Below, in pieces: positions 1 through 64,000 of a stretch of 64,000 nucleotides of DNA. The notes below the pieces were generated by a model. It was not told the DNA's origin. It saw only the letters and a program-made list of their open reading frames with translations, and did no database searches. Made by a program: the position numbers and the translations under genes. The number at the start of each line of letters is the position of its first letter. Within the stretch, counting starts at the first letter, position 1. Source of the DNA: Vicinamibacterales bacterium (lineage in GTDB: Bacteria; Acidobacteriota; Vicinamibacteria; Vicinamibacterales; UBA8438); NCBI GenBank assembly GCA_965263055.1, contig OZ253581.1, positions 204,337 through 268,336 of the forward strand, in the 5' to 3' direction.

Positions 1-2
1 CG

Positions 3-848
3 GCCACCGTCGCGCACCGCGTCCGCCTGCTGGAGAAACATCTCGACGTGCCGCTGTTCGACCGCGGCCATCGCGGCGTGCGCCTCAATGACCGCGGACA
101 GGCCTATCTGAAGGAGGTGCAGCGCATCCTCGCCGAGGTCCACGGCGTCTCCGAGCGCCAGCGCCGCTGGCCCCGCCGCGTCCGCATCGTCTCGGTCGAG
201 GCGGTCGCCGAGAAGTGGCTCGTGCCCCGCCTCGCCACTTTCAAGGCGGCGCACCCCGGCGTCGCCATCGAGCTGGAGACCAACCACCGCGGCGTCGACC
301 CCGACCGCCGCGACTTCGACGCCTGGTTCGCCTACACCGGCGAGACCGCCGCGCCGCGCCCGGTGACGAGCCGCGAGGACACGCTACTCGAGGAGACGCT
401 CTACCAGGAGGAGCTGCTGCCGGTGTGCAGCCCGGCCCTGCTCGCCGCGCGCGGCCGGCCCCGAGGCCCGGCCGACCTCGGCGGCTGGCCGCTGCTCTAC
501 GACCTGGGATGGGACGCCGACTGGTCGTACTGGTTCGCCCGCCAAGGCGAGTCCACGCCGGACCTGTCTCGGGCGTCCGGCTTCCGCCTCTACAGCATGC
601 TGGTGCAGGCCGCGGTGCACGGCATCGGCGCCGCCATCGGCCGTCCGACGCTCATCGCGCGCGAGCTGGAGAGCAGGACCCTGGTCCCGGTCTTCTACCG
701 CCAGGCCGAGGCGCCCGAACGCTGCTGCCTTATCACCACGGAAGCCGCCCGGCAGCGGGCGGAGGTGCGGGCGTTCCGGGAATGGGTCCTGGACGAGGCC
801 GGGGCCGCGGCCCGGACCGCGCCTGATCCCGTCGCGCGACAGCCGTGA
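3..848 (+). CDS. LysR-family transcriptional regulator (GcvA-like), 5' end outside window
   Basis: Frame is open from the window edge: ATVAHRVRLLEKHLDVPLFDR (LysR HTH tail), followed by a substrate-binding domain (WLVPRLATFKAAHPGVAIEL, QAAVHGIGAAIG). Confidence 0.9.
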   Translation, partial: ATVAHRVRLLEKHLDVPLFDRGHRGVRLNDRGQAYLKEVQRILAEVHGVSERQRRWPRRVRIVSVEAVAEKWLVPRLATFKAAHPGVAIELETNHRGVDPDRRDFDAWFAYTGETAAPRPVTSREDTLLEETLYQEELLPVCSPALLAARGRPRGPADLGGWPLLYDLGWDADWSYWFARQGESTPDLSRASGFRLYSMLVQAAVHGIGAAIGRPTLIARELESRTLVPVFYRQAEAPERCCLITTEAARQRAEVRAFREWVLDEAGAAARTAPDPVARQP

Positions 849-849
849 G

Positions 850-1124
850 CCGGCGCCGGGCCGGCGGCAATGCGGCCCGAACGCACATGCGCGATCAGTC
901 CCGCCATCGCCTTGCCGGTGTACACCGGGTCGAGCAGCAACGCCTCGTGCCGCGCCGCCAGCGCCCCCGACAACAGACGAATCGCGGAGAAGCTGGCCGC
1001 GTCGATCTCCCCAGCCCCGCGCGCCGCGGCACAGGACCGAGTTGGCGGCGAAGGCGACCATCGCCGCCGTCGTCAGGAGGCTGACGTACCTGACCCGCGC
1101 CACGGCGTCAGACGTGGCCGCCAT
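850..1124 (-). pseudogene. Chimeric remnant: DMT/EamA transporter N-terminus fused to D-cysteine desulfhydrase/ACC-deaminase C-terminus
   Basis: LLTTAAMVAFAANSVLCR, then a frameshift, then GAGEIDAASFSAIRLLSGAL running in frame into HEALLLDPVYTGKAMAGLI. Confidence 0.7.
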
Positions 1125-1594
1125 CGACCCACGTGCAGGTAATAGGTCTCGTACGACCCTCCGAATCTTCGACGGAGTGTCGGCTCCTCATAGAACAGCA
1201 CGTTCAGGTGGAACGCGACCAGCATCACCCCTGCGTACGCGAACAGCCGGGCCTGGCCAAAGAGCAGCGCCTGCCCTGAAACGATGATCAACACGGAGAC
1301 GTACATCGGGTTTCGCACGAACCGATAGAGGCCGGACGCCACCAGCACTTCGGTCTGCGCCACCGGTGCCGGTGTGCCACGCCCCTCGAGGGCGAAGCGG
1401 GCGAAGCAGTCCAGCAGGCAGGCCAGACCCGCCGCGACCGCCGCGACACCCACTACCCGCTCGCCCGGTAGCCCGAGCAGCGGTGGCTGCATCGTCCAAC
1501 CGACCAGTGCGAACGGGCCGACGCCGGCAACGACAGCGGGAGCGACCCAGAAGAAAACGAACGACCCCACGAGTGCACGCGTACGTGTCGTCAT
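1073..1594 (-). CDS. Isoprenylcysteine carboxyl methyltransferase / PEMT-family membrane protein
   Basis: GRGTPAP..LVASGLYRFVRNPMY..YEEPTLRRRFGGSYETY motifs; ATG at 1594. Confidence 0.85.
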   Translation of the reverse strand: MTTRTRALVGSFVFFWVAPAVVAGVGPFALVGWTMQPPLLGLPGERVVGVAAVAAGLACLLDCFARFALEGRGTPAPVAQTEVLVASGLYRFVRNPMYVSVLIIVSGQALLFGQARLFAYAGVMLVAFHLNVLFYEEPTLRRRFGGSYETYYLHVGRWRPRLTPWRGSGTSAS

Positions 1595-2009
1595 GAGACC
1601 CTGGGAGTCTGGTAGGTGATGTCCAGGCGGCTTCGCGCCTGTTGTCGTGCGCCGTCTGTGAGACTTCGCATGGGGTCTCGTCCCCCGTTCAGCAGACTGG
1701 CACTCGCGCCAATTCTTCTTACAGGGCCTCCTCGAGCGATTGTTCGACGAGGCGCACACTTGGGTCTGCTCCGACCATAGCCCCACCGACCAATCCCGCT
1801 CCGGGGGTGCGTCCGGTCGGGAACCGACTGCTAGTCGGAAGGTGGCTGGCGTCGATTGGCCGTACGTCTACCAGCCCAGCGTAGCCCGGTCGAGGAACCT
1901 GTTGTCTGTGCCGCCAGGGCTCTCCAGGCGGTGCGCGTCGATGCCCGTTCGAAGTCCAGGCCTTCTCTGGTCAACCACCACACCGCCGGCGCCGGCGCGG
2001 TTGAGGCAC

Positions 2010-2385
2010 AATAAACTGGCATGGATCGACCGGGCCGTCCCCCAAGAATGGCGAGACGCGTTCGACGCGGCGGCCGCACGGCCGTTCCACGTCCGCATGC
2101 GGTACGCGTTCGTCCACACGTACAAGCCGGTGATGGATGACAAGCCGTACCGCTCCTGGGAGAGCACGGCGGAATACCGCCGCTGGTCCAACGAGAACCT
2201 GCCCGACTGGTTGGGCTATGGGACCGATTAGCAACCGCCGGGTCGAGGAGCTACGAGACGCCCTGCAGCGGTACGGCGTCACCTACCTGTTCATCGGTGA
2301 GACGGGAGCGATCCTCCACGGCTTCCCCGACACCACACAGGACGCCGACCTGTACGTGCAGAAGACGCTGCGCAACGGGATTCGG
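2010..2385 (+). pseudogene. Small ORF plus overlapping truncated nucleotidyltransferase (MNT/TA-like pair remnant)
   Basis: ORF ending ..NENLPDWLGYGTD* overlaps MGPISNRRVEELRDALQRYGVTYLFIGETGAILHGFPDTTQDADLYV (pol-beta-like GxxA..DxD pattern), which then breaks off. Confidence 0.5.
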
Positions 2386-2756
2386 TACACTTCGGGCCGA
2401 CCTTTGGATCCGTCGGGTAGTTGGCAAACGCGCAGACCGGATCGGGGCGGGCGCGCCTCATTGGGGTAGATGTGCTGCCGCGGAGGGACCGATTCAGGGG
2501 AGTGGAGCGCGTCCGAATGTCGCGGCCCGCGGGAACGTATCCGCCGATTGGAGGAAGGACCTGTCGGGGTGCTCGTCGAGAGGGACGGCCGGGTCGGTTG
2601 GAAGGTGGTCTCGGCTGGTGGTGAGGGCGTATATGCGTAACCGCGACCCCCTGCCGAGTGCCGAAGATTGGGCGGCGCGGCTCGACCTGGCGCGCCGGGG
2701 CGGCGATCGGTGGTGCGGCCCGCGCCCGGTGTGCGCCGGCACGGATGAGGTGCCCA

Positions 2757-5459
2757 ATGGCTGCCGATGATGTGATCACCAAGGCAAGGGAACTCCCGAG
2801 CGGCGCGGTGTTCCATCGTTGCGCGCTTCAGGTGAACCCTCACCACTACGATTCCACGTACCGGGGCCACGCACCGTCCGGCGACGCTGTCGATCACGCC
2901 GGGGCGATCGTTCAGAAAGCGTCGGACCTCGGCGTCTCCGTGCTCGCCATCACCGACCACAACCACGTCGGCGGCGTCGCCGCGTTCCGCGCCGCCGCCG
3001 AAGGACGTGGCATCCACATCTTTCCCGGCTTCGAGTTGTCGTCGAGCGAGGGTATTCACGTTCTGTGCATCTATGCCCCCGACACGGCGGACGACCTTCT
3101 CGCGCGCTACCTCGGCGGGTTCGGCATCACCGACACGAAGCCCTCGGCCAAGTTGGCTGACAAGGCCTTTGTGGACATCCTCGCCAAGGTACGCGAGCAG
3201 GGCGGTGTCGCGATTGCTGCCCACGTGACCAACGATAGCGGGCTGCTCAAGGTCCTCACCGGTCAGGCGCGCATCCAGGCGTGGCGGAGTGAAGACCTGC
3301 TGGCGATCCAGATTCCCGGCCCCGTTGCCAACTTACCCCACGACGCGAAGCAAATCGTGAAGAACACGAATCCCGACTACCGGCGCGACCCTGCCGCCGA
3401 GGATGGGCTCGCCATCGCGGTCGTCAACGCGAGGGACATCGCCAAGCCCGAAGACCTTGACGATCGCTCGGCCACCTGCCGGATCAAGATGTCAGAGGTG
3501 ACGATCGAGGGGCTGCGCCAGGCCTTTCTGGACCCCGGCTCGCGCATCCTCCTCAATCCCAAGGAAGGCAAGGTGGAGCCAGAGGAGCACGCCGAGCTCG
3601 TCGCGCTCGCCTGGGAGGGAGGATTCCTCGACGGCGCCGCTATCCACTTCAATCCGAACCTCAACGTCCTGGTCGGGGGCCGCGGGACCGGCAAGTCGAC
3701 CGTGATCGAGAGCATCCGCACGGTGCTGGGCGTCGAGGCAATCGGCAACGAGGCGCGCAGGGCCCACGAGGGCATCATCCGCCACGTCCTGAAGAACGGG
3801 ACCAAGATCTCGCTACTGGTCCGCGCCCATCGCCCGGCGGTTCGCGAGTACCGCATCGAGCGCACGATCCCGAACCCGCCGCTGGTCCGGGACGATCATG
3901 GCGAGGTATCCAATCTCTCGCCCCAGGACGTGCTGCCGCGTGTCGAGGTCTTCGGCCAGCACGAGATCTCGGAGCTGACCAAGAGCCGCGAGAAGCTGAC
4001 CCGCCTGCTCGACCGCTTCGTCGATCGCGATGACGACCTCCCGCGCAAGAAGGCCGACCTACGCCGCGCGCTGGAGAGGAGCCGCAAGAGCCTGGTCGAC
4101 ACGCGCGCCGAGTTGGCGCAGATCGAGGAGCGTCTGGCAGCGCTTCCGGGCCTCGAAGAGACGCTGGAGCGCTTTCGCGAAGCCGGGCTCGAGGATCGGC
4201 TCAAGGAGCAGAGCCTGCTCGTGCGCGAGGAGCGCCTGCTTGCCTCCATTCCGGAGCGCCTCGCGTCATTCCGCGAATGTCTCGAGACCCTGAAGCGCAA
4301 AGTCCCGATGGACCGCGTGTTCCTCTCCGCCAAGGCTCTCGAGGATCTGCCCGGAAAGGCGATCCTTCAGCGCTTGAACGGCGTCCTCGAAACGCTCGAC
4401 CTCGAACTCCAGCGAATCGCGAAAGACCTGGAGCAGGCGCTGGCGCGCGCCGACGAGGGTGTCGCCCTGGTGCGCACCGAGTGGGAGACGCGCAAGAAGG
4501 ATGTCCAAGAGGTCTACGAGAAGATCCTCCGCGAGCTGCAGAAGTCGCGCGTGGATGGCGAGGAGTTCATCCGCCTGCGGCGGCAGATCGAGGCGCTGCG
4601 GCCTCTGCGCGAGCGACAGGCCTCGGCCCGGCGCACCGAGAAGGAGCACGCCGACCGCCGCCGCAGCCTGCTGGCGGAGTGGGAGGACCTCAAAGCGCGG
4701 GAGTTCCGATGCCTGGACGGCGCGGCGAAGGGAGTCAACAGGAAGTTCCGCGATCGGGTGCAGGTGGAGGTGACCGCGGCCGGCAACCGCGAGCCGCTGT
4801 TCAACCTCCTCCGGGAGAAGGTTGGCGGGCGACTGTCCGAAGCGATCGATAGCCTCCGGAGCGTTCGCGATCTCTCCCTCACTCAGTTCGTCGAGGCCTG
4901 CCGTTCCGGCGCAGAGGCGCTGAACAAGACGTTCGGCATCACGCCAGCCCAAGGCGAGCGCCTCGCCAAGGCTGAGCCCGAGGTGCTGATGCGCGTCGAG
5001 GAACTCGACCTGCCCCCGACGACCGCGATCCGACTCAATACGGCTCCCGCCGGAGAGCCCCCGGAGTGGCAGGCGCTCGAGGACCTCTCCACCGGCCAGA
5101 AGGCCACCGCGGTCCTGCTCCTGCTGCTGCTCGAGTCCGAAGCGCCGCTCATCGTCGATCAACCGGAGGACGATCTCGACAACCGCTTCATCACCGAGGG
5201 CGTCGTCCCGCGCATGCGCGAGGAGAAGCAGCGCCGGCAGTTCCTTTTCTCCACCCACAACGCCAACATCCCGGTCCTCGGCGATGCCGAGCTGATCGTC
5301 GGCCTTTCCGCCACTGGCGAGGCCGAGCACGGCCGCGCGCGCATCACCCCCGAGCACATGGGCTCGATCGACGCCAAGCCCGTGCGCGAGCTGGTCGAGG
5401 AGATCCTCGAAGGCGGCAAGGAAGCCTTCGAGCGCCGGCGCCGGAAATACGGGTTCTGA
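2757..5459 (+). CDS. PHP-domain phosphoesterase fused to SMC-like ABC ATPase (TrlF/Ppl-like, putative anti-phage protein)
   Basis: PHP motifs LAITDHN, FPGFEL, AAHV; Walker A GGRGTGKST; long coiled coil; signature LSTGQK; Walker B/D-loop LIVDQPEDDLDN; H-loop STHN; GAGG RBS before ATG 2757. Confidence 0.85.
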   Translation: MAADDVITKARELPSGAVFHRCALQVNPHHYDSTYRGHAPSGDAVDHAGAIVQKASDLGVSVLAITDHNHVGGVAAFRAAAEGRGIHIFPGFELSSSEGIHVLCIYAPDTADDLLARYLGGFGITDTKPSAKLADKAFVDILAKVREQGGVAIAAHVTNDSGLLKVLTGQARIQAWRSEDLLAIQIPGPVANLPHDAKQIVKNTNPDYRRDPAAEDGLAIAVVNARDIAKPEDLDDRSATCRIKMSEVTIEGLRQAFLDPGSRILLNPKEGKVEPEEHAELVALAWEGGFLDGAAIHFNPNLNVLVGGRGTGKSTVIESIRTVLGVEAIGNEARRAHEGIIRHVLKNGTKISLLVRAHRPAVREYRIERTIPNPPLVRDDHGEVSNLSPQDVLPRVEVFGQHEISELTKSREKLTRLLDRFVDRDDDLPRKKADLRRALERSRKSLVDTRAELAQIEERLAALPGLEETLERFREAGLEDRLKEQSLLVREERLLASIPERLASFRECLETLKRKVPMDRVFLSAKALEDLPGKAILQRLNGVLETLDLELQRIAKDLEQALARADEGVALVRTEWETRKKDVQEVYEKILRELQKSRVDGEEFIRLRRQIEALRPLRERQASARRTEKEHADRRRSLLAEWEDLKAREFRCLDGAAKGVNRKFRDRVQVEVTAAGNREPLFNLLREKVGGRLSEAIDSLRSVRDLSLTQFVEACRSGAEALNKTFGITPAQGERLAKAEPEVLMRVEELDLPPTTAIRLNTAPAGEPPEWQALEDLSTGQKATAVLLLLLLESEAPLIVDQPEDDLDNRFITEGVVPRMREEKQRRQFLFSTHNANIPVLGDAELIVGLSATGEAEHGRARITPEHMGSIDAKPVRELVEEILEGGKEAFERRRRKYGF

Positions 5460-5470
5460 GGAGCGGTGCG

Positions 5471-6757
5471 ATGAACCGAACCGATCTTGAAGAACTGATC
5501 CGCAACGGCGAGAATTCGGGCGTCGAGTTCAAGCGTGACGATGTCCTCCCTGAGCGACTCGCCAAGGAGTTGGCGGCGCTGCTGAACCAAGAGGGGGGGC
5601 ATCTCCTCCTCGGCGTTGAAGACGACGGCACCGTTACGGGTTTGGCCCGCGCACCGAAGCAGGTCGAGGAATGGATCATGGAGGTCGCGCGTGTGCACCT
5701 TCGCCCTGCGGCCATTCCGTTCTGGGAGGCCCTGAAGCTGGACGACGGAAATGTCGTCGGAGTCATCTCGCTTCCCGCCGACGCGCCGGACAAACCCTAC
5801 AAGGCCAAGCGCGGAACGGCGTGGGTGACGCAGGTTCGGGTGGGCACGACCACCCGCGATGCGACGAACGCAGAGGAAGCGCGTCTCTACATGCAGTCCG
5901 GGCACCTACAGTACGACCGCAAGCCGATTCCCGGCGCGACGTTCGACGACCTCGACTTGCGACGCCTGGTGAATTACTTCCGTGACCTGCGCCAGCAGGG
6001 GGCTCCAGAGGGCACGGACCGCGAGTCCTGGCTGCGCCTGCTGGTCAACACCGAGTTGATGGCCGAGGACCGCACCCGACCGATGCCGAGCGCGGGCGGG
6101 CTGCTGCTCTTGGGCCTGAAGCCAAACCGCTTCCTCCCCCAGGCCGGAATCAGCGCAGTGGCCTACTCCGGCACCGAGAAGGACTATGACGCGAAGGCCC
6201 GGGCGACGCTGCGAGGGCCCGCAGTGTCCCTGTTCCCCACCCCGTCGGACGATCCCGGGCAGCCGCTCTACCCCCTGCTGCCACGTACGTTTTCGGAGGC
6301 TGGCAACGCCGTTGAAGCGGGCGTCATCGAGCAAGCCCTCGACTTCGTGCGCCGCAACATCCAAGTGACCGCCTGGATCGAGAACGGTGGGCGGCGCCTG
6401 GAGCGCTGGGACTACCCGCTCGAAGCCGTGCGCGAAGCGCTGGTCAACGCGGTCGCCCACCGCGACTACACCATCACCGTGACGGACATCGAGCTTTCCA
6501 TCTACACCGACCGGATCGAGATCATCTCTCCCGGGCGCCTCCCGAACACGGTCACCGTCGACAAAATGCGGGCCGGATACCGCGCCTCGCGCAACGAGTT
6601 GATCAAAGAGGTGCTGCGCGACTACCGCTACATCGAAGCCACCGGCCTCGGAGTGCCTCGCAGAATCATTGATGGGATGCACGCGCACAACGGCACCGAG
6701 CCTGACCTCATCGAAGAGGATGATCGCTTCCTGGTACGTCTGTGGAAGGAAGCGTGA
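5471..6757 (+). CDS. Schlafen/AlbA_2 domain protein with C-terminal HATPase_c_4 (RecG-C-like) domain
   Basis: GENSGVEFKR..ELAALLNQEGGHLLLGVEDDG (AlbA_2); REALVNAVAHRDY..DRIEIISPGRLP..SRN..IEATGLGVPR; starts 11 bp after the upstream stop. Confidence 0.85.
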   Translation: MNRTDLEELIRNGENSGVEFKRDDVLPERLAKELAALLNQEGGHLLLGVEDDGTVTGLARAPKQVEEWIMEVARVHLRPAAIPFWEALKLDDGNVVGVISLPADAPDKPYKAKRGTAWVTQVRVGTTTRDATNAEEARLYMQSGHLQYDRKPIPGATFDDLDLRRLVNYFRDLRQQGAPEGTDRESWLRLLVNTELMAEDRTRPMPSAGGLLLLGLKPNRFLPQAGISAVAYSGTEKDYDAKARATLRGPAVSLFPTPSDDPGQPLYPLLPRTFSEAGNAVEAGVIEQALDFVRRNIQVTAWIENGGRRLERWDYPLEAVREALVNAVAHRDYTITVTDIELSIYTDRIEIISPGRLPNTVTVDKMRAGYRASRNELIKEVLRDYRYIEATGLGVPRRIIDGMHAHNGTEPDLIEEDDRFLVRLWKEA

Positions 6758-6770
6758 CCCACATTCCATT

Positions 6771-6892
6771 CGTGCTCCACCAAAAACGCCCATAAACCCC
6801 GCATTCATTGGGACCATCGGAACCAGACCGGGTCGCAAACGGTCACAAGACAGCAAGCAGAACCAGAAACGGCTGGCAGTGCGGCTGGCAGT
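6771..6892 (+). other. att-like junction: tRNA/tmRNA-type tail CTCCACCA followed by an arm-type direct repeat
   Basis: GCTCCACCA at 6774-6782; CGGCTGGCAGT at 6870-6880 and 6882-6892 (12-bp period). Confidence 0.45.
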
Positions 6893-7019
6893 CCTGGGCA
6901 GGGATCGCACAGCCAGCCACGCCGTTGACACCGCACCGGGTTCACATGCCGAGCATTCACGAGCACAACCGCAATGCCGCGTTCTTCGAGGAGCTCGTAG
7001 ATCGGGGACTACAGGACCG

Positions 7020-7235
7020 AGGGTCATCGACCGACGCGGACCCTGGCGACATGCCGAGGCCGTGGAGATAGCCACGCTCGACTGGGTGGATTGGTTCAAC
7101 AACCGGCGGCTGCTCAGCTCGATCGGTGACGCGCCACCGGTCGAGTACGAAGAGCAGTACTATCAGGCGCAGAACGCTCCAGCCATGGTGGCCGGAGTCA
7201 ACTAATGAGCTCTCCGGGAAACCCCGTACGGTTCA
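7020..7235 (+). mobile_element. IS3-family (IS51/IS6110-like) remnant: transposase C-terminus and right IR
   Basis: GPWRHAEAVEIATLDWVDWFNNRRLLSSIGDAPPVEYE*; end reads TGAACCGTACGGGGTTTCCCGGAGAG on the minus strand. Confidence 0.85.
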
Positions 7236-7289
7236 TGTACCTCTGCAGGTGCTGCCGATGACGGCTCGCGAGTTTCGTCTGGGAGAACC

Positions 7290-8087
7290 ATGACCGAAGA
7301 TGCACACGCTCGGCCGTCGGGCGATGCGCCGGAGCCTCTATACGATCTGAATGTTCCGACGCCAACGCACGCCGAGCGGGCGCGCACGCTGGTCGCGCAG
7401 ATCTCGACCGGCACGCTGTGTACCCTTGCTCTGGAGCCGGCCGGCTACCCCTACGGCTCGTTCGTGACCGTCGCCTTAGACGACGGAGCGCCGATCTTCC
7501 TGATTAGCCGGCTCGCCGAGCACACCAAGAATCTTGAACGGGATCCGCGCGCATCGCTGCTGGTGGCCGAAGGGGGCTCCGCGGATCCGCTCGCCAACGG
7601 TCGTGTCACGATGATCGGTCGGTGTACTCGTGTCAAGGGAGAGGGAGGCAGCGCTCGTGACGCGTTTTTGGCGACTCATCCCAATGCCGCGTACTACGCC
7701 GACTTTCGCGACTTCGCGTTCTGGAGGCTCCACGTGGCGTCGGTTCGGTACATCGGGGGCTATGGACGCATGTCGTGGGTGAGCGAGGCCGAGTGGCAAA
7801 CCGCCGAACCGGATCCGCTCGGTCCGTCGGCGGCCGCCACGATCGCGCACATGAACGCCGACCACGCCGATGCGCTGGTGCTCTACTGCAAGGCCTTTTC
7901 GAAGGCGACCGAGGTCAGCGCCGCTAGCATGACGAGCGTGGATCGGTACGGGTTCGAGATGTCGGCGAAGACCAGAGAGGGGCCGCGGCCCGTTCGGTTG
8001 GCGTTTACCGAGCCGGTCAGCACACCGGACGAGGCACGCGCCGCTTTGATCGCGATGCTCAAGGACGCCAGGAACACACTGGCCTGA
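7290..8087 (+). CDS. HugZ-like pyridoxamine 5'-phosphate oxidase-family protein with DUF2470
   Basis: GYPYGSFV..ISRLAEHTKNL..DPRASLLV..RYIGGYGRMSWV..IAHMNADHAD..VDRYGFE. Confidence 0.85.
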   Translation: MTEDAHARPSGDAPEPLYDLNVPTPTHAERARTLVAQISTGTLCTLALEPAGYPYGSFVTVALDDGAPIFLISRLAEHTKNLERDPRASLLVAEGGSADPLANGRVTMIGRCTRVKGEGGSARDAFLATHPNAAYYADFRDFAFWRLHVASVRYIGGYGRMSWVSEAEWQTAEPDPLGPSAAATIAHMNADHADALVLYCKAFSKATEVSAASMTSVDRYGFEMSAKTREGPRPVRLAFTEPVSTPDEARAALIAMLKDARNTLA

Positions 8088-8169
8088 TGGTGCGGTCGGG
8101 GAACGTCGAGTCACTCGCGCGTCGAACTAGCCTGCCGACTGTGGCATAAAGGTAATCGGCGGTTTCCAG

Positions 8170-8529
8170 TCACCTGGCGACAGCGACCACATCTACGACA
8201 GTCGCCGTGCAACGCGGTTCCGGCACCGGCTCATGGTGTTCGCGCAGGCTCTCGACGTGAAACCGGATCGCCTCGCTGATCTCGCGGACCGCCTCTGCCT
8301 CAGAAGCGCCGGTGGCGACGCACCCAGGCAGGTCGGGAACGTAGGCGGCGTAGTTCTTCGGCGATTTTTGCTGCTCCAAGTGCCCCGCGGCAGGTCGTCG
8401 CTTAGCTTGCCGGCAATGGTCACGGTTCCGGGCTTGTCCGGATGCCGGTACACGATGGCTCCCCTTGGTGCAAACCAGCGACCAGCCGTCCTGCTCCACC
8501 AGGAGAATCGCGTCACGGACCTTCGGCAC
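8170..8529 (-). pseudogene. hicAB: Degenerate hicA-hicB toxin-antitoxin pair fused by frameshift and deletion
   Basis: HicA KVRDAILLVEQDGW..KGSHR, with YRHPDKPGTVTIAG in another frame; HicB NYAAYVPDLPGCVATGASEAEAVREISEAIRFHVESL. Confidence 0.8.
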
Positions 8530-8559
8530 GGGTCAGGTCATCCCTCACAGCTCCAGACC

Positions 8560-8705
8560 CGGAGAATTCGCCGTACAAGGCCATGCGTCAGCGCCAGCAA
8601 CTCACGGAGGACCTCGTCGTCGGAGATGTCCGCCGACCAACCGTACGCGGCAGCTACAGCCGCGTCAAGAGCCTCGTGCGCATCGGCGAGCCATTGGCGG
8701 CCGGA
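8560..8705 (-). pseudogene. C-terminal remnant of MmeI-like type IIL/IIG DNA methyltransferase
   Basis: RQWLADAHEALDAAVAAAYGWSADISDDEVLRELLAL is the typical MmeI-family C-terminus; cut at an IS21-like end. Confidence 0.7.
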
Positions 8706-8745
8706 TGTCAATGGCAACCGAAAACCGCACACTTCTGGGGAGGAC
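8706..8745 (+). mobile_element. Orphan IS21-family terminal repeat
   Basis: TGTCAATGGCAACCGAAAACCGCACACTTCTGG resembles IS21 ends; no ist genes follow. Confidence 0.55.
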
Positions 8746-10376
8746 GTCTCGGGCGGAGCGGACATTCTCCCGGTGATGCCCGTCGGGCGTTTCGGGCTGG
8801 ACGCAGGGAGCGGAGCGACCGGAGTCCTGGCCAAGACGCGCCGCGAAGCTGCGGAGCCGGCGGTCACGTTGCGACTCCCTCACGCTGTTCGTCCGACGCT
8901 GTCCTCAGCCAGTGCTGATGCTCCCGCATCCGGTAGCTGTTGCCCCGTCCGCTGGAGAAGTCGTGGGGCAGGACGTGTTCGCCCGGCTGCCACGGTTTCC
9001 GACGCGATTAGCTAGTAACCTGTTGATACCATGTGCTTTACGGTATTCTCCGCCGGCGGTTTCCCTCGTTGCATCCCCCGTTCAGCATCGGATTCCAGCG
9101 GACGACAGGCACCCTCCCGGGCCGGCGGTGCGCGTTCTCCGGCCTGAGAATCGGCACCCTGATGCCCAAAACCGGCCGCCGGCAGTAGCGCGGCGATGAA
9201 CTTCCGGAGGTATTGACGCCCCTATATGTCAAGACAAGCGTTTAGGCTGCCTGCGTGACGTGTCTGCGCATGCGGAAGTCTGCCATAACACGCTGGTAGA
9301 TTTCACGGGCGAGGAAGCGTTTGAGGCAGCGGATGATCTCGCGTCTGGTCCGGCCGCCAGCCGTCCGGCGGGCGACGTAGTCGACCGTCGGCTGGTGGAG
9401 TCGCATGCGGACGACGACCGTGCGATGGAGGGCGGCGTTCGCTTGTCGGTGCCCGCCCCGATAGAGACGATGCCGGCCGGTCGTCATCCCGGACGAAGCC
9501 GGGATCGGACAGGCCCCGCACAGCTTCGCAAAGGCGGCTTCTGAGCGAATCCGGTCGGGGTTGTCGCCGAAGATGATCAGCATCTGGGCGGCCGTGTGGG
9601 CGCCGACACCGAAGCCCTCCAAGAGCGTGGGCGCCGCCTCGGTCGTGAGGCGGGTGAGGTGCTGGTCGTGCGTCGCGATTTCCTCAGCCAGGGCAAGCCA
9701 GCGACGGGCAAGCGCCCGGAGGGTGTGCTTGGCGGCTGCGGTGGGCGTGTCGAGCGGGCCCGATCGGAGGGCGGCGCAGCGCGTGAGCAGACGGTGATCG
9801 GTGAGGGCGTGGAGGGCTTCTCGCAGGTGGGGTGGCGCATTCACGACGATCTGCTTCAGCGTGACCATCGCCGCGGTGCGTGCTTTCCCGGCCGTATCCC
9901 GCGCGATCTTGAGCTGCCGGATCATCTCGACGACACCGTCTGTTTGGCGTCAAGTACTTCTGCCGCTCAACGACAACTATTCTTGCCGGCTCGGACGGGT
10001 GCTCCCTGGGACCACGCACGCGGGTGGCCGGACGGGTGGCCCCGCTGGCGTTCAGGCCGTTCGCTGGGCGTTGCTGCGGGTTCTGAAGAAGCAGAAGACC
10101 AAACGGAGTGAACGTCCGCTTGGGGACGTTCACGTAGTGCGGTAGCCGAGCGCGCGGCTACCGAGGGATCGGCTGCTGGCCACTACGCGAGGAGCGGTGT
10201 GCCCGCCGAGGACGGCTGGACGGATCGTCGTCGGGGCCCGTGCCTGTATCCGTTGACGTTCGCCGGCGGCGTGGCGGGTCATGGCCGGGATGGAGATGAC
10301 GCGCGAAAGAGCCTGCGGGAAGATGTGCGCCGTGAACGTCGCCGCCGAAGCGGTGATCGATTCCGGAGGGAAACGC

Positions 10377-11198
10377 TCAGGAGGTCGCAGGTCGGCGACG
10401 CCGCGGCAGCAACGGACCTGGTGGTCGTCCACGAGGCGCGGGCGGTGGTGACGGTGGCGGCGACGTCGGCCGCGACGGGTCCGTTCGAAAGCTCGGCACG
10501 TCGAACTCGAGCAGCACCGAGTGGTGCACCAGGCGGTCGATCGCCGCGGCGGTGGCCATCTGGTCGCGGAAGATCCGGTCCCACTGGCTGAAGACCAGGT
10601 TGCTGGTCACCATCACCGAGCGGCGCTCGTAGCGCTCGGCGAGCAGCGTGAACAACACCTCGGCTTCGTCGGGACTCTGCTGCACGTAGCCCAGATCGTC
10701 GAGCAGAATCGCCTCAAAGAGGTCGAGCTTGCGGAGTGCGCGGGGCAGGTCGAGGTCGCGTTTGGCGGCGAGCATTTCCTGGACCAGGGCGTAGGCCGGC
10801 ACGCACAACACGCTGTGACCGGCCTCGACCAGGGCGTGCGCGACGGCGCTCAGCGCATGGCTCTTGCCGACACCCGGCAGACCGAAGGCGAGCACGTTGG
10901 TCGCTGTCTCGAGAAACGCCCCGGTGGCCAGCGTCCTCAACTGCTGCACGACCGGCGCCGGCAGCCTTCCGGTGTCGAGCGTCTCGAACGTCTTGCCGGG
11001 CGGCAGACGCGAGGTCCGTCGCAGCCGGGCAATCCGGCGCTGGCGTCGCGCCTCGGCTTCGGCCTCGAACACTTCCAGCAGCACCGGCAGCGTGTCGTAG
11101 TGTCCGGCCTGCGTCAGTCGCGGGACGAGCTCCTCGGCCGCCGTCGTCAGATTGAACTGTGTCAGCAGCGTCGTCACCTGCTCGCTCGGCACCGTCAT
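10377..11198 (-). CDS. istB: IS21 helper ATPase IstB
   Basis: GLPGVGKSH Walker A, LLDDLGY, AERYERRSVMVTSNL, IDRLVHH; ATGA overlap with istA. Confidence 0.95.
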   Translation of the reverse strand: MTVPSEQVTTLLTQFNLTTAAEELVPRLTQAGHYDTLPVLLEVFEAEAEARRQRRIARLRRTSRLPPGKTFETLDTGRLPAPVVQQLRTLATGAFLETATNVLAFGLPGVGKSHALSAVAHALVEAGHSVLCVPAYALVQEMLAAKRDLDLPRALRKLDLFEAILLDDLGYVQQSPDEAEVLFTLLAERYERRSVMVTSNLVFSQWDRIFRDQMATAAAIDRLVHHSVLLEFDVPSFRTDPSRPTSPPPSPPPAPRGRPPGPLLPRRRRPATS

Positions 11199-12682
11199 CC
11201 GCGCAGACCTCCGGTCAACAGCGCGTCGTACCGCGCCAGATCCGGGCGCGGTATGTGCACCACCGGGACGGTCGGGACTGGCGGCCGCACCTCGGCCTGG
11301 ACGCTGGCGTAGTCGCACGTGTCGCCGGCGTCGAGTCGAGCGCGAAGCGTCGCCTCGACCTGACGCTCGCTGGTCGTGGCGGCCAGGTGCAGCAGCCGCA
11401 CATACTCGACGTCGGCCCGCTCGCCATGCGTCCGGCCTAGCGCGTCGTACACCGCGCGGAACGTCAGCGACGGGAACAGCTCCTCCCGGAAGCGATACCG
11501 TGCAAAGGCACCCGGCTTGCGGACCAAGCTCGCGATGATGTGGCGATAGTCGATCCGGTGGTCCGCCGCACCCCGCAGCCGCGGCATCGTGCACAGCACC
11601 CGGCCGCCGTAGAGAACCTCGACCGTCGACGGATGCTGCCGCGCCTCGACCGTGTGGCCGATCAACCGCGACGGCACCGAGTAGATCCGGCTGCCGATCC
11701 GAATCGTGCTCCACTTGCGCACCCGGCACTGGAACGTCGTGTACTCGGGGATGCGAGCCGTCGGCAACGGCTGCAGATACAAACGCTCCTCGGCCAACCG
11801 TGCCGCCGCCGGCCTATTCCGCTCCTCGTCGAGGACCGCCCGCACGAAGCGCAGGTACGCCGACTCGTCCGCGAAATCTCTGTCGCCCCGCAGCAGCAAC
11901 GCTTGCTCGATGGCCGTCTTCGTCCGGAAGTGTGCCTGCTCGGCCACGCCGTTCTCGTGCGGTTTCCCCGGCTGGATCCGCGACGAGCGCAGCCCGTAGT
12001 GGTCCATCACCTGCTGAAACCGCGCCGTCAGCTGGCGCCCACCGCTACGCTTCAGCTCGTGCGTCGCCGCCGACAGGTTGTCGTGTCGCAGCACTGCCGG
12101 GACCGCGCCCAGCATCCACAACGCGCCCTGCAGGCCCGACACCAACGCCTCGAACGTCTCGCTCAGCGCCAGCCCCACATACGTCCACTTGCTGTAGCTC
12201 AGCACCCACTCGAACAGCAGATGCGGGAACGCCACGCCCCGTATCGTCACGCCCAGGTCGCTCGCGTCGGTGAAGTCGAACGCCGCTTCCCGACCCGGAA
12301 CCGCCACCTGCTCGAAGTACACCTCGCGGTCCGGGCCGTACTGCACCCGCCAATCGCGGACCCGCCGCTGTAGCGTCCGTAGCTGCCCCGCCTGAAAGCG
12401 ACCCGGATGCCGTCGGCACAGCACTTTGAACAGCGTCAGCGCCTGCAGCCGGCCGTCGGTATCGGCCACCAGCTGCGGCACGACCTCCGACTGCCACACA
12501 TCGGCGAACGGGTCCTCCCGCGTCCGCCACGTCCGCGGCGCCTTCGCCGTCGACGGCAACGCCCCGCGCTGCCACGTGCGCGCCGTCCGCTCGCTCATCC
12601 CGGCCGCCGCCGCCGCTGCCGCCAATGTCTTTCCGGACATCCGTTTCTCGCGCAATCGCCGAACCTGTGCATTCGTGACCAA
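11195..12682 (-). CDS. istA: IS21 transposase IstA
   Basis: WRTREDPFADVW, PGREAAFDFT, HDNLSAA, PHENGVAE; TTG start after GGAGG. Confidence 0.95.
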   Translation of the reverse strand: MVTNAQVRRLREKRMSGKTLAAAAAAAGMSERTARTWQRGALPSTAKAPRTWRTREDPFADVWQSEVVPQLVADTDGRLQALTLFKVLCRRHPGRFQAGQLRTLQRRVRDWRVQYGPDREVYFEQVAVPGREAAFDFTDASDLGVTIRGVAFPHLLFEWVLSYSKWTYVGLALSETFEALVSGLQGALWMLGAVPAVLRHDNLSAATHELKRSGGRQLTARFQQVMDHYGLRSSRIQPGKPHENGVAEQAHFRTKTAIEQALLLRGDRDFADESAYLRFVRAVLDEERNRPAAARLAEERLYLQPLPTARIPEYTTFQCRVRKWSTIRIGSRIYSVPSRLIGHTVEARQHPSTVEVLYGGRVLCTMPRLRGAADHRIDYRHIIASLVRKPGAFARYRFREELFPSLTFRAVYDALGRTHGERADVEYVRLLHLAATTSERQVEATLRARLDAGDTCDYASVQAEVRPPVPTVPVVHIPRPDLARYDALLTGGLRG

Positions 12683-13417
12683 CCCGTCCTCCGCAAGGAA
12701 AACGGACAGTCTCACACGCTGCCACCATCACCCATGAACCGGCCAATCCCGTCCTCGGCAACCGGCAAAAATAATTGTCGTTGATCACCGTCCCCGGTTT
12801 TGGGGGTCGCGGTCGCTTGGCCCGCCAACACGGACCGGGCGGCGCTCTCGGCATCGACGGTGTCGGACTTGCCGACGGCGCGGCGCGTGTGCCGGTCTCC
12901 CCGATTCACTTCGACGACACGATGCCCCGCGCGGCGGACCGCGCGGGCCAGGCCGGCGCCATAGCTACCGGTGCCCTCGATGCCAAACGCCTTGATCCGC
13001 CCGTGGGTGTCGGCCCACGTGATCAGCGCCCGATACCCGCCCGAGTCGGCGACGAAGGATTGATCGCCGAGGCGGATCCCTCGGGTGTCGATCGCCACCG
13101 CGACGTGGACATGCTTGTGGGTGTCAACGCCGACGATTACCGTCCGAGCCTCGGGCTGGATCAGTATGCTGGTGGTCACGGGTGGCCTCCTCGGGTTACG
13201 GTCCGCTAGCTGACCCGGGGTGGGCGGACAGGACTGTGACGGGCCATGGGTGCAGGCAGGCCCCTATCGGGTCACGGCCCATCCGGGCAGCTGGCTTCCA
13301 TCGGATGCGCCGGGGGGCAATGACCGACAGGTCAATAGCAAGGACCCTAGGTCAGTCAGGTTGTGGGTCAGGCCACCACCCACCGGCACCCACCAGTGTC
13401 ACTCAATGACCCCGACA

Positions 13418-14238
13418 GGCATCGGGATGATGCTCACAGTCAGGTTGAGGCGACGAGTGGCAGAGTAGGCCGATGAGGAGCCAGTCGGCCAGCTATCACG
13501 GATATCGATTCCCGCCCGACATCATCAGCCACGCGGTCTGGCTCTACCATCGGTTCTGCCTCAGCTTCCGCGATGCCGAAGATCTCCTCGCGCAGCGAGG
13601 CGTGACGGCCACCTACAAGACGATTCGGCACTGGTGCCAGCGGTTCGGTCCGGTCTACGCGCGGCGGCTGCGGCGCCGCCGCGGTCGGATGGGAGACACC
13701 TGGCATCTCGACGAGGTGTTCGTCACGATCCAGGGTCGCCAACAGTATCTGTGGCGCGCGGTCGACGAGGACGGTGACGTCCTGGACATCCTCGTGCAAT
13801 CGCACCGGAATCGGCGAGCAGCCGTCCGATTCTTTCGGACGCTGCTGAAAGCCCAGGGCCGTATCCCTCGACGACTGATCACCGACCAGCTGCGCTCCTA
13901 CGCCGCCGCGGGCCGCACCGTGATGCCGTCCGTGGTCCACGTCACTGATCAGTACGCGAACAATCGAGCCGAGGTCTCCCACCAACCGACGCGTCAGCGG
14001 GAGCGCCAGATGCGGCGTTTCACGTCGGCCGCTCAGCTCCAACGGTTCGCGTCGGTTCACGGTATCGTGCACAATCTCTTCCGAGTCAGTCGACACCTCC
14101 TGCGGTCGGCTCAGCACCGCCTGCTCCGCACCCCCGCGTTCGTTGAATGGGATGCGGTGACGTGCGCCTGCTGAAAACGATCGAGAGCGTCCATTTCACG
14201 GGGCAAGAGCGCGCTGCCCTCGACAAGTTGACAATCCC
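13418..14238 (+). mobile_element. IS6-family element, transposase at 13473-14174
   Basis: YHGYRFPPDIISHAVWLY, WHLDEVFV, YLWRAVD, ITDQLRSY, NNRAEVSHQPTR; right end AAGTTGACAATCCC. Confidence 0.9.
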
Positions 14239-14995
14239 GCGCGGGCTGAGTGACGGCCTCAGAACCTGGACGCTTGTGCGATGAAGAAGATTCTTGTGGG
14301 CACTGCGGCCTTCGGGTGTATAAAGGGGCCATCCGGGGCAGGCAAAACGGAAATTCCGCTGCAATGCTCTCCCCCGCCGCCAGATAATGCTCGCCGAATG
14401 GATCCCGTCCAGCACGACTTCATCGAGCGGTGTCGCGTGCCACGTGCCCCCCCAAGATGGTCAACCGGTAACACACGGCTTTTCGGCGTCACTTTCGCCC
14501 GGGTTCAGACGGACTGTTTCGGTATGCCGCAACTCCTGACTCCACGCGCGGTCGCGAGTCCAGACCCGGCCCGATACCTGCTTACGACTGCGTCTCTGCA
14601 ACGCACCGGCCCACGCGACCCCCGCTACCTCGGCTACGCCACTTCTGCTTGCTCCAACCCTGGCTACCAGATCTCCGACCCGCTCCTGGCTTCGGACGAC
14701 CTCGATAGCAACATCCTTGACTACGACCCCGTGCGCCCGGCCGAGTACGAGTGCCACGGCCCATCTGTCCTGAAGCAGGTTCAGGGGCGGAAGGCAACCT
14801 GTGGCCCTTAGGTTCAACAATCGCCGGTACGTCGGCGGGCTAGAAGACTCCCTCCATGGCTTCAACCTCGGAGGGAAGTGGCTTCCGCTCGTCTGGCCTT
14901 CGTGTCTTGCTGGGACTTAGGAATCGCCGTTTCACAACCTAACAGTCTAACGGGTTTGTTCCTGAGGTCGCAGTCGCGCGACCGAAAGCACACAA

Positions 14996-15135
14996 TGAGT
15001 GATATGACATTGGTAGAGGTACGCACACGGCATTCACGGCAGCGTCTTGACCAACTTCGCGAAAAACTTCAGAGGATCGAGGTTCTTAAAGACTGTCCGA
15101 CCCTGACCGTGTATGGGGTGGGTTCGTACGCCCGA
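14996..15135 (+). pseudogene. N-terminal fragment of a pol-beta-like nucleotidyltransferase truncated by IS1634
   Basis: MSDMTL..LTVYGVGSYARL ends exactly at the IS terminus; lower GC. Confidence 0.5.
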
Positions 15136-17109
15136 CTAGACCGAAGTTTCAGAGCTGATCGCGTATAAGTCACTGTATTTCGGGCGGTTATAGGATTTCA
15201 AGGGGTGTCGTTAATGGCTACATTCGCGGCGACACCCCCAGCAGTTCGAAGCAGCGCTGCTGCACCTCAGTCGGCTGTGTCTGCAAGGGGAATCTGGCGC
15301 CGGTGTCGGCTACCTGCATCGTGTTGACGGTCAGCGTCCCCAGGTCGGTGAGCAGCGTGCGGAAGCTGTGCACGGGCAGGTCGTCTGCGGTCCGCTTGCG
15401 GGATGCCTTGGCCAGGGCCGCCGGTGAGCGCTTGGCCGGCGCCACTACCGAGCGCCGCCGCTGTTCTCCCGCCTGCGGGTCATGGTCATCGAAGAGCAGC
15501 GGCGCCAGTTTCTGGCGCATGTGCCACTCGACGTAGTAGGCCAGCATGCAGAGCAGCACATGCGCGCGCACCCGGTCAGCCCGCCGGTGGTGTAGTGGCC
15601 GCACCTTCAGGTCCACGGACTTGAGGCTGCGGAAGGCCCGCTCGACCTTCGAGAGGTTCTTGTAGGCGCGCACGGTCTGCGTCGCGTCCATCTGCTGCGG
15701 CTCGACATTGGAGCGGACGATATAGAGTCCGTCGAGCGCCGCCTCGGTCGCGATCTTGTCTTCGTCGCGGCGGAAGGTGAAGGTGGTGTCGGTGATGGTA
15801 GTAATGCAGTGCTTGGCCACCTTGTGGCGGTCAATCACCTTGCCGACACGCACGCCGATGGCGGCCGCGCCGCGCAGCGGATTGTTCTTGCGCCGGGTCG
15901 CCGCCGCAATCGGTTCGAGGTCCGCTTCGGTGGCCGAGAGCAGCTCCTGCCGCTTGCGCCCCCGCGCGGCGGCCAGCAGCGGGTTGCGGCAGACGACGAG
16001 CCGCTCGCCGGGGAACTCGTCGCTGGTGATTTCGGCCAGGTCGCGTTGGTCGAACAGCGACGGCGTTACCTTCCCGGCATCGACCAGCTTGCGAATGGTC
16101 GGCGCCCGCAGCGTGGTGATCCAGCGCAGTCCATCGACGCCTGCAAGGTCCTCACGGATGCGCGCCGCGGTCAGCATTCCCCGGTCGCCGACCAATACCA
16201 CCCGCTTGAGCCTGAAGCGCTGCCGGAGCTTGTCCACCTGACTGGCCACCGTGTTCGGGTCGCTCGTCGAGCCTTCGAATACCTCGACCGCCACCGGACA
16301 GCCCGTGGACGTGCACAGCAGGCCGAAGACGATCTGCAGGGTGCCCTTCTTGCCGTCGCGGCTGTGGCCGCGCCGGGCCAACGGGCAGTGACTGCCTTCC
16401 AGATAGCTGGACGTGAGGTCGTAGAGCACCAGCGTGTGGTCCTCAAGGTGCCGTTTGGCCAGGCGTTGCTCAATGGCTGCCTGGCGTTCGACCAGCCGGT
16501 CCATCGCCGCGTAGAGTTCGTGCTGGTCGACCGCACCAACTCGGAGCATCTCACCCAGTGTGGAGACGGCGCTCTCGGGGGCGAGGGCACGGGCCGTGGC
16601 CAGCTTCGACTGCGGGTCGATGACACGGGCGGCGATCAGGGCGACGGCAAGGTCACGCCAGCGCGAGGGTTGCCGGGCGAGCAGGGTGTGCAGGCCGAGT
16701 TGCTTGAGCGTGGAGAGCACCGCGGCGACGTGGCCGTGGGGCAGGCTGCGGACGCAAGTGAAGACGTCCTGGGGGTTGACGAGCGGCTCACCGCGGAGGA
16801 CGCGCCGCACGGCCTCGACGGCCTCGTACGGTAGTTTGGAAAGGTTGGCGAGCGTGCGCTTCTTGATACGGCCGCCTTCACGGTAGGACTCACGGAGGAG
16901 CACAGCGGGCGGGGACGAGCGGTTGGGCACACGCTCCACATACATGGTTACTTATTATACCAGAACACAAAACATATATGGGCATAACAACACCATAATA
17001 GGCGCTTATTACATGGCTACACATCGCGCCCAAAACCACGCCGATTGCCCTCTAAAACCCTGTAAACTCAATGAGTTGGCCGAAATCAGCCGCTGAAACT
17101 TCGGATTAG
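15136..17109 (-). mobile_element. IS1634-family element, transposase at 15218-16945
   Basis: MYVERVPNRSSPPAVLLRESYR, LYDLTSSY, VGDRGM, VERAFRSLK; IRs CTAGACCGAAGTTTCAG / CTGAAACTTCGGATTAG; no target duplication seen. Confidence 0.92.
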
Positions 17110-17174
17110 GGCTTAAGCTCTCTTCACCAACACTTGATGACGGAAGCACCGCGTTTCTTGGAACGGGGGACGAC

Positions 17175-19310
17175 ATGCACTCGAACTCGAACAGATCGTG
17201 GCGGTTGCTGAGCGCGGCCGCGGTGGGGCTGATGTTGACCGTCACGGCCGGGCAGGCCGAGGCGCAGGAGGTTAATCCGTGTGCCGAGCCCGCCAACTGG
17301 ATTATCGCCGAGAACTGCAAGCCAGGGAATCCGTCGACCGAGTGGGACATTAACGGCGCGGGTGACCTGACGATCCAGGGCTTCGCCACCGACATCAGCT
17401 ACAACTTTGGCGAGACGGCGCAGTTCAAGATCGACACCGACTCCGCGAACTACCGGATCGACATCTACCGAATGGGGTACTACGGAGGCGACGGGGCGCG
17501 CCGTGTGGCGACGGTCCGTCCGTCGGTATCGCTACCGCAGGAGCAGCCGCCGTGCGCGGTCGACTGGAGCGTGCGCTTGTACGACTGCGGGACGTGGGCA
17601 GTATCGGCGTCGTGGCCAATCCCTGAGGATGCCGTCTCGGGCGTCTACGTCGCCCGCCTCGTACGAGAGGACGGCGACGGCACCTGGCGGATGGACAACA
17701 GTCGCGCGGGGGGCCGGCCGCCAGAAGCGGCACCCCACGCGTACGGGGCACTGGGGCTGGGCCAACTGCGGAACCCGCTCGACGAACCGAGAGCGAGCCA
17801 CATCGTATTCGTGGTGCGGGATGATTCGAGCCGGTCCGACATCGTGATGCAGACATCCGATCCGACGTGGACCGCCTACAACTCGTATGGGCTCGGCAAC
17901 GTCTACAGCGGTCGAACCGTGACGGGCGAATCGGCGGGCCGTCCCATGCGCGCGTACAAGGTGAGCTTCAACCGGCCGGTGCAGAACCGAGACTTCAGCT
18001 CCGTGAACCAGCTCTTCAATGCGGAGTATCCGCTGCTGCGGTGGCTGGAACGAAACGGGTACGACGTGACGTATATTGCGGGCGTCGACACGCACCGCTA
18101 TGGGCACCTGTTGCAGAACCACAAGCTGTTCATCTCGATCGGACACGACGAGTACTGGTCGGCCGGGCAACGGCAGAACACCGAGGCCGCGCGGGATGCA
18201 GGCGTAAACCTGGCATTCCTGAGTGGGAACGAGGTCTTCTGGAAGACCCGATACGAGGCGAGCATCGACGGCACGGACACGCCGCACCGGACACTGGTCG
18301 TCTACAAGGAAACGCATAGTAGCCTGACGGAGCTGGGCGAGGTTCAGCCGACGGAGAAGATCGATCCCGTCGCAGATGTGTGGACAGGCACATGGCGCCA
18401 CGGGAGTCCTGCCAATCCGGAGGGCCCGCAGCCAGAGAATGCCCTGACGGGGACGATTTTCACGGTGAACGCGAATCGGCAGGATCCGCTGATCGTGCCG
18501 GCCGAGTACGGAAGGTTACGGTTCTGGCGGGACACCGAGGTGGCGCAGCTGGAGGAGGGCGCGCATGTGGCGCTCGCCAACGGATTCCTGGGCCATGAGT
18601 GGGACGAAGACCTGGACAACGGGTTCCGCCCGGCGGGGTTGATCCGCATGTCGGAGACGACGGTCGATGGCGTGAGATACCCGATGGACTGGGGATCTGT
18701 GTACGACTCAGGTACAGCGACACACGCGCTGACGCTGTATCGGGCACCCAGTGGGGCGTTGGTCTTTGGCTGCGGCTGTGTCCAGTACTCCTGGGGTCTC
18801 GACAACTTCCACGATCACCCGACGGCGGTGAGGGGTCGCGGTAATGGACGACCCGACCTCAACCTGAACCCGTACTCGCACCGCGTCGGCGTCGATCCGT
18901 ACGGACCGGAGACAGCAATCCAGCAGGCCACCGTGAACCTGTTCGCCGACATGGGACTTCAGCCGGCGAATTTGCAGTCAGATCTGGTTCGGGCGACCGC
19001 GTCGACCGATAAGGCTGCGCCGCAATCGCGGGTCGTGTCACCAGCTGGGGATGCCGAGGCCGTCACCGGCCCCATCGTGACGATCGCCGGTGCGGCGAGC
19101 GACGAGGGCGGTGGGGTCGTGGCGGGTATCGAGGTGTCGGTAGACGGGGGGATGACGTGGCATCGCGCGACGGGAGCCGAGCAGTGGAGCTACGACTGGC
19201 ACGTGCCAGACGGGGTCGGTATGGCGACCATTCTCAGTCGCGCCAGTGACGACAGTCTCAACCTCGAGGCGCCAGTGGGCGGCGTGACGGTCGCCCACGG
19301 GACCCCGTGA
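17175..19310 (+). CDS. Secreted N,N-dimethylformamidase beta-subunit-like domain protein with C-terminal Ig-like domain
   Basis: Signal peptide ending AEA; IIAENCKPG, IDIYRMGYYGG, TWTAYN, EYPLLRWLERNGYDVTY, SIGHDEYWS, NLAFLSGNEVFWK; GIEVSVDGGMTW. Confidence 0.8.
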   Translation: MHSNSNRSWRLLSAAAVGLMLTVTAGQAEAQEVNPCAEPANWIIAENCKPGNPSTEWDINGAGDLTIQGFATDISYNFGETAQFKIDTDSANYRIDIYRMGYYGGDGARRVATVRPSVSLPQEQPPCAVDWSVRLYDCGTWAVSASWPIPEDAVSGVYVARLVREDGDGTWRMDNSRAGGRPPEAAPHAYGALGLGQLRNPLDEPRASHIVFVVRDDSSRSDIVMQTSDPTWTAYNSYGLGNVYSGRTVTGESAGRPMRAYKVSFNRPVQNRDFSSVNQLFNAEYPLLRWLERNGYDVTYIAGVDTHRYGHLLQNHKLFISIGHDEYWSAGQRQNTEAARDAGVNLAFLSGNEVFWKTRYEASIDGTDTPHRTLVVYKETHSSLTELGEVQPTEKIDPVADVWTGTWRHGSPANPEGPQPENALTGTIFTVNANRQDPLIVPAEYGRLRFWRDTEVAQLEEGAHVALANGFLGHEWDEDLDNGFRPAGLIRMSETTVDGVRYPMDWGSVYDSGTATHALTLYRAPSGALVFGCGCVQYSWGLDNFHDHPTAVRGRGNGRPDLNLNPYSHRVGVDPYGPETAIQQATVNLFADMGLQPANLQSDLVRATASTDKAAPQSRVVSPAGDAEAVTGPIVTIAGAASDEGGGVVAGIEVSVDGGMTWHRATGAEQWSYDWHVPDGVGMATILSRASDDSLNLEAPVGGVTVAHGTP

Positions 19311-19520
19311 GGCGAGCTGACGAACGAGATGACATGTGGCGAGTGCAACACGTTGCACTACCCGAAGCGTTCGCACGGCTTCTGCGGCCTGCTAACCAGC
19401 CAGACGATCCCGACCACCCGTGAGGCTGCTGAAGCCCAGCAGAATGCGCACGTACGCGTTTCCAAGGTATTTCCGGGCAGCGAGTGCAGCTTCACTCTCC
19501 GCTCCCAACTAACCATTTGC

Positions 19521-20003
19521 TTATTTCTTCGCGGCCCCTTTTACGGCCTCTTCGAGGGCGCGGGCGCCGGCTAGGATGTTGGGCACCGAATGGTTGCCCT
19601 CGTGACACGCGTACTCGTAGAGCGGATGCTCGCTCCGGACCATATCAATCTCCGCCGACCAGGGCGCCACGAACCACGACGGATCCTCAACTGTGAACTG
19701 GTACAAGAGCATGCCCCCGTCCGCGAGCGTGAAGCGCTCGATCAGACGCATGTCTTGCCCGGCCGGCCGATCGTTTGCGAAGTCCGATACCATCGTTTCG
19801 AAGTTCGTCGTCTCAACGACTAGCGTATCGTCCTCCCAACGGCCACGCGAATCGCCCAGCCACTGACGGATGGCGGACGGCGCATGGGGACTCCCGTCCA
19901 GCGGGATGATGCGTGCACTGTGGATCATCTCGTTGACCAGTACTACGGAGTCCGGTGTCTGGAGCACCTGCACGTTCGCGTTGTAGCTGCGCCCGCTCAT
20001 CGG
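19521..20003 (-). pseudogene. C-terminal part of a conserved Acidobacteria-type secreted hypothetical protein, truncated by IS3
   Basis: YNANVQVLQTPD..RIIPLDG..WLGDSRGRWEDDTLVVETTNF..YEYACHEGN; IS3 IR abuts the 5' side. Confidence 0.7.
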
Positions 20004-20005
20004 AG

Positions 20006-20331
20006 TGAACCGTACCGGGATCGTCGGAGACCGAATTCGTTGAATCAGGCCACCGCAGCCTGCTCATAGTACTGCGCCTCGAACTCTGCTGGTGGAATGT
20101 CCCCGAGCGGCCCCAACAGTCGTCGTGTGTTGAACCAGTCCACCCACGTCAAGGTGGCGAACTCCACGGCCTCGAGGGTGCGCCACGGGCCCTTCCGTCG
20201 AATCACCTCCGTCTTGTACACGCCGATCACCGATTCGGCGAGGGCATTGTCATAGGCATCGCCTTGGCTGCCGACCGACGGCGCGATGCCGGCGTCCACG
20301 AGGCGATCCGTGTACCGCATCGAGAGATATT
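20006..20331 (-). mobile_element. IS3-family remnant (integrase core C-terminus plus IR)
   Basis: QYLSMRYTDRL..SVGSQGDAYDNALAES..GPWRTLEAVEFAT; TGAACCGTACCGGGATCGTCGGAGAC end. Confidence 0.88.
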
Positions 20332-20496
20332 GGGTGAATTCAAGTGGTCGTCGCAACATCTCAAATGGGAGGAGTTGCGATGGGAGCAATTACGCGTCGA
20401 CGAGCTGATCATGCAGGACGCCTTCCGAGGCGGTCGCCCGGTCGTCCACCGGTGGGGCGGCGGGAGCATCGGACGCGATTCTGGGAGGCGCTTGCA
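20332..20496 (+). mobile_element. IS30-family left end and transposase N-terminus inserted in the IS3 remnant
   Basis: GGTGAATTCAAGTGGTCGTCGCAACA end; RSPGRPPVGRREHRTRFWEALAR. Confidence 0.65.
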
Positions 20497-20725
20497 CGCG
20501 TCCGCCTGCTTGAGGATGCGGAGCCGATACTCCGCCGTGAACCGGCGGCGCTCGGCTTTCGCCGGCACTTCAGGATCGGGTGCCGTCGCGGCTGACGTAG
20601 CCGTGGGGCCGAAGGCTCCGCGTTCGGCCCCACGACCACGTCCATCTCCACGGCTGGTGGCATGCGATTCATCCATCAAACCCTCCCCGCCCCTACACTA
20701 ATCTCAATAGGGAGGTTGTCTCACA
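20497..20725 (-). mobile_element. Second IS3-family left end and orfA fragment
   Basis: PDPEVPAKAERRRFTAEYRLRILKQADAC; terminus TGTGAGACAACC. Confidence 0.7.
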
Positions 20726-20744
20726 GATCATTGGCACAAGGGGC

Positions 20745-23133
20745 AGCACGCGAGTTCCGATGGCGGCGCCGTCCTGCTCAAGGCGGCGGAGCGCGTGTAT
20801 GGGTTGGTGGCGGGTTTCGCCCGGTGTCTGGTGGACCGGCGGGAGCTCGGGAAGATCCGGCACACGCTGACGGAGTTGCTCGGCCAGCGGATCTTCGGCA
20901 TTGCCTGCGGTCATCCCGATGGCAACGACGCCGACCACCTCGCCGACGACCCGATTCACAAGCTGCTGCTCGGGCGGGACCCGGTCGCGGGCGAGGCGTT
21001 GGCCTCGCAGCCGACGATCTCTCGGTTCGAGAACGGTGCCGGCCCCTCCGCCCTCTACGCGCTGGGACGCGAGTTGGCGATGCGGGTCATCGAGCGGCAT
21101 CAGCACCGGCTGGACGGGCAGGCGCGGCGGATCACGATCGACCTGGACCCGACCGACGACGCGACGCACGGCGCCCAGCAGCTCACCTTCTTCAACGGGC
21201 ACTACGACAGCTGGTGCTACCTGCCGTTGCTGGCGTTTCTGACCTTCGACCAGGAACGCGAACAGTATCTGTGCGCGGCGGTGCTGCGGCCCGGCAATGT
21301 GCCGGCCACCTGCGGGACCGTGGGCGTGTTGTGTCGGCTGCTGCCCCTGCTGCGGCAGGCCTTTCCCCAGGCGCGGTTTCTCGTCCGGCTCGACGGGGGC
21401 TTTGCGACGCCGGAGATCTTCGACGTCCTGGATGCCGAGCCGCGGCTCGACTACGTGGTGGCGATGGCCAAGAACGCCGTGTTGCGGCGCCACGCCGAGC
21501 CCGCCCTGCTCGTGGCGCAGGCCCAGAGTGCGGCCAGCGGCCAGACCGCGCACGTCTACGCCGACACCCGCTATCGAGCCCGCACGTGGGACCGCGACCG
21601 CCGCGTCGTGATCAAGGCCGAGGTCGTCCGGCTCGGCGACCGCGAGCCGCGCGACAACCCGCGCTTCGTCGTGACCAACCTGCGCCAGACGCCGCGTTTC
21701 GTCTATGAACGGATCTACTGCGCCCGCGGCGACATCGAGAACCGGATCAAGGAGTTGCTCGATGGCCTGCAGATCGACCGCACGAGCTGCTGTCGCTTCT
21801 GGGCCAATCAACTGCGCGTGCTGCTCACCGCCGCCGCTTACGTACTGATGCAAGAACTCCGGCTGCGCGCGGCGCGCACCGCCTGTGCCCGCGCCCAAGT
21901 GACGTGGCTGCGCGACCGGCTCCTCAAATTGGGGGCGCACGTCGTCGGCTCGGTCCGCCGTGTGGTCCTGCACCTGCCGACCGCCACGCCGGACCTCCAC
22001 GCCTGGCGGCACATCGCGCTTGCACTCGGCGCCCGCGCCGGATAGGCCCCAGACAGCGCCGGTCAGCCGCGCATACACGCATCCCAACGGCGCACCGAGC
22101 CCGCCCGTGGCGAAGCCGTCCCTGGACGGCCCCGTACCCAGGCCGTCCGCACCGACAATCAGTGTCCATCCCGCCAGCGCCCGACGGCAGCGACGCCCGG
22201 CGCGCCCGGTGCGCGACAATTACACCGTCCGCGCGGCCGACTTGGAGCCTTCAGTAGAGTCGAGGGGAGGCGCGTAACCAGTAGGGAGTCGGTGGCTCCT
22301 CCGGCGCTTTCGCACCGGGCCGCAGTCCGAGTCCCATGGGCACGTTTCCTCCCCCCGCTCTCCGAACCCGGCGTGCCGATTTCCGGCACCGGGCTCTCCA
22401 GTGGAATCATGCGGCTCGCACACGGGCTTTCCGGTTGCGACCAGCGGGCGGGTCTTGCGAGCCGGGGCACCCGGCTCACACCCTGGCGTTGGCCGGCCGG
22501 TGCGTCGTCAGACCTGTTGACGCCCTGACGACGGCGACCGCACGGGTCGTCCCCTTCGCTTATGCATGTGATGACGTCTGGCCTTCCTGCTCATTCATCG
22601 GGGGTGATAGGCCGTTCGGCCACTCCCGGAGCCTGTTCCCTTTCGCCATCCCTTCCACCTGAAGCCCCTTCCCTCGGCCGGCATTGCCCGGCTTCAACGG
22701 TAGTACGGGCTTCTCCGCCACCCTGGCCGGCCCGACCTTGCCCTCACGGGTCGTCGGTTGGCGCGTGCCACGCCGCCGGCAGGGCTTCCCGTGTTGCGTC
22801 CATTCCCCTCTTCCACGCGTGCTGCCGCCATTACCCCGGCGGAACCGGTCGGTGCTCGCGTCGCTCGCTTCCCGACCGCTGGCAGCCTTCCCCGTAATCC
22901 GGGCGGGTCGGCTTCCGCGTTACCCGTTTCGAGGCCTGCTCGGCGTTCAATCGCATTGCGGCCCACGTGGTCGCTGAACCGCCCAGGGCGGCCCTTTGTC
23001 GTCGGAGTGCTTCAGCCGATGTCGTTACCTCCATCGTCCGCTCCGACTGCTACCGGCTGGAGCGACAGTTGCCGGGCGGGATTCGCACCCGCTGAGGAAT
23101 GGCGCCGTGTCACGGCGCACCGAATAATGCAGG
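20745..23133 (+). mobile_element. IS1380-family element, 5'-truncated; transposase reading frame ends at 22045; right IR split by a group II intron
   Basis: SSDGGAVLL, LASQPTISRFEN, IDLDPTDDATHGAQQ, VRLDGGF, RGDIENRIKE, FWANQLR; IR TCA|CGAATAATGCAGG. Confidence 0.88.
22254..23120 (-). ncRNA. ORF-less group II intron (867 nt)
   Basis: 5' GTGCG; domain V GAGAGCCCGGTGCCGGAAATCGGCACGCCGGGTTCGGAGAGCGG; 3' end CGACTCTAC with branch A at -7; removing it restores the IS1380 IR; no RT ORF. Confidence 0.9.
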
Positions 23134-23419
23134 TTAGGGAGGGAGGAAAAAACGGGCAGAGAATTACGGATACCGTGTGCGAGTTGCTGGTGCAACGATT
23201 CCGCCGCGTTTCGAGGACGAATCGCGGTGTGAGTGCCTGCGAGTGTACCGAAGCGTTCGGGAAGGCATCTGCTACACCGTTTCAGTCGGTCAGGAATAGG
23301 AAACGGAGACAGTTATTCCAGTAATTCAACAACGTCCCCTAATTCTTACAAGATGTTGTGGTCGACCATCTGTTCAGATTGACGCGGTTTCTGATGACCG
23401 TTGACAGCCGCCCCTGCTC

Positions 23420-24646
23420 TCATGCGCGGTCAGCTGCTGGCGGAGGGTCCGGACGTACCCAGAGAATGACCATAGCTGCAACGAGGATGGCGGGAATCGA
23501 GGCGTAGAGCGCCCCGTTCCAGCCATGCAGCTCCATGACTGCCCCCGAACTCCAGGAGGCAAAGGCCGAGATACCCATAATGCTGAAATCGTTCAGCGCC
23601 TGAACACGGAAGCGTTCGGCTGGACGATGGGCTCGGGCCAGTAGCGTCGTTCCTCCAACATAGAGGAAATTCCAACCGACGCCGAGCGCCACCATGGCCA
23701 GGCCGTAGTGCAGCATGTGGCGGCCCGCCAGGCCCGCAACCAGGGTGGCGCCAAGCAGCGCCACTCCCCCAATCATCACCCGCCCGGCGCCGAAGCGTCC
23801 GATGAGAGCACCACTGATCAATGAAGGAAGGTACATGGCCAGCACATGGGCCTGGATGACCGCCGCCGTTGCCGCCAGGGAATACCCGTCGACAATACGC
23901 ATGGCCAGCGGTACGGCCGTCATCAAGACAGTCATGACGCCCGACCCGATCGCGCCCCCCGTGACGGCCGCGATAAAGAAGTGGCCGCGAACTATGACGC
24001 GCAGAGGACGAGCTCCCCCGGTTGTTTCTTCCTCGGCCGAAGGGGTCATCGGCCGCAAGGCAAGGAGGGCGGCAGCGCCAAGTAAATAGCACGCCACAAT
24101 AGCGGCGAATGAGCCACCGAACGGTGCGCCCGCGACCCAGGCCTCGCCCCACGACATCAGTCCCGGGCCGAGGAAAGCGCCAAAGATGGAGCCCAAAAGC
24201 ACGATTGAGATCGCTTTTGGTGCGGCCGCCGCACCGACACATTCAGTGGCGGCAAAGCGGTATTGCTGAGAAAACGCGGCCGCGCAGCCCATCGTGATCG
24301 AGCCGCCACAAAGCAGCGCGAAGTCGTGAGTCAGGGTTGCAAGGAAAGCACAGGCTGCTCCGAAGGCGCCCACCGTCGCGCCAATCGCAAAGCCACGGGC
24401 GCGGCCCACGTGCGCCATGGTCCACGAAGCGATGATCGTGGAAACGGCATTGCCCACGATGAGCAGTGACACCGGCAAGGTCGCCAGGGCCGGGTTTGCC
24501 GCCAGGCTACGGCCAAGGATTCCGCCAGCCGTAACGACAGCGAACCAGCCGGTGACCCCCACTGCCTGCGCGAATAGCAGGATCGCCAAATTGCGGCTGA
24601 AGAGTTGGGAACGGATGGCCGGGCCTTGTTTTTTGCCAAAGCGCAT
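23420..24646 (-). CDS. MFS transporter (RfnT-like)
   Basis: About 12 hydrophobic segments; QQYRFAATE, IQAHVLAMYLPS, LGVGWNFLYVGGT, RVQALNDF. Confidence 0.85.
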   Translation of the reverse strand: MRFGKKQGPAIRSQLFSRNLAILLFAQAVGVTGWFAVVTAGGILGRSLAANPALATLPVSLLIVGNAVSTIIASWTMAHVGRARGFAIGATVGAFGAACAFLATLTHDFALLCGGSITMGCAAAFSQQYRFAATECVGAAAAPKAISIVLLGSIFGAFLGPGLMSWGEAWVAGAPFGGSFAAIVACYLLGAAALLALRPMTPSAEEETTGGARPLRVIVRGHFFIAAVTGGAIGSGVMTVLMTAVPLAMRIVDGYSLAATAAVIQAHVLAMYLPSLISGALIGRFGAGRVMIGGVALLGATLVAGLAGRHMLHYGLAMVALGVGWNFLYVGGTTLLARAHRPAERFRVQALNDFSIMGISAFASWSSGAVMELHGWNGALYASIPAILVAAMVILWVRPDPPPAADRA

Positions 24647-24719
24647 AGTTGAGACTCAGCGGCACAATTTCAGACCCCGGAAGCGTGGCGCTATCAGACG
24701 ATAGACGATATTAGCTAAC

Positions 24720-25026
24720 TGGTGGGATGCGGCGGGTGCACCTGCGGGAGCATTTCGAACATCCTGAAGCGACTGCTGGTCCATATCGCGGGTCTCAACC
24801 TCGGGCTGCTTCTGCGTCGTGAGATCTGCGTCGGCACGCCCCGTGGCCTACAGGACCGGGTCGTAGCCGGCGTATGCACGCTGATCGGGTGGTTTGTGGG
24901 CCTGTGGAGCGTTCTGGAGCGCCTCTTGATACGATTCCGACCCAATTCGGCGCGGACAGCCGCGCTATCGGGCCACCGGCCCCTTCAGCCATCCATCTGA
25001 ACACCGAGGACTTCTACCTCGGGCTG
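24720..25026 (+). mobile_element. IS1182/IS5-like transposase C-terminal remnant and end
   Basis: GGMRRVHL..SNILKRLLVHIAGLNLGLLLR..GTPRGLQ; ends ACTTCTACCTCGGGCTG. Confidence 0.6.
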
Positions 25027-26835
25027 TTATAGACCAACCGCAAGCAGAGCTTGCCTGATCTCCCTATGGGTCGTACTGCCGTCTCCGAACAGGTCCACGG
25101 CGGATTGCCGGATGGCCAGCGCCGCATCACGGAGCGATGCGCTGGGCGGCATCAGGTCTGTCATAGCCCGGAAGAACGCCTGCTCGACGTCGGCGCGATT
25201 GGCTGGCCCCACGCCGGTCACGGACCGCCGGGTCGTCGCATTCCTGCCACCCTCAATCGCGAGGTAGAAGGCGTGGCTGAGCACGGTCGAGTTCCAGTGG
25301 ACACCGCCGCCGTCCGCCGAGGACAGTTGACCAACGAACCTGCCGTCGACGAAAGTCAGACCAGTCAAGCGGGCGCCAGTGAAACTCCGCCCGTCACGGG
25401 TAGCCACGATGAACCGCAGCATGCGGCTCCGCGCATCGGGATACGGGATGCCAGGGGCGACGTTGACAGATCGTGGGTTGTCAGAAACGCGAAACGGGCG
25501 GCCGAGGTGTTCGCCAGTAGCATAATCGCCGGCAAGGAGGGGGTCCGCGCGATCCTCATGGAAGAACTCGACCGCATGCGCAAAGATGTCCGAAAAGGCT
25601 TCATTGATGATGCCGCCATCGTCTGTCCAAAGCACGAATCGTCCGCCGCTGCAAAACGGCCGTAGTCTCGCACCATCCGAATAGGTAAGCCTGAGATTGT
25701 TGCACGTGAAGTCGCGACCGTCGGTAGATCGAAAGCTGGACGGGCCCAGGGTCCAGTTGAGGTAGCCAGTGAGGGGGTATCGAACGCGGGTCCGTTCACT
25801 CACCGAGAAGTGCGTGACCCCGTGCATGAGCTCGTGCGCAACGATGTCTTCAGTGGCGAATGAGGTGCCGTCGATTTCGCCGTAGACAAAGACGCCCCGG
25901 CCTTCTGGGCCGAAGGGCGGCCGGCGGAAATAGGCGTTGACGAAACCGTTGTTGACCAGCGAGAGGATGCGGCCGTTCTTCCCGTCCACGCCGTACCAGT
26001 TGTGCCGCTGCGCGAAGTAGTCGTACGTCCAGCCCGTATGGGCATGTGCATCGACGGCGGCTGGGTTGTCCTCCCACACGTTGTCCGGGTCACCCGCGAC
26101 GTCCGAGGCCGACCAGCGGCGCACTCCGGCCGGGCCCGAATCGGCCAGGCTGTCCAGGCGGCTCTGCCGGTATTTCATGTCGAGGGTGACAATCTCGCCC
26201 GGCCGCAACGGGTCGATGGTCTGATAGACGCCTCCAGCGCGCGTGGTGCTGACGTTCTTCCGGTCTCCGGCGATGCCCGTGCCGACGCCGACAGCCTGCT
26301 GCGTTGACGTGACGTCGTGCGACCAGACGACGGAGCCGTCGGCGGCGTCGACGAAGTAGAGGCGAGCGTCGCTCATGAGCGCGCGGTAGACGAGCCGGTA
26401 GGTGGCGTCAGGGAGCGGCAGCACGACCAGGTCTGGCGTGTCCACGGACGAAGCGTCCGTAGCCTGGGCGAGGCCAGCGAGGGCGTCGTCGGGCGACAGC
26501 GAGGGCACGGCCCCAATCTCGGTGTTCTCGTGGATCCGCCCGAAGAGCGAAACCGTTTCGTTGCTCCGCATCTGGCGGGAAACGCCTCCGCCGTGGACAG
26601 GCACGCCGTCGAGGTGCTGGGCCAGATACTCGTGAATGCGGTCCGGCAGCAGACGGTCGACGCGCCGCGACACGACGACCAGGTCGCCGGCTCGGGTCAT
26701 CGCGTCGACGGTCGCGGCGTCGATGGGGCGGTCGATCGCTTCAGCGTTCCATGGCTGGGGTTGGGCAGCCCCTGGCGCCGTGTTCAGGAGCGTCATCACC
26801 AGGGTCGCGATCAGGAGGCGTGTGGTCTTCTGCAT
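25027..26835 (-). CDS. Secreted M4 (thermolysin-like) zinc metallopeptidase with propeptide
   Basis: Signal peptide; FTP/PepSY-like propeptide (QHLDGVPVHGG, FVDAADG); AVDAH, NAYF, VAHELMHGVT, INEAFSD, GGVHWNS. Confidence 0.9.
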   Translation of the reverse strand: MQKTTRLLIATLVMTLLNTAPGAAQPQPWNAEAIDRPIDAATVDAMTRAGDLVVVSRRVDRLLPDRIHEYLAQHLDGVPVHGGGVSRQMRSNETVSLFGRIHENTEIGAVPSLSPDDALAGLAQATDASSVDTPDLVVLPLPDATYRLVYRALMSDARLYFVDAADGSVVWSHDVTSTQQAVGVGTGIAGDRKNVSTTRAGGVYQTIDPLRPGEIVTLDMKYRQSRLDSLADSGPAGVRRWSASDVAGDPDNVWEDNPAAVDAHAHTGWTYDYFAQRHNWYGVDGKNGRILSLVNNGFVNAYFRRPPFGPEGRGVFVYGEIDGTSFATEDIVAHELMHGVTHFSVSERTRVRYPLTGYLNWTLGPSSFRSTDGRDFTCNNLRLTYSDGARLRPFCSGGRFVLWTDDGGIINEAFSDIFAHAVEFFHEDRADPLLAGDYATGEHLGRPFRVSDNPRSVNVAPGIPYPDARSRMLRFIVATRDGRSFTGARLTGLTFVDGRFVGQLSSADGGGVHWNSTVLSHAFYLAIEGGRNATTRRSVTGVGPANRADVEQAFFRAMTDLMPPSASLRDAALAIRQSAVDLFGDGSTTHREIRQALLAVGL

Positions 26836-26851
26836 GGCAGGATGTTCCCCT

Positions 26852-27640
26852 TCAGAACCGCAGGCGGAGGCCGCCCGCCGCGTGGAAGCCGCCGGCGGGA
26901 ACGTCGACGGACCCGTCGCCAGCCGATGGCAGGTCGATGGTGCCCGCGCTGAAACGGGTGAGCCAGCCGACGCCGATGGTGTCCGTGAAGTAGTAGGCGA
27001 CGTCGACCCCGGCGTTGAAGCCAATCGTTGACCGCGACTGCTCCCCGGTAACGATGCCTCCGAACGCAGCGTCGTCGTACGGGTAGCTGTGCGTGAAGCG
27101 GACGTCGGTCACCAGATCCTGCCGGAGGCTGAACACCGTCGGCCCGCCGAACACGGTCACCGTGAACGCGGGATTGACCGGCACCGTCACGAGGGCGTGC
27201 AGATGAACCGCCCGTTCGTCGTGGTAGACCGGCATGTTCCCGGCAATCGTGCGGACGCTGCCGAGGAAGAACGGATGGGGCAGGCGCGCCGAGACGCTGG
27301 CGTCGACATCCCGCCGGTAGAGCGAGACGGACACGCCGACCCCGAGATTGCGCCACAGGCGTGCGCCGCCGCTGACGTCGACCACCGGCCCGGATTCGAC
27401 GCGATAGGCGCCGTTGAAGCTGGACGGGTCGCCGGTGGCCGCGCTGGAGACCATCTCGGTGTAGACGGGGCTTGGCCCCCCGAAGGTGGCCGCGTCAGTG
27501 AACTCGCCGGGCACGACCTGCAGGCCGCCGTTCACGGCGACGTACCCCCGATGGCCATCCCCTTGCTGCGCGGCTGCGATCGACGGCAGGGCGAGCAGGA
27601 GTACGGCCAAGGCATTCCACCACCGAATGGACCGTATCAT
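26852..27640 (-). CDS. Outer-membrane beta-barrel protein
   Basis: Signal peptide, amphipathic strands, C-terminal GGLRLRF. Confidence 0.75.
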   Translation of the reverse strand: MIRSIRWWNALAVLLLALPSIAAAQQGDGHRGYVAVNGGLQVVPGEFTDAATFGGPSPVYTEMVSSAATGDPSSFNGAYRVESGPVVDVSGGARLWRNLGVGVSVSLYRRDVDASVSARLPHPFFLGSVRTIAGNMPVYHDERAVHLHALVTVPVNPAFTVTVFGGPTVFSLRQDLVTDVRFTHSYPYDDAAFGGIVTGEQSRSTIGFNAGVDVAYYFTDTIGVGWLTRFSAGTIDLPSAGDGSVDVPAGGFHAAGGLRLRF

Positions 27641-27849
27641 GCAGAGTTCCTTTCTGGTGTCCGGAAACTACCGGAGAGTCGTTACTGCGATCCGTATCGG
27701 ACTGTTTTCGTTCCCTCCGTGCATCCGTAAACGCAATCTGGTGCTACCGCACCGTATTGCCTCCATGGGTCCGGCGGGGTGACTCTTGGACGGAGCCTCC
27801 TGGCCAACATGGATAGTCGCGCAACCGGGAGGAGTCCATATACGGGCTG

Positions 27850-30072
27850 CTAGCCGTCGGCCAGCCGAATCTCGATTCGAGTGTCATTGACGATGATCAC
27901 GCAGGCGTCAGCGAACTCCTGGTTGGTCATTTCGAAGTCGGCGAACGCTTGCGCGTCCGTCGCGAGCACGTACAGGATCATTCGATCTACGGTCTCGACG
28001 TCGGCGAAACCTACGGCGGTCGCGGGTTCGGCGAGCGCGGCGGCGGCGAGATCTACGGCATCTACGACGGTCGCGGGTTCGGCATCGTCATCCTGGCTCA
28101 CGAAGGGCCGGTGGGGTATCTCAAGTTCCACCCGGATCCCGGCGAGGCCGGTTCCCTCAAGCCAGGCACCGGTCTCCTTGACCCAGTTCAAGAGTCGTTG
28201 GTTCAGGATTCGTGCGACGCGGTGCGATTCGTGTCGCCGCGTGTTGTACATGTTGGGATCCCGTCTAAGGTCGACAACCAGATAGTCGTCCCGACGGAAT
28301 GTCGCGTGCCCCAAGCGGAATGGCAGGCGCCCTAGTGGTCCGTCACCTTATAATATTCGGATATACGGACTTGAGTTTGCAGCGCGCATCGTCGACCTTC
28401 ATCTGCCAGTCGACACCGCGTTGCGTGCGGTTGACGTCGGTGGACCACGCCGACACCTCGTCGTGCAGCGTGCCGAGGTCGCCGATGCGGCGCCCGCGCA
28501 CGCATTGGCGCGTCAGGGAACTGAGTTCGTTCTCCGCGATGTTCAGCCAGCTCCCGTGTTTCGGCGTGTAGTAGAAGTCGATGCGTCGAACCAATTGCCG
28601 CGCCCGGGTCGGCTCGAACACTGCGTAGAAGGCGCCCTTCGTGTGCGTGTTGAGGTTGTCGCACACCAAGGCGATCTTCTCACAGTCGGCGTAGCGTCCT
28701 TCCAACAGGCCGGCGACCTCCACCGCCCAGTCCGCCTTCGTACGCCGGGCCCGGGCCGTCGCCTGCCGCCAACCCGCCAGCGGCTCGCTGAACAGGAAGA
28801 CCGAGGCCGTGCCGGCCCGTTCGTACTCGTAGTCGACACGCCGCGGACGGTTCTTCGTGGCCGCCATCGGCGCGCGGGTTTCCTTGACCAACTGCACCGG
28901 CTGCTCGTCCATGCACACGACGGGACAATCCGGATCGTAGGGTTTCTGATACAGGTCCAGGACCTGTTCCATGTTCGCCACGAACTCGGCATCGGCCTGT
29001 GGCGGGATCACCCAGTACTGGATTTTCCGCTGCGTCATGCCGTTTTTTTCAGCGTCCGCCGGATGGTTTCGTGGCTGATCGACTCGACGATCGCCAACTC
29101 GACGACCCGGCGCGCCAGCAGGCGCAACGACCAGTGCGCGTAGCCCTTCGGGGGTGGCCCCAGACGCAGGGCGATGACCTGCGCCTCCTGTTCGCCGTCG
29201 AGCAGTTTGGGAACCGGGGGCGACGCCCGCCGCTTTCGTTCCAGCGCCCGCTCGAACCCGTCCTGCACGCAGCGTTGGCGAATGTTCTCGACCGTCTTGG
29301 TGCGGCACGAAAAGGCCTCGGCGACCCGCTGGTCGGTCCACGCCGGCCCGTCCGCATCGGCCTTCAAGAGAATCTGCGCGCGGCGCACTTTCTCGCTGCT
29401 CCCGTTGAGCTTGCGGACCGTCTGTTGACAGACCTCGCGTTCCTGGGCTGTGAGTCGAACGATGTACCTCTTTTGCGGCATGGAAACTCTCTCGGTTCGA
29501 GACGAGCTCCCCAATAGTCCTAATGTTTATTGATGGCACAGCACTAGGTTGGCTGTACCACCGAACGACGAGTGTACATGCTGGAGCAGACCCACTCGCA
29601 GATCCGGCGGAACAATGCTCAGTCCTCCCTGAAAAGCAACCGCAGCTATTTGCTCGTATGTCTCCGCCAGACGAGATTGCGTGGCCTCGCTGGCAGCATC
29701 CCCGGCGACCACCGCCCGGGCGAACTCGGCCTGTGCAGACGAGTGGTCGGTGTGGAACCGCAGCTTGATCGCTACTGCTCTATTCCGTAGCTCGACCTCG
29801 ACATAGTCCTCCTTGCCTGTGTCGATCTTCTCCACTTGCAGCTCCAGGAGCGCCGGGAACTCCCCGACCCAAGTCGTCTCCGGGGTTATGTCGGCACTGA
29901 AGATCTCGATCGAATCCCCTGTCCATCCGTTACAAAGACTGCAGCTGCCATCTTCGTACAGGATAGACGGCGAGACCATCAGCGTGAAAACGTCACCCTT
30001 CCTTGCGTCGATCTGCGCGGATGCAGGCACAGCGAGCAGAAAAAGTACGGGCAAATTCAATAGGCACTTCAT
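27850..30072 (-). pseudogene. Secreted hypothetical protein split by IS630
   Basis: MKCLLNLPVLFLLAVPASAQ..GGTANL rejoins in frame with GRLPFRLGHATFRRDDY.. once the IS and one TA are removed. Confidence 0.75.
28335..29544 (-). mobile_element. IS630-family element (orfA 29035-29481, orfB to 28343) with TA duplication
   Basis: CMDEQP, DYEYERAG, LVCDNLNTH, YTPKHGSWLNIAE; A7 slippery run at 29043-29049; TA at 28333-28334 and 29545-29546. Confidence 0.92.
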
Positions 30073-30293
30073 TCTCACCCCCACACCAGCGCTCCGGTGC
30101 GTCCCAAGGCGTCGGTTACGCACAGGCCTGAGCTTCCCACCAACAACCTGAGTGGTCGGCCGGGCCAGTCGCCAAGGGCCTTCAGTTTCGTCGCTCCCTC
30201 ATCGGCCACGGTCACACTCATTGCGCCAGCGCACGCAACTCGTCCGCCGTGGCCCCCAGTATGATCCTGACAGGCGATCATCGCGGATTGCCA

Positions 30294-30770
30294 CTACTGC
30301 GGGTACGCCCTAGTCGCAGGAAACGGCAGTTCGACCTCCTGAGCGTCGTCTGCGACCCCGTCGACCCGCAGTGCCAGGGCCCGGAGCGGCTCCTCATTGG
30401 GACAGAACACGAACCCCTGCCCGCGATTACCTGCCGGGACGAACTGGTTGTTTTCCAGACCCTTGTTGGCGAAGTCGGCACGGATCTCGTTATTCGCCTC
30501 TTGGCTGGAGTTGCCAGCCAAGAGGCCGCGAACCGCCCAACCGTACTCCGCAGTACCTCCTCGGCAACGTCCTCCGCTGGGACCAGCGCATGGGGTGTGC
30601 CCGTCGTCGCCATGCAGGAGATGTAGGCCGGATTGACGGTGATACCTTACTGCTGAGTTGTTGAACACGATTACGTTGATGGGGAGGTACCCACGCTCGT
30701 AGAAGTACCAGAGCGTGTTCGATACCGCGCCGAGCTGCCGAAGACGCCGACGACAACTGCGATTCGCTTC
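30294..30770 (-). pseudogene. Frameshifted hypothetical protein remnant
   Basis: Protein-like segments in alternating frames (LVPAEDVAEEVLRSTVGRF; SSQEANNEIRADFANKGLE..QGFVF). Confidence 0.35.
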
Positions 30771-31066
30771 ACGAGCGGCCTCCCCTTCGCCCGCGACCTG
30801 AATTGGTCACCGGGTTAGTTGTCACACACAAAATGCACGCGAACGTGAGAGATCCCGTCTGTTCACCCAAGGCTCAGGGGAGCGACCCCCGTCCAAATAT
30901 ACGTAGGCTGTTCTTCCTCCAGCGACCTCGGCGAAGGGTAGTGCGTTCAACACCTTCCTGTCACTACCAGGAGTGGTAGTGTCTGGGATGTATTCGTGCG
31001 TTGGAGAAGATACAGCCCGAGGCCGGGCAACCGGCCCGCCCAGCGAGGACGCCGGCCGCGTCGCGG

Positions 31067-31515
31067 TTACCCGAACTCGGCGATCGACAGCACCAACCGC
31101 ACCAGATCCACCTGCCGGGAGATCGGCAGTTTCCGGTAGATCTGCTTCAGGTGCCAGTAGATGGCGCCGTCCGTGAGCCCCGTCGCCCGGGCGATGTCGC
31201 GCACGGGTGTGCCGTTGGCCAACCAAGCCGCCACCTGACTCTCGGCCGGCGTCAGCCCCAGGATCCTGGCGACCACGTCGGGATCGAGACGAGGATGGCG
31301 CCCCGGCTCGACAATCAGGACCAGCGCCGCGACGTGCCGCGCACCGTAGTCCGGTTGCGAGACCCCCACGGGTTTGACGTGCACCACGACCGGGGGCAAC
31401 CTGGACACGCGGCCCAGCAGCATCGATCCACTGACCGGGACCGCCCCGGCGGTCGGCAGCGCCTCAGCCACCAGCCGCGCCAGACGGCACTGGTCGTCCG
31501 GCGCGCGGGCCTGCA
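31067..31515 (-). pseudogene. LuxR-type HTH regulator, C-terminal fragment
   Basis: LGLTPAESQVAAWLANG..IA..AIYWHLKQIYRKLPISRQVDLVRLV; N-terminus replaced by the integrase element. Confidence 0.8.
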
Positions 31516-31587
31516 ACACCACTATTACTCAGTGGTTTACGTGACTATCCGCACGGACCTGGATTGTGGCGGAAACCCATTGGTCAC

Positions 31588-32790
31588 TCAGGCAGCGGGA
31601 GTAGGGCGGGCTCCGTGTGTTCCACTGAGATAGGCGGCCCAATCGTCCATCAGCCGGCGCCGCCGCTCGAACAGGTCCGAGCGGGCATAGGCGGCTTCGA
31701 CCTTATTCTGGACCACGTGCGCGAGCGCCGCCTCGACGACCTCGCGCGGGTGATTGGTCTCCTCGGCCGTCCAGTCCCGGAAGCTCGAACGAAAGCCGTG
31801 CGGGACGCCGCCGATCTCCAGGTCCCTGAGCAGCCCCGACAGCGCCATATCGGCCAGCCGCTTCCCCCGCTCGCTCGGGAACACCAGCGCATGGCCGTCG
31901 CCGAGCGCGCGCGCCGCGTCGAGGATCTGGGCGGCACGCCGGCACAGGGGAACCCGGTGTTCCCGCTTGGCCTTCGTGCGCGTGGCCGGGATGGTCCAGA
32001 CGTGGTTCTCCGCGTCGACCTCGGCCCACTGCGCCCCGCGGACCTCACCGGATCGCGCCGCCGTGAGCACGAGGAACTCGAAGGCGAGCGTCACCACGGG
32101 CGGAGCCCCCGACGCCTGCACCGCGCCGATGGCCGCCGCCACGTCGCGATGCGGCAGCGCCCGCATGTGCTGGACCAGATGCTGCTGCGGGCCCAGGACC
32201 GGCCCGATGCGGTCACAGGGGTTGTCGGCTCGCAGGTCCATCGCCACGGCCCATTCCATCACCGTGCTGATGCGTTCGCGCACCCGCCGCGCCGTCGCCG
32301 GCCGGACATGCCAGACGGGCCGCAGCGTCTCGATCACGTCGGCGCTCGTCACCTCGGACACCGGCAGCTGGCCAATGCGCGGGAACGCGAACCGCGTCAG
32401 GCTCGACATCCAATCCTTGCCGTACTTCGGATTGCGCCAGCCGGGCTGCATCTGCGTCCAGACTTGCTCGACGGCGGCGGCGAAGGTCGGCGTGCGCTGG
32501 AGACGGCGCTTCTCGGCGAGCGGGTCGCCACCGGCGCGGGCGAGCTTGCGGTTGGCGAAGGCGAGCGCGCGGGCCTCCTTGAGCGAGACGAGCGGGAAGC
32601 CGCCGAGCCCGAGTTCGCGGCGGCGTCCGCGGATGGCGATCCGCTGGACCCAACTCCGGCTGCCGGACGGCTGGACGTCGAGGTACAAGCCCTGGCCATC
32701 GCAATACCGGCCGGCCGCGGCGACGGTGCGGACGAAGGCGGTCGAGAGGGCGTGTTCGGGCTGGCGCTTGGGGGGTTGAGTCGGCAGCAT
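31588..32790 (-). CDS. P4-like tyrosine integrase with arm-binding domain
   Basis: GRYCDGQGLYL..GRRRELGLGGFP.VSLKEAR; LTAARSGE, KAKREH, PHGFRSSF, LAH..AAYARSD. Confidence 0.95.
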   Translation of the reverse strand: MLPTQPPKRQPEHALSTAFVRTVAAAGRYCDGQGLYLDVQPSGSRSWVQRIAIRGRRRELGLGGFPLVSLKEARALAFANRKLARAGGDPLAEKRRLQRTPTFAAAVEQVWTQMQPGWRNPKYGKDWMSSLTRFAFPRIGQLPVSEVTSADVIETLRPVWHVRPATARRVRERISTVMEWAVAMDLRADNPCDRIGPVLGPQQHLVQHMRALPHRDVAAAIGAVQASGAPPVVTLAFEFLVLTAARSGEVRGAQWAEVDAENHVWTIPATRTKAKREHRVPLCRRAAQILDAARALGDGHALVFPSERGKRLADMALSGLLRDLEIGGVPHGFRSSFRDWTAEETNHPREVVEAALAHVVQNKVEAAYARSDLFERRRRLMDDWAAYLSGTHGARPTPAA

Positions 32791-32794
32791 ACTT

Positions 32795-32961
32795 TCCACC
32801 GTTATATCCACCGTTACGTGGTGGAATGCATTGGATGTTATAGGTCGCTCTGGCTTGTGTCAAGCCAAGATAAACTGGAATAACTATCTATAAATGAGAT
32901 AGTTATAGACGTCATGGGATGTTGCTGGACGACTCACGCTGACGATATATGGTGGACACGG
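32795..32961 (-). other. Integrase attachment region: arm repeats, palindrome and TCCACCA tail
   Basis: TCCACCGTTA at 32795-32804 and 32807-32816; ATAACTATCT-N7-AGATAGTTAT at 32880-32906; minus-strand TCCACCA at 32950-32956. Confidence 0.6.
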
Positions 32962-33057
32962 CTTCTGCCACGGCGCAGTCCCTTCCTTGAGCGCCGGGAT
33001 GATCCGCTCCGCGAACTGCTGGTGGTACTCGTCCGCCTGCCCGCGCGCGCTCGCCAT
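32957..33057 (-). pseudogene. ArdC-like (DUF1738) N-terminal fragment
   Basis: MASARGQADEYHQQFAERIIPALKEGTAPWQKP, broken at the usual PW motif. Confidence 0.65.
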
Positions 33058-33741
33058 CACAGCCCCTCGATCCCGCCCTCGTCGTCCTCGAGGTCGACGT
33101 CCCAGCCGGCCAGCGCCTTGAGCGACGGGACCTCGACGGGCCGGCCGCTCCGGAACAGCTCCCCGACCGCCGCGTCGAACTCCTCGCGGGTCGCGACGCG
33201 GATCGGCGCCTGCTCCCCAACATTTGTGTCATCGCGTTCGTTCATCCCCTCGCCTCCGTCATTCGCGGTGTCCTTGGCATTCGCCGTGCCCCGGTGCCTC
33301 GGCACATCTGGCCGTCCCCTGTGTTCCGCAACAGGACCAGCCGGCCCCGCGGTCCGACCTGTTCGGCCGCCATCGCGCCTAGCTAGCGCCCGCGCGAACT
33401 CTCGCGGCCGGCGGATCGGCGAGACGGTATCGTAGCTGCGCGGCATCGCCGCCCGCCAGGCGGTGCGTTCCGCTGGCGACACCGGCTGGATGAATGCGCA
33501 CTAGATCCAACCGTTCCGGCCATAGTGCACCTCGTCTGTCGTTGCCGGCGGACGTTCCGGGGGGAGCGGTTTCGCGACTCGTGCCGGAAGCCGATCCTTC
33601 CTCGCCGCGCTCGATCAGTCTCGCGTGCCGCTTCGACGATGCCTTGGTCAGGGTGGTGATCGGAGACCGGTCGACCGGGTCACGAAGGTCCACGTACGTG
33701 CAGGAGATCAGGTTGCCTGCCTCGTCGACGTGGTGCCCCAC
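33057..33741 (-). pseudogene. Small hypothetical ORF plus decayed upstream ORF
   Basis: MNERDD..GIEGL* is coupled to the ardC start; upstream segments switch frames. Confidence 0.35.
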
Positions 33742-33832
33742 CGCGAGCCACCTACGGTCCTGAAGCCTCCGGCGAGTCTACCCTCCTGCAGCGCGGTTGG
33801 CCGGCGTGCCGCGTCGGCTCTTGCAGCCGCGC

Positions 33833-36800
33833 CTACCAGCCCAACGTGCCCCGGCCGACGGCTCCGTTGCTTGCGCCCCCCAGCAGCGGACTCTCGCGGC
33901 GCTGCGCGTCGATGCCCAGCTCGAACGTCAGGTTCTCCGGCTTCAGCACCCCGAGACCGTAGCCGAGCCGGTAGTCCCGCCCGTGCTCGGACGTGCTGAA
34001 GCCGACCCGCGGCGTCCCGACAAAACGCCTGCCCATCGGCAGCCCGTAGCCGACCTCGCCATCGAGGCGGTTGCCCGACGCGACGCCGCCGGACGCCAGC
34101 CCCGCCATCGTCTGCCGGCCCCACAGCGCCTGGGCGCCGCTCGTCGCCTGCCCGCCCCACGACGGCGCCACCCGCGCCATAAAGCCCAGCGGCGTCGACG
34201 GCGTCGGGTTGTAGCTCAGCGACAGCGCCATGCCCCGCTCGCGGAACCCCTCGGCCTGGTGCAGCACCAGCGTCCGCACGCGCACGTCCACCGCCAGCCC
34301 GGACCCCGCATCCGACACGATCAGGCCCAGGCCAACGTCCATGCCGGCGCCGGTCTCGGCGTCCCCGCCGTCGTGCCGCAGCCCCACCTCGACGCTTGGC
34401 TTGAGCGACAGCCGGCCGGCGAGCGTGTAGGCGCGCGAGCCTTCGAGCCCCGTCCGGAAGCGGGTCACCGCCGTGTCGGTCGCCTTCAGGCGCCCCGCCG
34501 CGCCGTCGACGCCGTCGATCGACGTGCCGACCCACAACGCATCGGCCTTGAACGCCAGCGCGAAGCCGCCCGCACCGCCAGCGACCAGCTCGCCCCGCGT
34601 CCCCGCCGCCGCCATCGCCATCGACAGGCCCGACTCCAGGGCCGGACCGCCCTGCGGCGTCAGCAGCAGCCCGCCCGACCCGTAGCCGGCCACGCCCCAC
34701 ACCGTGACGCGGTCGGTCGCCTTGTAGCCGAGCCACGGGTACAGGCCCGTCACCGACGAGGCCACCTGGCCGCCGGCGGACCCCGTGTACTCGCCCAGGC
34801 CCCGGCTGTGCGACAGCGACAGGCCCGTCACCAGCGGCCCCGTCGCGTAGTCGGCCCCGACCATCGTCGTGCGCACGTCGCCGCCCAACGACAGCGCGCC
34901 CTCGCGCCCGGAGAAGCGCGACCGCGCCCCGCGGCTCCAGAACGAAAGGATGCCGCCGTGGCCCGTCTCGCGACCCAGCTCGAAGGCCGAGCCGGTCAGC
35001 ACGTCGCCGCCGCCGAGGCCCATCCGTGCGAGTCCGCCGCCATTGAACTGGCTGTCCGGGCGGGACCCGCCGCCCAGCGGGCCGGCGACCATGCCCATCG
35101 GACCCGACGCCGCGGCCAGGCGCCCGTCGCCGGCCAGCCCCGACATCCCGAGCGGCGCCGTCCCGGTCGCCGACGCGCCGGACAAAGAACCGCCGGCGCC
35201 CGCACCCATCGGCCCCGCGCCGGCCACCCCGCCGAGCCGGCGCAGGAAGCTGAGCGCGATGTCGCGCTCCATGCCGCGCCGCAGCTCCCGGCCCGCGAAC
35301 CGGCCCCGGAAGCCCGGCGCGCGCGGCGCCGCCAGCCGCTCTTCCACGTGCTCCACCACATGCACCGCCGCCGTCCGCCCGAACCGCGCCAGCAGCGCCC
35401 GCGGCATCGAATCGTGGTTCGCGATCGTCCCGGTGGCCTCGCCGTCGGCCAACCGTCCCCCCGAGGGGTTGGACAGCCGCAGCGTCAGCGTCTCCTCGCC
35501 CTCGTCGTGGGCGTCGTCGAACACCGCCACCTCGATCGTCTTCGACGACTCGCCCGCCCGGAACTTCAGCGTCCCGCTCGCCGCCCGGTAGTCGTCGCCC
35601 GCGTGCGCGCTGCCGTCCGCCGTCGCGTAGTCCACCGTCAACGCGGCGCTCGCCGCGCGGCTGAGCGTGACGGCGAAGGCCAGCAGGGCGCCTGAGTTCT
35701 CGTCCACCCGCGCATCGGCCACCGCGATGCCCACCGAGCCGGCCACCGTCGCCGACAGCGCATGCGACAGCGGCCTGCCGTCGTCGGTGCAGATCGCCCC
35801 GCTCGCGTCGCAGTCGGTCGTCTCCGGCAGCCGGACGGTCAGCGCCTCGTGCGAGGCCGGCTCGATGGTGATCTTCCACAGGTCGCGGCGGCCGTCGACC
35901 CGTCGCGCCCTGGTGACGTCGCCGCCCGTCACCGTGAACGACGCGTCGCGCACCGTCTTGTAGCTGATACTGATCCCGTCGCTGAACGCCACGCGGAAGC
36001 TGAACGACCCCTGGCCGCGGTGCTCTGCCGGCATGCCCTCGAAGCTCGCCGTCAGCGGCTCCGGCGCCGCGGCGACGGCATCGGTGGCCGCGCTGGTGAG
36101 GCGCTCCTCGTGGCCGGCGTCGTCGGTGAAGCTGACCCGGACCTTCAGCCGCTCGCCTTCGTCGGCGTCCACCGCCGTGTAGGTGGAGCCGGTCGCCCCC
36201 TGAATATCGGTGTCCGTCCGGATCCACTGGTAGGCGAAGCCCGCGGTGTCCAGCCCGTCGGCGTCGGAGATGCCCGACGTCGAGGCGGTCAGCGCCTCCC
36301 CGACCTGCGGCGTCCCGCTGATCGTCGGCGCGCCCGCCGCCGCCGTGTTGCTCTCCGGCTCGTCCGCCGGGCCGGCCACCGTCGCCGAGGGACTGTTGCT
36401 CAGCCGCCGGCCGTGCTCCCCCGTGGTGCAGATCGCCCCGGAGACCTCGCACGCGCGCCCCGCCGGCAGCGTGATCGCCACGTCTCCGTCCGAGTCGGGC
36501 GCGACCGTGATCTCCCACCGGTCGTAGCGCCCGTCCACCCCGCGCACCTCGGTCACGGCGCCCCCGCTCACCGTGAACGCATCGTCGCGCAGCGCCTGGT
36601 AGTCGATGCCGATGTCCTCGCTGAAGGCGACATGGAAGCGGAACGCGCGCTCGCCGTCATGCGCCCCCGGCACCCTCTCGAAGCTCGCCGTCAGCGCCTG
36701 GTCCTCCTCCGTCTGGCTCTCCGGACCCGGGCCGTTCACGATGGCCGACGCCCCGGTCGACAGGGCTCGGCCGTCCGCGGTGCAGACCGCCCCGTCCGCC

Positions 36801-39800
36801 GCGCACTCCGCCGCCGGGGCCAGCGTGATCGACAGCGCCTCGCGGGTGTCCGGCGTGACCGTGATCGCCCACACGCCGGTCTCCCCGTCGACGCGGGCCG
36901 CGCCGGTCACGGCGCCGCCCTCCACCGTCAGGACGCGCGTCCGCATGGCCTCGGGCGTCACCGAGACCGCCTCGCTGAACACGAGGCGGACGGTGAACGC
37001 GGTCTCGCCGTCGTGCGCCTCCGGCAGCCCCTCGAACGCCGCCGTCAGCGGCTCCGCCGCCCCGCCGTGTGACGAACCCTCGGCGGCGGTGACCGTGGCC
37101 GTCCCCGCGCGCAGCTCCGGCCGGACCTCGTACAGGTGTTCTTTGTCCGGATTGTCCGGAGCCAGGGGATACGGCATCACCTCGACGGTGACGGCGCTGT
37201 TCGGCTCGGGCCCGCCGCCGTCGTTCACGGTGTCCAGTACCACCGGTATCGTCGCGTTCCCGTCCCCGAAATGGACGTTCTCGTACCAGTATCCTTCGGG
37301 GCTGCGCCCTTCCGGCGGGAGCATGTCGCCAGTCTCGCTGATCCGCAGGATAACCATCAGCCGGCCGTGGGGCTGGTCGCGCGACAGCGCGAAGCGCAGC
37401 GGTTCTCCTTCCTCCACCGAGCGGGTGTCCGCTTCGATCCAGACCGTTTGCCGACCGACCGCCGTCCCCAGGGCCGTGACCACCGCGCTGGTGCCGCCGT
37501 CCTTGTCCACCGAGCGCACCTGGAACTCGTAGGTCGTCCACGCCGTCAACTCCTTCAGCAGGACCGAGTTGTAGTTTCTGATCTCGCTCGTCCCGGGAAG
37601 CATCGTCTGGTTCACGGTGGTCCAGTCCACCGTCCAGGTGCTCGCGTCGCGGACGCGGTACCGGTACTGGTGGCGATCCACCAGCTCGTGCGATGCGTCG
37701 TCGGGGTTTCTCCACCAGCCCAAGCGAATCTCGCCGGGCAGCAAGGGCTCCGCATTCACGTCCTGCGGCGGGGGGAGCGCGGCGTTCGTCGCGGGCGGGC
37801 CCGCTGCAACGGTGGTGGCGGCGTCCGAGGGGTCCGACCAGTCGCTCGGCGTCTCGCCGTTGAGTGCCTGCACCCGCACCTGGTACTCCGTGTTCGCCGT
37901 CAGCCCGGTGATGGTCGTGGCGGTGCCCGTGCCCGTGTGCATCCAGTTGGTCCAGGTGCCGCTCGTCCCCTGGCGGTACTCCACGGCGTAGCCGGTGATG
38001 TCGGGGCCCCCGTTGAGCCCCGGCTTCGTCCAGCTCGCGTCCAGGCTGTCGGTCGCGCCCGAGACCGCCGCCAGCGTCGGCTTCGCCGGTTTGTCCGGCT
38101 GCTCGTCCTCGTCCGTGACGGTGATCTCCACGTCGATGGTGGCGCTCGCCGTGCCGTCCGACGCCCTCACCGTCACCGAGTAGGACGATTGCTCCTCGTG
38201 GTCGTAGGTCACTCCCGTCTTGGTCCGGATCTGGCCCGACGTGGAGACGATGTCGAACAACGCCACGTCCGTGCCCTCCAGGGTGTATGTCAGCGTGTCG
38301 CCGGGGTCGACGTCGGTCGCCGTCACCGCCGTGCCAACGTCGACGCCCGCGGCGCTGTTCTCGGCCACCCCGCGCGTCGGCGCCGTCTCGGAGAACACCG
38401 GGGCGTTGTTGGAGGCCGAATTCGTGGGCACCGCGACCGAGGGGTCCGACCAGGCGCTCGGCGTCTCGCCGTTGAGCGCCTGCACCCGCACTTGATACTC
38501 CGTGCTCGCCGTCAGCCCGGTGATCGTCGTCGTGGTCCCGGTGCCGCTGTGCGTGACGTTCTCCCAGTCGCCGCTCGTGCCCTCGCGGTACTCCACGGTG
38601 TAACCGATGAGCTCCGGGCCGCCGTTCCGCCCCGGCTCGGTCCAGGTCACGTCCAGGCTGTCGGTCGTGCCCGAGGTCGCCGACACCGTCGGCTTCGCCG
38701 GTGTGTCCGGCTGCTCGTCCTCGTCCGTGACGGTGATCTCCACGTCGATGGTGGCGCTCGCCGTGCCGTCCGACGCCCTCACCGTCACCGAGTAGGACGA
38801 TTGCTCCTCGTGGTCGTAGGTCACTCCCGTCTTGGTCCGGATCTGGCCCGACGTGGCGACGATGTCGAACGACGCCACGTCCGTGCCCTCCAGGGTGTAT
38901 GTCAGCGTGTCGCCGGGGTCGGCGTCGGTCGCCGTCACCGCCGTGCCAACGTCGACGCCCGCGGCGCTGTTCTCGGCCACCCCGCGCGTCGGCGCCGTCT
39001 CGGAGAACACCGGGGCGTTGTTGGCGGCCGCATTGGTGGGCACCGCGACCGAGGGGTCCGACCAGGCGCTCGGCGTCTCGCCGTTGAGCGCCTGCACCCG
39101 CACCTGGTGCTCCGTGTTCGCCGTCAGCCCGGTGATCATCGTCGTGGTCCCGGTGCCGCTGTGCGTCCAGTTCACCCACGTGACGCTCGTGACCACGCGG
39201 TACTGCACGCCGTAGCCGATGATGGCCGGGCCGCCGTTCAGCCCCGGCTCGGTCCAGGTCACGTCCAGGCTGTCGGTCGTGCCCGAGGTCGCCATCACCG
39301 TCGGCGTCGCCGGTATGTCCGGCTGCTCGTTCGCGTCCATCACCGTCACCGTGATCGTCTGGGTCGCCGTCTGCTCCCGGTCGCCCGTGCCGCTGGTCGC
39401 CTGCACCACCACCAGATAGGCGTTGTCGGTGTTCGCGTCCTGCGGGTCCTCGTAGTTGGGCGCCGCCTGGAACGTCAGCACGCCCGACGTCGAGCCGATG
39501 GAGAACAGCGCCTGGTCCGCGCCGCCGCTGAGCGCGTAGTCGGTGATGGCGTCGCCCGTGTCGCTGTCCGACGCCACCACCGTGCCCACCGCCGTCTGGT
39601 TCTCCGCCGGGTTGAACATCGCCGCCGAGGTGAACGAGGGCGCCGCGTTGGCGTCCGTCTCGCCGCTGCCCGAAGCGGACCAGCCGCCCGTGCCCTCGGC
39701 GTTCGTCGCCCGCACCTGCACCTGGTAGCTCGTGTCCTCCAGAAGCCCCGTGAGGATCGCCGTGAGGGCGGTGCCGATGTGGCTCCCGTCACTCCACGGC

Positions 39801-42800
39801 TCGCTCGCGCCCGCCCGGTACTGCACGTCGTAGTCCGTGATCTCCGGGCCGGCGTTGTCCGGCGCCGACCAGCTCACGTTCAGGCTCGTCACCGACGCCG
39901 GCGACACCGACGGCGCATCCGGCGCGGCCGGCGCCTCGGTGTCGTCGTCCATCACCGTCACCGTGATGGTCTGGGTCCCTGTCTGCTCCCGGTCGCCCGT
40001 GCCGCTGGTCGCCTGCACCACCACCAGATAGGCGTTGTCGGTGTTCGCGTCCTGCGGGTCCTCGTAGTTGGGCGCCGCCTGGAACGTCAGCACGCCCGAC
40101 GTCGAGCCGATAGAGAACAGCGCCTGGTCCGCGCCACCGCTGAGCGCGTAGTCGGTGATGTCATCGCCCGTGTCGTCGTCCGACGCCACCACCGTGCCCA
40201 CCGTCGTCTGGTTCTCCGCCGGGGTGAACGTGTCTGACGAGGTAAACGAGGGCGCCATGTTCGCGTCCGTCGCGTCGCTGCCCGAATCGGACCAGTCGCT
40301 CGTGCCCTCGTCGTTCGTCGCCCGCACCTGCACGTCGTAGGACGTGTTCTCCTGCAGGCTTCCGATCGTCGTCGACCGAGCCGTGATCGTCGTGTTGGTC
40401 ACCTCGACCCACGCGCCCGGCGGCAAGGTCGTCCGGTAGCGGTAGTCGTAGTCCGTGATCTCCGGGCCGGCGTTGTCCGGCGCCGACCAGCTCACGTTCA
40501 GGCTCGTCACCGACGCCGGCGACACCGACGGCGCATCCGGCGCAGCCGGCGCCTCGGTGTTATCGTCCCTCACCGTCACCGTGATCGCCTGGGTCGCGGT
40601 CTTCGCCCGCTCCCCCGCGCCGCTGCTCGCCTGCACCGTCAGCGCGTAGGTGTTGTCGGCGCCCTGGTCCTGCGGGGCCTCGAAGTTCGGCGCATCGTCG
40701 AACGTCAGCGCCCCCGACGTCGCCCCGATCGAGAAGAACCCCTGGTCCGCGCCGCCGCTGAGCGCGTAGCCGGTGATGTCGTCGCCCGCGTCGTCGTCCT
40801 CCGCCTCCACCGTGCCCACCGCCGTCTGGTTCTCCGCCGCGCCGAACGTCGCATCCGAGGTGAACGCCGGCGCCGCATTCGGTTCGTCGTTGTCGGTGAT
40901 GGTGCCCGTCGCCGTCGCGTCCGAAATCTCCGCGTTCCTCGGGTTCGACAGCGTCACCGTGAAGGTCTCGTTCGGCTCGTCGGTCGGGTCGTCGGTCGTC
41001 GACACCGTGATCGTCCCCGTCGTCTCACCCGCGGCGATGGTCAGCGTGTCGCTCGCCGCGGTGAAGTCCGTACCCGAGGTGGCTGTGTCGCCGGTCTTGA
41101 CCGACGTCGCCCAGTCCACCATCACGTCCCTGCCGCTCGCCGGCAACAGGCGCACCGTGAACTCAAGGGCGTCTCCCTCGAATGCGGAGGCGTCGTCCAC
41201 GCTCACCGATGGCTCAGGGTCGTTGTCCCGGATCGTCATCCTCCCGGTGGAGGAATCTGGCGCCAGTATTGCATTCCTCGGTTGCGACAGCGTCACCGTG
41301 AAGGTCTCTCTGTCCTCGTCGAGCGCGTCGTCGGCCACCACGTCATGCATCGTGAAGAGCAGCTCCAATCCCATTCCGGGTCTGAAGGTCACCGACCCGG
41401 TCGCCGCCGACAGGTCAACGAAGTCCGCCTCCTCCGCCGTGTCGTCCGGCTTTATCGAGGCCGTCCAGACGATTGTCACCACCTTTTCGCTCTCCGCCGA
41501 AATCGTCAACCTCGGACTCATCGTTCCGTGCTCTACCGCCGTGGCGTCACCGATGGACACCGTCGGCATCTTGTCGTCGTCCTTGATCGTGCCCTCCGCG
41601 GTTGTGGTCGCCGCAAGCGCCTCGTTCGCCTTGACCGACACCGTCACCGTGAAGGTCTCGTCGTCCTCGTCCCTGGTGTCATCCGCCGTCACCACCGTGA
41701 ACGTTGCCGTCATCTGGCCCTCCATGATCGTCTCCGTCCCGGTCGCCGCCGACAGGTCAACGAAGTCCGCCTCCTCCGCCGTGTCGCCGATCTCAATCGA
41801 TGCCGTCCAGGTCGCCGTCAAGTTCTCCCTGGCCGCTTCCGACAGCGTCACCGTGAAGGTCACGTTTCCGCCCTCGTCCCCCGAGGCATCCTCGACGCTC
41901 AGCGTCGGCAGGTCGTTGGTGCTCGCCGTCGAGGCGTCCGACCAGGCGCCCGTGCCCTCGTCGTTCGTCGCCCGCACCTGCACGTCGTAGGACGTGTTCT
42001 CCTGCAGGCTCCCGATCGTCGCCGACGGACCCGTGATCGTCGTGTCCGCCACCTCCACCCACGCGCCCTGCGGCGAGCTCGTCCGGTAGCGGTAGTCGTA
42101 GTCCGTGATGGCCGGGCCCGCGTTGTCCGGCGCCAGCCAGGTCACGCTCAGGCTCGTCACCGAGGCGCCCGACACCGACGGCGCAGCCGGCGCGTGCGGC
42201 GCCTCGTGGTCGTCGTCGGTCACCGTCACCGTGATCGCCAGGGTCACCGTCCGCTCCCGGTCCCCCGCGCCGCTGGTCGCCTGCACCTCCAACTTGTAGG
42301 TGTTGTCGGCGCCCTGGTCCTGCGCGTCCTCGAAGTTCGGCGCATCGTCGAACGTCAGCACCCCCACCGGCGGCCCGGCGGGGGCGCGGAAGATCGAGAA
42401 GAACCCCGCATCCGCGCCGCCGCTGATCGCGTAGCCCTGGATGCCGTCGTCCGGGTCATAGTCCTCTGCCTCCACCGTGCCCACCGCCGTCTGGTTCTCC
42501 GCCGCGTCGAACGTCGGCGACGAGGTGAACGCCGGCGCGGCGTTCGCGTCCGTCCTGCCGCTGCCCGCAGAGGACCAGCCGCTCGTGCCCTCGTCGTTCG
42601 TCGCCCGCACCTGCACGAAGTGGTACGCGTCCTCCTGCAGGCCCCCGATCGTCGCGCTCAACGCCGTGATCGTCGTGTCGGCCACCTCCGACCACTCGCC
42701 CACCGGCGAGTCCATCCGCTGGAAGTAGCGGTAGTCGTAGTCCGTGATGGCCGGGCCCGCGTTGTCCGGCGCCGACCAGGTCACGTTCAGGCTCGTCGCC

Positions 42801-45800
42801 GACGCCGCCGACACGTACGGCGCATCCGGCGTATCCGGCGCCTCGGTGTCGTCGTCCGTGACGTTGATGGTTACCGCGATGGTGTCGGTGCCGTCGGCAC
42901 TGTCGTCGGCCTTCACCGTCACCGAGTAGGAATTCTGCGGCGCCTCGTGGTCGTAGGTCACCCCTGTCACGGTCCGGATCTGGCCCGACGTCTCGACGAT
43001 GGTGAACGAACCCGCGTCCGTCCCCTCCAGGCTGTAGGTCAGCGTGTCGCCGCTGTCGGCGTCGGTCGCCGTCACCGCCGCGCCGACATCGGTGCCTGCC
43101 GGGCTGTTCTCCGGCACCGTGCGCGTCGCCATCGTCTCGGCGAACAGCGGGGCGTTGTTGTCGGGCGACCACAGATGCAGCGTCACCAGTGTCTCGGACG
43201 ACCAGTCCAGGCCGGTGCTGGACCATAGGTAGGACTTGCTTCCAGGGAAATAGGTCGCATCGCTGAACGCGAACGAGGTGGCGCCGACACGCAGGACTAG
43301 CTTGTCTCTGGCGGCGTCGGTGAGGGCGGCGTTCAGATTGAAGCCAAGTGCCATCGAATCTGAGACGTGCACCGAAGTGATCGTGTATCTCGTGGTTCCG
43401 TAGTCGAATTCGGTGTCGGACAAGCCGCCTATCGTGTTAAGGAATCCATCCCCGTCGCCCAACTCCCCCACCGTGACGACCCCGCACCAGAGGTCGCCGG
43501 TGTTCAGCGTGCAGGTCGAGGGCGCCGCGTTGACGGCAAAGACCTCCAGCGGCAGGCCGGAGGATTTCTCCAAGGCGTAGCCCCGATGCTCCGAGGGCAG
43601 CCCCGGCAGCGTCCCGATGTCCGCCGTGACGGCGAAGACCCCGATCCGGGTCACCGACACCGAGTCGCTGTGGACCATGCCGGCGGGAATCGTGAGCGTG
43701 GTGGCCCCGCCGTCGATCTCGCCGTTGACGACGCTTACGGGCAACGTGAGGGCGAACGGCGCGGCCGTGGGAGCGACCGCCCTGAACCGGCCCGGCTCCG
43801 CCGGCTCCAGGGATACCGCCACCGGCAGGGGAGAGCCTGGGTTGCCGTCCAGACGGAGGATCTCCAGCGACGTCAGGCCGGAGAAAACGCCCGCCTGCAG
43901 GTTGCTCAGGGAGTTCTCGCTCAGGTCGAGGGTCTCGAGCGCGATGAGGTCGTCGAAAACGCCCGCCGGCAGGTTGCTCAGGGAGTTCTCGCCCAGGAAG
44001 AGGGACTCGAGCGCGGTGAGGCCGTCGAAAACGCCCGCCTGCAGGTTGCTCAGGGAGTTGTTGCCCAGGAAGAGGGACTCGAGCGCGGTGAGGCCGTCGA
44101 AAACGCCCGCCGGCAGGTTGCTCAGGGAGTTGTCGTTCAGGAGGAGGGTCTCGAGCGCGGTGAGGGCGTCGAAAACGCCCGCCGGCAGGTTGCCCAGGGA
44201 GTTGTAGCTCAGGAGGAGGGTCTCGAGCGCGGTGAGGGCGTCGAAAACGCCCGCCGGCAGGTCGTTCAGGAAGTTGTTGCTCAGGTAGAGGGTCTCGAGC
44301 GCGATGAGGTCGTCGAAAACGCCCGCCGGCAGGTTGTTCAGGGAGTTGCCGTCCAGGGAGAGTTCCGTGAGCGCGGTGAGGGTGTCGAAAACGCCCGCCT
44401 GCAGGTCGCTCAGGGAGTTGTTGCCCAGGTAGAGGGTCTCGAGCGCGGTGAGGGTGTCGAAAACGCTCGCCGGCAGGTTGCTCAGGGAGTTGTCGTTCAG
44501 GTTGAGGGTCTCGAGCGCGGTCCGTCGAAGTCGCCCGCCTGCAGCGACGAGATGCCCGTGGAATCCAAATCCAATCCCGTGATTGCCGCCAGATGCGCAG
44601 CCGTCACCCCGCCGCAGGTGCTCACCCCCGACACTTGGGCCACGATGGCGTCGCGCACCTGCTCGGTGCGGTCGCAGAACGGCGCGGCGGCAAAGACCTC
44701 CAGCGGCAGGCCGGAGGATTTCTCCAAGGCGTAGCCCCGATGCCCCGAGGGCAGCCCCGGCAGCGTCCCGATGTCCGCCGTGACGGCGAAGCCCCCGATC
44801 CGGGTCACCGACACCGAGTCGCTGTGGACCATGCCGGCGGGAATCGTGAGCGTGGTGGCCCCGCCGTCGATCTCGCCGTTGACGACGCTTACGGGCAACG
44901 TGAGGGCGAACGGCGCGGCCGTGGGAGCGACCGCCCTGAACCGGCCCGGCTCCGCCGGCTCCAGGGATACCGCAACCGGCAGGGGAGAGACTGGGTTGCC
45001 GTCCAGACGAAGGGTCTCCAGCGACGTCAGGCCGGAGAAAACGCCCGCCGGCAGGCTGCTCAGGGAGTTGTTGTTCAGGGAGAGTTCCGTGAGCGCGGTG
45101 AGGCCGTCGAAAACGACCGCCGGCAGGTCGCTCAGGGAGTTGTTGCCCAGGTAGAGGGTCTCGAGCGCGATGAGGTCGTCGAAAACGCCCGCCGGCAGGT
45201 TGCTCAGGGAGTTGTTGTTCAGGTAGAGGGTCTGTAGCGCGGTGAGGCCGTCGAAAACGCTCGCCGGCAGGTTGCTCAGGGAGTTGCTGTCCAGGGAGAG
45301 TTCCGTGAGCGCGGTGAGGGTGTCGAAAACGCCCGCCGGCAGGTTGCTCAGGGAGTTGCTGCCCAGGTCGAGGGCCTGTAGCGCGGTGAGGCCGTCGAAA
45401 ACGCCCGCCCGCAGGTCGCTCAGGGAGTTGTTGTTCAGGTAGAGGAACTGTAGCGCGGTGAGGGCGTCGAAAACGACCGCCGGCAGGTCGCTCAGGGAGT
45501 TGCTGCGCAGGTCGAGGTACGTGAGCGCGGTGAGGCCGGAGAAGTCGCCCGCCTGCAGCGACGTGATGCCGGCAAATCCCAAATCCAAAGACGTGATTGC
45601 CGCCAGATGCGCAGTCGTCACCCCGCCGCAGGTGCTCACCCCCGACACTTGGGCCACGATGGCGTCGCGCACCTGCTCGGTGCGGTCGCAGAACGGCCCG
45701 GCGGCAAAGACCTCCAGCGGCAGGCCGGAGGATTTCTCCAAGGCGTAGCCCCGATGCCCCGAGGGCAACCCCGGCAGCGTCCCGATGTCCGCCGTGACGG

Positions 45801-46935
45801 CGAAGCCCCCGATCCGGGTCACCGACACCGAGTCGCTGTGGACCATGCCGGCGGGAATCGTGAGCGTGGTGGCCCCGCCGTCGATCTCGCCGTTGACGAC
45901 GCTTACGGGCAACGTGAGGGCGAACGGCGCGGCCGTGGGAGCGACCGCCCTGAACCGGCCCGGCTCCGCCGGCTCCAGGGATACCGCAACCGGCAGGGGA
46001 GAGACTGGGTTGCCGTCCAGACGAAGGCTCTCCAGCGGCGTCAGGCCGGAGAAAACGCCCGCCGGCAGGCTGCTCAGGGAGTTGTTGTTCAGGGAGAGTT
46101 CCGTGAGCGCGGTCAGGCCGGAGAAAACGCCCGCCGGCAGGTCGCTCAGGGAGTTGTTGCCCAAGGAGAGGGTCTCGAGCGCGGTGAGGCCGTCGAAAAC
46201 GCTCGCCGGCAGGTTGCTCAGGGAGTTGTTGCCCAAGGAGAGGGTCTCGAGCGCGGTGAGGGCGTCGAAAACGCTCGCCGGCAGGTCGCTCAGGGAGTTG
46301 CTGGTCAGGTTGAGGGTCTCGAGCGCGGTGAGGGCGTCGAAAACGCTCGCCGGCAGGTTGCTCAGGGAGTTGTTGCCCAGGTAGAGGGTCTGTAGTGCGG
46401 TGAGGGCGTCGAAAACGCTCGCCGGCAGGTTGCGCAGGGAGTTGTTGCCCAGGTCGAGGGTCTCGAGCGCGGTGAGGCCGTCGAAAACGACCGCCGGCAG
46501 GTTGCGCAGGGAGTTGCTGCCCAGGTCGAGGTACGTGAGCGCGGTGAGGCCGGAGAAGTCGCCCGCCTGCAGCGACGTGAAGCCGGCAGATCCCAAACCC
46601 AAATACGTGATTGCCGCCAGATGCGCAGCCGTCACGTTGGCGCAGGCGCTGACCCCGGGCACCGCCGCCACGATGGCGTCGCGCACCTGCTCGGTGCGGT
46701 CGCAGACCGGCGGGGTCTGCGCCTCGGCGGTCGAGGGGAGGGCGAGCGCGCCGAAGAGCGCGAGGCACGCCGCGGCGGCCAGCCCCCGGGCGAAGCCAAC
46801 GAGCCCGCGGCCCCCGGCGGCGGATGCGGTCTGAGAAGAGGGACGGCCGCCCCGGCGGGGCGGCAGGCGGTCAGGCGGGGATGGCGGGCGGTTGTGCTCC
46901 CGCGCCCGCAAGGCGACCGCTCCGATTGTTCTCAT
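33833..46935 (-). CDS. Giant (~4370 aa) surface adhesin: 3 LRR modules, cadherin, FN3, Calx-beta and Ig-like repeats, C-terminal autotransporter-like barrel; frameshifted at ~44521
   Basis: Extended signal peptide (GGAAGGGG RBS, cleavage AEA-Q); 24-aa LRRs; ENS..VG..VTATDAD..YDHE cadherins; SLxVxW..Y.VQVRA FN3; LAFAVTL..VDYATADG..DDAHDEGEE Calx-beta; ends in W; 4-bp deletion relative to sister repeats. Confidence 0.9.
38090..39140. repeat. Near-identical 612-bp-period cadherin+FN3 tandem duplication (another pair at ~39340-40230)
   Basis: CTCGTCCTCGTCCGTGACGGTGATCTCCACG at ~38102 and ~38714; second pair at ~39360 and ~39972. Confidence 0.85.
43535..46620. repeat. Three near-identical LRR-module duplications built from 72-bp cassettes (7, 7 and 9 full repeats)
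   Basis: Recurrent GAAAACGCCCGCCGGCAGGTTGCTCAGGGAGTTG; ~300-bp linker domain repeated at ~43540, ~44690 and ~45705. Confidence 0.9.
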
Positions 46936-47098
46936 CGTCGTCCCCTTCCGATTTCAGCCGCGCTCCATGACACCGTCGTCTCGAAATTCGTCGAGGTGTC
47001 GAACAACACTGACCGCCGAGCGTCCGTCCGGAACGTCGAACGCGCCCACTCACCAAGGGCCCGGCCTTGACCATTGGCATGTGCTCTCCGTCCACTGA

Positions 47099-47132
47099 TT
47101 AGCTCGCGATAGTTGTAGTTATCGCGAGCTAA
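47099..47132 (+). other. lox-like recombination site L (13-8-13)
   Basis: TTAGCTCGCGATA-GTTGTAGT-TATCGCGAGCTAA, perfect 13-bp inverted arms. Confidence 0.92.
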
Positions 47133-47167
47133 CGGTCTGGCTGTATGTCATTTGAACGGTGGTACTT

Positions 47168-48151
47168 ATGCAGTTTTCACCCCAAGACGTGTCCGAGCGT
47201 CGCGACCCGGCCACTCAGAAGTCACACAACGGCGAGCGCCTTGCCACCTATCTGGAGGACGCCCACGGCGCCCTCAGCGGGAATACCGTGCGGGCGGTGA
47301 GCGCGGACCTGGAACGGTTCACGGCGTGGTGCGCGGAGCGGGGGCTTTCGCCGCTGCCCGCGCGCGCGGCCACGGTGGTGGCGTACATCGAGGCGATGGC
47401 GAGCGGCCGTGCGCCGGCCACCGTGCGCCGCTACGTCTCGAGCGTCGCCACCGTGCACAAGGCGGCCGGGGAACACAGCCCGCTCGAGCACATAACCGTG
47501 CGGCGGGCCCTAAAACGCATGCATCGGCAGAGGGGGTGCCGGCAGACGCAGGTGCAGGGGCTGACCTGGGCGCTCCGCCGGCGCCTCGTGGAGGCCGCCG
47601 GCCACCGACTGATCGACGTGCGGAACCGCGCGATCCTGGCTGTGGCCTACGACGCCATGCTCCGCCGCTCCGAGCTGGTCGCGCTGCACGTCGTTGATGT
47701 GACGACAGAACGGGACGGATCGGCCTCGCTCCTCGTGCGCCGCGCGAAGACCGATCCGGAGGGCGGCGGCGCGATGCTGTACCTGCACCGCGACAGCGTG
47801 ACGCTGCTACGCGGGTGGCTGAGCGCGAGCGGGATCGCCAGCGGGCCGCTCTTCCGTTCCCTCCGCAAGGACGGCACGGTGGGCGGGAGGCTCCATGCGA
47901 GCCAGGTGCCGCGCCTCTACAAGGCGATGGCCGAACGCGCCGGGCTGCCGGCGGAGATGGTGCGGCGCCTCTCGGGGCACAGTCCCCGGGTGGGCGCGGC
48001 GCAGGACATGATCGCCTCGGGGATCGGGATCCCGGCGATCATGCAGGCCGGGCGCTGGAAGAGCGCCGCGATGGTGCAGCGCTACGGCGAGCGGCTCCTC
48101 GCCAAGCGGAATGGCGCCGCCCAGCTGGCACGGCTTCAGAAACGCAGATGA
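47168..48151 (+). CDS. Cre-like tyrosine site-specific recombinase
   Basis: N-terminal SAM-like domain (SGNTVRAV..FTAWC, APATVRRYVSSV); catalytic RRSE, AKTD, HSPR and Cre-type Trp/Tyr in AGRWKSAAMVQRY; ATG 47168 (alternative GTG 47159). Confidence 0.9.
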   Translation: MQFSPQDVSERRDPATQKSHNGERLATYLEDAHGALSGNTVRAVSADLERFTAWCAERGLSPLPARAATVVAYIEAMASGRAPATVRRYVSSVATVHKAAGEHSPLEHITVRRALKRMHRQRGCRQTQVQGLTWALRRRLVEAAGHRLIDVRNRAILAVAYDAMLRRSELVALHVVDVTTERDGSASLLVRRAKTDPEGGGAMLYLHRDSVTLLRGWLSASGIASGPLFRSLRKDGTVGGRLHASQVPRLYKAMAERAGLPAEMVRRLSGHSPRVGAAQDMIASGIGIPAIMQAGRWKSAAMVQRYGERLLAKRNGAAQLARLQKRR

Positions 48152-48171
48152 GCCCCGAAGACCCCGCCGGG

Positions 48172-48200
48172 TTGCCTTGGGTCTCCGGTCACGATATTGT
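48172..48200 (+). promoter_or_regulatory. Putative sigma70 promoter inside the invertible segment, pointing outward through site R
   Basis: TTGCCT (48172-48177), 17-bp spacer, TATTGT (48195-48200). Confidence 0.55.
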
Positions 48201-48206
48201 TTGCCG

Positions 48207-48240
48207 ATAGCTCGCGATAACTACAACTATCGCGAGCTAT
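48207..48240 (-). other. lox-like recombination site R (13-8-13), inverted relative to L
   Basis: ATAGCTCGCGATA-ACTACAAC-TATCGCGAGCTAT; spacer is the exact reverse complement of the L spacer. Confidence 0.92.
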
Positions 48241-48301
48241 CTGGAACATTAAGCGATCTGTTGTGAGCGTATTGTGACTGCACGGGCGAGTTTCATGTCC
48301 C

Positions 48302-50734
48302 GTGCGTGACTTTTCGTCCGAAGCGCGCTATCCTCCACTCTCCCCTGCGGCGCGGCAGCACCCACCCGGGCGCCTTCGGCCGGCTTCGGGCACCCCGTCG
48401 GCGGGAGTGGGAGCATTGAACGGTCGAGACCCGACCAGGCTGTCCGATGAGCGCATCTCCCGCCTGAGCGCGGCGATTCTCCGCATCAGCCAGAGCCTCG
48501 AGCTGGCCACCGTGCTGGAGGAGGTCGTCGAGAGCGCCCGCGCGCTGACCGGCGCCCGCTCCGGCGTGATCACGACGCTCGACGAGCGGGGAGCGATCGA
48601 GGACTTCGTCACCTCCGGCCTTCCTCCCGAGGCGTGCCGGCAGATGGTCGCGTGGCCCGACGGGGCGCGACTCTTCGCACACCTGCGGGACCAGCCGACG
48701 CCGCTCCGGGTGGCGGACCTGCCCGGCTACCTGCGATCGCTCGGCCTCTCCCCGAACCCCTTGAGCTCGAAGACGCTGCAGGGGACCCCGCTGCGCTATC
48801 GGGGCGAGCATCTCGGCAACTTCTTTCTCAGCGACAAGGACGACGGCGAGGCGTTCACGGGTGAGGACGAGGAGATCCTGGTGCTGTTCGCCTCGCAGGC
48901 GGCGACGGCCGTGGCCAACGCGCGCACGTACCGCGACGTCGAGCGGGCGCGGGCCGGCCTCGCGGCGCTCATCGAGACCTCGCCGGTCGGCGTCGCGGTG
49001 TTCGACGCCGCCACCGGCCATCCGGTCTCGTTCAACCGCGAGGCGCGGCGCATCGTCGAGGGGCTCCGCACCCCCGGCCGCCCACCGGAGCAGCTGCTCG
49101 AGGTGATCACGTGCCGGCACGCGGACGGGCGGGAGTTCTCCCTCGAGGCGCTGCCCCTGGCCCGGCAGCTCGAGGGTGCCACGACGATGCGGGCCGAGGA
49201 GGTCGAGCTGTCGGTGCCCGACGGCCGGAGCGTCCGGACGCTCCTCAACGTCACGCCCATCCGTGCGGAGGGCGGAGAGGTCGTCTCGGTCGTCGTCACC
49301 CTGCAGGACCTGGCGCCGCTCGAGGAGCTGGAGCGGCAGCGGGCGGAGTTCCTCGGGATGGTGAGCCACGAGCTCCGCGCCCCCCTGACCTCGATCAAGG
49401 GCTCGACGGCGACCGTGCTGGGCGCCGTGCCGGTCCCGCCCCAGGCCGAGATGCTCCAGTTCTTCCGCATCATCGACGGGCAGGCCGACCACATGCGCGG
49501 CCTGATCGCGAACCTCCTGGACGCGGGGAGCATCAAGGCGGGCACACTCACGGTGGCGCCCGAGCCCTCGAACGTCGCCACGCTGGTGGACCGGGCCCGC
49601 AACACCTTCTTGAGCGGCGGAGGCCGGCACGCCGTCCTCCTCGACCTCCCGCCGGACCTGCCCCGGGCGATGGCCGACCGCGAGCGCATCGTGCAGGTGC
49701 TGAACAACCTCTTCGCGAACGCGGCCCGCCACGCGCCGCCCTCGTCCCCGATCCGGGTCGAGGCGGCGTGCGCGGGCCGCGACATCGTGCTCTCGGTTTC
49801 GGACGAGGGCCGGGGGATCCTGCCCGACCGGCTCCCGCATCTCTTCCGCAAGCGCGCCGGCCCCGCCGGAGGCACCGGGCTCGGCCTCGCCATCTGCAAG
49901 GGCCTCGTGGAGGCGCACGGCGGCCGTATCCGCGCCGAGAGCGGGGGGACGGGCCAGGGCGCGCGCTTCACCTTCACCCTTCCCGTGGCCGGGGCGGCCG
50001 TTCCCGAGGCGGCCCCGCCCAGCGGCCGGCCGCGCCCGCCCGGGGAGCGGGCGGAGAAGACACGCGTCCTCGTGGTGGACGACGACCCGCAGACGCTCCG
50101 CTACGTGCGGGACGTCCTCTCCCAGGCGGGCTACGCCCCGCTCGTCACGGGCGATCCGGACGGACTCCCCAGCGTCATCCGCGCCGAACAGCCCCGCCTC
50201 GTCCTCCTCGACCTCATGCTCCCCGGCACGGACGGGATCGAACTGATGAAGCGGGTCCCGGAACTCGCCGATCTCCCGGTCATCTTCATCTCCGGCTACG
50301 GCCGGGACGAGACGATCGCCAAGGCGCTCGAGAGCGGCGCGGCCGACTACATCGTCAAGCCGTTCTCGCCGACCGAACTCGTGGCGCGGGTCCAGGCGGC
50401 GCTCCGGAGCCGGGCCGCGCCCGAGACCGTCGTGCACGGGGACCTCGCCGTCGAGTACGGCCGGCGCCGGGTGAGCGTGGCCGGCCGCGCGGTCGCGCTC
50501 ACGGCCACGGAATTCGAACTGCTGCGCGTCCTCTCGGTCAACGGGGGACGGGTAGTGACGACGGCGGCGCTCCTCCGCCAGGTGTGGGGGCGCCGGGGCG
50601 TGGACGACACCGATCGCGTGCGCACCGTCGTGAAGAAGCTCCGGGCAAAGCTCGGCGACGACGCGGCCAAGCCGACCTACATCTTTACCGAGCACGGGGT
50701 CGGCTACCGCCTGGCGACCCCGAGCGGGGCGTAG
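48302..50734 (+). CDS. Hybrid sensor kinase-response regulator (GAF-PAS-HisKA-HATPase-REC-OmpR wHTH)
   Basis: SHELRAPLTSIKG, NLFANAARH, GTGLGLAI, VVDDD, LLDLMLP, DYIVKPF, LTATEFELL, HGVGYR; true start may be TTG 48416. Confidence 0.92.
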   Translation: MRDFSSEARYPPLSPAARQHPPGRLRPASGTPSAGVGALNGRDPTRLSDERISRLSAAILRISQSLELATVLEEVVESARALTGARSGVITTLDERGAIEDFVTSGLPPEACRQMVAWPDGARLFAHLRDQPTPLRVADLPGYLRSLGLSPNPLSSKTLQGTPLRYRGEHLGNFFLSDKDDGEAFTGEDEEILVLFASQAATAVANARTYRDVERARAGLAALIETSPVGVAVFDAATGHPVSFNREARRIVEGLRTPGRPPEQLLEVITCRHADGREFSLEALPLARQLEGATTMRAEEVELSVPDGRSVRTLLNVTPIRAEGGEVVSVVVTLQDLAPLEELERQRAEFLGMVSHELRAPLTSIKGSTATVLGAVPVPPQAEMLQFFRIIDGQADHMRGLIANLLDAGSIKAGTLTVAPEPSNVATLVDRARNTFLSGGGRHAVLLDLPPDLPRAMADRERIVQVLNNLFANAARHAPPSSPIRVEAACAGRDIVLSVSDEGRGILPDRLPHLFRKRAGPAGGTGLGLAICKGLVEAHGGRIRAESGGTGQGARFTFTLPVAGAAVPEAAPPSGRPRPPGERAEKTRVLVVDDDPQTLRYVRDVLSQAGYAPLVTGDPDGLPSVIRAEQPRLVLLDLMLPGTDGIELMKRVPELADLPVIFISGYGRDETIAKALESGAADYIVKPFSPTELVARVQAALRSRAAPETVVHGDLAVEYGRRRVSVAGRAVALTATEFELLRVLSVNGGRVVTTAALLRQVWGRRGVDDTDRVRTVVKKLRAKLGDDAAKPTYIFTEHGVGYRLATPSGA

Positions 50735-50755
50735 TATGGTGAACCACCTTCTGCC

Positions 50756-51637
50756 ATGATGTCCGAACGTCGAAGTACTGTCACGCGCGCCGCCGTTGAC
50801 CGCCTTGGCGCGGCGGTGCTCGCGGTAGCGGTGGCCGCGACCGCCGTTGCCGCGGCATCGCGGAGCCCGGGGGCGTCGCCGGAACGCACGGCGGAGCAGG
50901 CGCCTGCCGCCGCACCCGCCGACGGGTCCCTCAAGCCGGTCGTCGTGGAGCTGTTCACCTCCGAGGGGTGCTCGAGCTGCCCCCCGGCCGACGCGGTGTT
51001 GCGCACCCTCGAACGGAACCAGCCCGTCGCAGGCGTACTCGTCGTGCCGCTCGGCGAGCACGTCGACTACTGGAACCGGCTGGGCTGGCGCGACCCGTTC
51101 TCGTCACCGCGCTTCAGCGCGCGGCAGCGGACCTACGCCGACGCCCTCGATATTCCAGGCCTCTTCACCCCGATGCTCGTCGTCGACGGGCGATTCGTGG
51201 TCATCGGCAGCGAGTCCGACGACGTGCGGCGGGCGATCGTCGAAGCCGCCACGGCCCCGAAGACGCCGGTGGCGGTCCAGATAGCTGGACAGGCAACCAG
51301 CCGGGTCGTCGAGGTGACGGCGACGGTCGGGCCGGCCGAGCCCCAACACCGCGAGGCCGAGACGGGGGTCTGGCTGGCCATCACCGAGACCGGGCTGGCG
51401 ACCGACGTCATGGGCGGCGAGAACCTGTTCCGCCGGCTCCGGCACACCGGCGTGGTCCGCCACCTGGAGCGGTTGGACACCGGCACCATCCCGCTGAACG
51501 GGAACGCACCCTGGCGTCTCACCAAGCGGTTGGACATCGAGCCGGACTGGGAGCGCTCGAACCTGCGCGCCGTCGTCTTTCTGCAGGACTCCGGCACCGC
51601 GGCCATCCTCGGCGCCGCTACCGCACCCGTTCACTGA
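50756..51637 (+). CDS. DUF1223 thioredoxin-like secreted protein
   Basis: VELFTSEGCSSCPPAD, HVDYWNRLGWRDPF, GGEN..LRH..VVR. Confidence 0.85.
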   Translation: MMSERRSTVTRAAVDRLGAAVLAVAVAATAVAAASRSPGASPERTAEQAPAAAPADGSLKPVVVELFTSEGCSSCPPADAVLRTLERNQPVAGVLVVPLGEHVDYWNRLGWRDPFSSPRFSARQRTYADALDIPGLFTPMLVVDGRFVVIGSESDDVRRAIVEAATAPKTPVAVQIAGQATSRVVEVTATVGPAEPQHREAETGVWLAITETGLATDVMGGENLFRRLRHTGVVRHLERLDTGTIPLNGNAPWRLTKRLDIEPDWERSNLRAVVFLQDSGTAAILGAATAPVH

Positions 51638-51639
51638 AA

Positions 51640-52410
51640 GGCGGTCCCGACACGACCCACGGGCCGCCTTGGCCACGGAAGCCGCCGGCCAGGGTGCAGG
51701 AAGGCGAACGCCGCACTCAAGGTAGGTCGTCTCGAACTCGAAGCGCTTGCGGGGCCGCGGCTGCGGGTGGCATGGACGCTGATCGCGCCCTGGCGCCGGA
51801 TGTCCCGCAGGACGTCCTCCGGCGACTGGTCGGCGCTGATGAACCGGTCGATGCCCAGCGCTATGATGTGGGCGTTCTTGCGCGCCCGCGAGTGGTTCTT
51901 CGTAACCTCGGCGCCGGGAATCACCAGCAGCTCGTACTCCCGCCACGCCCGCTCCGCCTCCTCACGAATCGCGTCGAGATAGGCCGGGAAAGTCTTTTCG
52001 GTGACGGAGAAGGTGCGCCGGCCGAGCGTCGCCAGCCGTCCGGCGCGCCCCAGCCAGCCCTTCTCGCGGAGGATGTGGTCGGTGATGGCAATCACGTCGA
52101 AGTCGCCGGTCCGGCCGTACAGATCGACCAACTCGCGCAGGGACAGCGCCCCGTCGCTCCAGGTCGTGTGCATGTGGAAGTCACAGTTGTTTGGCGCCTG
52201 GCAGTCCGCGTCGAGAAAGGCGAGCAGCTCGCCGCCGGCGTGCCGTCCGTGCTCGCGTTGTTGACGACGACGATCTCGTCGGGGGGTCACGTCTGGCGCG
52301 CCAGCGAAGCCAGGCACGCCTGCAGGAACCGCTCTTCGTTGTGGGCGCAGACGATCACGCTGATCGTCAGCGACACGCCGCCGCCCTTCCAACCGTGCCA
52401 CCGTCCATAG
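51640..52410 (-). pseudogene. Chimera: GT2 glycosyltransferase fragment fused to PHP-domain fragment
   Basis: ISVIVCAHNEERFL..VVNNASTDGT and LAFLDADC (GT2), then CDFHMHTTWSDG..IAITDH..PGAEVT (PHP); internal stop and deletions. Confidence 0.7.
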
Positions 52411-52621
52411 CGTTGGGGGCGGGCTGCATCCTATGTGAGGATGCCGCAAGTATGTGACGAATGTGTGTCGGCGACGGAACCGCCCGGTTAATTCACGTCA
52501 GCTTCACGCAACGGTGACATGGACGACACGAGCGGCGCGTACAGCAGCCGGGTCGTGCTCACGACGGTCATCGACTCGCTGTCCCTCTTCGGTCACGAGC
52601 AGGTCGGAACGGGGAGAAGAG

Positions 52622-52708
52622 TGCCGAGGGTGGGGATTGAACCCACACGGCCCCTGAGGGCCACAGGATTTTAAGTCCCGTGCGTCTGCCTGATTCCGCC
52701 ACCTCGGC
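52622..52708 (-). tRNA. tRNA-Leu(TAA)
   Basis: GCCGAGG acceptor stem; anticodon loop CT-TAA-AA; long variable arm; GGTTCAATCC; CCA not encoded. Confidence 0.95.
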
Positions 52709-52719
52709 ACATGACTCGG

Positions 52720-53073
52720 TCAGTGCGTCTGCACGCTTCCCTGCGCGTTGGCGAGAACGCGGCTGATGGTCGCCGTCAGCGTCTCCGCGTCCGCATCAAA
52801 GGGGCCTGCCACAACCGCGCCGCTCTGGATCTCGATGAAGATCGCGACGCCGCCCTCTACCTCGTTGACGATCCAACTGAAGCCATGCAGCCTGACCGGA
52901 CGCTCCTCTGCCCCATCCGGCTGCTGCACCGCGTCAAACGCGCCGAGCGTCAGTTCCAGGACGCGGCGGACGTCGTCGTCCGCCCAGGCGAGCGGCTCCG
53001 GGCCGCCTAACTCCACATGGCGCTCGACCACGTCGTCCCTCCCCTTCAGAAGCACTTCCACCATGAACGTCAT
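52720..53073 (-). CDS. Conserved hypothetical protein
   Basis: 117 aa, natural composition, overlaps the yyaL stop (ATGA). Confidence 0.7.
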
Positions 53074-55259
53074 CGGTCTGCCACCCCGCTGATCTCCTTT
53101 CCGGCTGACGCCAGTTGCGCCTCGAGCCGGGCCGGCTCCGTCACCGGCTCGCGGCAGGCGAAGTCGGCGCAGACGTAGGCGGTCGGCTTCCCGTCGACCT
53201 GCCGCATCGCGCCGATGAACGGCACGCGCTCCGCCAGACGCGCCTGGGCCTCGCCTGGCGTCACGACGAGGCGGGCGGCGAACGGCAGGTAGTGCGCGGC
53301 AGCCACCCGTTCGAGCGCCCGCGTCCTGGAGTCGCCGCGGTCGCCCAGGATGACGACCTGCGAGACGCCGCCGGCCGGCGCGTGGTGGCAGGCCAGCGCC
53401 GCCATCATCATCGGCGACGACCGGGCCGACTGCCCGAAGCGCCCGCCGAAGCGCGCGAGCACGTCGGCCGCGCGCGTGGCCGCGCCGCCGTCGCCCGTAA
53501 GGTGCGCCAGCGTCACCAGGTTGCCCACCGCGACCGATCCGGCGGACGGCTCCGCGCCGTCATACTCTTCCTTGACGCGGAGCAGGACCGACGAGTCCTC
53601 GCCGGTCGTCGCGAACCAGCCGCCGTTCGCGTCGTCGCGAAAGAGGTCGTCCTGACGCTTCTGCAACTCGAGTGCCCAGTCGAGCCAGGCGGCGTCGCCC
53701 GTCGCCTGCACCAGCTCCAGCAGGCCCCAGATGACGCACGCGTAGTCCTCCGCGTAGCCGTCGATCGACGCCTGCTCGTCCGTCGTCTGACTCGCATGCC
53801 AGCGGCGCGCGAGCACACCGCGCCTGGCGTTCCACAACCGGTCGCGAACAAACGCCGCCGCGCGGACCGCCGCCTGCAGGCTGCGCTCGGCGGACTCGCC
53901 GTCAAGCACCTGGGAGGCGCGCGCCAGCGCTGCGATCATCATGCCGTTCCAGGCGGCAAGCACCTTGTCGTCCAGATGCGGACGCGGGCGCTCGGACCGG
54001 ACGTCGAACAGCCGCTGCCGTCCCGTCTCGATGGCGCGCTCCACATCCTCCGGCGCGCGGCCGGTCAGCTGGGCGATCTGCGGGATGTCCTGCTGCAGGT
54101 ACGGGATGTTCTTTCCGCGGAACTCCCCCAGCGGATCCTGGGGCGCATTGCCGTTCGGCTCGATGCCCAGGCGGCGTTCGATCAGTTCGGCGTCGTCTCC
54201 AAGCAGGGCGTTGATCTCCGAGAGCGTCCAGAGGTAGAACGCACCTTCCGCCTTCGTGGCTCGCGCGCCCGTCTCGACGGTCTCGGGGGGCACGCTGTCG
54301 GCATCCTCCGCCGAGTAGAAGCCCCCTTCCGGGTGTGTCAGGTCACGCAGGACGTAATCGATCGTGTCTGCCGCCTCCGCGAGCAGCGCCGGCGCCCCGC
54401 TCGCCTGACCTGCCTCCAGGTAGGCCAGCACGAGCTGGGCCTGGTCGTACAGCATCTTCTCAAAGTGCGGCACGCGCCACGCGGCATCTACGGAGTAGCG
54501 ATGGAATCCCCCGCCTATGTGATCGCGAATGCCCCCCCGCGCCATTGCTTCGAGGGTGGCGACGGCGATCCGCCGCGCGTTCGGGTCGCCCGAGCGGGCC
54601 GATTCGCGCAGGAGGAATAGCAGCTCGGCCGGCCGCGGAAACTTCGGGGCGCCGCCGAAGCCCCCATGCGTCGCATCGAATGTCGAGAGGAATTGACTGG
54701 CACCCGCCTGGAGCGCGCTGACGCCCGGCGTCTGCGCCGGCGCCGCGGCCTCCGGGACCTGCAGCGCGCGCAGCCGCTCGAGGATGGTGTCGGCCGACCG
54801 TTCCAGTTCCGCGCGGCTCGATGACCAGCGCGACGCTACCTCGCGCAGCACGTCGGCGAAACCCGCGCGTCCCCAGCGCGAGTCAGGCGGGAAGTAGGTT
54901 CCGCCGAAGAATGGCTTGAGATCGGGCGTCAGCCACACGCTCATCGGCCAGCCGCCCGAGCCGGTGGTCGCCTGCACGAACGCCATGTAGACCCGGTCGA
55001 CGTCGGGGCGTTCTTCGCGATCCACCTTCACCGGGACGAACTGCTCGTTCAGCAGCGCGGCAATGCCGCCATGCTCGAACGATTCGTGCTCCATCACGTG
55101 GCACCAGTGGCAGGTGGAGTAGCCGATGGAAAGGAAGATCGGCTTGCTCTCCGCCCGGGCGCGGGCGAACGCCTCGTCGCCCCAGGGGTACCAATCGACC
55201 GGATTGTGGGCGTGCTGCTGCAGGTACGGACTGGGCTCCGCGGCCAGACGGTTCGGCAT
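53070..55259 (-). CDS. Thioredoxin-domain protein YyaL/Ssp411 (DUF255)
   Basis: [50 protein letters not shown]. Confidence 0.95.
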
Positions 55260-55320
55260 CGCGTAATGGAGGTGGCTCGTGCACCGGGTGACTCGCCATT
55301 ATAAGGTGCGCGCTCCCAAG

Positions 55321-56145
55321 CTACCGCCGCCAGGCCTGGTACGAGCCGAGCGCGCGAAGCGAACGCGCGAACTCCGCCAGATGCATCAGCGCGCGCGCGC
55401 ACGCCATGTCCTCCCGGTTGGCGGCGACGTCCGCGTAAAAGAGGTACTCGAACGGGCGGTCCGGGATCGGGCGTGACTCCAGCTTCAGCAGCGCGATGTC
55501 GCGTAGCGCGAAGACACTGAGCGCCTTGAACAGTGCGCCCGGCACGTCCGCCACGGTGAAGACGATCGTGGTCTTGTCCGGCTCGCCGAGCGGCGTCGGG
55601 TCGCGGCTGATGATCAGGAAGCGGGTCGTATTCCCCGCGTAGTCCTGCACGGCCCGTTCGAGGATCTTCAGTCCGAACAGCTCCGCCGCCCGCTCGGAGG
55701 CGATCGCCGCGGTGTCGGCCAGCCCCTGCTCCTGGATCATCTTGGCGCTGCCCGCGGTGTCGTAGGTCGCCACGATCTCGACGTCATCGAGCGTCCGGAG
55801 AAAACGCTCGCACTGCGCCAGCCCCTGCGGGTGCGAATAGACTCGCCGGATGTCCCGGAGCCCGGTCCCTTCGCGCACCAGCAGGTTGTGGACGATCGGG
55901 TGCTTCACCTCCGCGACAATCGTCAGCTCGTGCTCCAGCAGCAGGTCGTAGGTCTGGTGGATGCTGCCCCCGATCGTGTTCTCGATCGGCACGATGCCGT
56001 GGGTCACCTCCCCCGCCTCGACCGCCCTGAAGACATCCCCGAACTTCGGAAGCGGCAGCGTGTCCGTGTTCGGGTTGAACCGCAGCGCCGCCGCCTCGCT
56101 GTAGGCGCCCGGCTCTCCCTGGTAGGCAATGCGCACCGTCGTCAC
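55321..56145 (-). CDS. pheA: Prephenate dehydratase
   Basis: IAYQGEPGAYSE, PIEN, SHPQGLAQC, NTTRF, ACT domain KLESRP. Confidence 0.93.
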   Translation of the reverse strand: MTTVRIAYQGEPGAYSEAAALRFNPNTDTLPLPKFGDVFRAVEAGEVTHGIVPIENTIGGSIHQTYDLLLEHELTIVAEVKHPIVHNLLVREGTGLRDIRRVYSHPQGLAQCERFLRTLDDVEIVATYDTAGSAKMIQEQGLADTAAIASERAAELFGLKILERAVQDYAGNTTRFLIISRDPTPLGEPDKTTIVFTVADVPGALFKALSVFALRDIALLKLESRPIPDRPFEYLFYADVAANREDMACARALMHLAEFARSLRALGSYQAWRR

Positions 56146-56171
56146 TCCTCCCGAGAAGAATACAGGAGCGA

Positions 56172-57053
56172 TCAGGTCGCGGACGGCGTGGCGCCATCGC
56201 CGGACACCTCCCGGATCCAGGCGTGCGTGAACTCGGCGCCGAACAGGAAGATCGCGGCCGACGTGTAGACCCAGAACAGAAACGTCACGACGGTCGTGAT
56301 CGATCCGGCCAGCGTCAGGTCCGAGAATGCACGGAGGTACCAGGAAAAGCCGACCAATCCCGCCTGCCAGAACAGCCCGGTCACAATCGCTCCCACCCAC
56401 ACCTCCCGCAGCCGGACGGTGGCATTGGGCACAAAGGCGAAGACGAACGCCGCGACCAGGATGACGGCCCCGAGCGGGAGGTATCGGCTCGGGATGGCGA
56501 GCAACGTGTCGAGCAGGGGCAGCTCGTCCGCCAGTTGCGTGCCGATCCGGCTGCCGCGCACGAGGTCACCCAGGCTGTGCCAGACGATGGAGAGCACGAA
56601 CAGCATCCCGACGACCGCGAAAAGCGCGAAGGCTGCCCCCTGGCGACGCAACAGGGAAGGGGGATTCTCGACATCCCAGACGCCGTTGATCGCGGTCGCT
56701 ATCGCGCGGAAGATCCCGGCTGCCACCCAGATGGCGACCACCACGCTCGCTACGCTCATCCCGACACTTGCCCCGGCGACCGCGTCGAGCTGCGTCTCCA
56801 CCAGGTCGATCCGGGCCGGAAGGAACTGCATCAGGAACCGGGCGACGGCCGCCCGCGCCGTTTCGTTCGCGGTCCAGAGGCCGAGCGCCGCGGCGGACAG
56901 AAGCAGCAGCGGGAAGAGGGAAATCAGCGCGTAGTAGGCGATGGACGAGGCGTACGTCAGGTCATCGCTTGAGACCAGGCGGACGGACGCGATGCGGAGG
57001 GCCCGTCCGAAGCAGCGGATCCCCCGCGCGACCCGCGTGCCGCTAAACGACAC
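56172..57053 (-). CDS. YihY/virulence factor BrkB family membrane protein
   Basis: ASSIAYYALISLFPLLL, FVPN, LFWVY..IFLFGAE. Confidence 0.9.
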   Translation of the reverse strand: MSFSGTRVARGIRCFGRALRIASVRLVSSDDLTYASSIAYYALISLFPLLLLSAAALGLWTANETARAAVARFLMQFLPARIDLVETQLDAVAGASVGMSVASVVVAIWVAAGIFRAIATAINGVWDVENPPSLLRRQGAAFALFAVVGMLFVLSIVWHSLGDLVRGSRIGTQLADELPLLDTLLAIPSRYLPLGAVILVAAFVFAFVPNATVRLREVWVGAIVTGLFWQAGLVGFSWYLRAFSDLTLAGSITTVVTFLFWVYTSAAIFLFGAEFTHAWIREVSGDGATPSAT

Positions 57054-57360
57054 CCGACGGGGGTCGGCCGTTCCCGGTGGTCTCCCCGGTCGACGCCGGC
57101 GCCTGCGTGCTCGCGGCGGCCATCATGTCGTCGAATGCGCGGCGTCCCTCCGCCACCGCGCTGCGCGCCTTCTCGACCGTGGCGCGAGCCCAGTCGATCT
57201 CATCGACAAAACCGTCGAGGGCCGGCTCAATCTGGTCCCTCACGTCCCGGCCGCGCCGCGTCAGGTACAGGAAGCCGACCAGGCCGCCGGCCACGGCACC
57301 GAGCACGAGCGAGAAAAGTACCCGCGATCGTTCGTCCACGTCTGCCTCCCCTGTCTTCAT
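57043..57360 (-). CDS. YtxH-like protein
   Basis: LGAVAGGLVGFLY..GRDVR followed by a helical tail. Confidence 0.65.
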   Translation of the reverse strand: MKTGEADVDERSRVLFSLVLGAVAGGLVGFLYLTRRGRDVRDQIEPALDGFVDEIDWARATVEKARSAVAEGRRAFDDMMAAASTQAPASTGETTGNGRPPSGVV

Positions 57361-57402
57361 GATACCTGCTGCCGTACGGTCGCGGGGACCGGGGCGCGGG
57401 CG

Positions 57403-57942
57403 TCAGAACCGAAAGGACAATCCAACCGAAGTCTTCCAGAAGCGCAACTCGCTGAGCTCGAAGTCGCGCAGACCGCCGCCGGCAGCGACGCCGCGGACAT
57501 ACCGAATGTCGAACCGCGCGCCGATCGGACCGATGAAGCCCATCACGCCGCCTCCGGCGTCGAACGCGATGCCGTCAGTCCGCAGATCCGACGCCTCGGC
57601 CCGCAACCACCCGAGGCCGCCCGCGACGTACGGCCGTCCCGGCCCGAGCGGCAGGCCGAACATCAGGTTCCCGAAGACCGTCGTGATTCGCCCCCGGCCG
57701 GCGAACACGCCGGTGTCGGGCGCATCGGCGATCCGCGCGTAGTCGGTTTCGAAGCCGATGATGCCGCCCGCCATCGAGGCGACCGAGACCCCGAGCGTCT
57801 CCGCCTGGACCGAGTCGTTCGGTCCGAACGACCGTCCGACGTACGGCGTGAAGATGGTATCGGCCAAGGCGGGCGCCGACGGAACCAGCGTCCCCACCAA
57901 CAGGACGACAGTCCCCACGGCGAACGGGGTGCAACGGCGCAC
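57403..57942 (-). CDS. Outer-membrane beta-barrel (porin-like) protein
   Basis: Signal peptide, RPYVAGGLG, GARFDIRY, C-terminal FRF. Confidence 0.8.
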   Translation of the reverse strand: MRRCTPFAVGTVVLLVGTLVPSAPALADTIFTPYVGRSFGPNDSVQAETLGVSVASMAGGIIGFETDYARIADAPDTGVFAGRGRITTVFGNLMFGLPLGPGRPYVAGGLGWLRAEASDLRTDGIAFDAGGGVMGFIGPIGARFDIRYVRGVAAGGGLRDFELSELRFWKTSVGLSFRF

Positions 57943-58019
57943 ACGCAGAGCCTACCGCAAGTCAGAGTTGGGTGTCGGTGACCGGCGGGTAGAGGCGATA
58001 CGGCGGCTATAATCGAAGC

Positions 58020-58241
58020 GTGCCGGGTCCGCCGAAGCTCGCCCCGCCTTCCACCCCGGCAACACCCGCCGCTACCCGGTCGCTTCCCGGCCGCCTGACG
58101 ACGCCCGTCCGTTCCGCCGCGAGCCCCGCGCCGAACCATGACGCGGTCATCTGCGAGCGGTGCGGGGCCGAGATGTTCAGGATGCACGCGGTCTGGCGCT
58201 GCCCCAACTGCCGGTACAAGACCGACTGCTGCGGTTGGTGA
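58020..58241 (+). CDS. Small zinc-ribbon protein
   Basis: [19 protein letters not shown]; stop overlaps the next ATG. Confidence 0.6.
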
Positions 58242-59860
58242 TGGACCGGCTCCGATCCTCCGTCCGGACCGATTCGGTCGACTACCGCGCGAACCATGCG
58301 GCGATGTCGACGCTGGTGCGCGAGCTGGAAGAGCGTCGTGCCGCCGCGCGGGCGGGAGGCGGCGCGGAAGCGGCGGCGCGCCGGCGCGCACAGGGCAAGC
58401 TGACGGCGCGTGAGCGGATTGACCGGCTGCTCGACGACGCCTCGCCCTTCCTGGAGCTTGCGCCGCTCGCCGCCGGCGGGATGTACGACGGCGCTGCCCC
58501 GGGCGCGGGGCTCGTCACCGGCATCGGGCAGGTCTCCGGACACCAGGTGCTCGTCATCGCGAACGATGCGACGGTCAAGGGAGGCACCTATTTCCCGGTG
58601 ACGGTCCGGAAGCACCTGCGGGCGCAGCAGGTGGCGGCGGAGAACCGGCTCCCGTGCGTCTACCTGGTCGACTCGGGGGGCGCCTACCTCCCGCTGCAGG
58701 CGGAGGTGTTTCCCGACCGGGAGCACTTCGGCCGGATCTTCTACAACCAGGCCCGGATGTCGGCGGACGGGATCCCCCAGATCGCGGTGGTGATGGGGTC
58801 ATGCACGGCAGGGGGCGCGTACGTCCCGGCCATGTCGGATCAGACGATCATCGTGCGGAACGCGGGAACGATCTTCCTGGGCGGCCCGCCCCTGGTGAAG
58901 GCGGCGACCGGCGAGGAGGTGACCGCGGAAGAACTGGGCGGCGCCGATGTCCATACGCGGATCTCCGGCGTCGCCGACTACCTCGCGGAGGACGACGACC
59001 ATGCCTTGCGGCTGGCCCGCACCGTGGTTTCGACGCTGCCGGACGGACCGGGGGACAGTCCATCGGGGGGCGTGGCCGACGCGGCGGTGGAGGATCCCGC
59101 CTTCGATCCCGAGGAGTTGCTCGGCGTCACGCCTCCCGACGCCCGGACCGCATACGACGTCCGGGAGGTCATTGCGCGCCTGGTCGACGGTTCCCGCTTC
59201 GACGAGTTCAAGGCGCGCTACGGTCCGACGCTGGTGACCGGCTACGCGCGCATCCACGGCCAGCTTGCGGGGATTGTGGCGAACAACGGCGTGCTCTTCT
59301 CGGAATCGGCGCTCAAGGCGTCGCATTTCATTCAGCTCTGCAACCGGCGCGGCACCCCGCTCGTCTTCCTGCAGAACATCACCGGGTTCATCGTCGGCCG
59401 CGACTACGAGCAGCGCGGCATCGCCAAGGATGGCGCGAAGATGGTGAACGCCGTGGCGAACAGTATCGTGCCGAAAGTGACGGTGATCATCGGCGGCTCG
59501 TTCGGCGCTGGCAACTACGGGATGTGCGGCCGCGCCTACGATCCGCGCTTCCTCTGGAGCTGGCCGAACGCGCGGATCTCGGTGATGGGGGGCGAGCAAG
59601 CGGCCAACGTCCTCGCGACGGTCGCGGCCGACCGTGCCAGGCGCGACGCGCGCGAGCTGGACGAGGCGGCACTCGAGGCGATCCGCGCGCCCATCCTGGC
59701 CAAGTACGCCGAGGAGAGCTCGCCCTACTACGCGACCGCGAGACTCTGGGACGATGGCATCCTCACGCCGCTGGAAACGCGGGCCGCGCTCGCGCTCGGT
59801 CTCGCCGTCGCGCGCCGGGCACCGGGCGGACCGCCCGCCTACGGCATTTTCCGGATGTAG
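58241..59860 (+). CDS. liuB: 3-methylcrotonyl-CoA carboxylase, carboxyltransferase subunit
   Basis: [57 protein letters not shown]. Confidence 0.88.
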
Positions 59861-61705
59861 GTGATGCTCCGACGTGTCCTCATCGCCAACCGCGGCGAGA
59901 TCGCCGTCCGCATCATCCGCACGTGCCGCGCCCTCGGCATCGAGACGGTGGCGGTCTGTTCGGACGCCGACCGAACGGCCCGGCACGCCGCCGCGGCCGA
60001 CCGGACGGTGACGATCGGCCCAGCGCCCGCCAGCGCCAGCTATCTGTCGGTCGAGCGGATCATCGACGCGGCGCGCGCAAGCGGCGCCGACGCCATCCAT
60101 CCCGGCTACGGGTTCCTCTCCGAACGTCCGGAGCTGGCGAGCGCGTGTAGGGACGCTGGACTCGTCTGGATCGGTCCGCCGGCGGACGTGATAGCACGGT
60201 TCGGCTCGAAGATCGCGGCCCGGCGCGCGGCAGCCGAGGCGGGTGCGCCGGTCGTGCCGGGAAGCGCGCCGGACGATCAGACGCCGGCCGGAATCGCCGC
60301 GGCGGCGCGCGCGGTCGGTGTCCCGGTGCTGCTGAAACCGTCCGCCGGCGGCGGCGGCAAGGGGATGGTGGCGGTTCATGCCGACGACCAGCTCGACGAG
60401 GCGATCGCGCGGGCGCGGCGGGAAGCGGTCGCCACCACCGGCGACGGGACGCTCTACGTCGAGCGGCTGCTCGAGCGGCCGCGGCACGTCGAAGTCCAGA
60501 TCGTTGCGGATCGCCGGGGCCAGGTGCTGGCCCTGGGCGAACGGGACTGCTCGCTGCAACGCCGGCACCAAAAAGTGATCGAGGAGTCGCCGGCGCCCGG
60601 CCTGCCGGAAGGGCTGCGCCAGCGCCTCGCGGCGGTTGCGGTGGACCTGGCGCGTCATGCGCGGTACGAGAACGCCGGCACCGTCGAGTTCCTGCTGGAG
60701 ACTGACCGTGACGGCAGCGCGGCCGATTCCTTCTACTTCCTCGAGATGAATACGCGCCTGCAAGTGGAGCATCCGGTGACGGAGGTGGTGGCCGGCGTCG
60801 ACCTGGTGGCAGCGCAGCTCGCCATCGCGGCGGGCGATGTGCTGCCGTGGTCGGCCGGCGACGCGGTGTCGCGCGGCCACGCGATGGAATGTCGCATCTA
60901 CGCGGAAGATCCCGCGCGCGAGTTCCTGCCGCAGGCGGGACGGATCGACCGGTACACGGAGCCGTCCGGACCCGGTATCCGAGTCGACTCGGGCGTCGGT
61001 CCCGGAAGCGACGTGCCGGTGCACTACGACCCGTTGCTCGCCAAGCTGATCGCCTCCGGACGGACGCGGGACGAGGCGCGGCGCCGGGCGCAGGCAGCAC
61101 TCGCGGAGTTCGTGCTGACCGGGATCACGACGAACATTCCGTTCCTCCGCGCGGTAACGGCGCACGAGGCGTTCATGGCGGGAAGGGTCCAGACCGGCTT
61201 CCTCGAGGATCACGCCGCGGCGTTGGCGGATGCGACGGCGGAGCTGACCGGGGAGGAGGAGCTGGCCGGGGGGACGAAGGCGACCGGACCGACCGGAGAG
61301 GCGCCTGCCCAACCGCGCGCCGGCGGAGACGTCTGGAGCCAGCTCGCCGGGTGGCGCATTGGGCGCGGTAGCACCGATCCTGGCGTCGGGGCCAGATGGA
61401 TCGGCCCGACCCACGCGGAAGCGCCAATCCGGGCGTCCGACGATCCGATGCCGCGGCCGGACGCCGATGCGCTTTGTGCGCCGATGCCAGCGACGGTGAC
61501 GGCCGTCGCCGTCGAACCGGGCGCTACCGTCGCGGCCGGCGACACGCTGATCCGGCTGGAAGCGATGAAGATGGAACTGGCCATCCGCGCCCCTGCCGAC
61601 GGGCGAGTCGCGGACATCCATTGCGCGGTCGGAGACCTGGTGCAGCCGGGGCGCCCGCTCGTGACGCTGGACCAGGGAGCCGGCGTGGACGCCGGCGCAC
61701 CATGA
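59861..61705 (+). CDS. liuD: Acyl-CoA carboxylase biotin carboxylase/BCCP subunit
   Basis: LIANRGEIA, HPGYGFLSE, GGGGKGM, RDCSLQRRHQK, EMNTRLQVEH, EAMKM. Confidence 0.85.
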   Translation: MMLRRVLIANRGEIAVRIIRTCRALGIETVAVCSDADRTARHAAAADRTVTIGPAPASASYLSVERIIDAARASGADAIHPGYGFLSERPELASACRDAGLVWIGPPADVIARFGSKIAARRAAAEAGAPVVPGSAPDDQTPAGIAAAARAVGVPVLLKPSAGGGGKGMVAVHADDQLDEAIARARREAVATTGDGTLYVERLLERPRHVEVQIVADRRGQVLALGERDCSLQRRHQKVIEESPAPGLPEGLRQRLAAVAVDLARHARYENAGTVEFLLETDRDGSAADSFYFLEMNTRLQVEHPVTEVVAGVDLVAAQLAIAAGDVLPWSAGDAVSRGHAMECRIYAEDPAREFLPQAGRIDRYTEPSGPGIRVDSGVGPGSDVPVHYDPLLAKLIASGRTRDEARRRAQAALAEFVLTGITTNIPFLRAVTAHEAFMAGRVQTGFLEDHAAALADATAELTGEEELAGGTKATGPTGEAPAQPRAGGDVWSQLAGWRIGRGSTDPGVGARWIGPTHAEAPIRASDDPMPRPDADALCAPMPATVTAVAVEPGATVAAGDTLIRLEAMKMELAIRAPADGRVADIHCAVGDLVQPGRPLVTLDQGAGVDAGAP

Positions 61706-61758
61706 TGTGAGGGCGTGGCCGCCAACGCACCGACTCGATCTGATAAAATGGCGTCGTC

Positions 61759-62115
61759 ATGTGGACCAAGCTGATGAACCGGCCTCGCAAGAGGCCACCC
61801 AAGAAGATTGCCATCATCGACCCCGAGCGGTGCTTCGGAGCATTCGCCTGCTCCATCTGCCAGGCGGCTTGCCCGGTGGAGGACTGCATCATCGAGGTGC
61901 CCGACGCCTACGGCCGGATGGTCTGCGACGTGCGCATCGACAAGTGCATCGGGTGCGGCCTCTGCGTCGCCGTCGGCAACCCGACCGCGCCGCAGCCGCG
62001 CGCCTTCGGCTGCCCTCCCGACTACGACGCGATCGACATGGAGGCCTACGAAGAAGTCGTCCCGCCGGAAGCCGACCCGCCCGCGGCAGGTTCCTCAGGC
62101 GACGCAACCGCCTAG
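61759..62115 (+). CDS. 4Fe-4S dicluster ferredoxin
   Basis: CFGAFACSICQAACP and CIGCGLC..GCP. Confidence 0.8.
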   Translation: MWTKLMNRPRKRPPKKIAIIDPERCFGAFACSICQAACPVEDCIIEVPDAYGRMVCDVRIDKCIGCGLCVAVGNPTAPQPRAFGCPPDYDAIDMEAYEEVVPPEADPPAAGSSGDATA

Positions 62116-62133
62116 ACGGGAGTTCAGTCCGGT

Positions 62134-64000: not shown

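Follow-up and report, generated by a model that had tools for sequence, protein, structure and literature searches.

It is well established that surface structures can be switched by site-specific inversion. The H segment of Salmonella (Hin/hix) is an invertible segment of ~1 kb that contains the invertase gene and an outward promoter from which a surface-structure gene is expressed; Hin belongs to the serine recombinases and requires an enhancer and Fis. In the fimS switch of Escherichia coli and related fimbrial switches, tyrosine recombination (FimB/FimE in E. coli) inverts a promoter element and thereby switches an adhesive surface structure between ON and OFF, one of the two states being strongly favoured. 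The fim element is 314 bp long, has short inverted repeats and does not include the recombinase genes. The arrangement in phage P1, the source of Cre/loxP, is closer to a single palindromic site upstream of the recombinase gene. In Clostridioides difficile, promoter or leader inversions by the tyrosine recombinase RecV are reported to control surface proteins and cmrRST signalling (10.1101/690230, PMC7446863).

The locus described here lies in a 64,000-nucleotide stretch of DNA, which we call the window. A segment of ~1.1 kb (47100-48239) contains a Cre-like recombinase gene bracketed by two inverted lox-like sites, and it is placed between the gene of a giant surface protein and that of a sensor-regulator. 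We propose with moderate confidence that this cassette most probably acts as a flip switch controlling the surface protein, that is, a self-contained inversion switch serving as an ON/OFF gate for the putative adhesin.

Structure of the cassette

The recombinase gene (47168-48151, plus strand) encodes 327 amino acids, starts with ATG at 47168, with an in-frame GTG ahead of it at 47159, and ends with the stop codon at 48149-48151. Pfam searches matched the protein to Phage_integrase (PF00589, E 3.8e-16) and Phage_int_SAM_1 (PF02899, E 1.2e-05); only tyrosine-recombinase domains were found, and none of the serine recombinase (resolvase) type of Hin-type invertases. Its closest solved relative was Cre (E 2.7e-25). 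In the alignment to Cre structures, R166, K194, H271, R274, W297 and Y306 aligned with the catalytic residues of Cre. The enzyme thus possesses the catalytic domain, the N-terminal SAM-like domain and the R-K-H-R-W/H-Y set of the Cre-like branch. Just ahead of the start codon, a segment conserved in the family alignment (47143-47167, plus strand; GTATGTCATTTG) carries the -10-like hexamer TATGTC followed by the ribosome-binding site GGTGG. It is possibly the recombinase promoter, in which case the -35 element would lie within the inner arm of the site.

The recombinase-proximal site L (47100-47131) and the recombinase-distal site R (48208-48239) each consist of two 12-nt inverted arms, TAGCTCGCGATA and TATCGCGAGCTA, around a short asymmetric spacer of 8 nt, as is typical of lox-type sites. 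The spacer is GTTGTAGT at site L and its reverse complement, ACTACAAC, at site R, and the sites are therefore inverted relative to each other. They form a perfect 12-8-12 pair (32/32 nt), site R being the exact reverse complement of site L. A repeat search extended the inverted repeat that includes them to 36 nt at 97% complementarity, so that the segment is bounded by inverted repeats like an inverton, and the arms of site L could be extended to 13-8-13. The outer flanks of the two sites differ in this cassette, with no target-site duplication; together with the recurrent position between the same gene families in 39/48 loci and the lack of an internal transposase, this distinguishes the cassette from an insertion sequence or transposon. 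An Rfam scan of 46000-49000 (E up to 0.1) returned no match.

A family of related cassettes

The cassette belongs to a conserved multi-copy family in Longimicrobiales (Gemmatimonadota). We analysed 63 cassettes: two from this genome, 13 from the genomes of relatives and 48 of 78 loci from genome contigs, the other 30 being truncated or at most ~59% identical. Every cassette had an inverted site pair (2/2, 13/13 and all 48 close relatives). The arms were conserved, and the spacers were of at least 12 kinds between cassettes and matched within each pair. Mismatches within a pair occurred at the outermost spacer position only (copy 2 of this genome, L043, L052, L063 and L073).

The two flanking genes diverge from the cassette, as the first-pass annotation had stated, and both are conserved divergent neighbours in the close subfamily. 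In 39/48 related cassettes, the first gene outside the distal site was a kinase-regulator homologue on the same strand (long in 33 cases, a fragment in 6), and in 30/48 the proximal site had a giant ORF (at least 900 aa) diverging from it. At 70-88% recombinase identity, the cassettes kept both their orientation and their place between these two gene families. Homologous cassettes thus tend to keep their neighbours in the close subfamily. In the more distant subfamily, a convergent GAF-LuxR regulator (7/13 cassettes) usually takes the place of a co-directional kinase beyond the distal site. In copy 2, transposase genes occupy the place of the kinase, with the cassette and an adhesin paralogue retained. 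Among metagenome contigs, 3/77 loci exceeded 70% identity, and none was near enough to be the window's own locus.

Natural inversion among related cassettes

Comparison by blastn revealed two orthologous locus pairs with the cassette in opposite orientations. In L084 and L065, the flanks were 99.0% and 98.6% identical on opposite strands, the interior was 96.6% identical on the same strand, and the breakpoints fell in the sites. L071 and L070 showed the same pattern of opposite-strand flanks and same-strand interior. Inversion therefore occurs in nature, and, with the inverted sites and the intact Cre-like enzyme, the earlier view of the cassette as an inversion unit is supported. In both flipped loci, the recombinase gene has its 3' end towards a signal-peptide or giant ORF and its 5' end towards the kinase leader. 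In L065, an insertion of 1.43 kb interrupts the recombinase and would lock the locus in that orientation. The remaining 46/48 related cassettes had the orientation of the cassette in the window or could not be oriented by a kinase; since only 2/48 were flipped, inversion may be rare. Logan contigs matching 46700-48700 (four runs from four studies) were short and ended at the 32-nt word common to both sites. Those that bridged a site were copy-2-like only and in the reference orientation, and no strand-changing joints or loose ends at the sites were listed, a result that speaks neither for nor against inversion of this cassette.

The recombinase-distal end

The first-pass annotation had placed an outward promoter-like motif, TTGCCT-N17-TATTGT, on the plus strand at 48172-48200. 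We found it exactly there, between the recombinase stop codon (48151) and site R, with TTGCCT at 48172-48177, a 17-nt spacer and TATTGT at 48195-48200, and it also occurs in copy 2. The motif is weak, matching 4 + 4 = 8/12 consensus positions. A consensus promoter scan of 46500-48900 at a threshold of 9/12 gave 0 sites, compared to 0.1 expected in shuffled sequences, the motif itself being below threshold; taken alone, it is no better than chance. It rises above chance because of the family comparison. In the last 110 nt before the distal site, the outward strand scored at least 8 in 31/59 cassettes, compared to 6/59 for the inward strand, 5/59 for the proximal end facing outward and 3% of 1180 random 110-nt windows, counts that are descriptive, without a test, as the cassettes are mutually related. 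This enrichment spans sub-families without alignable sequence at that end. The suggested outward promoter thus stands as an enriched promoter-like sequence at the distal end, but its exact motif and its position at the site edge are not conserved. Likewise, the suggestion that bound recombinase could repress it is geometrically plausible in this copy, and in this copy only, as the site-edge position is not conserved.

Indeed, the largest cluster of relatives (L040-L057) lacks the -35 of the window's motif, and the most conserved inner piece near the distal site is GGTCACAA, which is not a -10 hexamer. The motif overlaps the most conserved inner motif, GGTCAC (48187-48192), and the inner element GGTCACAA is the reverse complement of repeats outside site R. 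We also considered a terminator after the recombinase gene and dropped it, since folding of the region from the recombinase stop to the distal site gave no significant hairpin in 8/9 cassettes (z -0.8 to +0.5), the exception being L081 (z -4.4). Read-through across the distal site is therefore plausible.

These features bear on a first alternative, in which inversion takes place without any functional outward promoter and acts either through read-through from the recombinase promoter or by separating and joining regulator motifs around site R (GGTCACAA inside, TTGTGAC outside). The weak, positionally unconserved motif, the complementarity of the inner element to the outer repeats and the lack of a terminator-like structure after the recombinase gene in 8/9 folded cassettes would all fit it. 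It is difficult to reconcile with promoter-like enrichment at precisely that end and strand in sub-families that share no alignable sequence there, and we consider it rather unlikely.

The flanking genes

On the left, the giant secreted repeat protein is encoded on the minus strand (33833-46935) by two open reading frames, 44497-46935 and 33833-46768. Its N-terminus resembles a signal peptide, LRR modules and cadherin, FN3 and Calx-beta domains follow from Pfam matches, and a conserved C-terminal region is without family assignment; we call it a putative adhesin, judging by these domains. The gene reads in two frames, with a 4-nt gap near 44519 relative to its own repeat unit. The frame is thus broken there in this genome, and the output here may be a pseudogene, or the break may be an assembly error. 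The most upstream ATG (46935) is 164 nt from site L. The intervening leader (46936-47099, minus strand) is unconserved between family subgroups, and the flank alignment revealed no conserved promoter-like element on the adhesin side. We rejected a start of the giant ORF inside the cassette: stop-to-stop frames do cross the proximal site in several loci, but the signal-peptide regions lie 100-400 nt outside.

On the right, the hybrid sensor-regulator (48416-50734, plus strand) contains GAF, PAS, HisKA, HATPase, receiver and OmpR-type winged-helix domains according to Pfam. Its frame opens with GTG at 48302, and the alignment of the flanks of site R placed a conserved ribosome-binding site at 48403-48415 and the start at TTG 48416. 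Outside the cassette lies a promoter-like element of its own, GTGACT-N17-TATCCT (48306-48334, plus strand), at least 90% conserved in the consensus of 20 aligned R flanks and across diverged loci. It is preceded by conserved direct repeats, TTGTGAG-N4-TTGTGAC, with an 11-bp period (48261-48278, plus strand). In 33/43 R flanks there were 49 forward motifs of this kind, with 47 lying between +20 and +40, and TGTGA[CG] motifs were present in only 3/43 L flanks. The repeats are candidate binding sites for a winged-helix response regulator.

The first-pass annotation had proposed a mutually exclusive two-output switch, in which a single outward promoter drives the kinase-regulator in the present orientation and the adhesin after inversion. 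The conserved divergent neighbours, the promoter-like sequence facing outward and the lack of a strong hairpin after the recombinase gene are all as such a toggle would have them. However, with a conserved promoter-like element outside the cassette the kinase should not depend on the cassette, which makes a strict either/or toggle unlikely. The retention of cassette and adhesin paralogue in copy 2 despite the loss of the kinase to transposase genes, and the convergent GAF-LuxR regulators of the distant subfamily, also count against it. We therefore find mutual exclusivity unsupported, regard the strict toggle as distinctly improbable and prefer the ON/OFF gate for the adhesin as the better reading.

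Proposed mechanism

In the proposed gate, the Cre-like recombinase would recombine the two inverted lox-like sites around its own gene and flip 47100-48239. In the present orientation, the recombinase gene, with the promoter-like sequence at its 3' end, is directed away from the adhesin, which would be OFF; most relatives have this presumed OFF orientation. Once inverted, the segment would have its recombinase transcription unit and its outward promoter reading through the site into the leader of the adhesin, which is poor in promoters, and this is predicted to be the ON state. The kinase-regulator, with its own putative promoter and probably autoregulatory repeats outside the cassette, would at most be modulated by orientation and not switched off. 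From these sequence features we infer that this copy inverts, that its promoter is active and that adhesin transcription is gated by orientation.

An extension of this model is that each giant surface-protein gene of Longimicrobiales has an orthogonal, self-contained Cre/lox-like module of its own, with as many as eight on one MAG contig, and that the adjacent sensor-regulator binds TTGTGAC-type motifs to either side of the distal site, an environmental signal thereby setting the direction or rate of inversion. This is speculative, and we give it little weight. If true, it would amount to signal-programmed, per-gene phase variation and a natural library of new Cre-like recombinase/target pairs with differing arms and spacers.

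A selfish or decaying mobile element, in which a recombinase gene with inverted repeats at its ends has spread along with the adhesin family, or into it, and inverts now and then without a regulatory role, would account for the multi-copy and patchy distribution (7/60 genomes of relatives, as many as 4 matches in one genome, and one MAG contig with eight of the listed loci), the insertion sequences within or beside several copies and the same module on MAGs labelled as other phyla, but is very unlikely, as inverted sites make excision impossible, the outer flanks differ without target-site duplication, position and orientation relative to the gene families are conserved, the kinase-side leader is conserved beside the site and the spacers co-vary within pairs.

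In uncultured Longimicrobiales, the module recurs many times per genome. Every copy is accompanied by a giant protein of the LRR, cadherin, FN3 or Calx-beta kind and, in most cases, by a sensor-regulator of its own, a pattern that would fit phase variation, gene by gene, of proteins that bind hosts or surfaces. To our knowledge, nothing is known of such control in the phylum Gemmatimonadota. Furthermore, the family offers dozens of natural recombinase/site variants with different arms and at least 12 spacers, which are potential orthogonal tools for genome engineering.

Comparison with known systems

In the titles and opening lines of abstracts of the literature searched, there was no description of a Cre-like enzyme inside its own invertible segment with full lox-type sites. 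The main text of a broad inverton survey (PMC11602134) does not describe the cassette and contains 0 occurrences each of 'Gemmatimonad' and 'tyrosine recombinase'.

The cassette resembles Cre/loxP of phage P1 in its homologous recombinase, with six catalytic residues aligned, and in the perfect inverted arms and asymmetric 8-nt spacer of its sites. In Cre, the crossover region covers the central 6 bp of the spacer. Unlike Cre/loxP, two inverted sites bracket the recombinase gene here, on a bacterial chromosome and between surface-protein and regulator genes. More distant recombinase homologues in proteobacterial contigs show no more than a single palindromic site, which lies upstream of the gene, and are closer to the P1 arrangement. 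With Hin/hix the cassette would share its way of working, with an invertase gene and a putative outward promoter within a segment of ~1 kb, but its enzyme is a tyrosine recombinase and not of the Hin family. As in fim, a tyrosine recombinase would invert a promoter-bearing element to control an adhesive surface structure, but here the recombinase gene lies inside the element, which is 1.1 kb long and has full lox-like sites. Compared to RecV, reported as one distant recombinase acting on many short switches, each module here has its own recombinase, and the signalling gene seemingly has its own promoter.

Architecture of the cassette and the giant gene

The interval 46935-48416 is a gap separating two diverging genes, and the cassette (47100-48239) lies within it. 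The recombinase gene (plus strand, ATG 47168 to stop 48151, 327 aa) is placed between a recombinase-proximal lox-like site, site L (47100-47131), and a distal one, site R (48208-48239). Each site has 12-nt inverted arms and an 8-nt spacer, and since the two are exact reverse complements they stand in inverted orientation. Beyond site R, the plus strand encodes a GAF-PAS-HisKA-HATPase-receiver-winged-helix protein (Pfam), the kinase-regulator. The promoter-like motif TTGCCT-N17-TATTGT described in the first-pass annotation was located at precisely 48172-48200, and the inverted sites flanking the recombinase and the diverging genes were likewise confirmed. The -10 of this motif stops 7 nt short of the inner arm of site R, and the motif agrees with the consensus at 8 of 12 positions. 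A promoter consensus scan of 46500-48900 with a threshold of 9 returned zero sites, and an Rfam scan of 46000-49000 (E up to 0.1) returned no match.

On the other side, ORF and Pfam analyses placed the start of the giant surface-protein gene (minus strand) at ATG 46935 at the latest. Its first frame opens with an N-terminus resembling a signal peptide and continues into LRR modules; the second frame carries further LRRs and cadherin, FN3 and Calx-beta domains, and the C-terminal region has no family assignment in Pfam. A frame change (44497-44560, minus strand) splits the gene into an 812-aa N-terminal ORF and the long second frame. The frames join near 44519, where the sequence is short by 4 nt when set against the gene's 72-nt LRR unit; the frame change could mark a true pseudogene, a programmed frameshift or a fault in the assembly. 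In the adhesin paralogue of the second cassette in this genome (L011, 12034 onward) and in the giant gene of locus L036, which belongs to another genus, a similar peptide extends the N-terminus ahead of the signal peptide. This peptide is deleted in the window copy, and the true start codon there is thus uncertain.

Inversion in relatives

Two loci of relatives, one of them L065, were flipped relative to both flanks, and blastn compared L084 with L065 and L071 with L070. In whole-locus alignments, L084 531-9543 matched L065 20960-11948 (99.0%) and L084 11040-12577 matched L065 8500-6981 (98.6%), both on the opposite strand, while the interior, L084 10023-11074, matched L065 9993-11044 on the same strand (96.6%). 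L071 and L070 gave the same pattern, with reversed flanks and a direct interior at 92%, and the breakpoints of both pairs lay inside the lox-like sites. The two flipped loci have the 3' end of the recombinase gene pointing toward a leader and a signal-peptide ORF, which in L065 is a 1542-aa open frame, and the conserved kinase leader adjoining the recombinase 5' end. Judged from these sequence comparisons, the two pairs of relatives, rather than the window copy, show that the cassette family inverts in nature. A 1.43-kb insertion (L065 8560-9992) breaks the L065 recombinase about eight codons in, which would lock the flipped state. Logan contigs over the window cassette stop at a 32-nt word common to both sites.

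Insertions were also seen inside other cassettes. L029 carries an ORF that looks like Mutator/IS256, by reading of its translation only, between the recombinase and the distal site, and L075 and L086 have site pairs 3-4 kb apart.

Possible transcription across the distal site

In each cassette, the 110 nt that finish with the distal site were searched for the highest-scoring -35/-10 pair. Facing outward, 31 of 59 cassettes reached at least 8 of 12 and 12 of 59 reached 9, as opposed to a score of 8 or more on the inward strand in 6/59, at the proximal end facing outward in 5/59, and in 3% of 1180 random windows taken from the same loci. In long cassettes, the best outward match mostly lay 29 to 64 nt ahead of the distal site, and a score of 9 was found in 2 of 12 compared to 0.4% of 480 random windows. 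Relatedness among the cassettes and over-representation of clusters mean that these counts describe a tendency and do not constitute a test. The outward element has no conserved position: L040-L057, the largest cluster, lack the TTGCCT-type -35 through a deletion of ~17 nt, and the best match there has its -35 immediately ahead of the site and its -10 made by the spacer itself. The most conserved inner piece near the distal site is GGTCACAA. In eight of the nine cassettes folded, the stretch from the recombinase stop to the distal site gave no significant hairpin, and therefore recombinase transcripts could also cross this site.

The kinase gene probably has its own promoter outside the cassette. 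An alignment of 20 kinase-side flanks revealed conserved direct repeats with an 11-bp period (48261-48278), a layout typical of OmpR/PhoB-type binding sites, followed by a promoter-like element, GTGACT-N17-TATCCT (48306-48334, at least 90% conserved), and a conserved ribosome-binding site with a TTG start (48403-48418); the flanks also contain a variable GC-rich stretch. Together, these elements place the probable start of the kinase gene at 48416, with transcription from this predicted promoter. The gene is also likely autoregulated. Among 43 kinase-side flanks, 33 carried TGTGA[CG] in the forward sense, with 49 occurrences in all, of which 47 lay at +20 to +40; the motif was present in 3 of 43 adhesin-side flanks. 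Two motifs of this type form the direct repeats beyond the distal site, an inverted copy lies 20-30 nt inside it in 31/43 loci, and another is found within the recombinase 5' coding region in 42/43. These motifs hold fixed positions around the cassette (in the window at 48187-48192, 48261-48278 and about 47220) and may be regulator-binding sites bracketing site R. The adhesin-side flanks are not conserved between subgroups, and no shared promoter-like element was found in their alignment across subgroups.

The first-pass annotation had proposed that inversion toggles the outward promoter between the kinase-regulator and the 13-kb adhesin as mutually exclusive outputs. The kind of element holds, i.e., a recombinase-bearing invertible cassette able to aim transcription at the adhesin, but the symmetry is probably wrong, since the conserved promoter-like element of the kinase outside the cassette weakens mutual exclusivity. 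In the best reading, the cassette would act as a gate that turns the giant surface protein ON or OFF, and the kinase-regulator would be a companion transcribed independently, which orientation may modulate.

Neighbouring genes and the second copy

The close subfamily has cassettes of ~1.13-1.17 kb with recombinases 67-88% identical, and the distant subfamily has cassettes of ~1.35-1.42 kb. In the close subfamily, 33 of 48 cassettes had a long kinase-regulator homologue (71-86% amino acid identity) encoded on the same strand immediately past the distal site; the remainder had kinase fragments (6), none (7) or a kinase on the opposite side (2). A minus-strand ORF of at least 900 aa starting no more than 900 nt from the proximal site was present in 30/48, and one of at least 450 aa in 36/48, by a length criterion that is crude and frameshift-sensitive. 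A giant diverging ORF was also found in 11 of 13 distant-subfamily cassettes. Beyond their distal site, 7 of 13 had a regulator in convergent orientation whose helix-turn-helix is of LuxR type (GerE), for which Pfam gave only GerE and a GAF domain was read from the sequence; one had a co-directional OmpR-type response regulator, and the rest had other genes or transposases. The constant partner of the whole family is therefore a giant surface protein, and the kinase is a partner in the close subfamily only.

The second cassette in this genome (one 4.35-Mb contig) sits 2.4 Mb from the window cassette. The two copies have 98% identical recombinases and the same arms, and their spacers differ at one central position. 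Homology runs outward past the cassette on both sides, taking in the start of the 2145-aa giant-gene paralogue on one side and ~130 nt of the kinase-side leader on the other, where transposase genes follow instead of the kinase. The TTGCCT-N17-TATTGT motif is retained. A genome search with the kinase showed that the window copy is the only intact one; a fragmented remnant of the same type lies at G000:C1:1294460-1295101 in this genome (74% identity in two pieces).

Distribution, site pairs and resemblance to Cre

Relatives were labelled Longimicrobiales (Gemmatimonadota), one being a Candidatus Palauibacter MAG. Recombinase homologues (E of 1e-20 or better) occurred in 7 of 60 relatives' genomes, in six at 56-65% identity, and no genome had more than four matches. 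Scanning a single genome from each species gave 78 loci, eight of them on one MAG contig. Homologues with 56-86% identity were also seen in MAGs labelled Vicinamibacterales, Latescibacterota, Poriferihabitaceae, Pseudomonadales and Gammaproteobacteria (L045, L055/L056, L088, L089 and L094). The module including the kinase neighbour was complete in L045, L055/L056 and L094; L088 was without a clear site pair and L089 without an adjacent kinase. This distribution points to horizontal transfer within a common habitat, or to binning errors. No description of such a cassette was found in the literature searched.

Inverted site pairs were searched for around every recombinase gene and were found in 2/2 cassettes of this genome and 13/13 of the first relatives' set (a degenerate outer arm being allowed in four). 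An ungapped inverted-repeat search of the second set scored 45 loci at 23/30 or higher; with 3 further loci that hold an internal insertion, the total was 48/78. The other 30 were either truncated or homologues no more than ~59% identical, mainly from Proteobacteria, three of them with a single palindromic site upstream of the gene. Long cassettes L027-L039 contain an extra single lox-like arm ~115 nt past the recombinase stop, possibly an accessory binding site, which the window's short cassette lacks.

Site arms drift from subgroup to subgroup, with at least 12 distinct spacers, and the two spacers of a cassette are mutual reverse complements. L064 and L066 have a 9-nt spacer (ACTGGTAGT) instead of 8 nt, matched inside each pair. 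The sole within-pair differences seen were at the outermost spacer position (the second copy, L043, L052, L063 and L073). Cre strand exchange needs identity over the central 6 bp of the spacer, and mismatches restricted to the outermost position are expected under such a requirement. This pattern argues that matching within each pair is maintained by selection or by recombination itself.

The recombinase has Phage_integrase and SAM-like N-terminal domains in Pfam. Against all solved structures, the top 17 of 18 matches were to Cre itself or to Tre, an enzyme engineered from it (E of 2.7e-25 at best), and the match to XerD was much weaker (1.8e-4). Furthermore, R166, K194, H271, R274, W297 and Y306, numbered in the window protein, align opposite the Cre catalytic residues. 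From its domains, structural matches and aligned residues, the window protein is apparently an active Cre-like tyrosine recombinase.

What the first reader, a model, noticed from the sequence alone, without database searches (positions are those of the whole stretch)
47099..48240. Self-contained Cre/lox-type invertible cassette: recombinase gene inside two inverted 34-bp lox-like sites
Seen in sequence: site L TTAGCTCGCGATA-GTTGTAGT-TATCGCGAGCTAA (47099-47132) and site R ATAGCTCGCGATA-ACTACAAC-TATCGCGAGCTAT (48207-48240). Both have exact loxP geometry (13-bp palindromic arms, 8-bp asymmetric spacer), and the two spacers are exact reverse complements. The only gene between them encodes an intact recombinase with the R-K-H-R-W-Y catalytic set. 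Established: Trp at the second His position is the Cre signature, and inverted lox sites give inversion. Inference: this 1.14-kb unit flips itself, like the Salmonella hin segment but with a Cre-family enzyme. The site sequence differs from loxP, so it may be a new orthogonal recombinase/target pair. I cannot confirm novelty without a search.
Basis: partly seen in the sequence, partly recalled or inferred. Interest (0 to 1): 0.95.

Follow-up and report, generated by a model that had tools for sequence, protein, structure and literature searches.

The report
Self-inverting Cre-like recombinase cassette family
A Cre-like recombinase gene sits between two mirror-image copies of its own probable target site, and the same layout recurs in many uncultured bacteria next to giant adhesin-like genes, which suggests a portable DNA-flipping switch and a natural stock of new recombinase/target pairs.

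Summary
Two 34-bp sites (47099-47132, 48207-48240) have 13-bp palindromic arms and 8-bp spacers that are exact reverse complements. They bracket one intact gene whose best solved relative is Cre (E 2.7e-25), with R169-K197-H274-R277-W300-Y309.

It is not a singleton. The genome holds a second copy (97% identical) and a decayed third. I examined 78 two-site cassettes from records labelled with at least four phyla. Of these, 66 have exactly complementary spacers, with 24 spacer variants among 75 tabulated, and 76 have an open recombinase frame. Such covariation is hard to explain unless the two sites recombine with each other, which for inverted sites means inversion.

The cassette usually lies between a divergent giant adhesin-like gene and a regulator. 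In the window these are an LRR/cadherin/FN3 gene and a GAF-PAS kinase/response-regulator fusion with a conserved promoter-like tail.

Flipping was not seen directly, because only contigs were available and they break at the sites. Indirect signs are one locus (L086) flipped relative to a conserved flank, one flank swap that breaks at a site (L060/L065), and a fossil in this genome collinear with a flipped copy. Orientation is otherwise uniform, about 57 loci to 1.

Verdict: probably a self-inverting Cre/lox-type switch, horizontally spread and undescribed in my four literature searches. The regulatory output is inferred only.

The parts
33833..46935 (-). Giant secreted adhesin-like gene, divergent from the recombinase. 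It reads as two overlapping frames: an 812-aa ORF running 46935->44497, and a 4311-aa ORF in another frame from 46768.
   Evidence: ORFs, signal-peptide-like N-terminus. LRR_8 1.2e-93 in the 812-aa part; fn3 5.6e-83, Cadherin 2.5e-48 and Calx-beta 3.9e-29 in the rest.
46936..47098 (.). 163-bp spacer between the giant gene's ATG and site L. It is conserved in the second and third copies of this genome.
   Evidence: 97% identity with copy 2 from -199; 94% identity with the third locus. No sigma-70 consensus match was found.
47099..47132 (.). Site L (S5): lox-like 13-8-13 site next to the recombinase 5' end, spacer GTTGTAGT.
   Evidence: The homologous position carries a site in 73 of 80 related loci.
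47143..47154 (+). Conserved box GTATGTCATTTG between site L and the ATG; a candidate core promoter or leader of the recombinase gene (inferred).
   Evidence: the block is conserved across 27 short-type cassettes, while the outer 5' flank is not.
47168..48151 (+). Cre-type tyrosine recombinase gene (327 aa from the ATG; the stop codon is included).
   Evidence: Phage_integrase 3.8e-16, SAM-like N domain 1.2e-5; Cre 2.7e-25; R169, H274, R277, W300 and Y309 invariant; K197 in 10 of 11.
48150..48185 (+). GC-rich hairpin just after the stop codon, with no U-tract. The paired bases differ in relatives but a hairpin remains.
   Evidence: fold; the 111-nt stretch has z = -4.99, which includes the site hairpin. 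(alignment). No terminator call.
48207..48240 (.). Site R (S3): lox-like 13-8-13 site, spacer ACTACAAC, the reverse complement of site L's spacer.
48241..48376 (+). Conserved 'tail' outside the invertible segment. It holds the direct repeat TTGTGAG/TTGTGAC (48261-48267, 48272-48278) and a promoter-like GTGACT-17-TATCCT (48306-48311, 48329-48334).
   Evidence: conserved with copy 2 up to +136; alignment of 28 loci; motif with at most 2 mismatches in 23 of 26 short-type loci.
48416..50734 (+). Hybrid sensor kinase / response regulator, 772 aa from the TTG at 48416.
   Evidence: GAF, PAS, HisKA, HATPase_c, Response_reg, Trans_reg_C. The same kind of gene follows site R in 18 of 67 scanned 3' neighbours. 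It is the only full-length copy in this genome.

Best explanation
This is a Cre/lox-type inversion module. The 327-aa recombinase binds the four 13-bp arms of sites L and R, synapses the two sites by looping the roughly 1.07-kb interior, and exchanges strands within the central 6 bp of the matched spacers. Because the spacers are inverted, the outcome is inversion of the segment that carries the recombinase gene itself.

The module sits between a divergent giant adhesin-like gene on the site L side and a sensor/regulator gene with its own conserved promoter-like tail on the site R side. It most likely acts as a heritable, strongly biased ON/OFF switch. In the assembled orientation the recombinase transcription unit points at the regulator. 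After a flip the same unit, which lacks a U-tract terminator, points through the site into the giant gene 163 bp away.

Site L's inner arm ends 10 bp before the conserved box (47143) and 35 bp before the ATG, so the enzyme probably also represses its own expression.

Shown: the anatomy, Cre-type membership by sequence, family-wide conservation and covariation of the sites, intact ORFs, the gene neighbourhood, and breakpoints at the sites. Inferred: catalysis at these sites, inversion in living cells, and every effect on expression.
For: (1) Cre is by far the best solved relative (E 2.7e-25 over residues 41-316, against XerD 1.8e-4) and all six catalytic positions align.

(2) All 12 cassettes first examined have both sites inverted around the gene: 2 in this genome and 10 in four related genomes. 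So do 73 of 80 loci from one-genome-per-species records.

(3) Spacer covariation. In the 75-locus set, 63 pairs are exact reverse complements, with 24 different spacers. Of the 16 mismatched positions in the other 12 pairs, 10 fall on spacer positions 1 or 8, outside a Cre-like 6-bp overlap. Adding L024, L027 and L029 gives 66 exact pairs of 78.

(4) The recombinase frame is open in 72 of 73 loci, and also in W1, W2, L024 and L027. L029 and L065 are broken.

(5) Plasmid relatives at 44-48% identity can carry a single related site upstream of the gene, as on M. extorquens DM4 p1METDI. The second, inverted site is therefore a derived feature of this clade.

(6) Neighbourhood. In 54 of 73 loci a divergent ORF starts within -650..+260 bp of site L, and 50 of these are at least 500 aa. 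Calx-beta, fn3, cadherin, LRR or SWM repeats occur in the first 450 aa. The 3' neighbours are regulators: GAF-PAS-HisKA in 18 of 67, and GerE in at least 8.

(7) Signs of recombination at the sites. L086 carries, reverse-complemented on its 5' side, the roughly 165-bp tail that L066, L069, L081 and L085 carry on the 3' side. A 2.8-kb flank that is 98.8% identical lies 3' of L060 and, reverse-complemented, 5' of L065, with the break at the site. A third locus in this genome joins the 5' flank to an inverted 64-bp recombinase fragment. It is collinear with an in-silico flipped copy plus a 300-bp deletion between direct 9-mers.

(8) There are no target-site duplications: 69 of 73 loci have none and the rest have 3 bp or less, as in the shuffled control.
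Against: No molecule in the flipped state was seen for this locus. The only read-level call returned Logan contigs that stop inside the sites, because the 32-nt core shared by the two sites is longer than k = 31. No strand-changing joint was listed.

Orientation relative to conserved tails is nearly uniform: 23 short-type loci plus W1 and W2, 18 class-A and 13 class-B loci one way, against L086 flipped and L093 with a tail on both sides. Frequent unbiased switching is therefore unlikely.

No sigma-70 consensus promoter or intrinsic terminator was found in 46700-48500. An outward promoter-like element near site R reached only 8-9 of 12 matches in 7 of 12 cassettes, and it is not conserved in the short type. 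The regulatory read-out is therefore conjecture.

Homology between copies often starts and stops exactly at the outer ends of the sites, and some cassettes have outer arms of one variant and inner arms of another. Both observations fit cassette exchange or mobility as well.

Copy 2 has one spacer mismatch, at position 1. The fossil at the third locus can also be made by one illegitimate inversion between 9-bp inverted repeats.
Confidence: 0.5

Rival explanations
1. The cassette is chiefly a selfish, horizontally spreading module. The two inverted sites serve as ends for recombinase-mediated cassette exchange, or for recombination with sites at other loci. The position next to giant genes and regulators reflects where compatible sites or islands occur, not a regulatory function.
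For: There are two to five copies per genome. W1's protein is only 56-65% identical to copies in genomes of its own genus, family and order, but 82-88% identical to copies in records titled Longimicrobiales, Ca. Palauibacter, Vicinamibacterales and Ca. Latescibacterota. Homology between loci begins and ends exactly at the outer ends of the sites in many pairs, for example L025 vs L028, 0-1424 of 1425. Some cassettes have outer arms of one variant and inner arms of another. The window's copy lies on a tRNA-Leu island with a P4-type integrase.
Against: There is no target-site duplication. No solo sites occur in this genome: only the 4 sites of the 2 cassettes match with up to 3 mismatches. In the short type the tail and the kinase/regulator gene travel with the cassette. 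The two copies in this genome share flanks on both sides, as a segmental duplication would. Exchange needs a resident pair of sites, so it cannot found new loci. Mobility would also not explain the steady pairing with a divergent giant gene (54 of 73 loci).
Confidence: 0.2
2. The main selected reaction is recombination between sites of different cassettes in one chromosome. Large inversions move the 5' end of one giant-gene locus to the site R side of another cassette, shuffling which surface gene sits at an expression site.
For: L060 has 'site L-type' secreted-protein genes on both sides, and L093 has 'site R-type' regulator flanks on both sides. These are the two reciprocal products expected from an inversion between site R of one cassette and site L of another. 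L067 has a large divergent ORF on the site L side and an LRR gene on the site R side. Several cassettes with identical sites occur per genome.
Against: The expected partner product is missing. The genome with L093 has only two cassettes and the other one is ordinary; the genomes with L060, L065 and L086 have one cassette each. This explanation does not account for each cassette keeping its own pair of matched spacers when genomes hold cassettes with different spacers (G038: ACTGGAAT and ACTAGAGT).
Confidence: 0.12
3. The sites are binding sites only, for example operators through which a recombinase-derived protein regulates itself and its neighbours, or relics of a plasmid resolution system. 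No inversion takes place.
For: Orientation is nearly uniform across assemblies. Long-type cassettes carry a fifth, solo half-site, in 43 of 47 loci, which shows that arms are also used outside full sites. Plasmid relatives use one site.
Against: All six catalytic residues are kept (five invariant, K197 in 10 of 11). Binding alone would not keep 8-bp spacers as exact reverse complements through 24 variants, nor concentrate the tolerated mismatches at positions 1 and 8. Breakpoints at the sites are seen in L060/L065 and L086.
Confidence: 0.08

Closest known systems
Cre/loxP of phage P1 and the other characterised Cre-type recombinases (Dre/rox and Vika/vox are recalled; the pipeline of PMC10250229 was read in passages)
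   Same: Best solved relative (E 2.7e-25). The R-K-H-R-W-Y set aligns, with Trp at the fifth position. The target has 13-bp inverted arms and an 8-bp asymmetric spacer and lies within 100 bp of the gene.
   Different: Identity to P1 Cre is only 28% and the arm and spacer sequences are different. P1 is recalled to carry one site, used for cyclisation and dimer resolution; here two inverted sites bracket the gene. The locus is chromosomal, multi-copy, and next to giant surface-protein genes and regulators. Activity is untested.
Plasmid-borne relatives, e.g. WP_012778790.1 on Methylorubrum extorquens DM4 p1METDI
   Same: 44-48% identity over 89-98% of the protein. A related 12-8-12 site, TTGCCTGCGATA-ACACCATC-TATCGCGGGAAA, lies 40-71 bp upstream of the gene.
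   Different: A single site with no downstream partner within 2.5 kb, in a plasmid setting next to a toxin-antitoxin pair. This looks like the ordinary resolution-type layout from which the two-site cassette could derive.
Hin/hix of Salmonella and the Gin/Cin invertases (recalled)
   Same: The invertase gene lies inside, or at the edge of, the segment it inverts. Inversion redirects transcription toward a surface-protein gene.
   Different: Those enzymes are serine recombinases with 26-bp sites and a Fis-dependent enhancer. This enzyme is a tyrosine recombinase of Cre type.
fimS/FimB-FimE and ipuS/IpuA-IpuB of E. coli (only the listing and abstract start of PMC6083910 were seen)
   Same: Tyrosine recombinases invert a promoter element next to an adhesin or autotransporter gene.
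   Different: There the recombinase genes lie outside a short invertible element bounded by short inverted repeats (recalled). Here the gene is the cargo and the repeats are full lox-like sites.
Flp/FRT of the yeast 2-micron plasmid (recalled)
   Same: A tyrosine recombinase with Trp at the same catalytic position, encoded between two inverted target-bearing repeats, so that it inverts its own gene segment.
   Different: A eukaryotic plasmid. The inversion serves copy-number amplification, and there is no detectable sequence kinship here.

Membership tests
Cre-type tyrosine site-specific recombinase with lox-type target | Catalytic set R-K-H-R-W-Y, with Trp rather than His at the fifth position | tested here: met
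   The alignment to Cre chains places R169, K197, H274, R277, W300 and Y309 opposite the Cre residues named in PMC10250229 (passage seen). Five are invariant and K197 is conserved in 10 of 11 family members.
Cre-type tyrosine site-specific recombinase with lox-type target | Full-length sequence kinship to Cre, stronger than to other tyrosine recombinases | tested here: met
   Of 18 PDB sequences matched, 17 are Cre or the Cre-derived Tre (E 2.7e-25 to 1.3e-23); the 18th is XerD at 1.8e-4. NCBIfam Xer models score far below their cut-offs (48 bits against 220).
Cre-type tyrosine site-specific recombinase with lox-type target | 34-bp target with 13-bp inverted arms around an 8-bp asymmetric spacer, close to the gene | tested here: met
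   The feature is conserved in 73 of 80 related loci.
Cre-type tyrosine site-specific recombinase with lox-type target | The enzyme recombines that target without accessory proteins | not testable with these tools
   This needs an in vivo or in vitro recombination assay. Long-type relatives have an extra solo half-site (43 of 47), which could be an accessory site.
Cre-type tyrosine site-specific recombinase with lox-type target | Two-domain C-clamp fold like Cre | tested here: inconclusive
   The AlphaFold2 model built on the 11-sequence alignment had mean pLDDT 55.9 and pTM 0.37, too poor for a fold search, so none was run. Pfam finds both the SAM-like N domain and the catalytic domain.
Invertible DNA switch (inverton / phase-variation element) | A segment bounded by inverted repeats with a cognate recombinase nearby | tested here: met
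Invertible DNA switch (inverton / phase-variation element) | Both orientations exist in one population, or among close relatives | tested here: inconclusive
   Contigs only, and they break at the sites. Across loci, L086 is flipped relative to a conserved tail, against 13 class-B loci the other way. A fossil in this genome fits a flipped copy but has another possible origin.
Invertible DNA switch (inverton / phase-variation element) | An orientation-dependent promoter or coding change for a flanking gene | tested here: inconclusive
   No consensus promoter was found, and the candidates are weak and inconsistent. The neighbourhood of a giant adhesin-like gene and a regulator is consistent with a switch.
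Insertion sequence / transposon | Target-site duplication at the ends | tested here: not met
   69 of 73 loci have no direct repeat at the borders. The remaining 4 have 2-3 bp, at the rate of the shuffled control.
Serine invertase systems (Hin/Gin/Cin) | Serine recombinase (resolvase/invertase) catalytic domain | tested here: not met
   Pfam reports only Phage_integrase and Phage_int_SAM_1.

The most novel reading that the evidence does not exclude
A large, horizontally mobile family of self-inverting Cre/lox cassettes serves as a portable phase-variation device. It toggles giant eukaryotic-like adhesin genes against sensor/regulator genes in uncultured, partly sponge-associated bacteria of at least four phyla. 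Its natural spread of arm variants (CGCG, CTCG, CCCG, CCTG cores) and 24 spacer variants would be a ready-made panel of mutually orthogonal recombinase/target pairs.
Probability: 0.3. Interest if true: 0.85.

Novelty: new variant of a known kind. Interest (0 to 1): 0.64.

Why it matters
If the enzyme is active on its sites, the family offers many natural Cre-type recombinase/target pairs whose arms and spacers have diverged together. Genome engineers currently obtain such pairs one at a time by mining or directed evolution.

Biologically, it would be a Cre-type enzyme used for self-inversion in a chromosome rather than for plasmid or phage resolution. It would also give a testable mechanism for heterogeneous expression of the giant LRR/cadherin/FN3 'eukaryotic-like' surface proteins of uncultured symbionts, which cannot be studied genetically.

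The covarying spacers, with mismatches tolerated mainly at positions 1 and 8, also predict the cleavage stagger. A simple assay can check that prediction.

Tried and rejected
Read-level test of inversion. The look-up of sequencing runs listed 24 runs, 17 of which hold at least half of the sampled words, from 9 studies. I laid 4 of them (X1, X3, X6, X8). All are Logan contigs of 142-920 nt that begin or end at 47102, 48210 or 48224. That is expected, because the two sites share a 32-nt core longer than k = 31. No strand-changing joint was listed. Contigs of the copy-2 type cross site L in the assembled orientation (for example X8 record 26). This says nothing about rare flipped molecules.

Metagenome scans. 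A 28-nt stretch spanning the left flank and outer arm gave 0 hits. The site pattern with free spacer gave 29 loci. Only 4 of these (L122, L128, L138, L139) are clear family members (57-65% identity, two sites), and L126 holds a 34%-identical relative next to one site. The other 24 are unrelated palindromes. No same-locus pair in two orientations was obtained.

Viral contigs gave 1 weak hit, so nothing links the family to phages.

Structure. The model had pLDDT 55.9 and was not used. No fold search was run.

Promoters. The consensus scan found none. My own looser scan for an outward promoter near site R was inconsistent. I dropped my first idea of a TTGCCT-17-TATTGT promoter in the window because it is not conserved in the short type.

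Rfam gave no match in 46000-49000.

Transposon reading. There are no target-site duplications.

A reciprocal partner for L093 or L060 was not found in their genomes.

The idea that the giant gene starts inside the cassette, prompted by stop-to-stop frames that run through site L, was rejected. The signal-peptide-bearing starts lie outside the site.

Literature. Four searches found no description of a Cre-type gene bracketed by inverted lox-like sites. Of PMC10250229 I read passages; of all other papers I saw only the search listing.
Full report
WHAT IS THERE. The two sites are as described. Site L (47099-47132) is TTAGCTCGCGATA-GTTGTAGT-TATCGCGAGCTAA. Site R (48207-48240) is ATAGCTCGCGATA-ACTACAAC-TATCGCGAGCTAT. 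The repeat finder lists them as one inverted pair of 36 nt, 97% complementary, 1068 nt apart. The 12-nt arm core occurs exactly only in these sites within the window. The whole 4.35-Mb genome has just 13 perfect 13-8-13 palindromes, and 4 of them belong to this element and its second copy.

The ORF between the sites matches Pfam Phage_integrase (3.8e-16) and the SAM-like N domain (1.2e-5). It stays far below all NCBIfam Xer cut-offs. Against PDB sequences it matches Cre at E 2.7e-25 over residues 41-316, and XerD only at 1.8e-4. The alignment puts R169, K197, H274, R277, W300 and Y309 opposite the Cre catalytic residues. The start is most likely the ATG at 47168, because the second copy has a stop just upstream of it.

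IT IS A FAMILY. The same genome has a second cassette at C1:2676654-2677797. Its sites carry spacers that differ from each other at position 1 only, and its recombinase is 98% identical. The two copies align at 97.1% from 199 bp left of site L to 136 bp right of site R. Both lie divergently upstream of large surface-protein genes with related 5' ends.

Among 41 related genomes, 6 have a match. Four of them (G005, G007, G011, G038) hold 10 further cassettes, and all 10 have both sites. A sample of 401 genomes of the phylum gave 3 with a match.

A scan of one genome per species returned 95 relatives, of which 80 were kept. Of these, 73 have both sites inverted around the gene. The 7 exceptions are two loci cut off by a contig or record end (L054, L075), one truncated gene (L114), two with one site or a displaced site (L100, L103), and two more distant homologues without this kind of site (L111, L113). 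Seven of the 80 are the same places as loci fetched earlier, so the union is 78 two-site cassettes.

The record titles name Longimicrobiales and Ca. Palauibacter, Vicinamibacterales/Terriglobia/Bryobacterales, Ca. Latescibacterota, and Alpha- and Gammaproteobacteria. Some titles mention sponge bins. The protein database holds 2032 relatives at E <= 1e-20 among the 8000 candidates scored, and they are named only 'site-specific integrase' or 'tyrosine-type recombinase'.

WHY THE SITES ARE FUNCTIONAL PARTNERS. In the set of 75 loci (73 plus the window's two copies), 63 spacer pairs are exact reverse complements although 24 different spacers occur. In the 12 imperfect pairs, 10 of the 16 mismatched positions are spacer positions 1 or 8. 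With L024, L027 and L029 the count is 66 exact pairs of 78. In Cre, positions 1 and 8 lie outside the 6-bp overlap that must match (established knowledge of Cre). The pattern therefore suggests the same stagger here.

The arms vary too (CTCGCGATA, CTCTCGATA, CTCCCGATA, CTCCTGATA), mostly in step within a cassette. The recombinase frame is open in 76 of 78 cassettes; L029 and L065 are broken. Plasmid relatives at 44-48% identity can have a single related site upstream and none downstream. Selection that keeps two inverted sites matched in their crossover region is what one expects if they recombine with each other, which gives inversion.

SURROUNDINGS. On the site L side, 54 of 73 loci have a divergent ORF that starts within -650..+260 bp of the site, and 50 of these are at least 500 aa. 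Their first 450 aa carry Calx-beta (10 of 66), fn3 (10), SWM_repeat (7), cadherin-like (5), LRR_8 (4) or cadherin (3) domains. The window's gene has LRR, cadherin, fn3 and Calx-beta domains.

There are two size classes. The short type (about 1135-1167 bp, 26 loci plus the window's two copies) has no extra half-site. In 23 of the 26 loci it is followed by a conserved tail carrying a TTGTGAG/TTGTGAC direct repeat, a GTGACT-17-TATCCT promoter-like element and a Shine-Dalgarno sequence. This leads into a GAF-PAS-HisKA-HATPase-REC-Trans_reg_C gene. The long type (about 1225-1425 bp, 47 loci, including two enlarged to 2846 and 3296 bp) has a solo half-site after the gene in 43 of 47 loci. It is often followed by a convergent LuxR-type regulator.

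The window's copy lies on a segment that is absent from three genomes of the same genus. Their synteny ends at the 3' end of tRNA-Leu(taa) (52621-52708), and a P4-type integrase gene lies at 31591-32811.

W1's protein is 56-65% identical to copies in its own genus, family and order. It is 82-88% identical to copies in records with other phylum-level labels. The module has therefore moved horizontally.

IS IT SEEN FLIPPED? Not directly (see Tried and rejected). There are three indirect signs.

(i) Comparing the flanks of all loci gave 588 same-side homologous pairs and 32 cross-side alignments, which involve only L060/L065, L086 and L093. L086 carries, reverse-complemented on its site L side, the roughly 165-bp tail that L066, L069, L081 and L085 carry on the site R side, and it has no tail on its site R side. 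A flip predicts exactly this arrangement.

(ii) A 2.8-kb flank (a Sel1-repeat lipoprotein gene and a PBP4-like gene) that is 98.8% identical lies beyond site R in L060 and, reverse-complemented, beyond site L in L065. The break is at the site, and the cassettes themselves are 94% identical.

(iii) A third locus in this genome (C1: about 622063-622468) lies upstream of a 6750-aa frame. It joins a 94% copy of the window's left flank, through the 9-mer CGCGCCCAC, to a 64-bp recombinase fragment in inverted orientation. The arrangement is collinear with an in-silico flipped copy that lost 300 bp between direct 9-mers. One illegitimate inversion between the same 9-mers, as inverted repeats, would also produce it.

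Against frequent switching, about 57 loci with recognisable tails have one orientation, against L086 flipped and L093 with tails on both sides.

MECHANISM AND ITS LIMITS. The most likely reading is a self-inverting Cre/lox-type module. The consequence of a flip is inferred. The recombinase transcription unit has a conserved box at 47143-47154 and a hairpin but no U-tract after the stop. A flip would turn it from the regulator side toward the giant gene. No consensus promoter or terminator supports this, and the candidates I found are weak.

Two rivals remain: cassette exchange or mobility, and recombination between cassettes. Sharp homology borders, hybrid arm patterns and the L060/L093 configurations fit both. 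A classical transposon is unlikely because there are no target-site duplications.

COMPARISON AND NOVELTY. By sequence and site geometry this is a member of the Cre-type recombinases, with activity untested. By architecture it works like hin (an invertase inside its own segment) and like the 2-micron Flp/FRT arrangement, but it is not a member of those families.

Four full-text searches found no description of this layout. The mining study PMC10250229 searched for single palindromes within 1 kb of Cre-type genes (passages). Its candidate tables are supplements that I could not open. I rate this a new variant of a known kind. It is interesting mainly for the covarying natural site/enzyme diversity and for the link to giant surface proteins. 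The central activity is still to be shown.

Noticed in passing
window 44497-46935 and 33833-46768 (minus strand): The giant LRR/cadherin/FN3 gene reads as two overlapping frames: an 812-aa ORF from the ATG at 46935 ends at 44497, while the 4311-aa frame is out of register upstream of about 44600. This is either a real frameshift (a pseudogene or slippage site in the repetitive LRR DNA) or an assembly error.
   Followed up: partly
window 31591-32811 and 52621-52708: A P4-type integrase gene (Arm-DNA-bind_3, Phage_int_M, Phage_integrase) lies about 20 kb from a tRNA-Leu(taa). Synteny with three same-genus genomes stops at the tRNA's 3' end, so roughly 31.5-52.6 kb looks like a strain-specific island. 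No direct repeat of the tRNA end of 14 nt or more was found.
   Followed up: partly
G000:C1 about 602067-622468 (outside the window): A third giant-gene locus (a 6750-aa open frame) whose 5' region is 94% identical to window 46660-47049. It carries a 64-bp inverted remnant of the recombinase gene.
   Followed up: yes
G000:C1:1294460-1295101 (outside the window): Two fragments 74% identical to parts of the hybrid kinase/regulator protein, apparently a decayed paralogue. No recombinase match lies beside them.
   Followed up: no
L027 (cassette of 2846 bp): One cassette is enlarged by an inserted Mutator-family (IS256-like) transposase gene between the recombinase gene and site R. IS fragments (HTH_Tnp_1, Transposase_mut) also replace the kinase/regulator gene after the tail of the window genome's second copy.
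   Followed up: partly
L123, L124, L127, L135, L136, L137, L142, L143 (metagenome contigs): An unrelated recurrent palindrome, AATCCTCGCGATA-N8-TATCGCGAGGATT (AGTCC... in L135 and L143), turned up repeatedly in the site-pattern scan. No relative of this recombinase lies nearby; it may mark another element.
   Followed up: no
window 46009-46644: Six copies of a 72-bp period tandem repeat (63-86% identical to the reference copy, which counts as one of the six). They encode the 24-residue LRR units at the 5' end of the giant gene.
   Followed up: no
L067: One cassette, in a record titled Ca. Azotimanducaceae, has a large divergent ORF beyond site L and an LRR-protein gene directly after site R. 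Both flanks could therefore be switch targets.
   Followed up: partly
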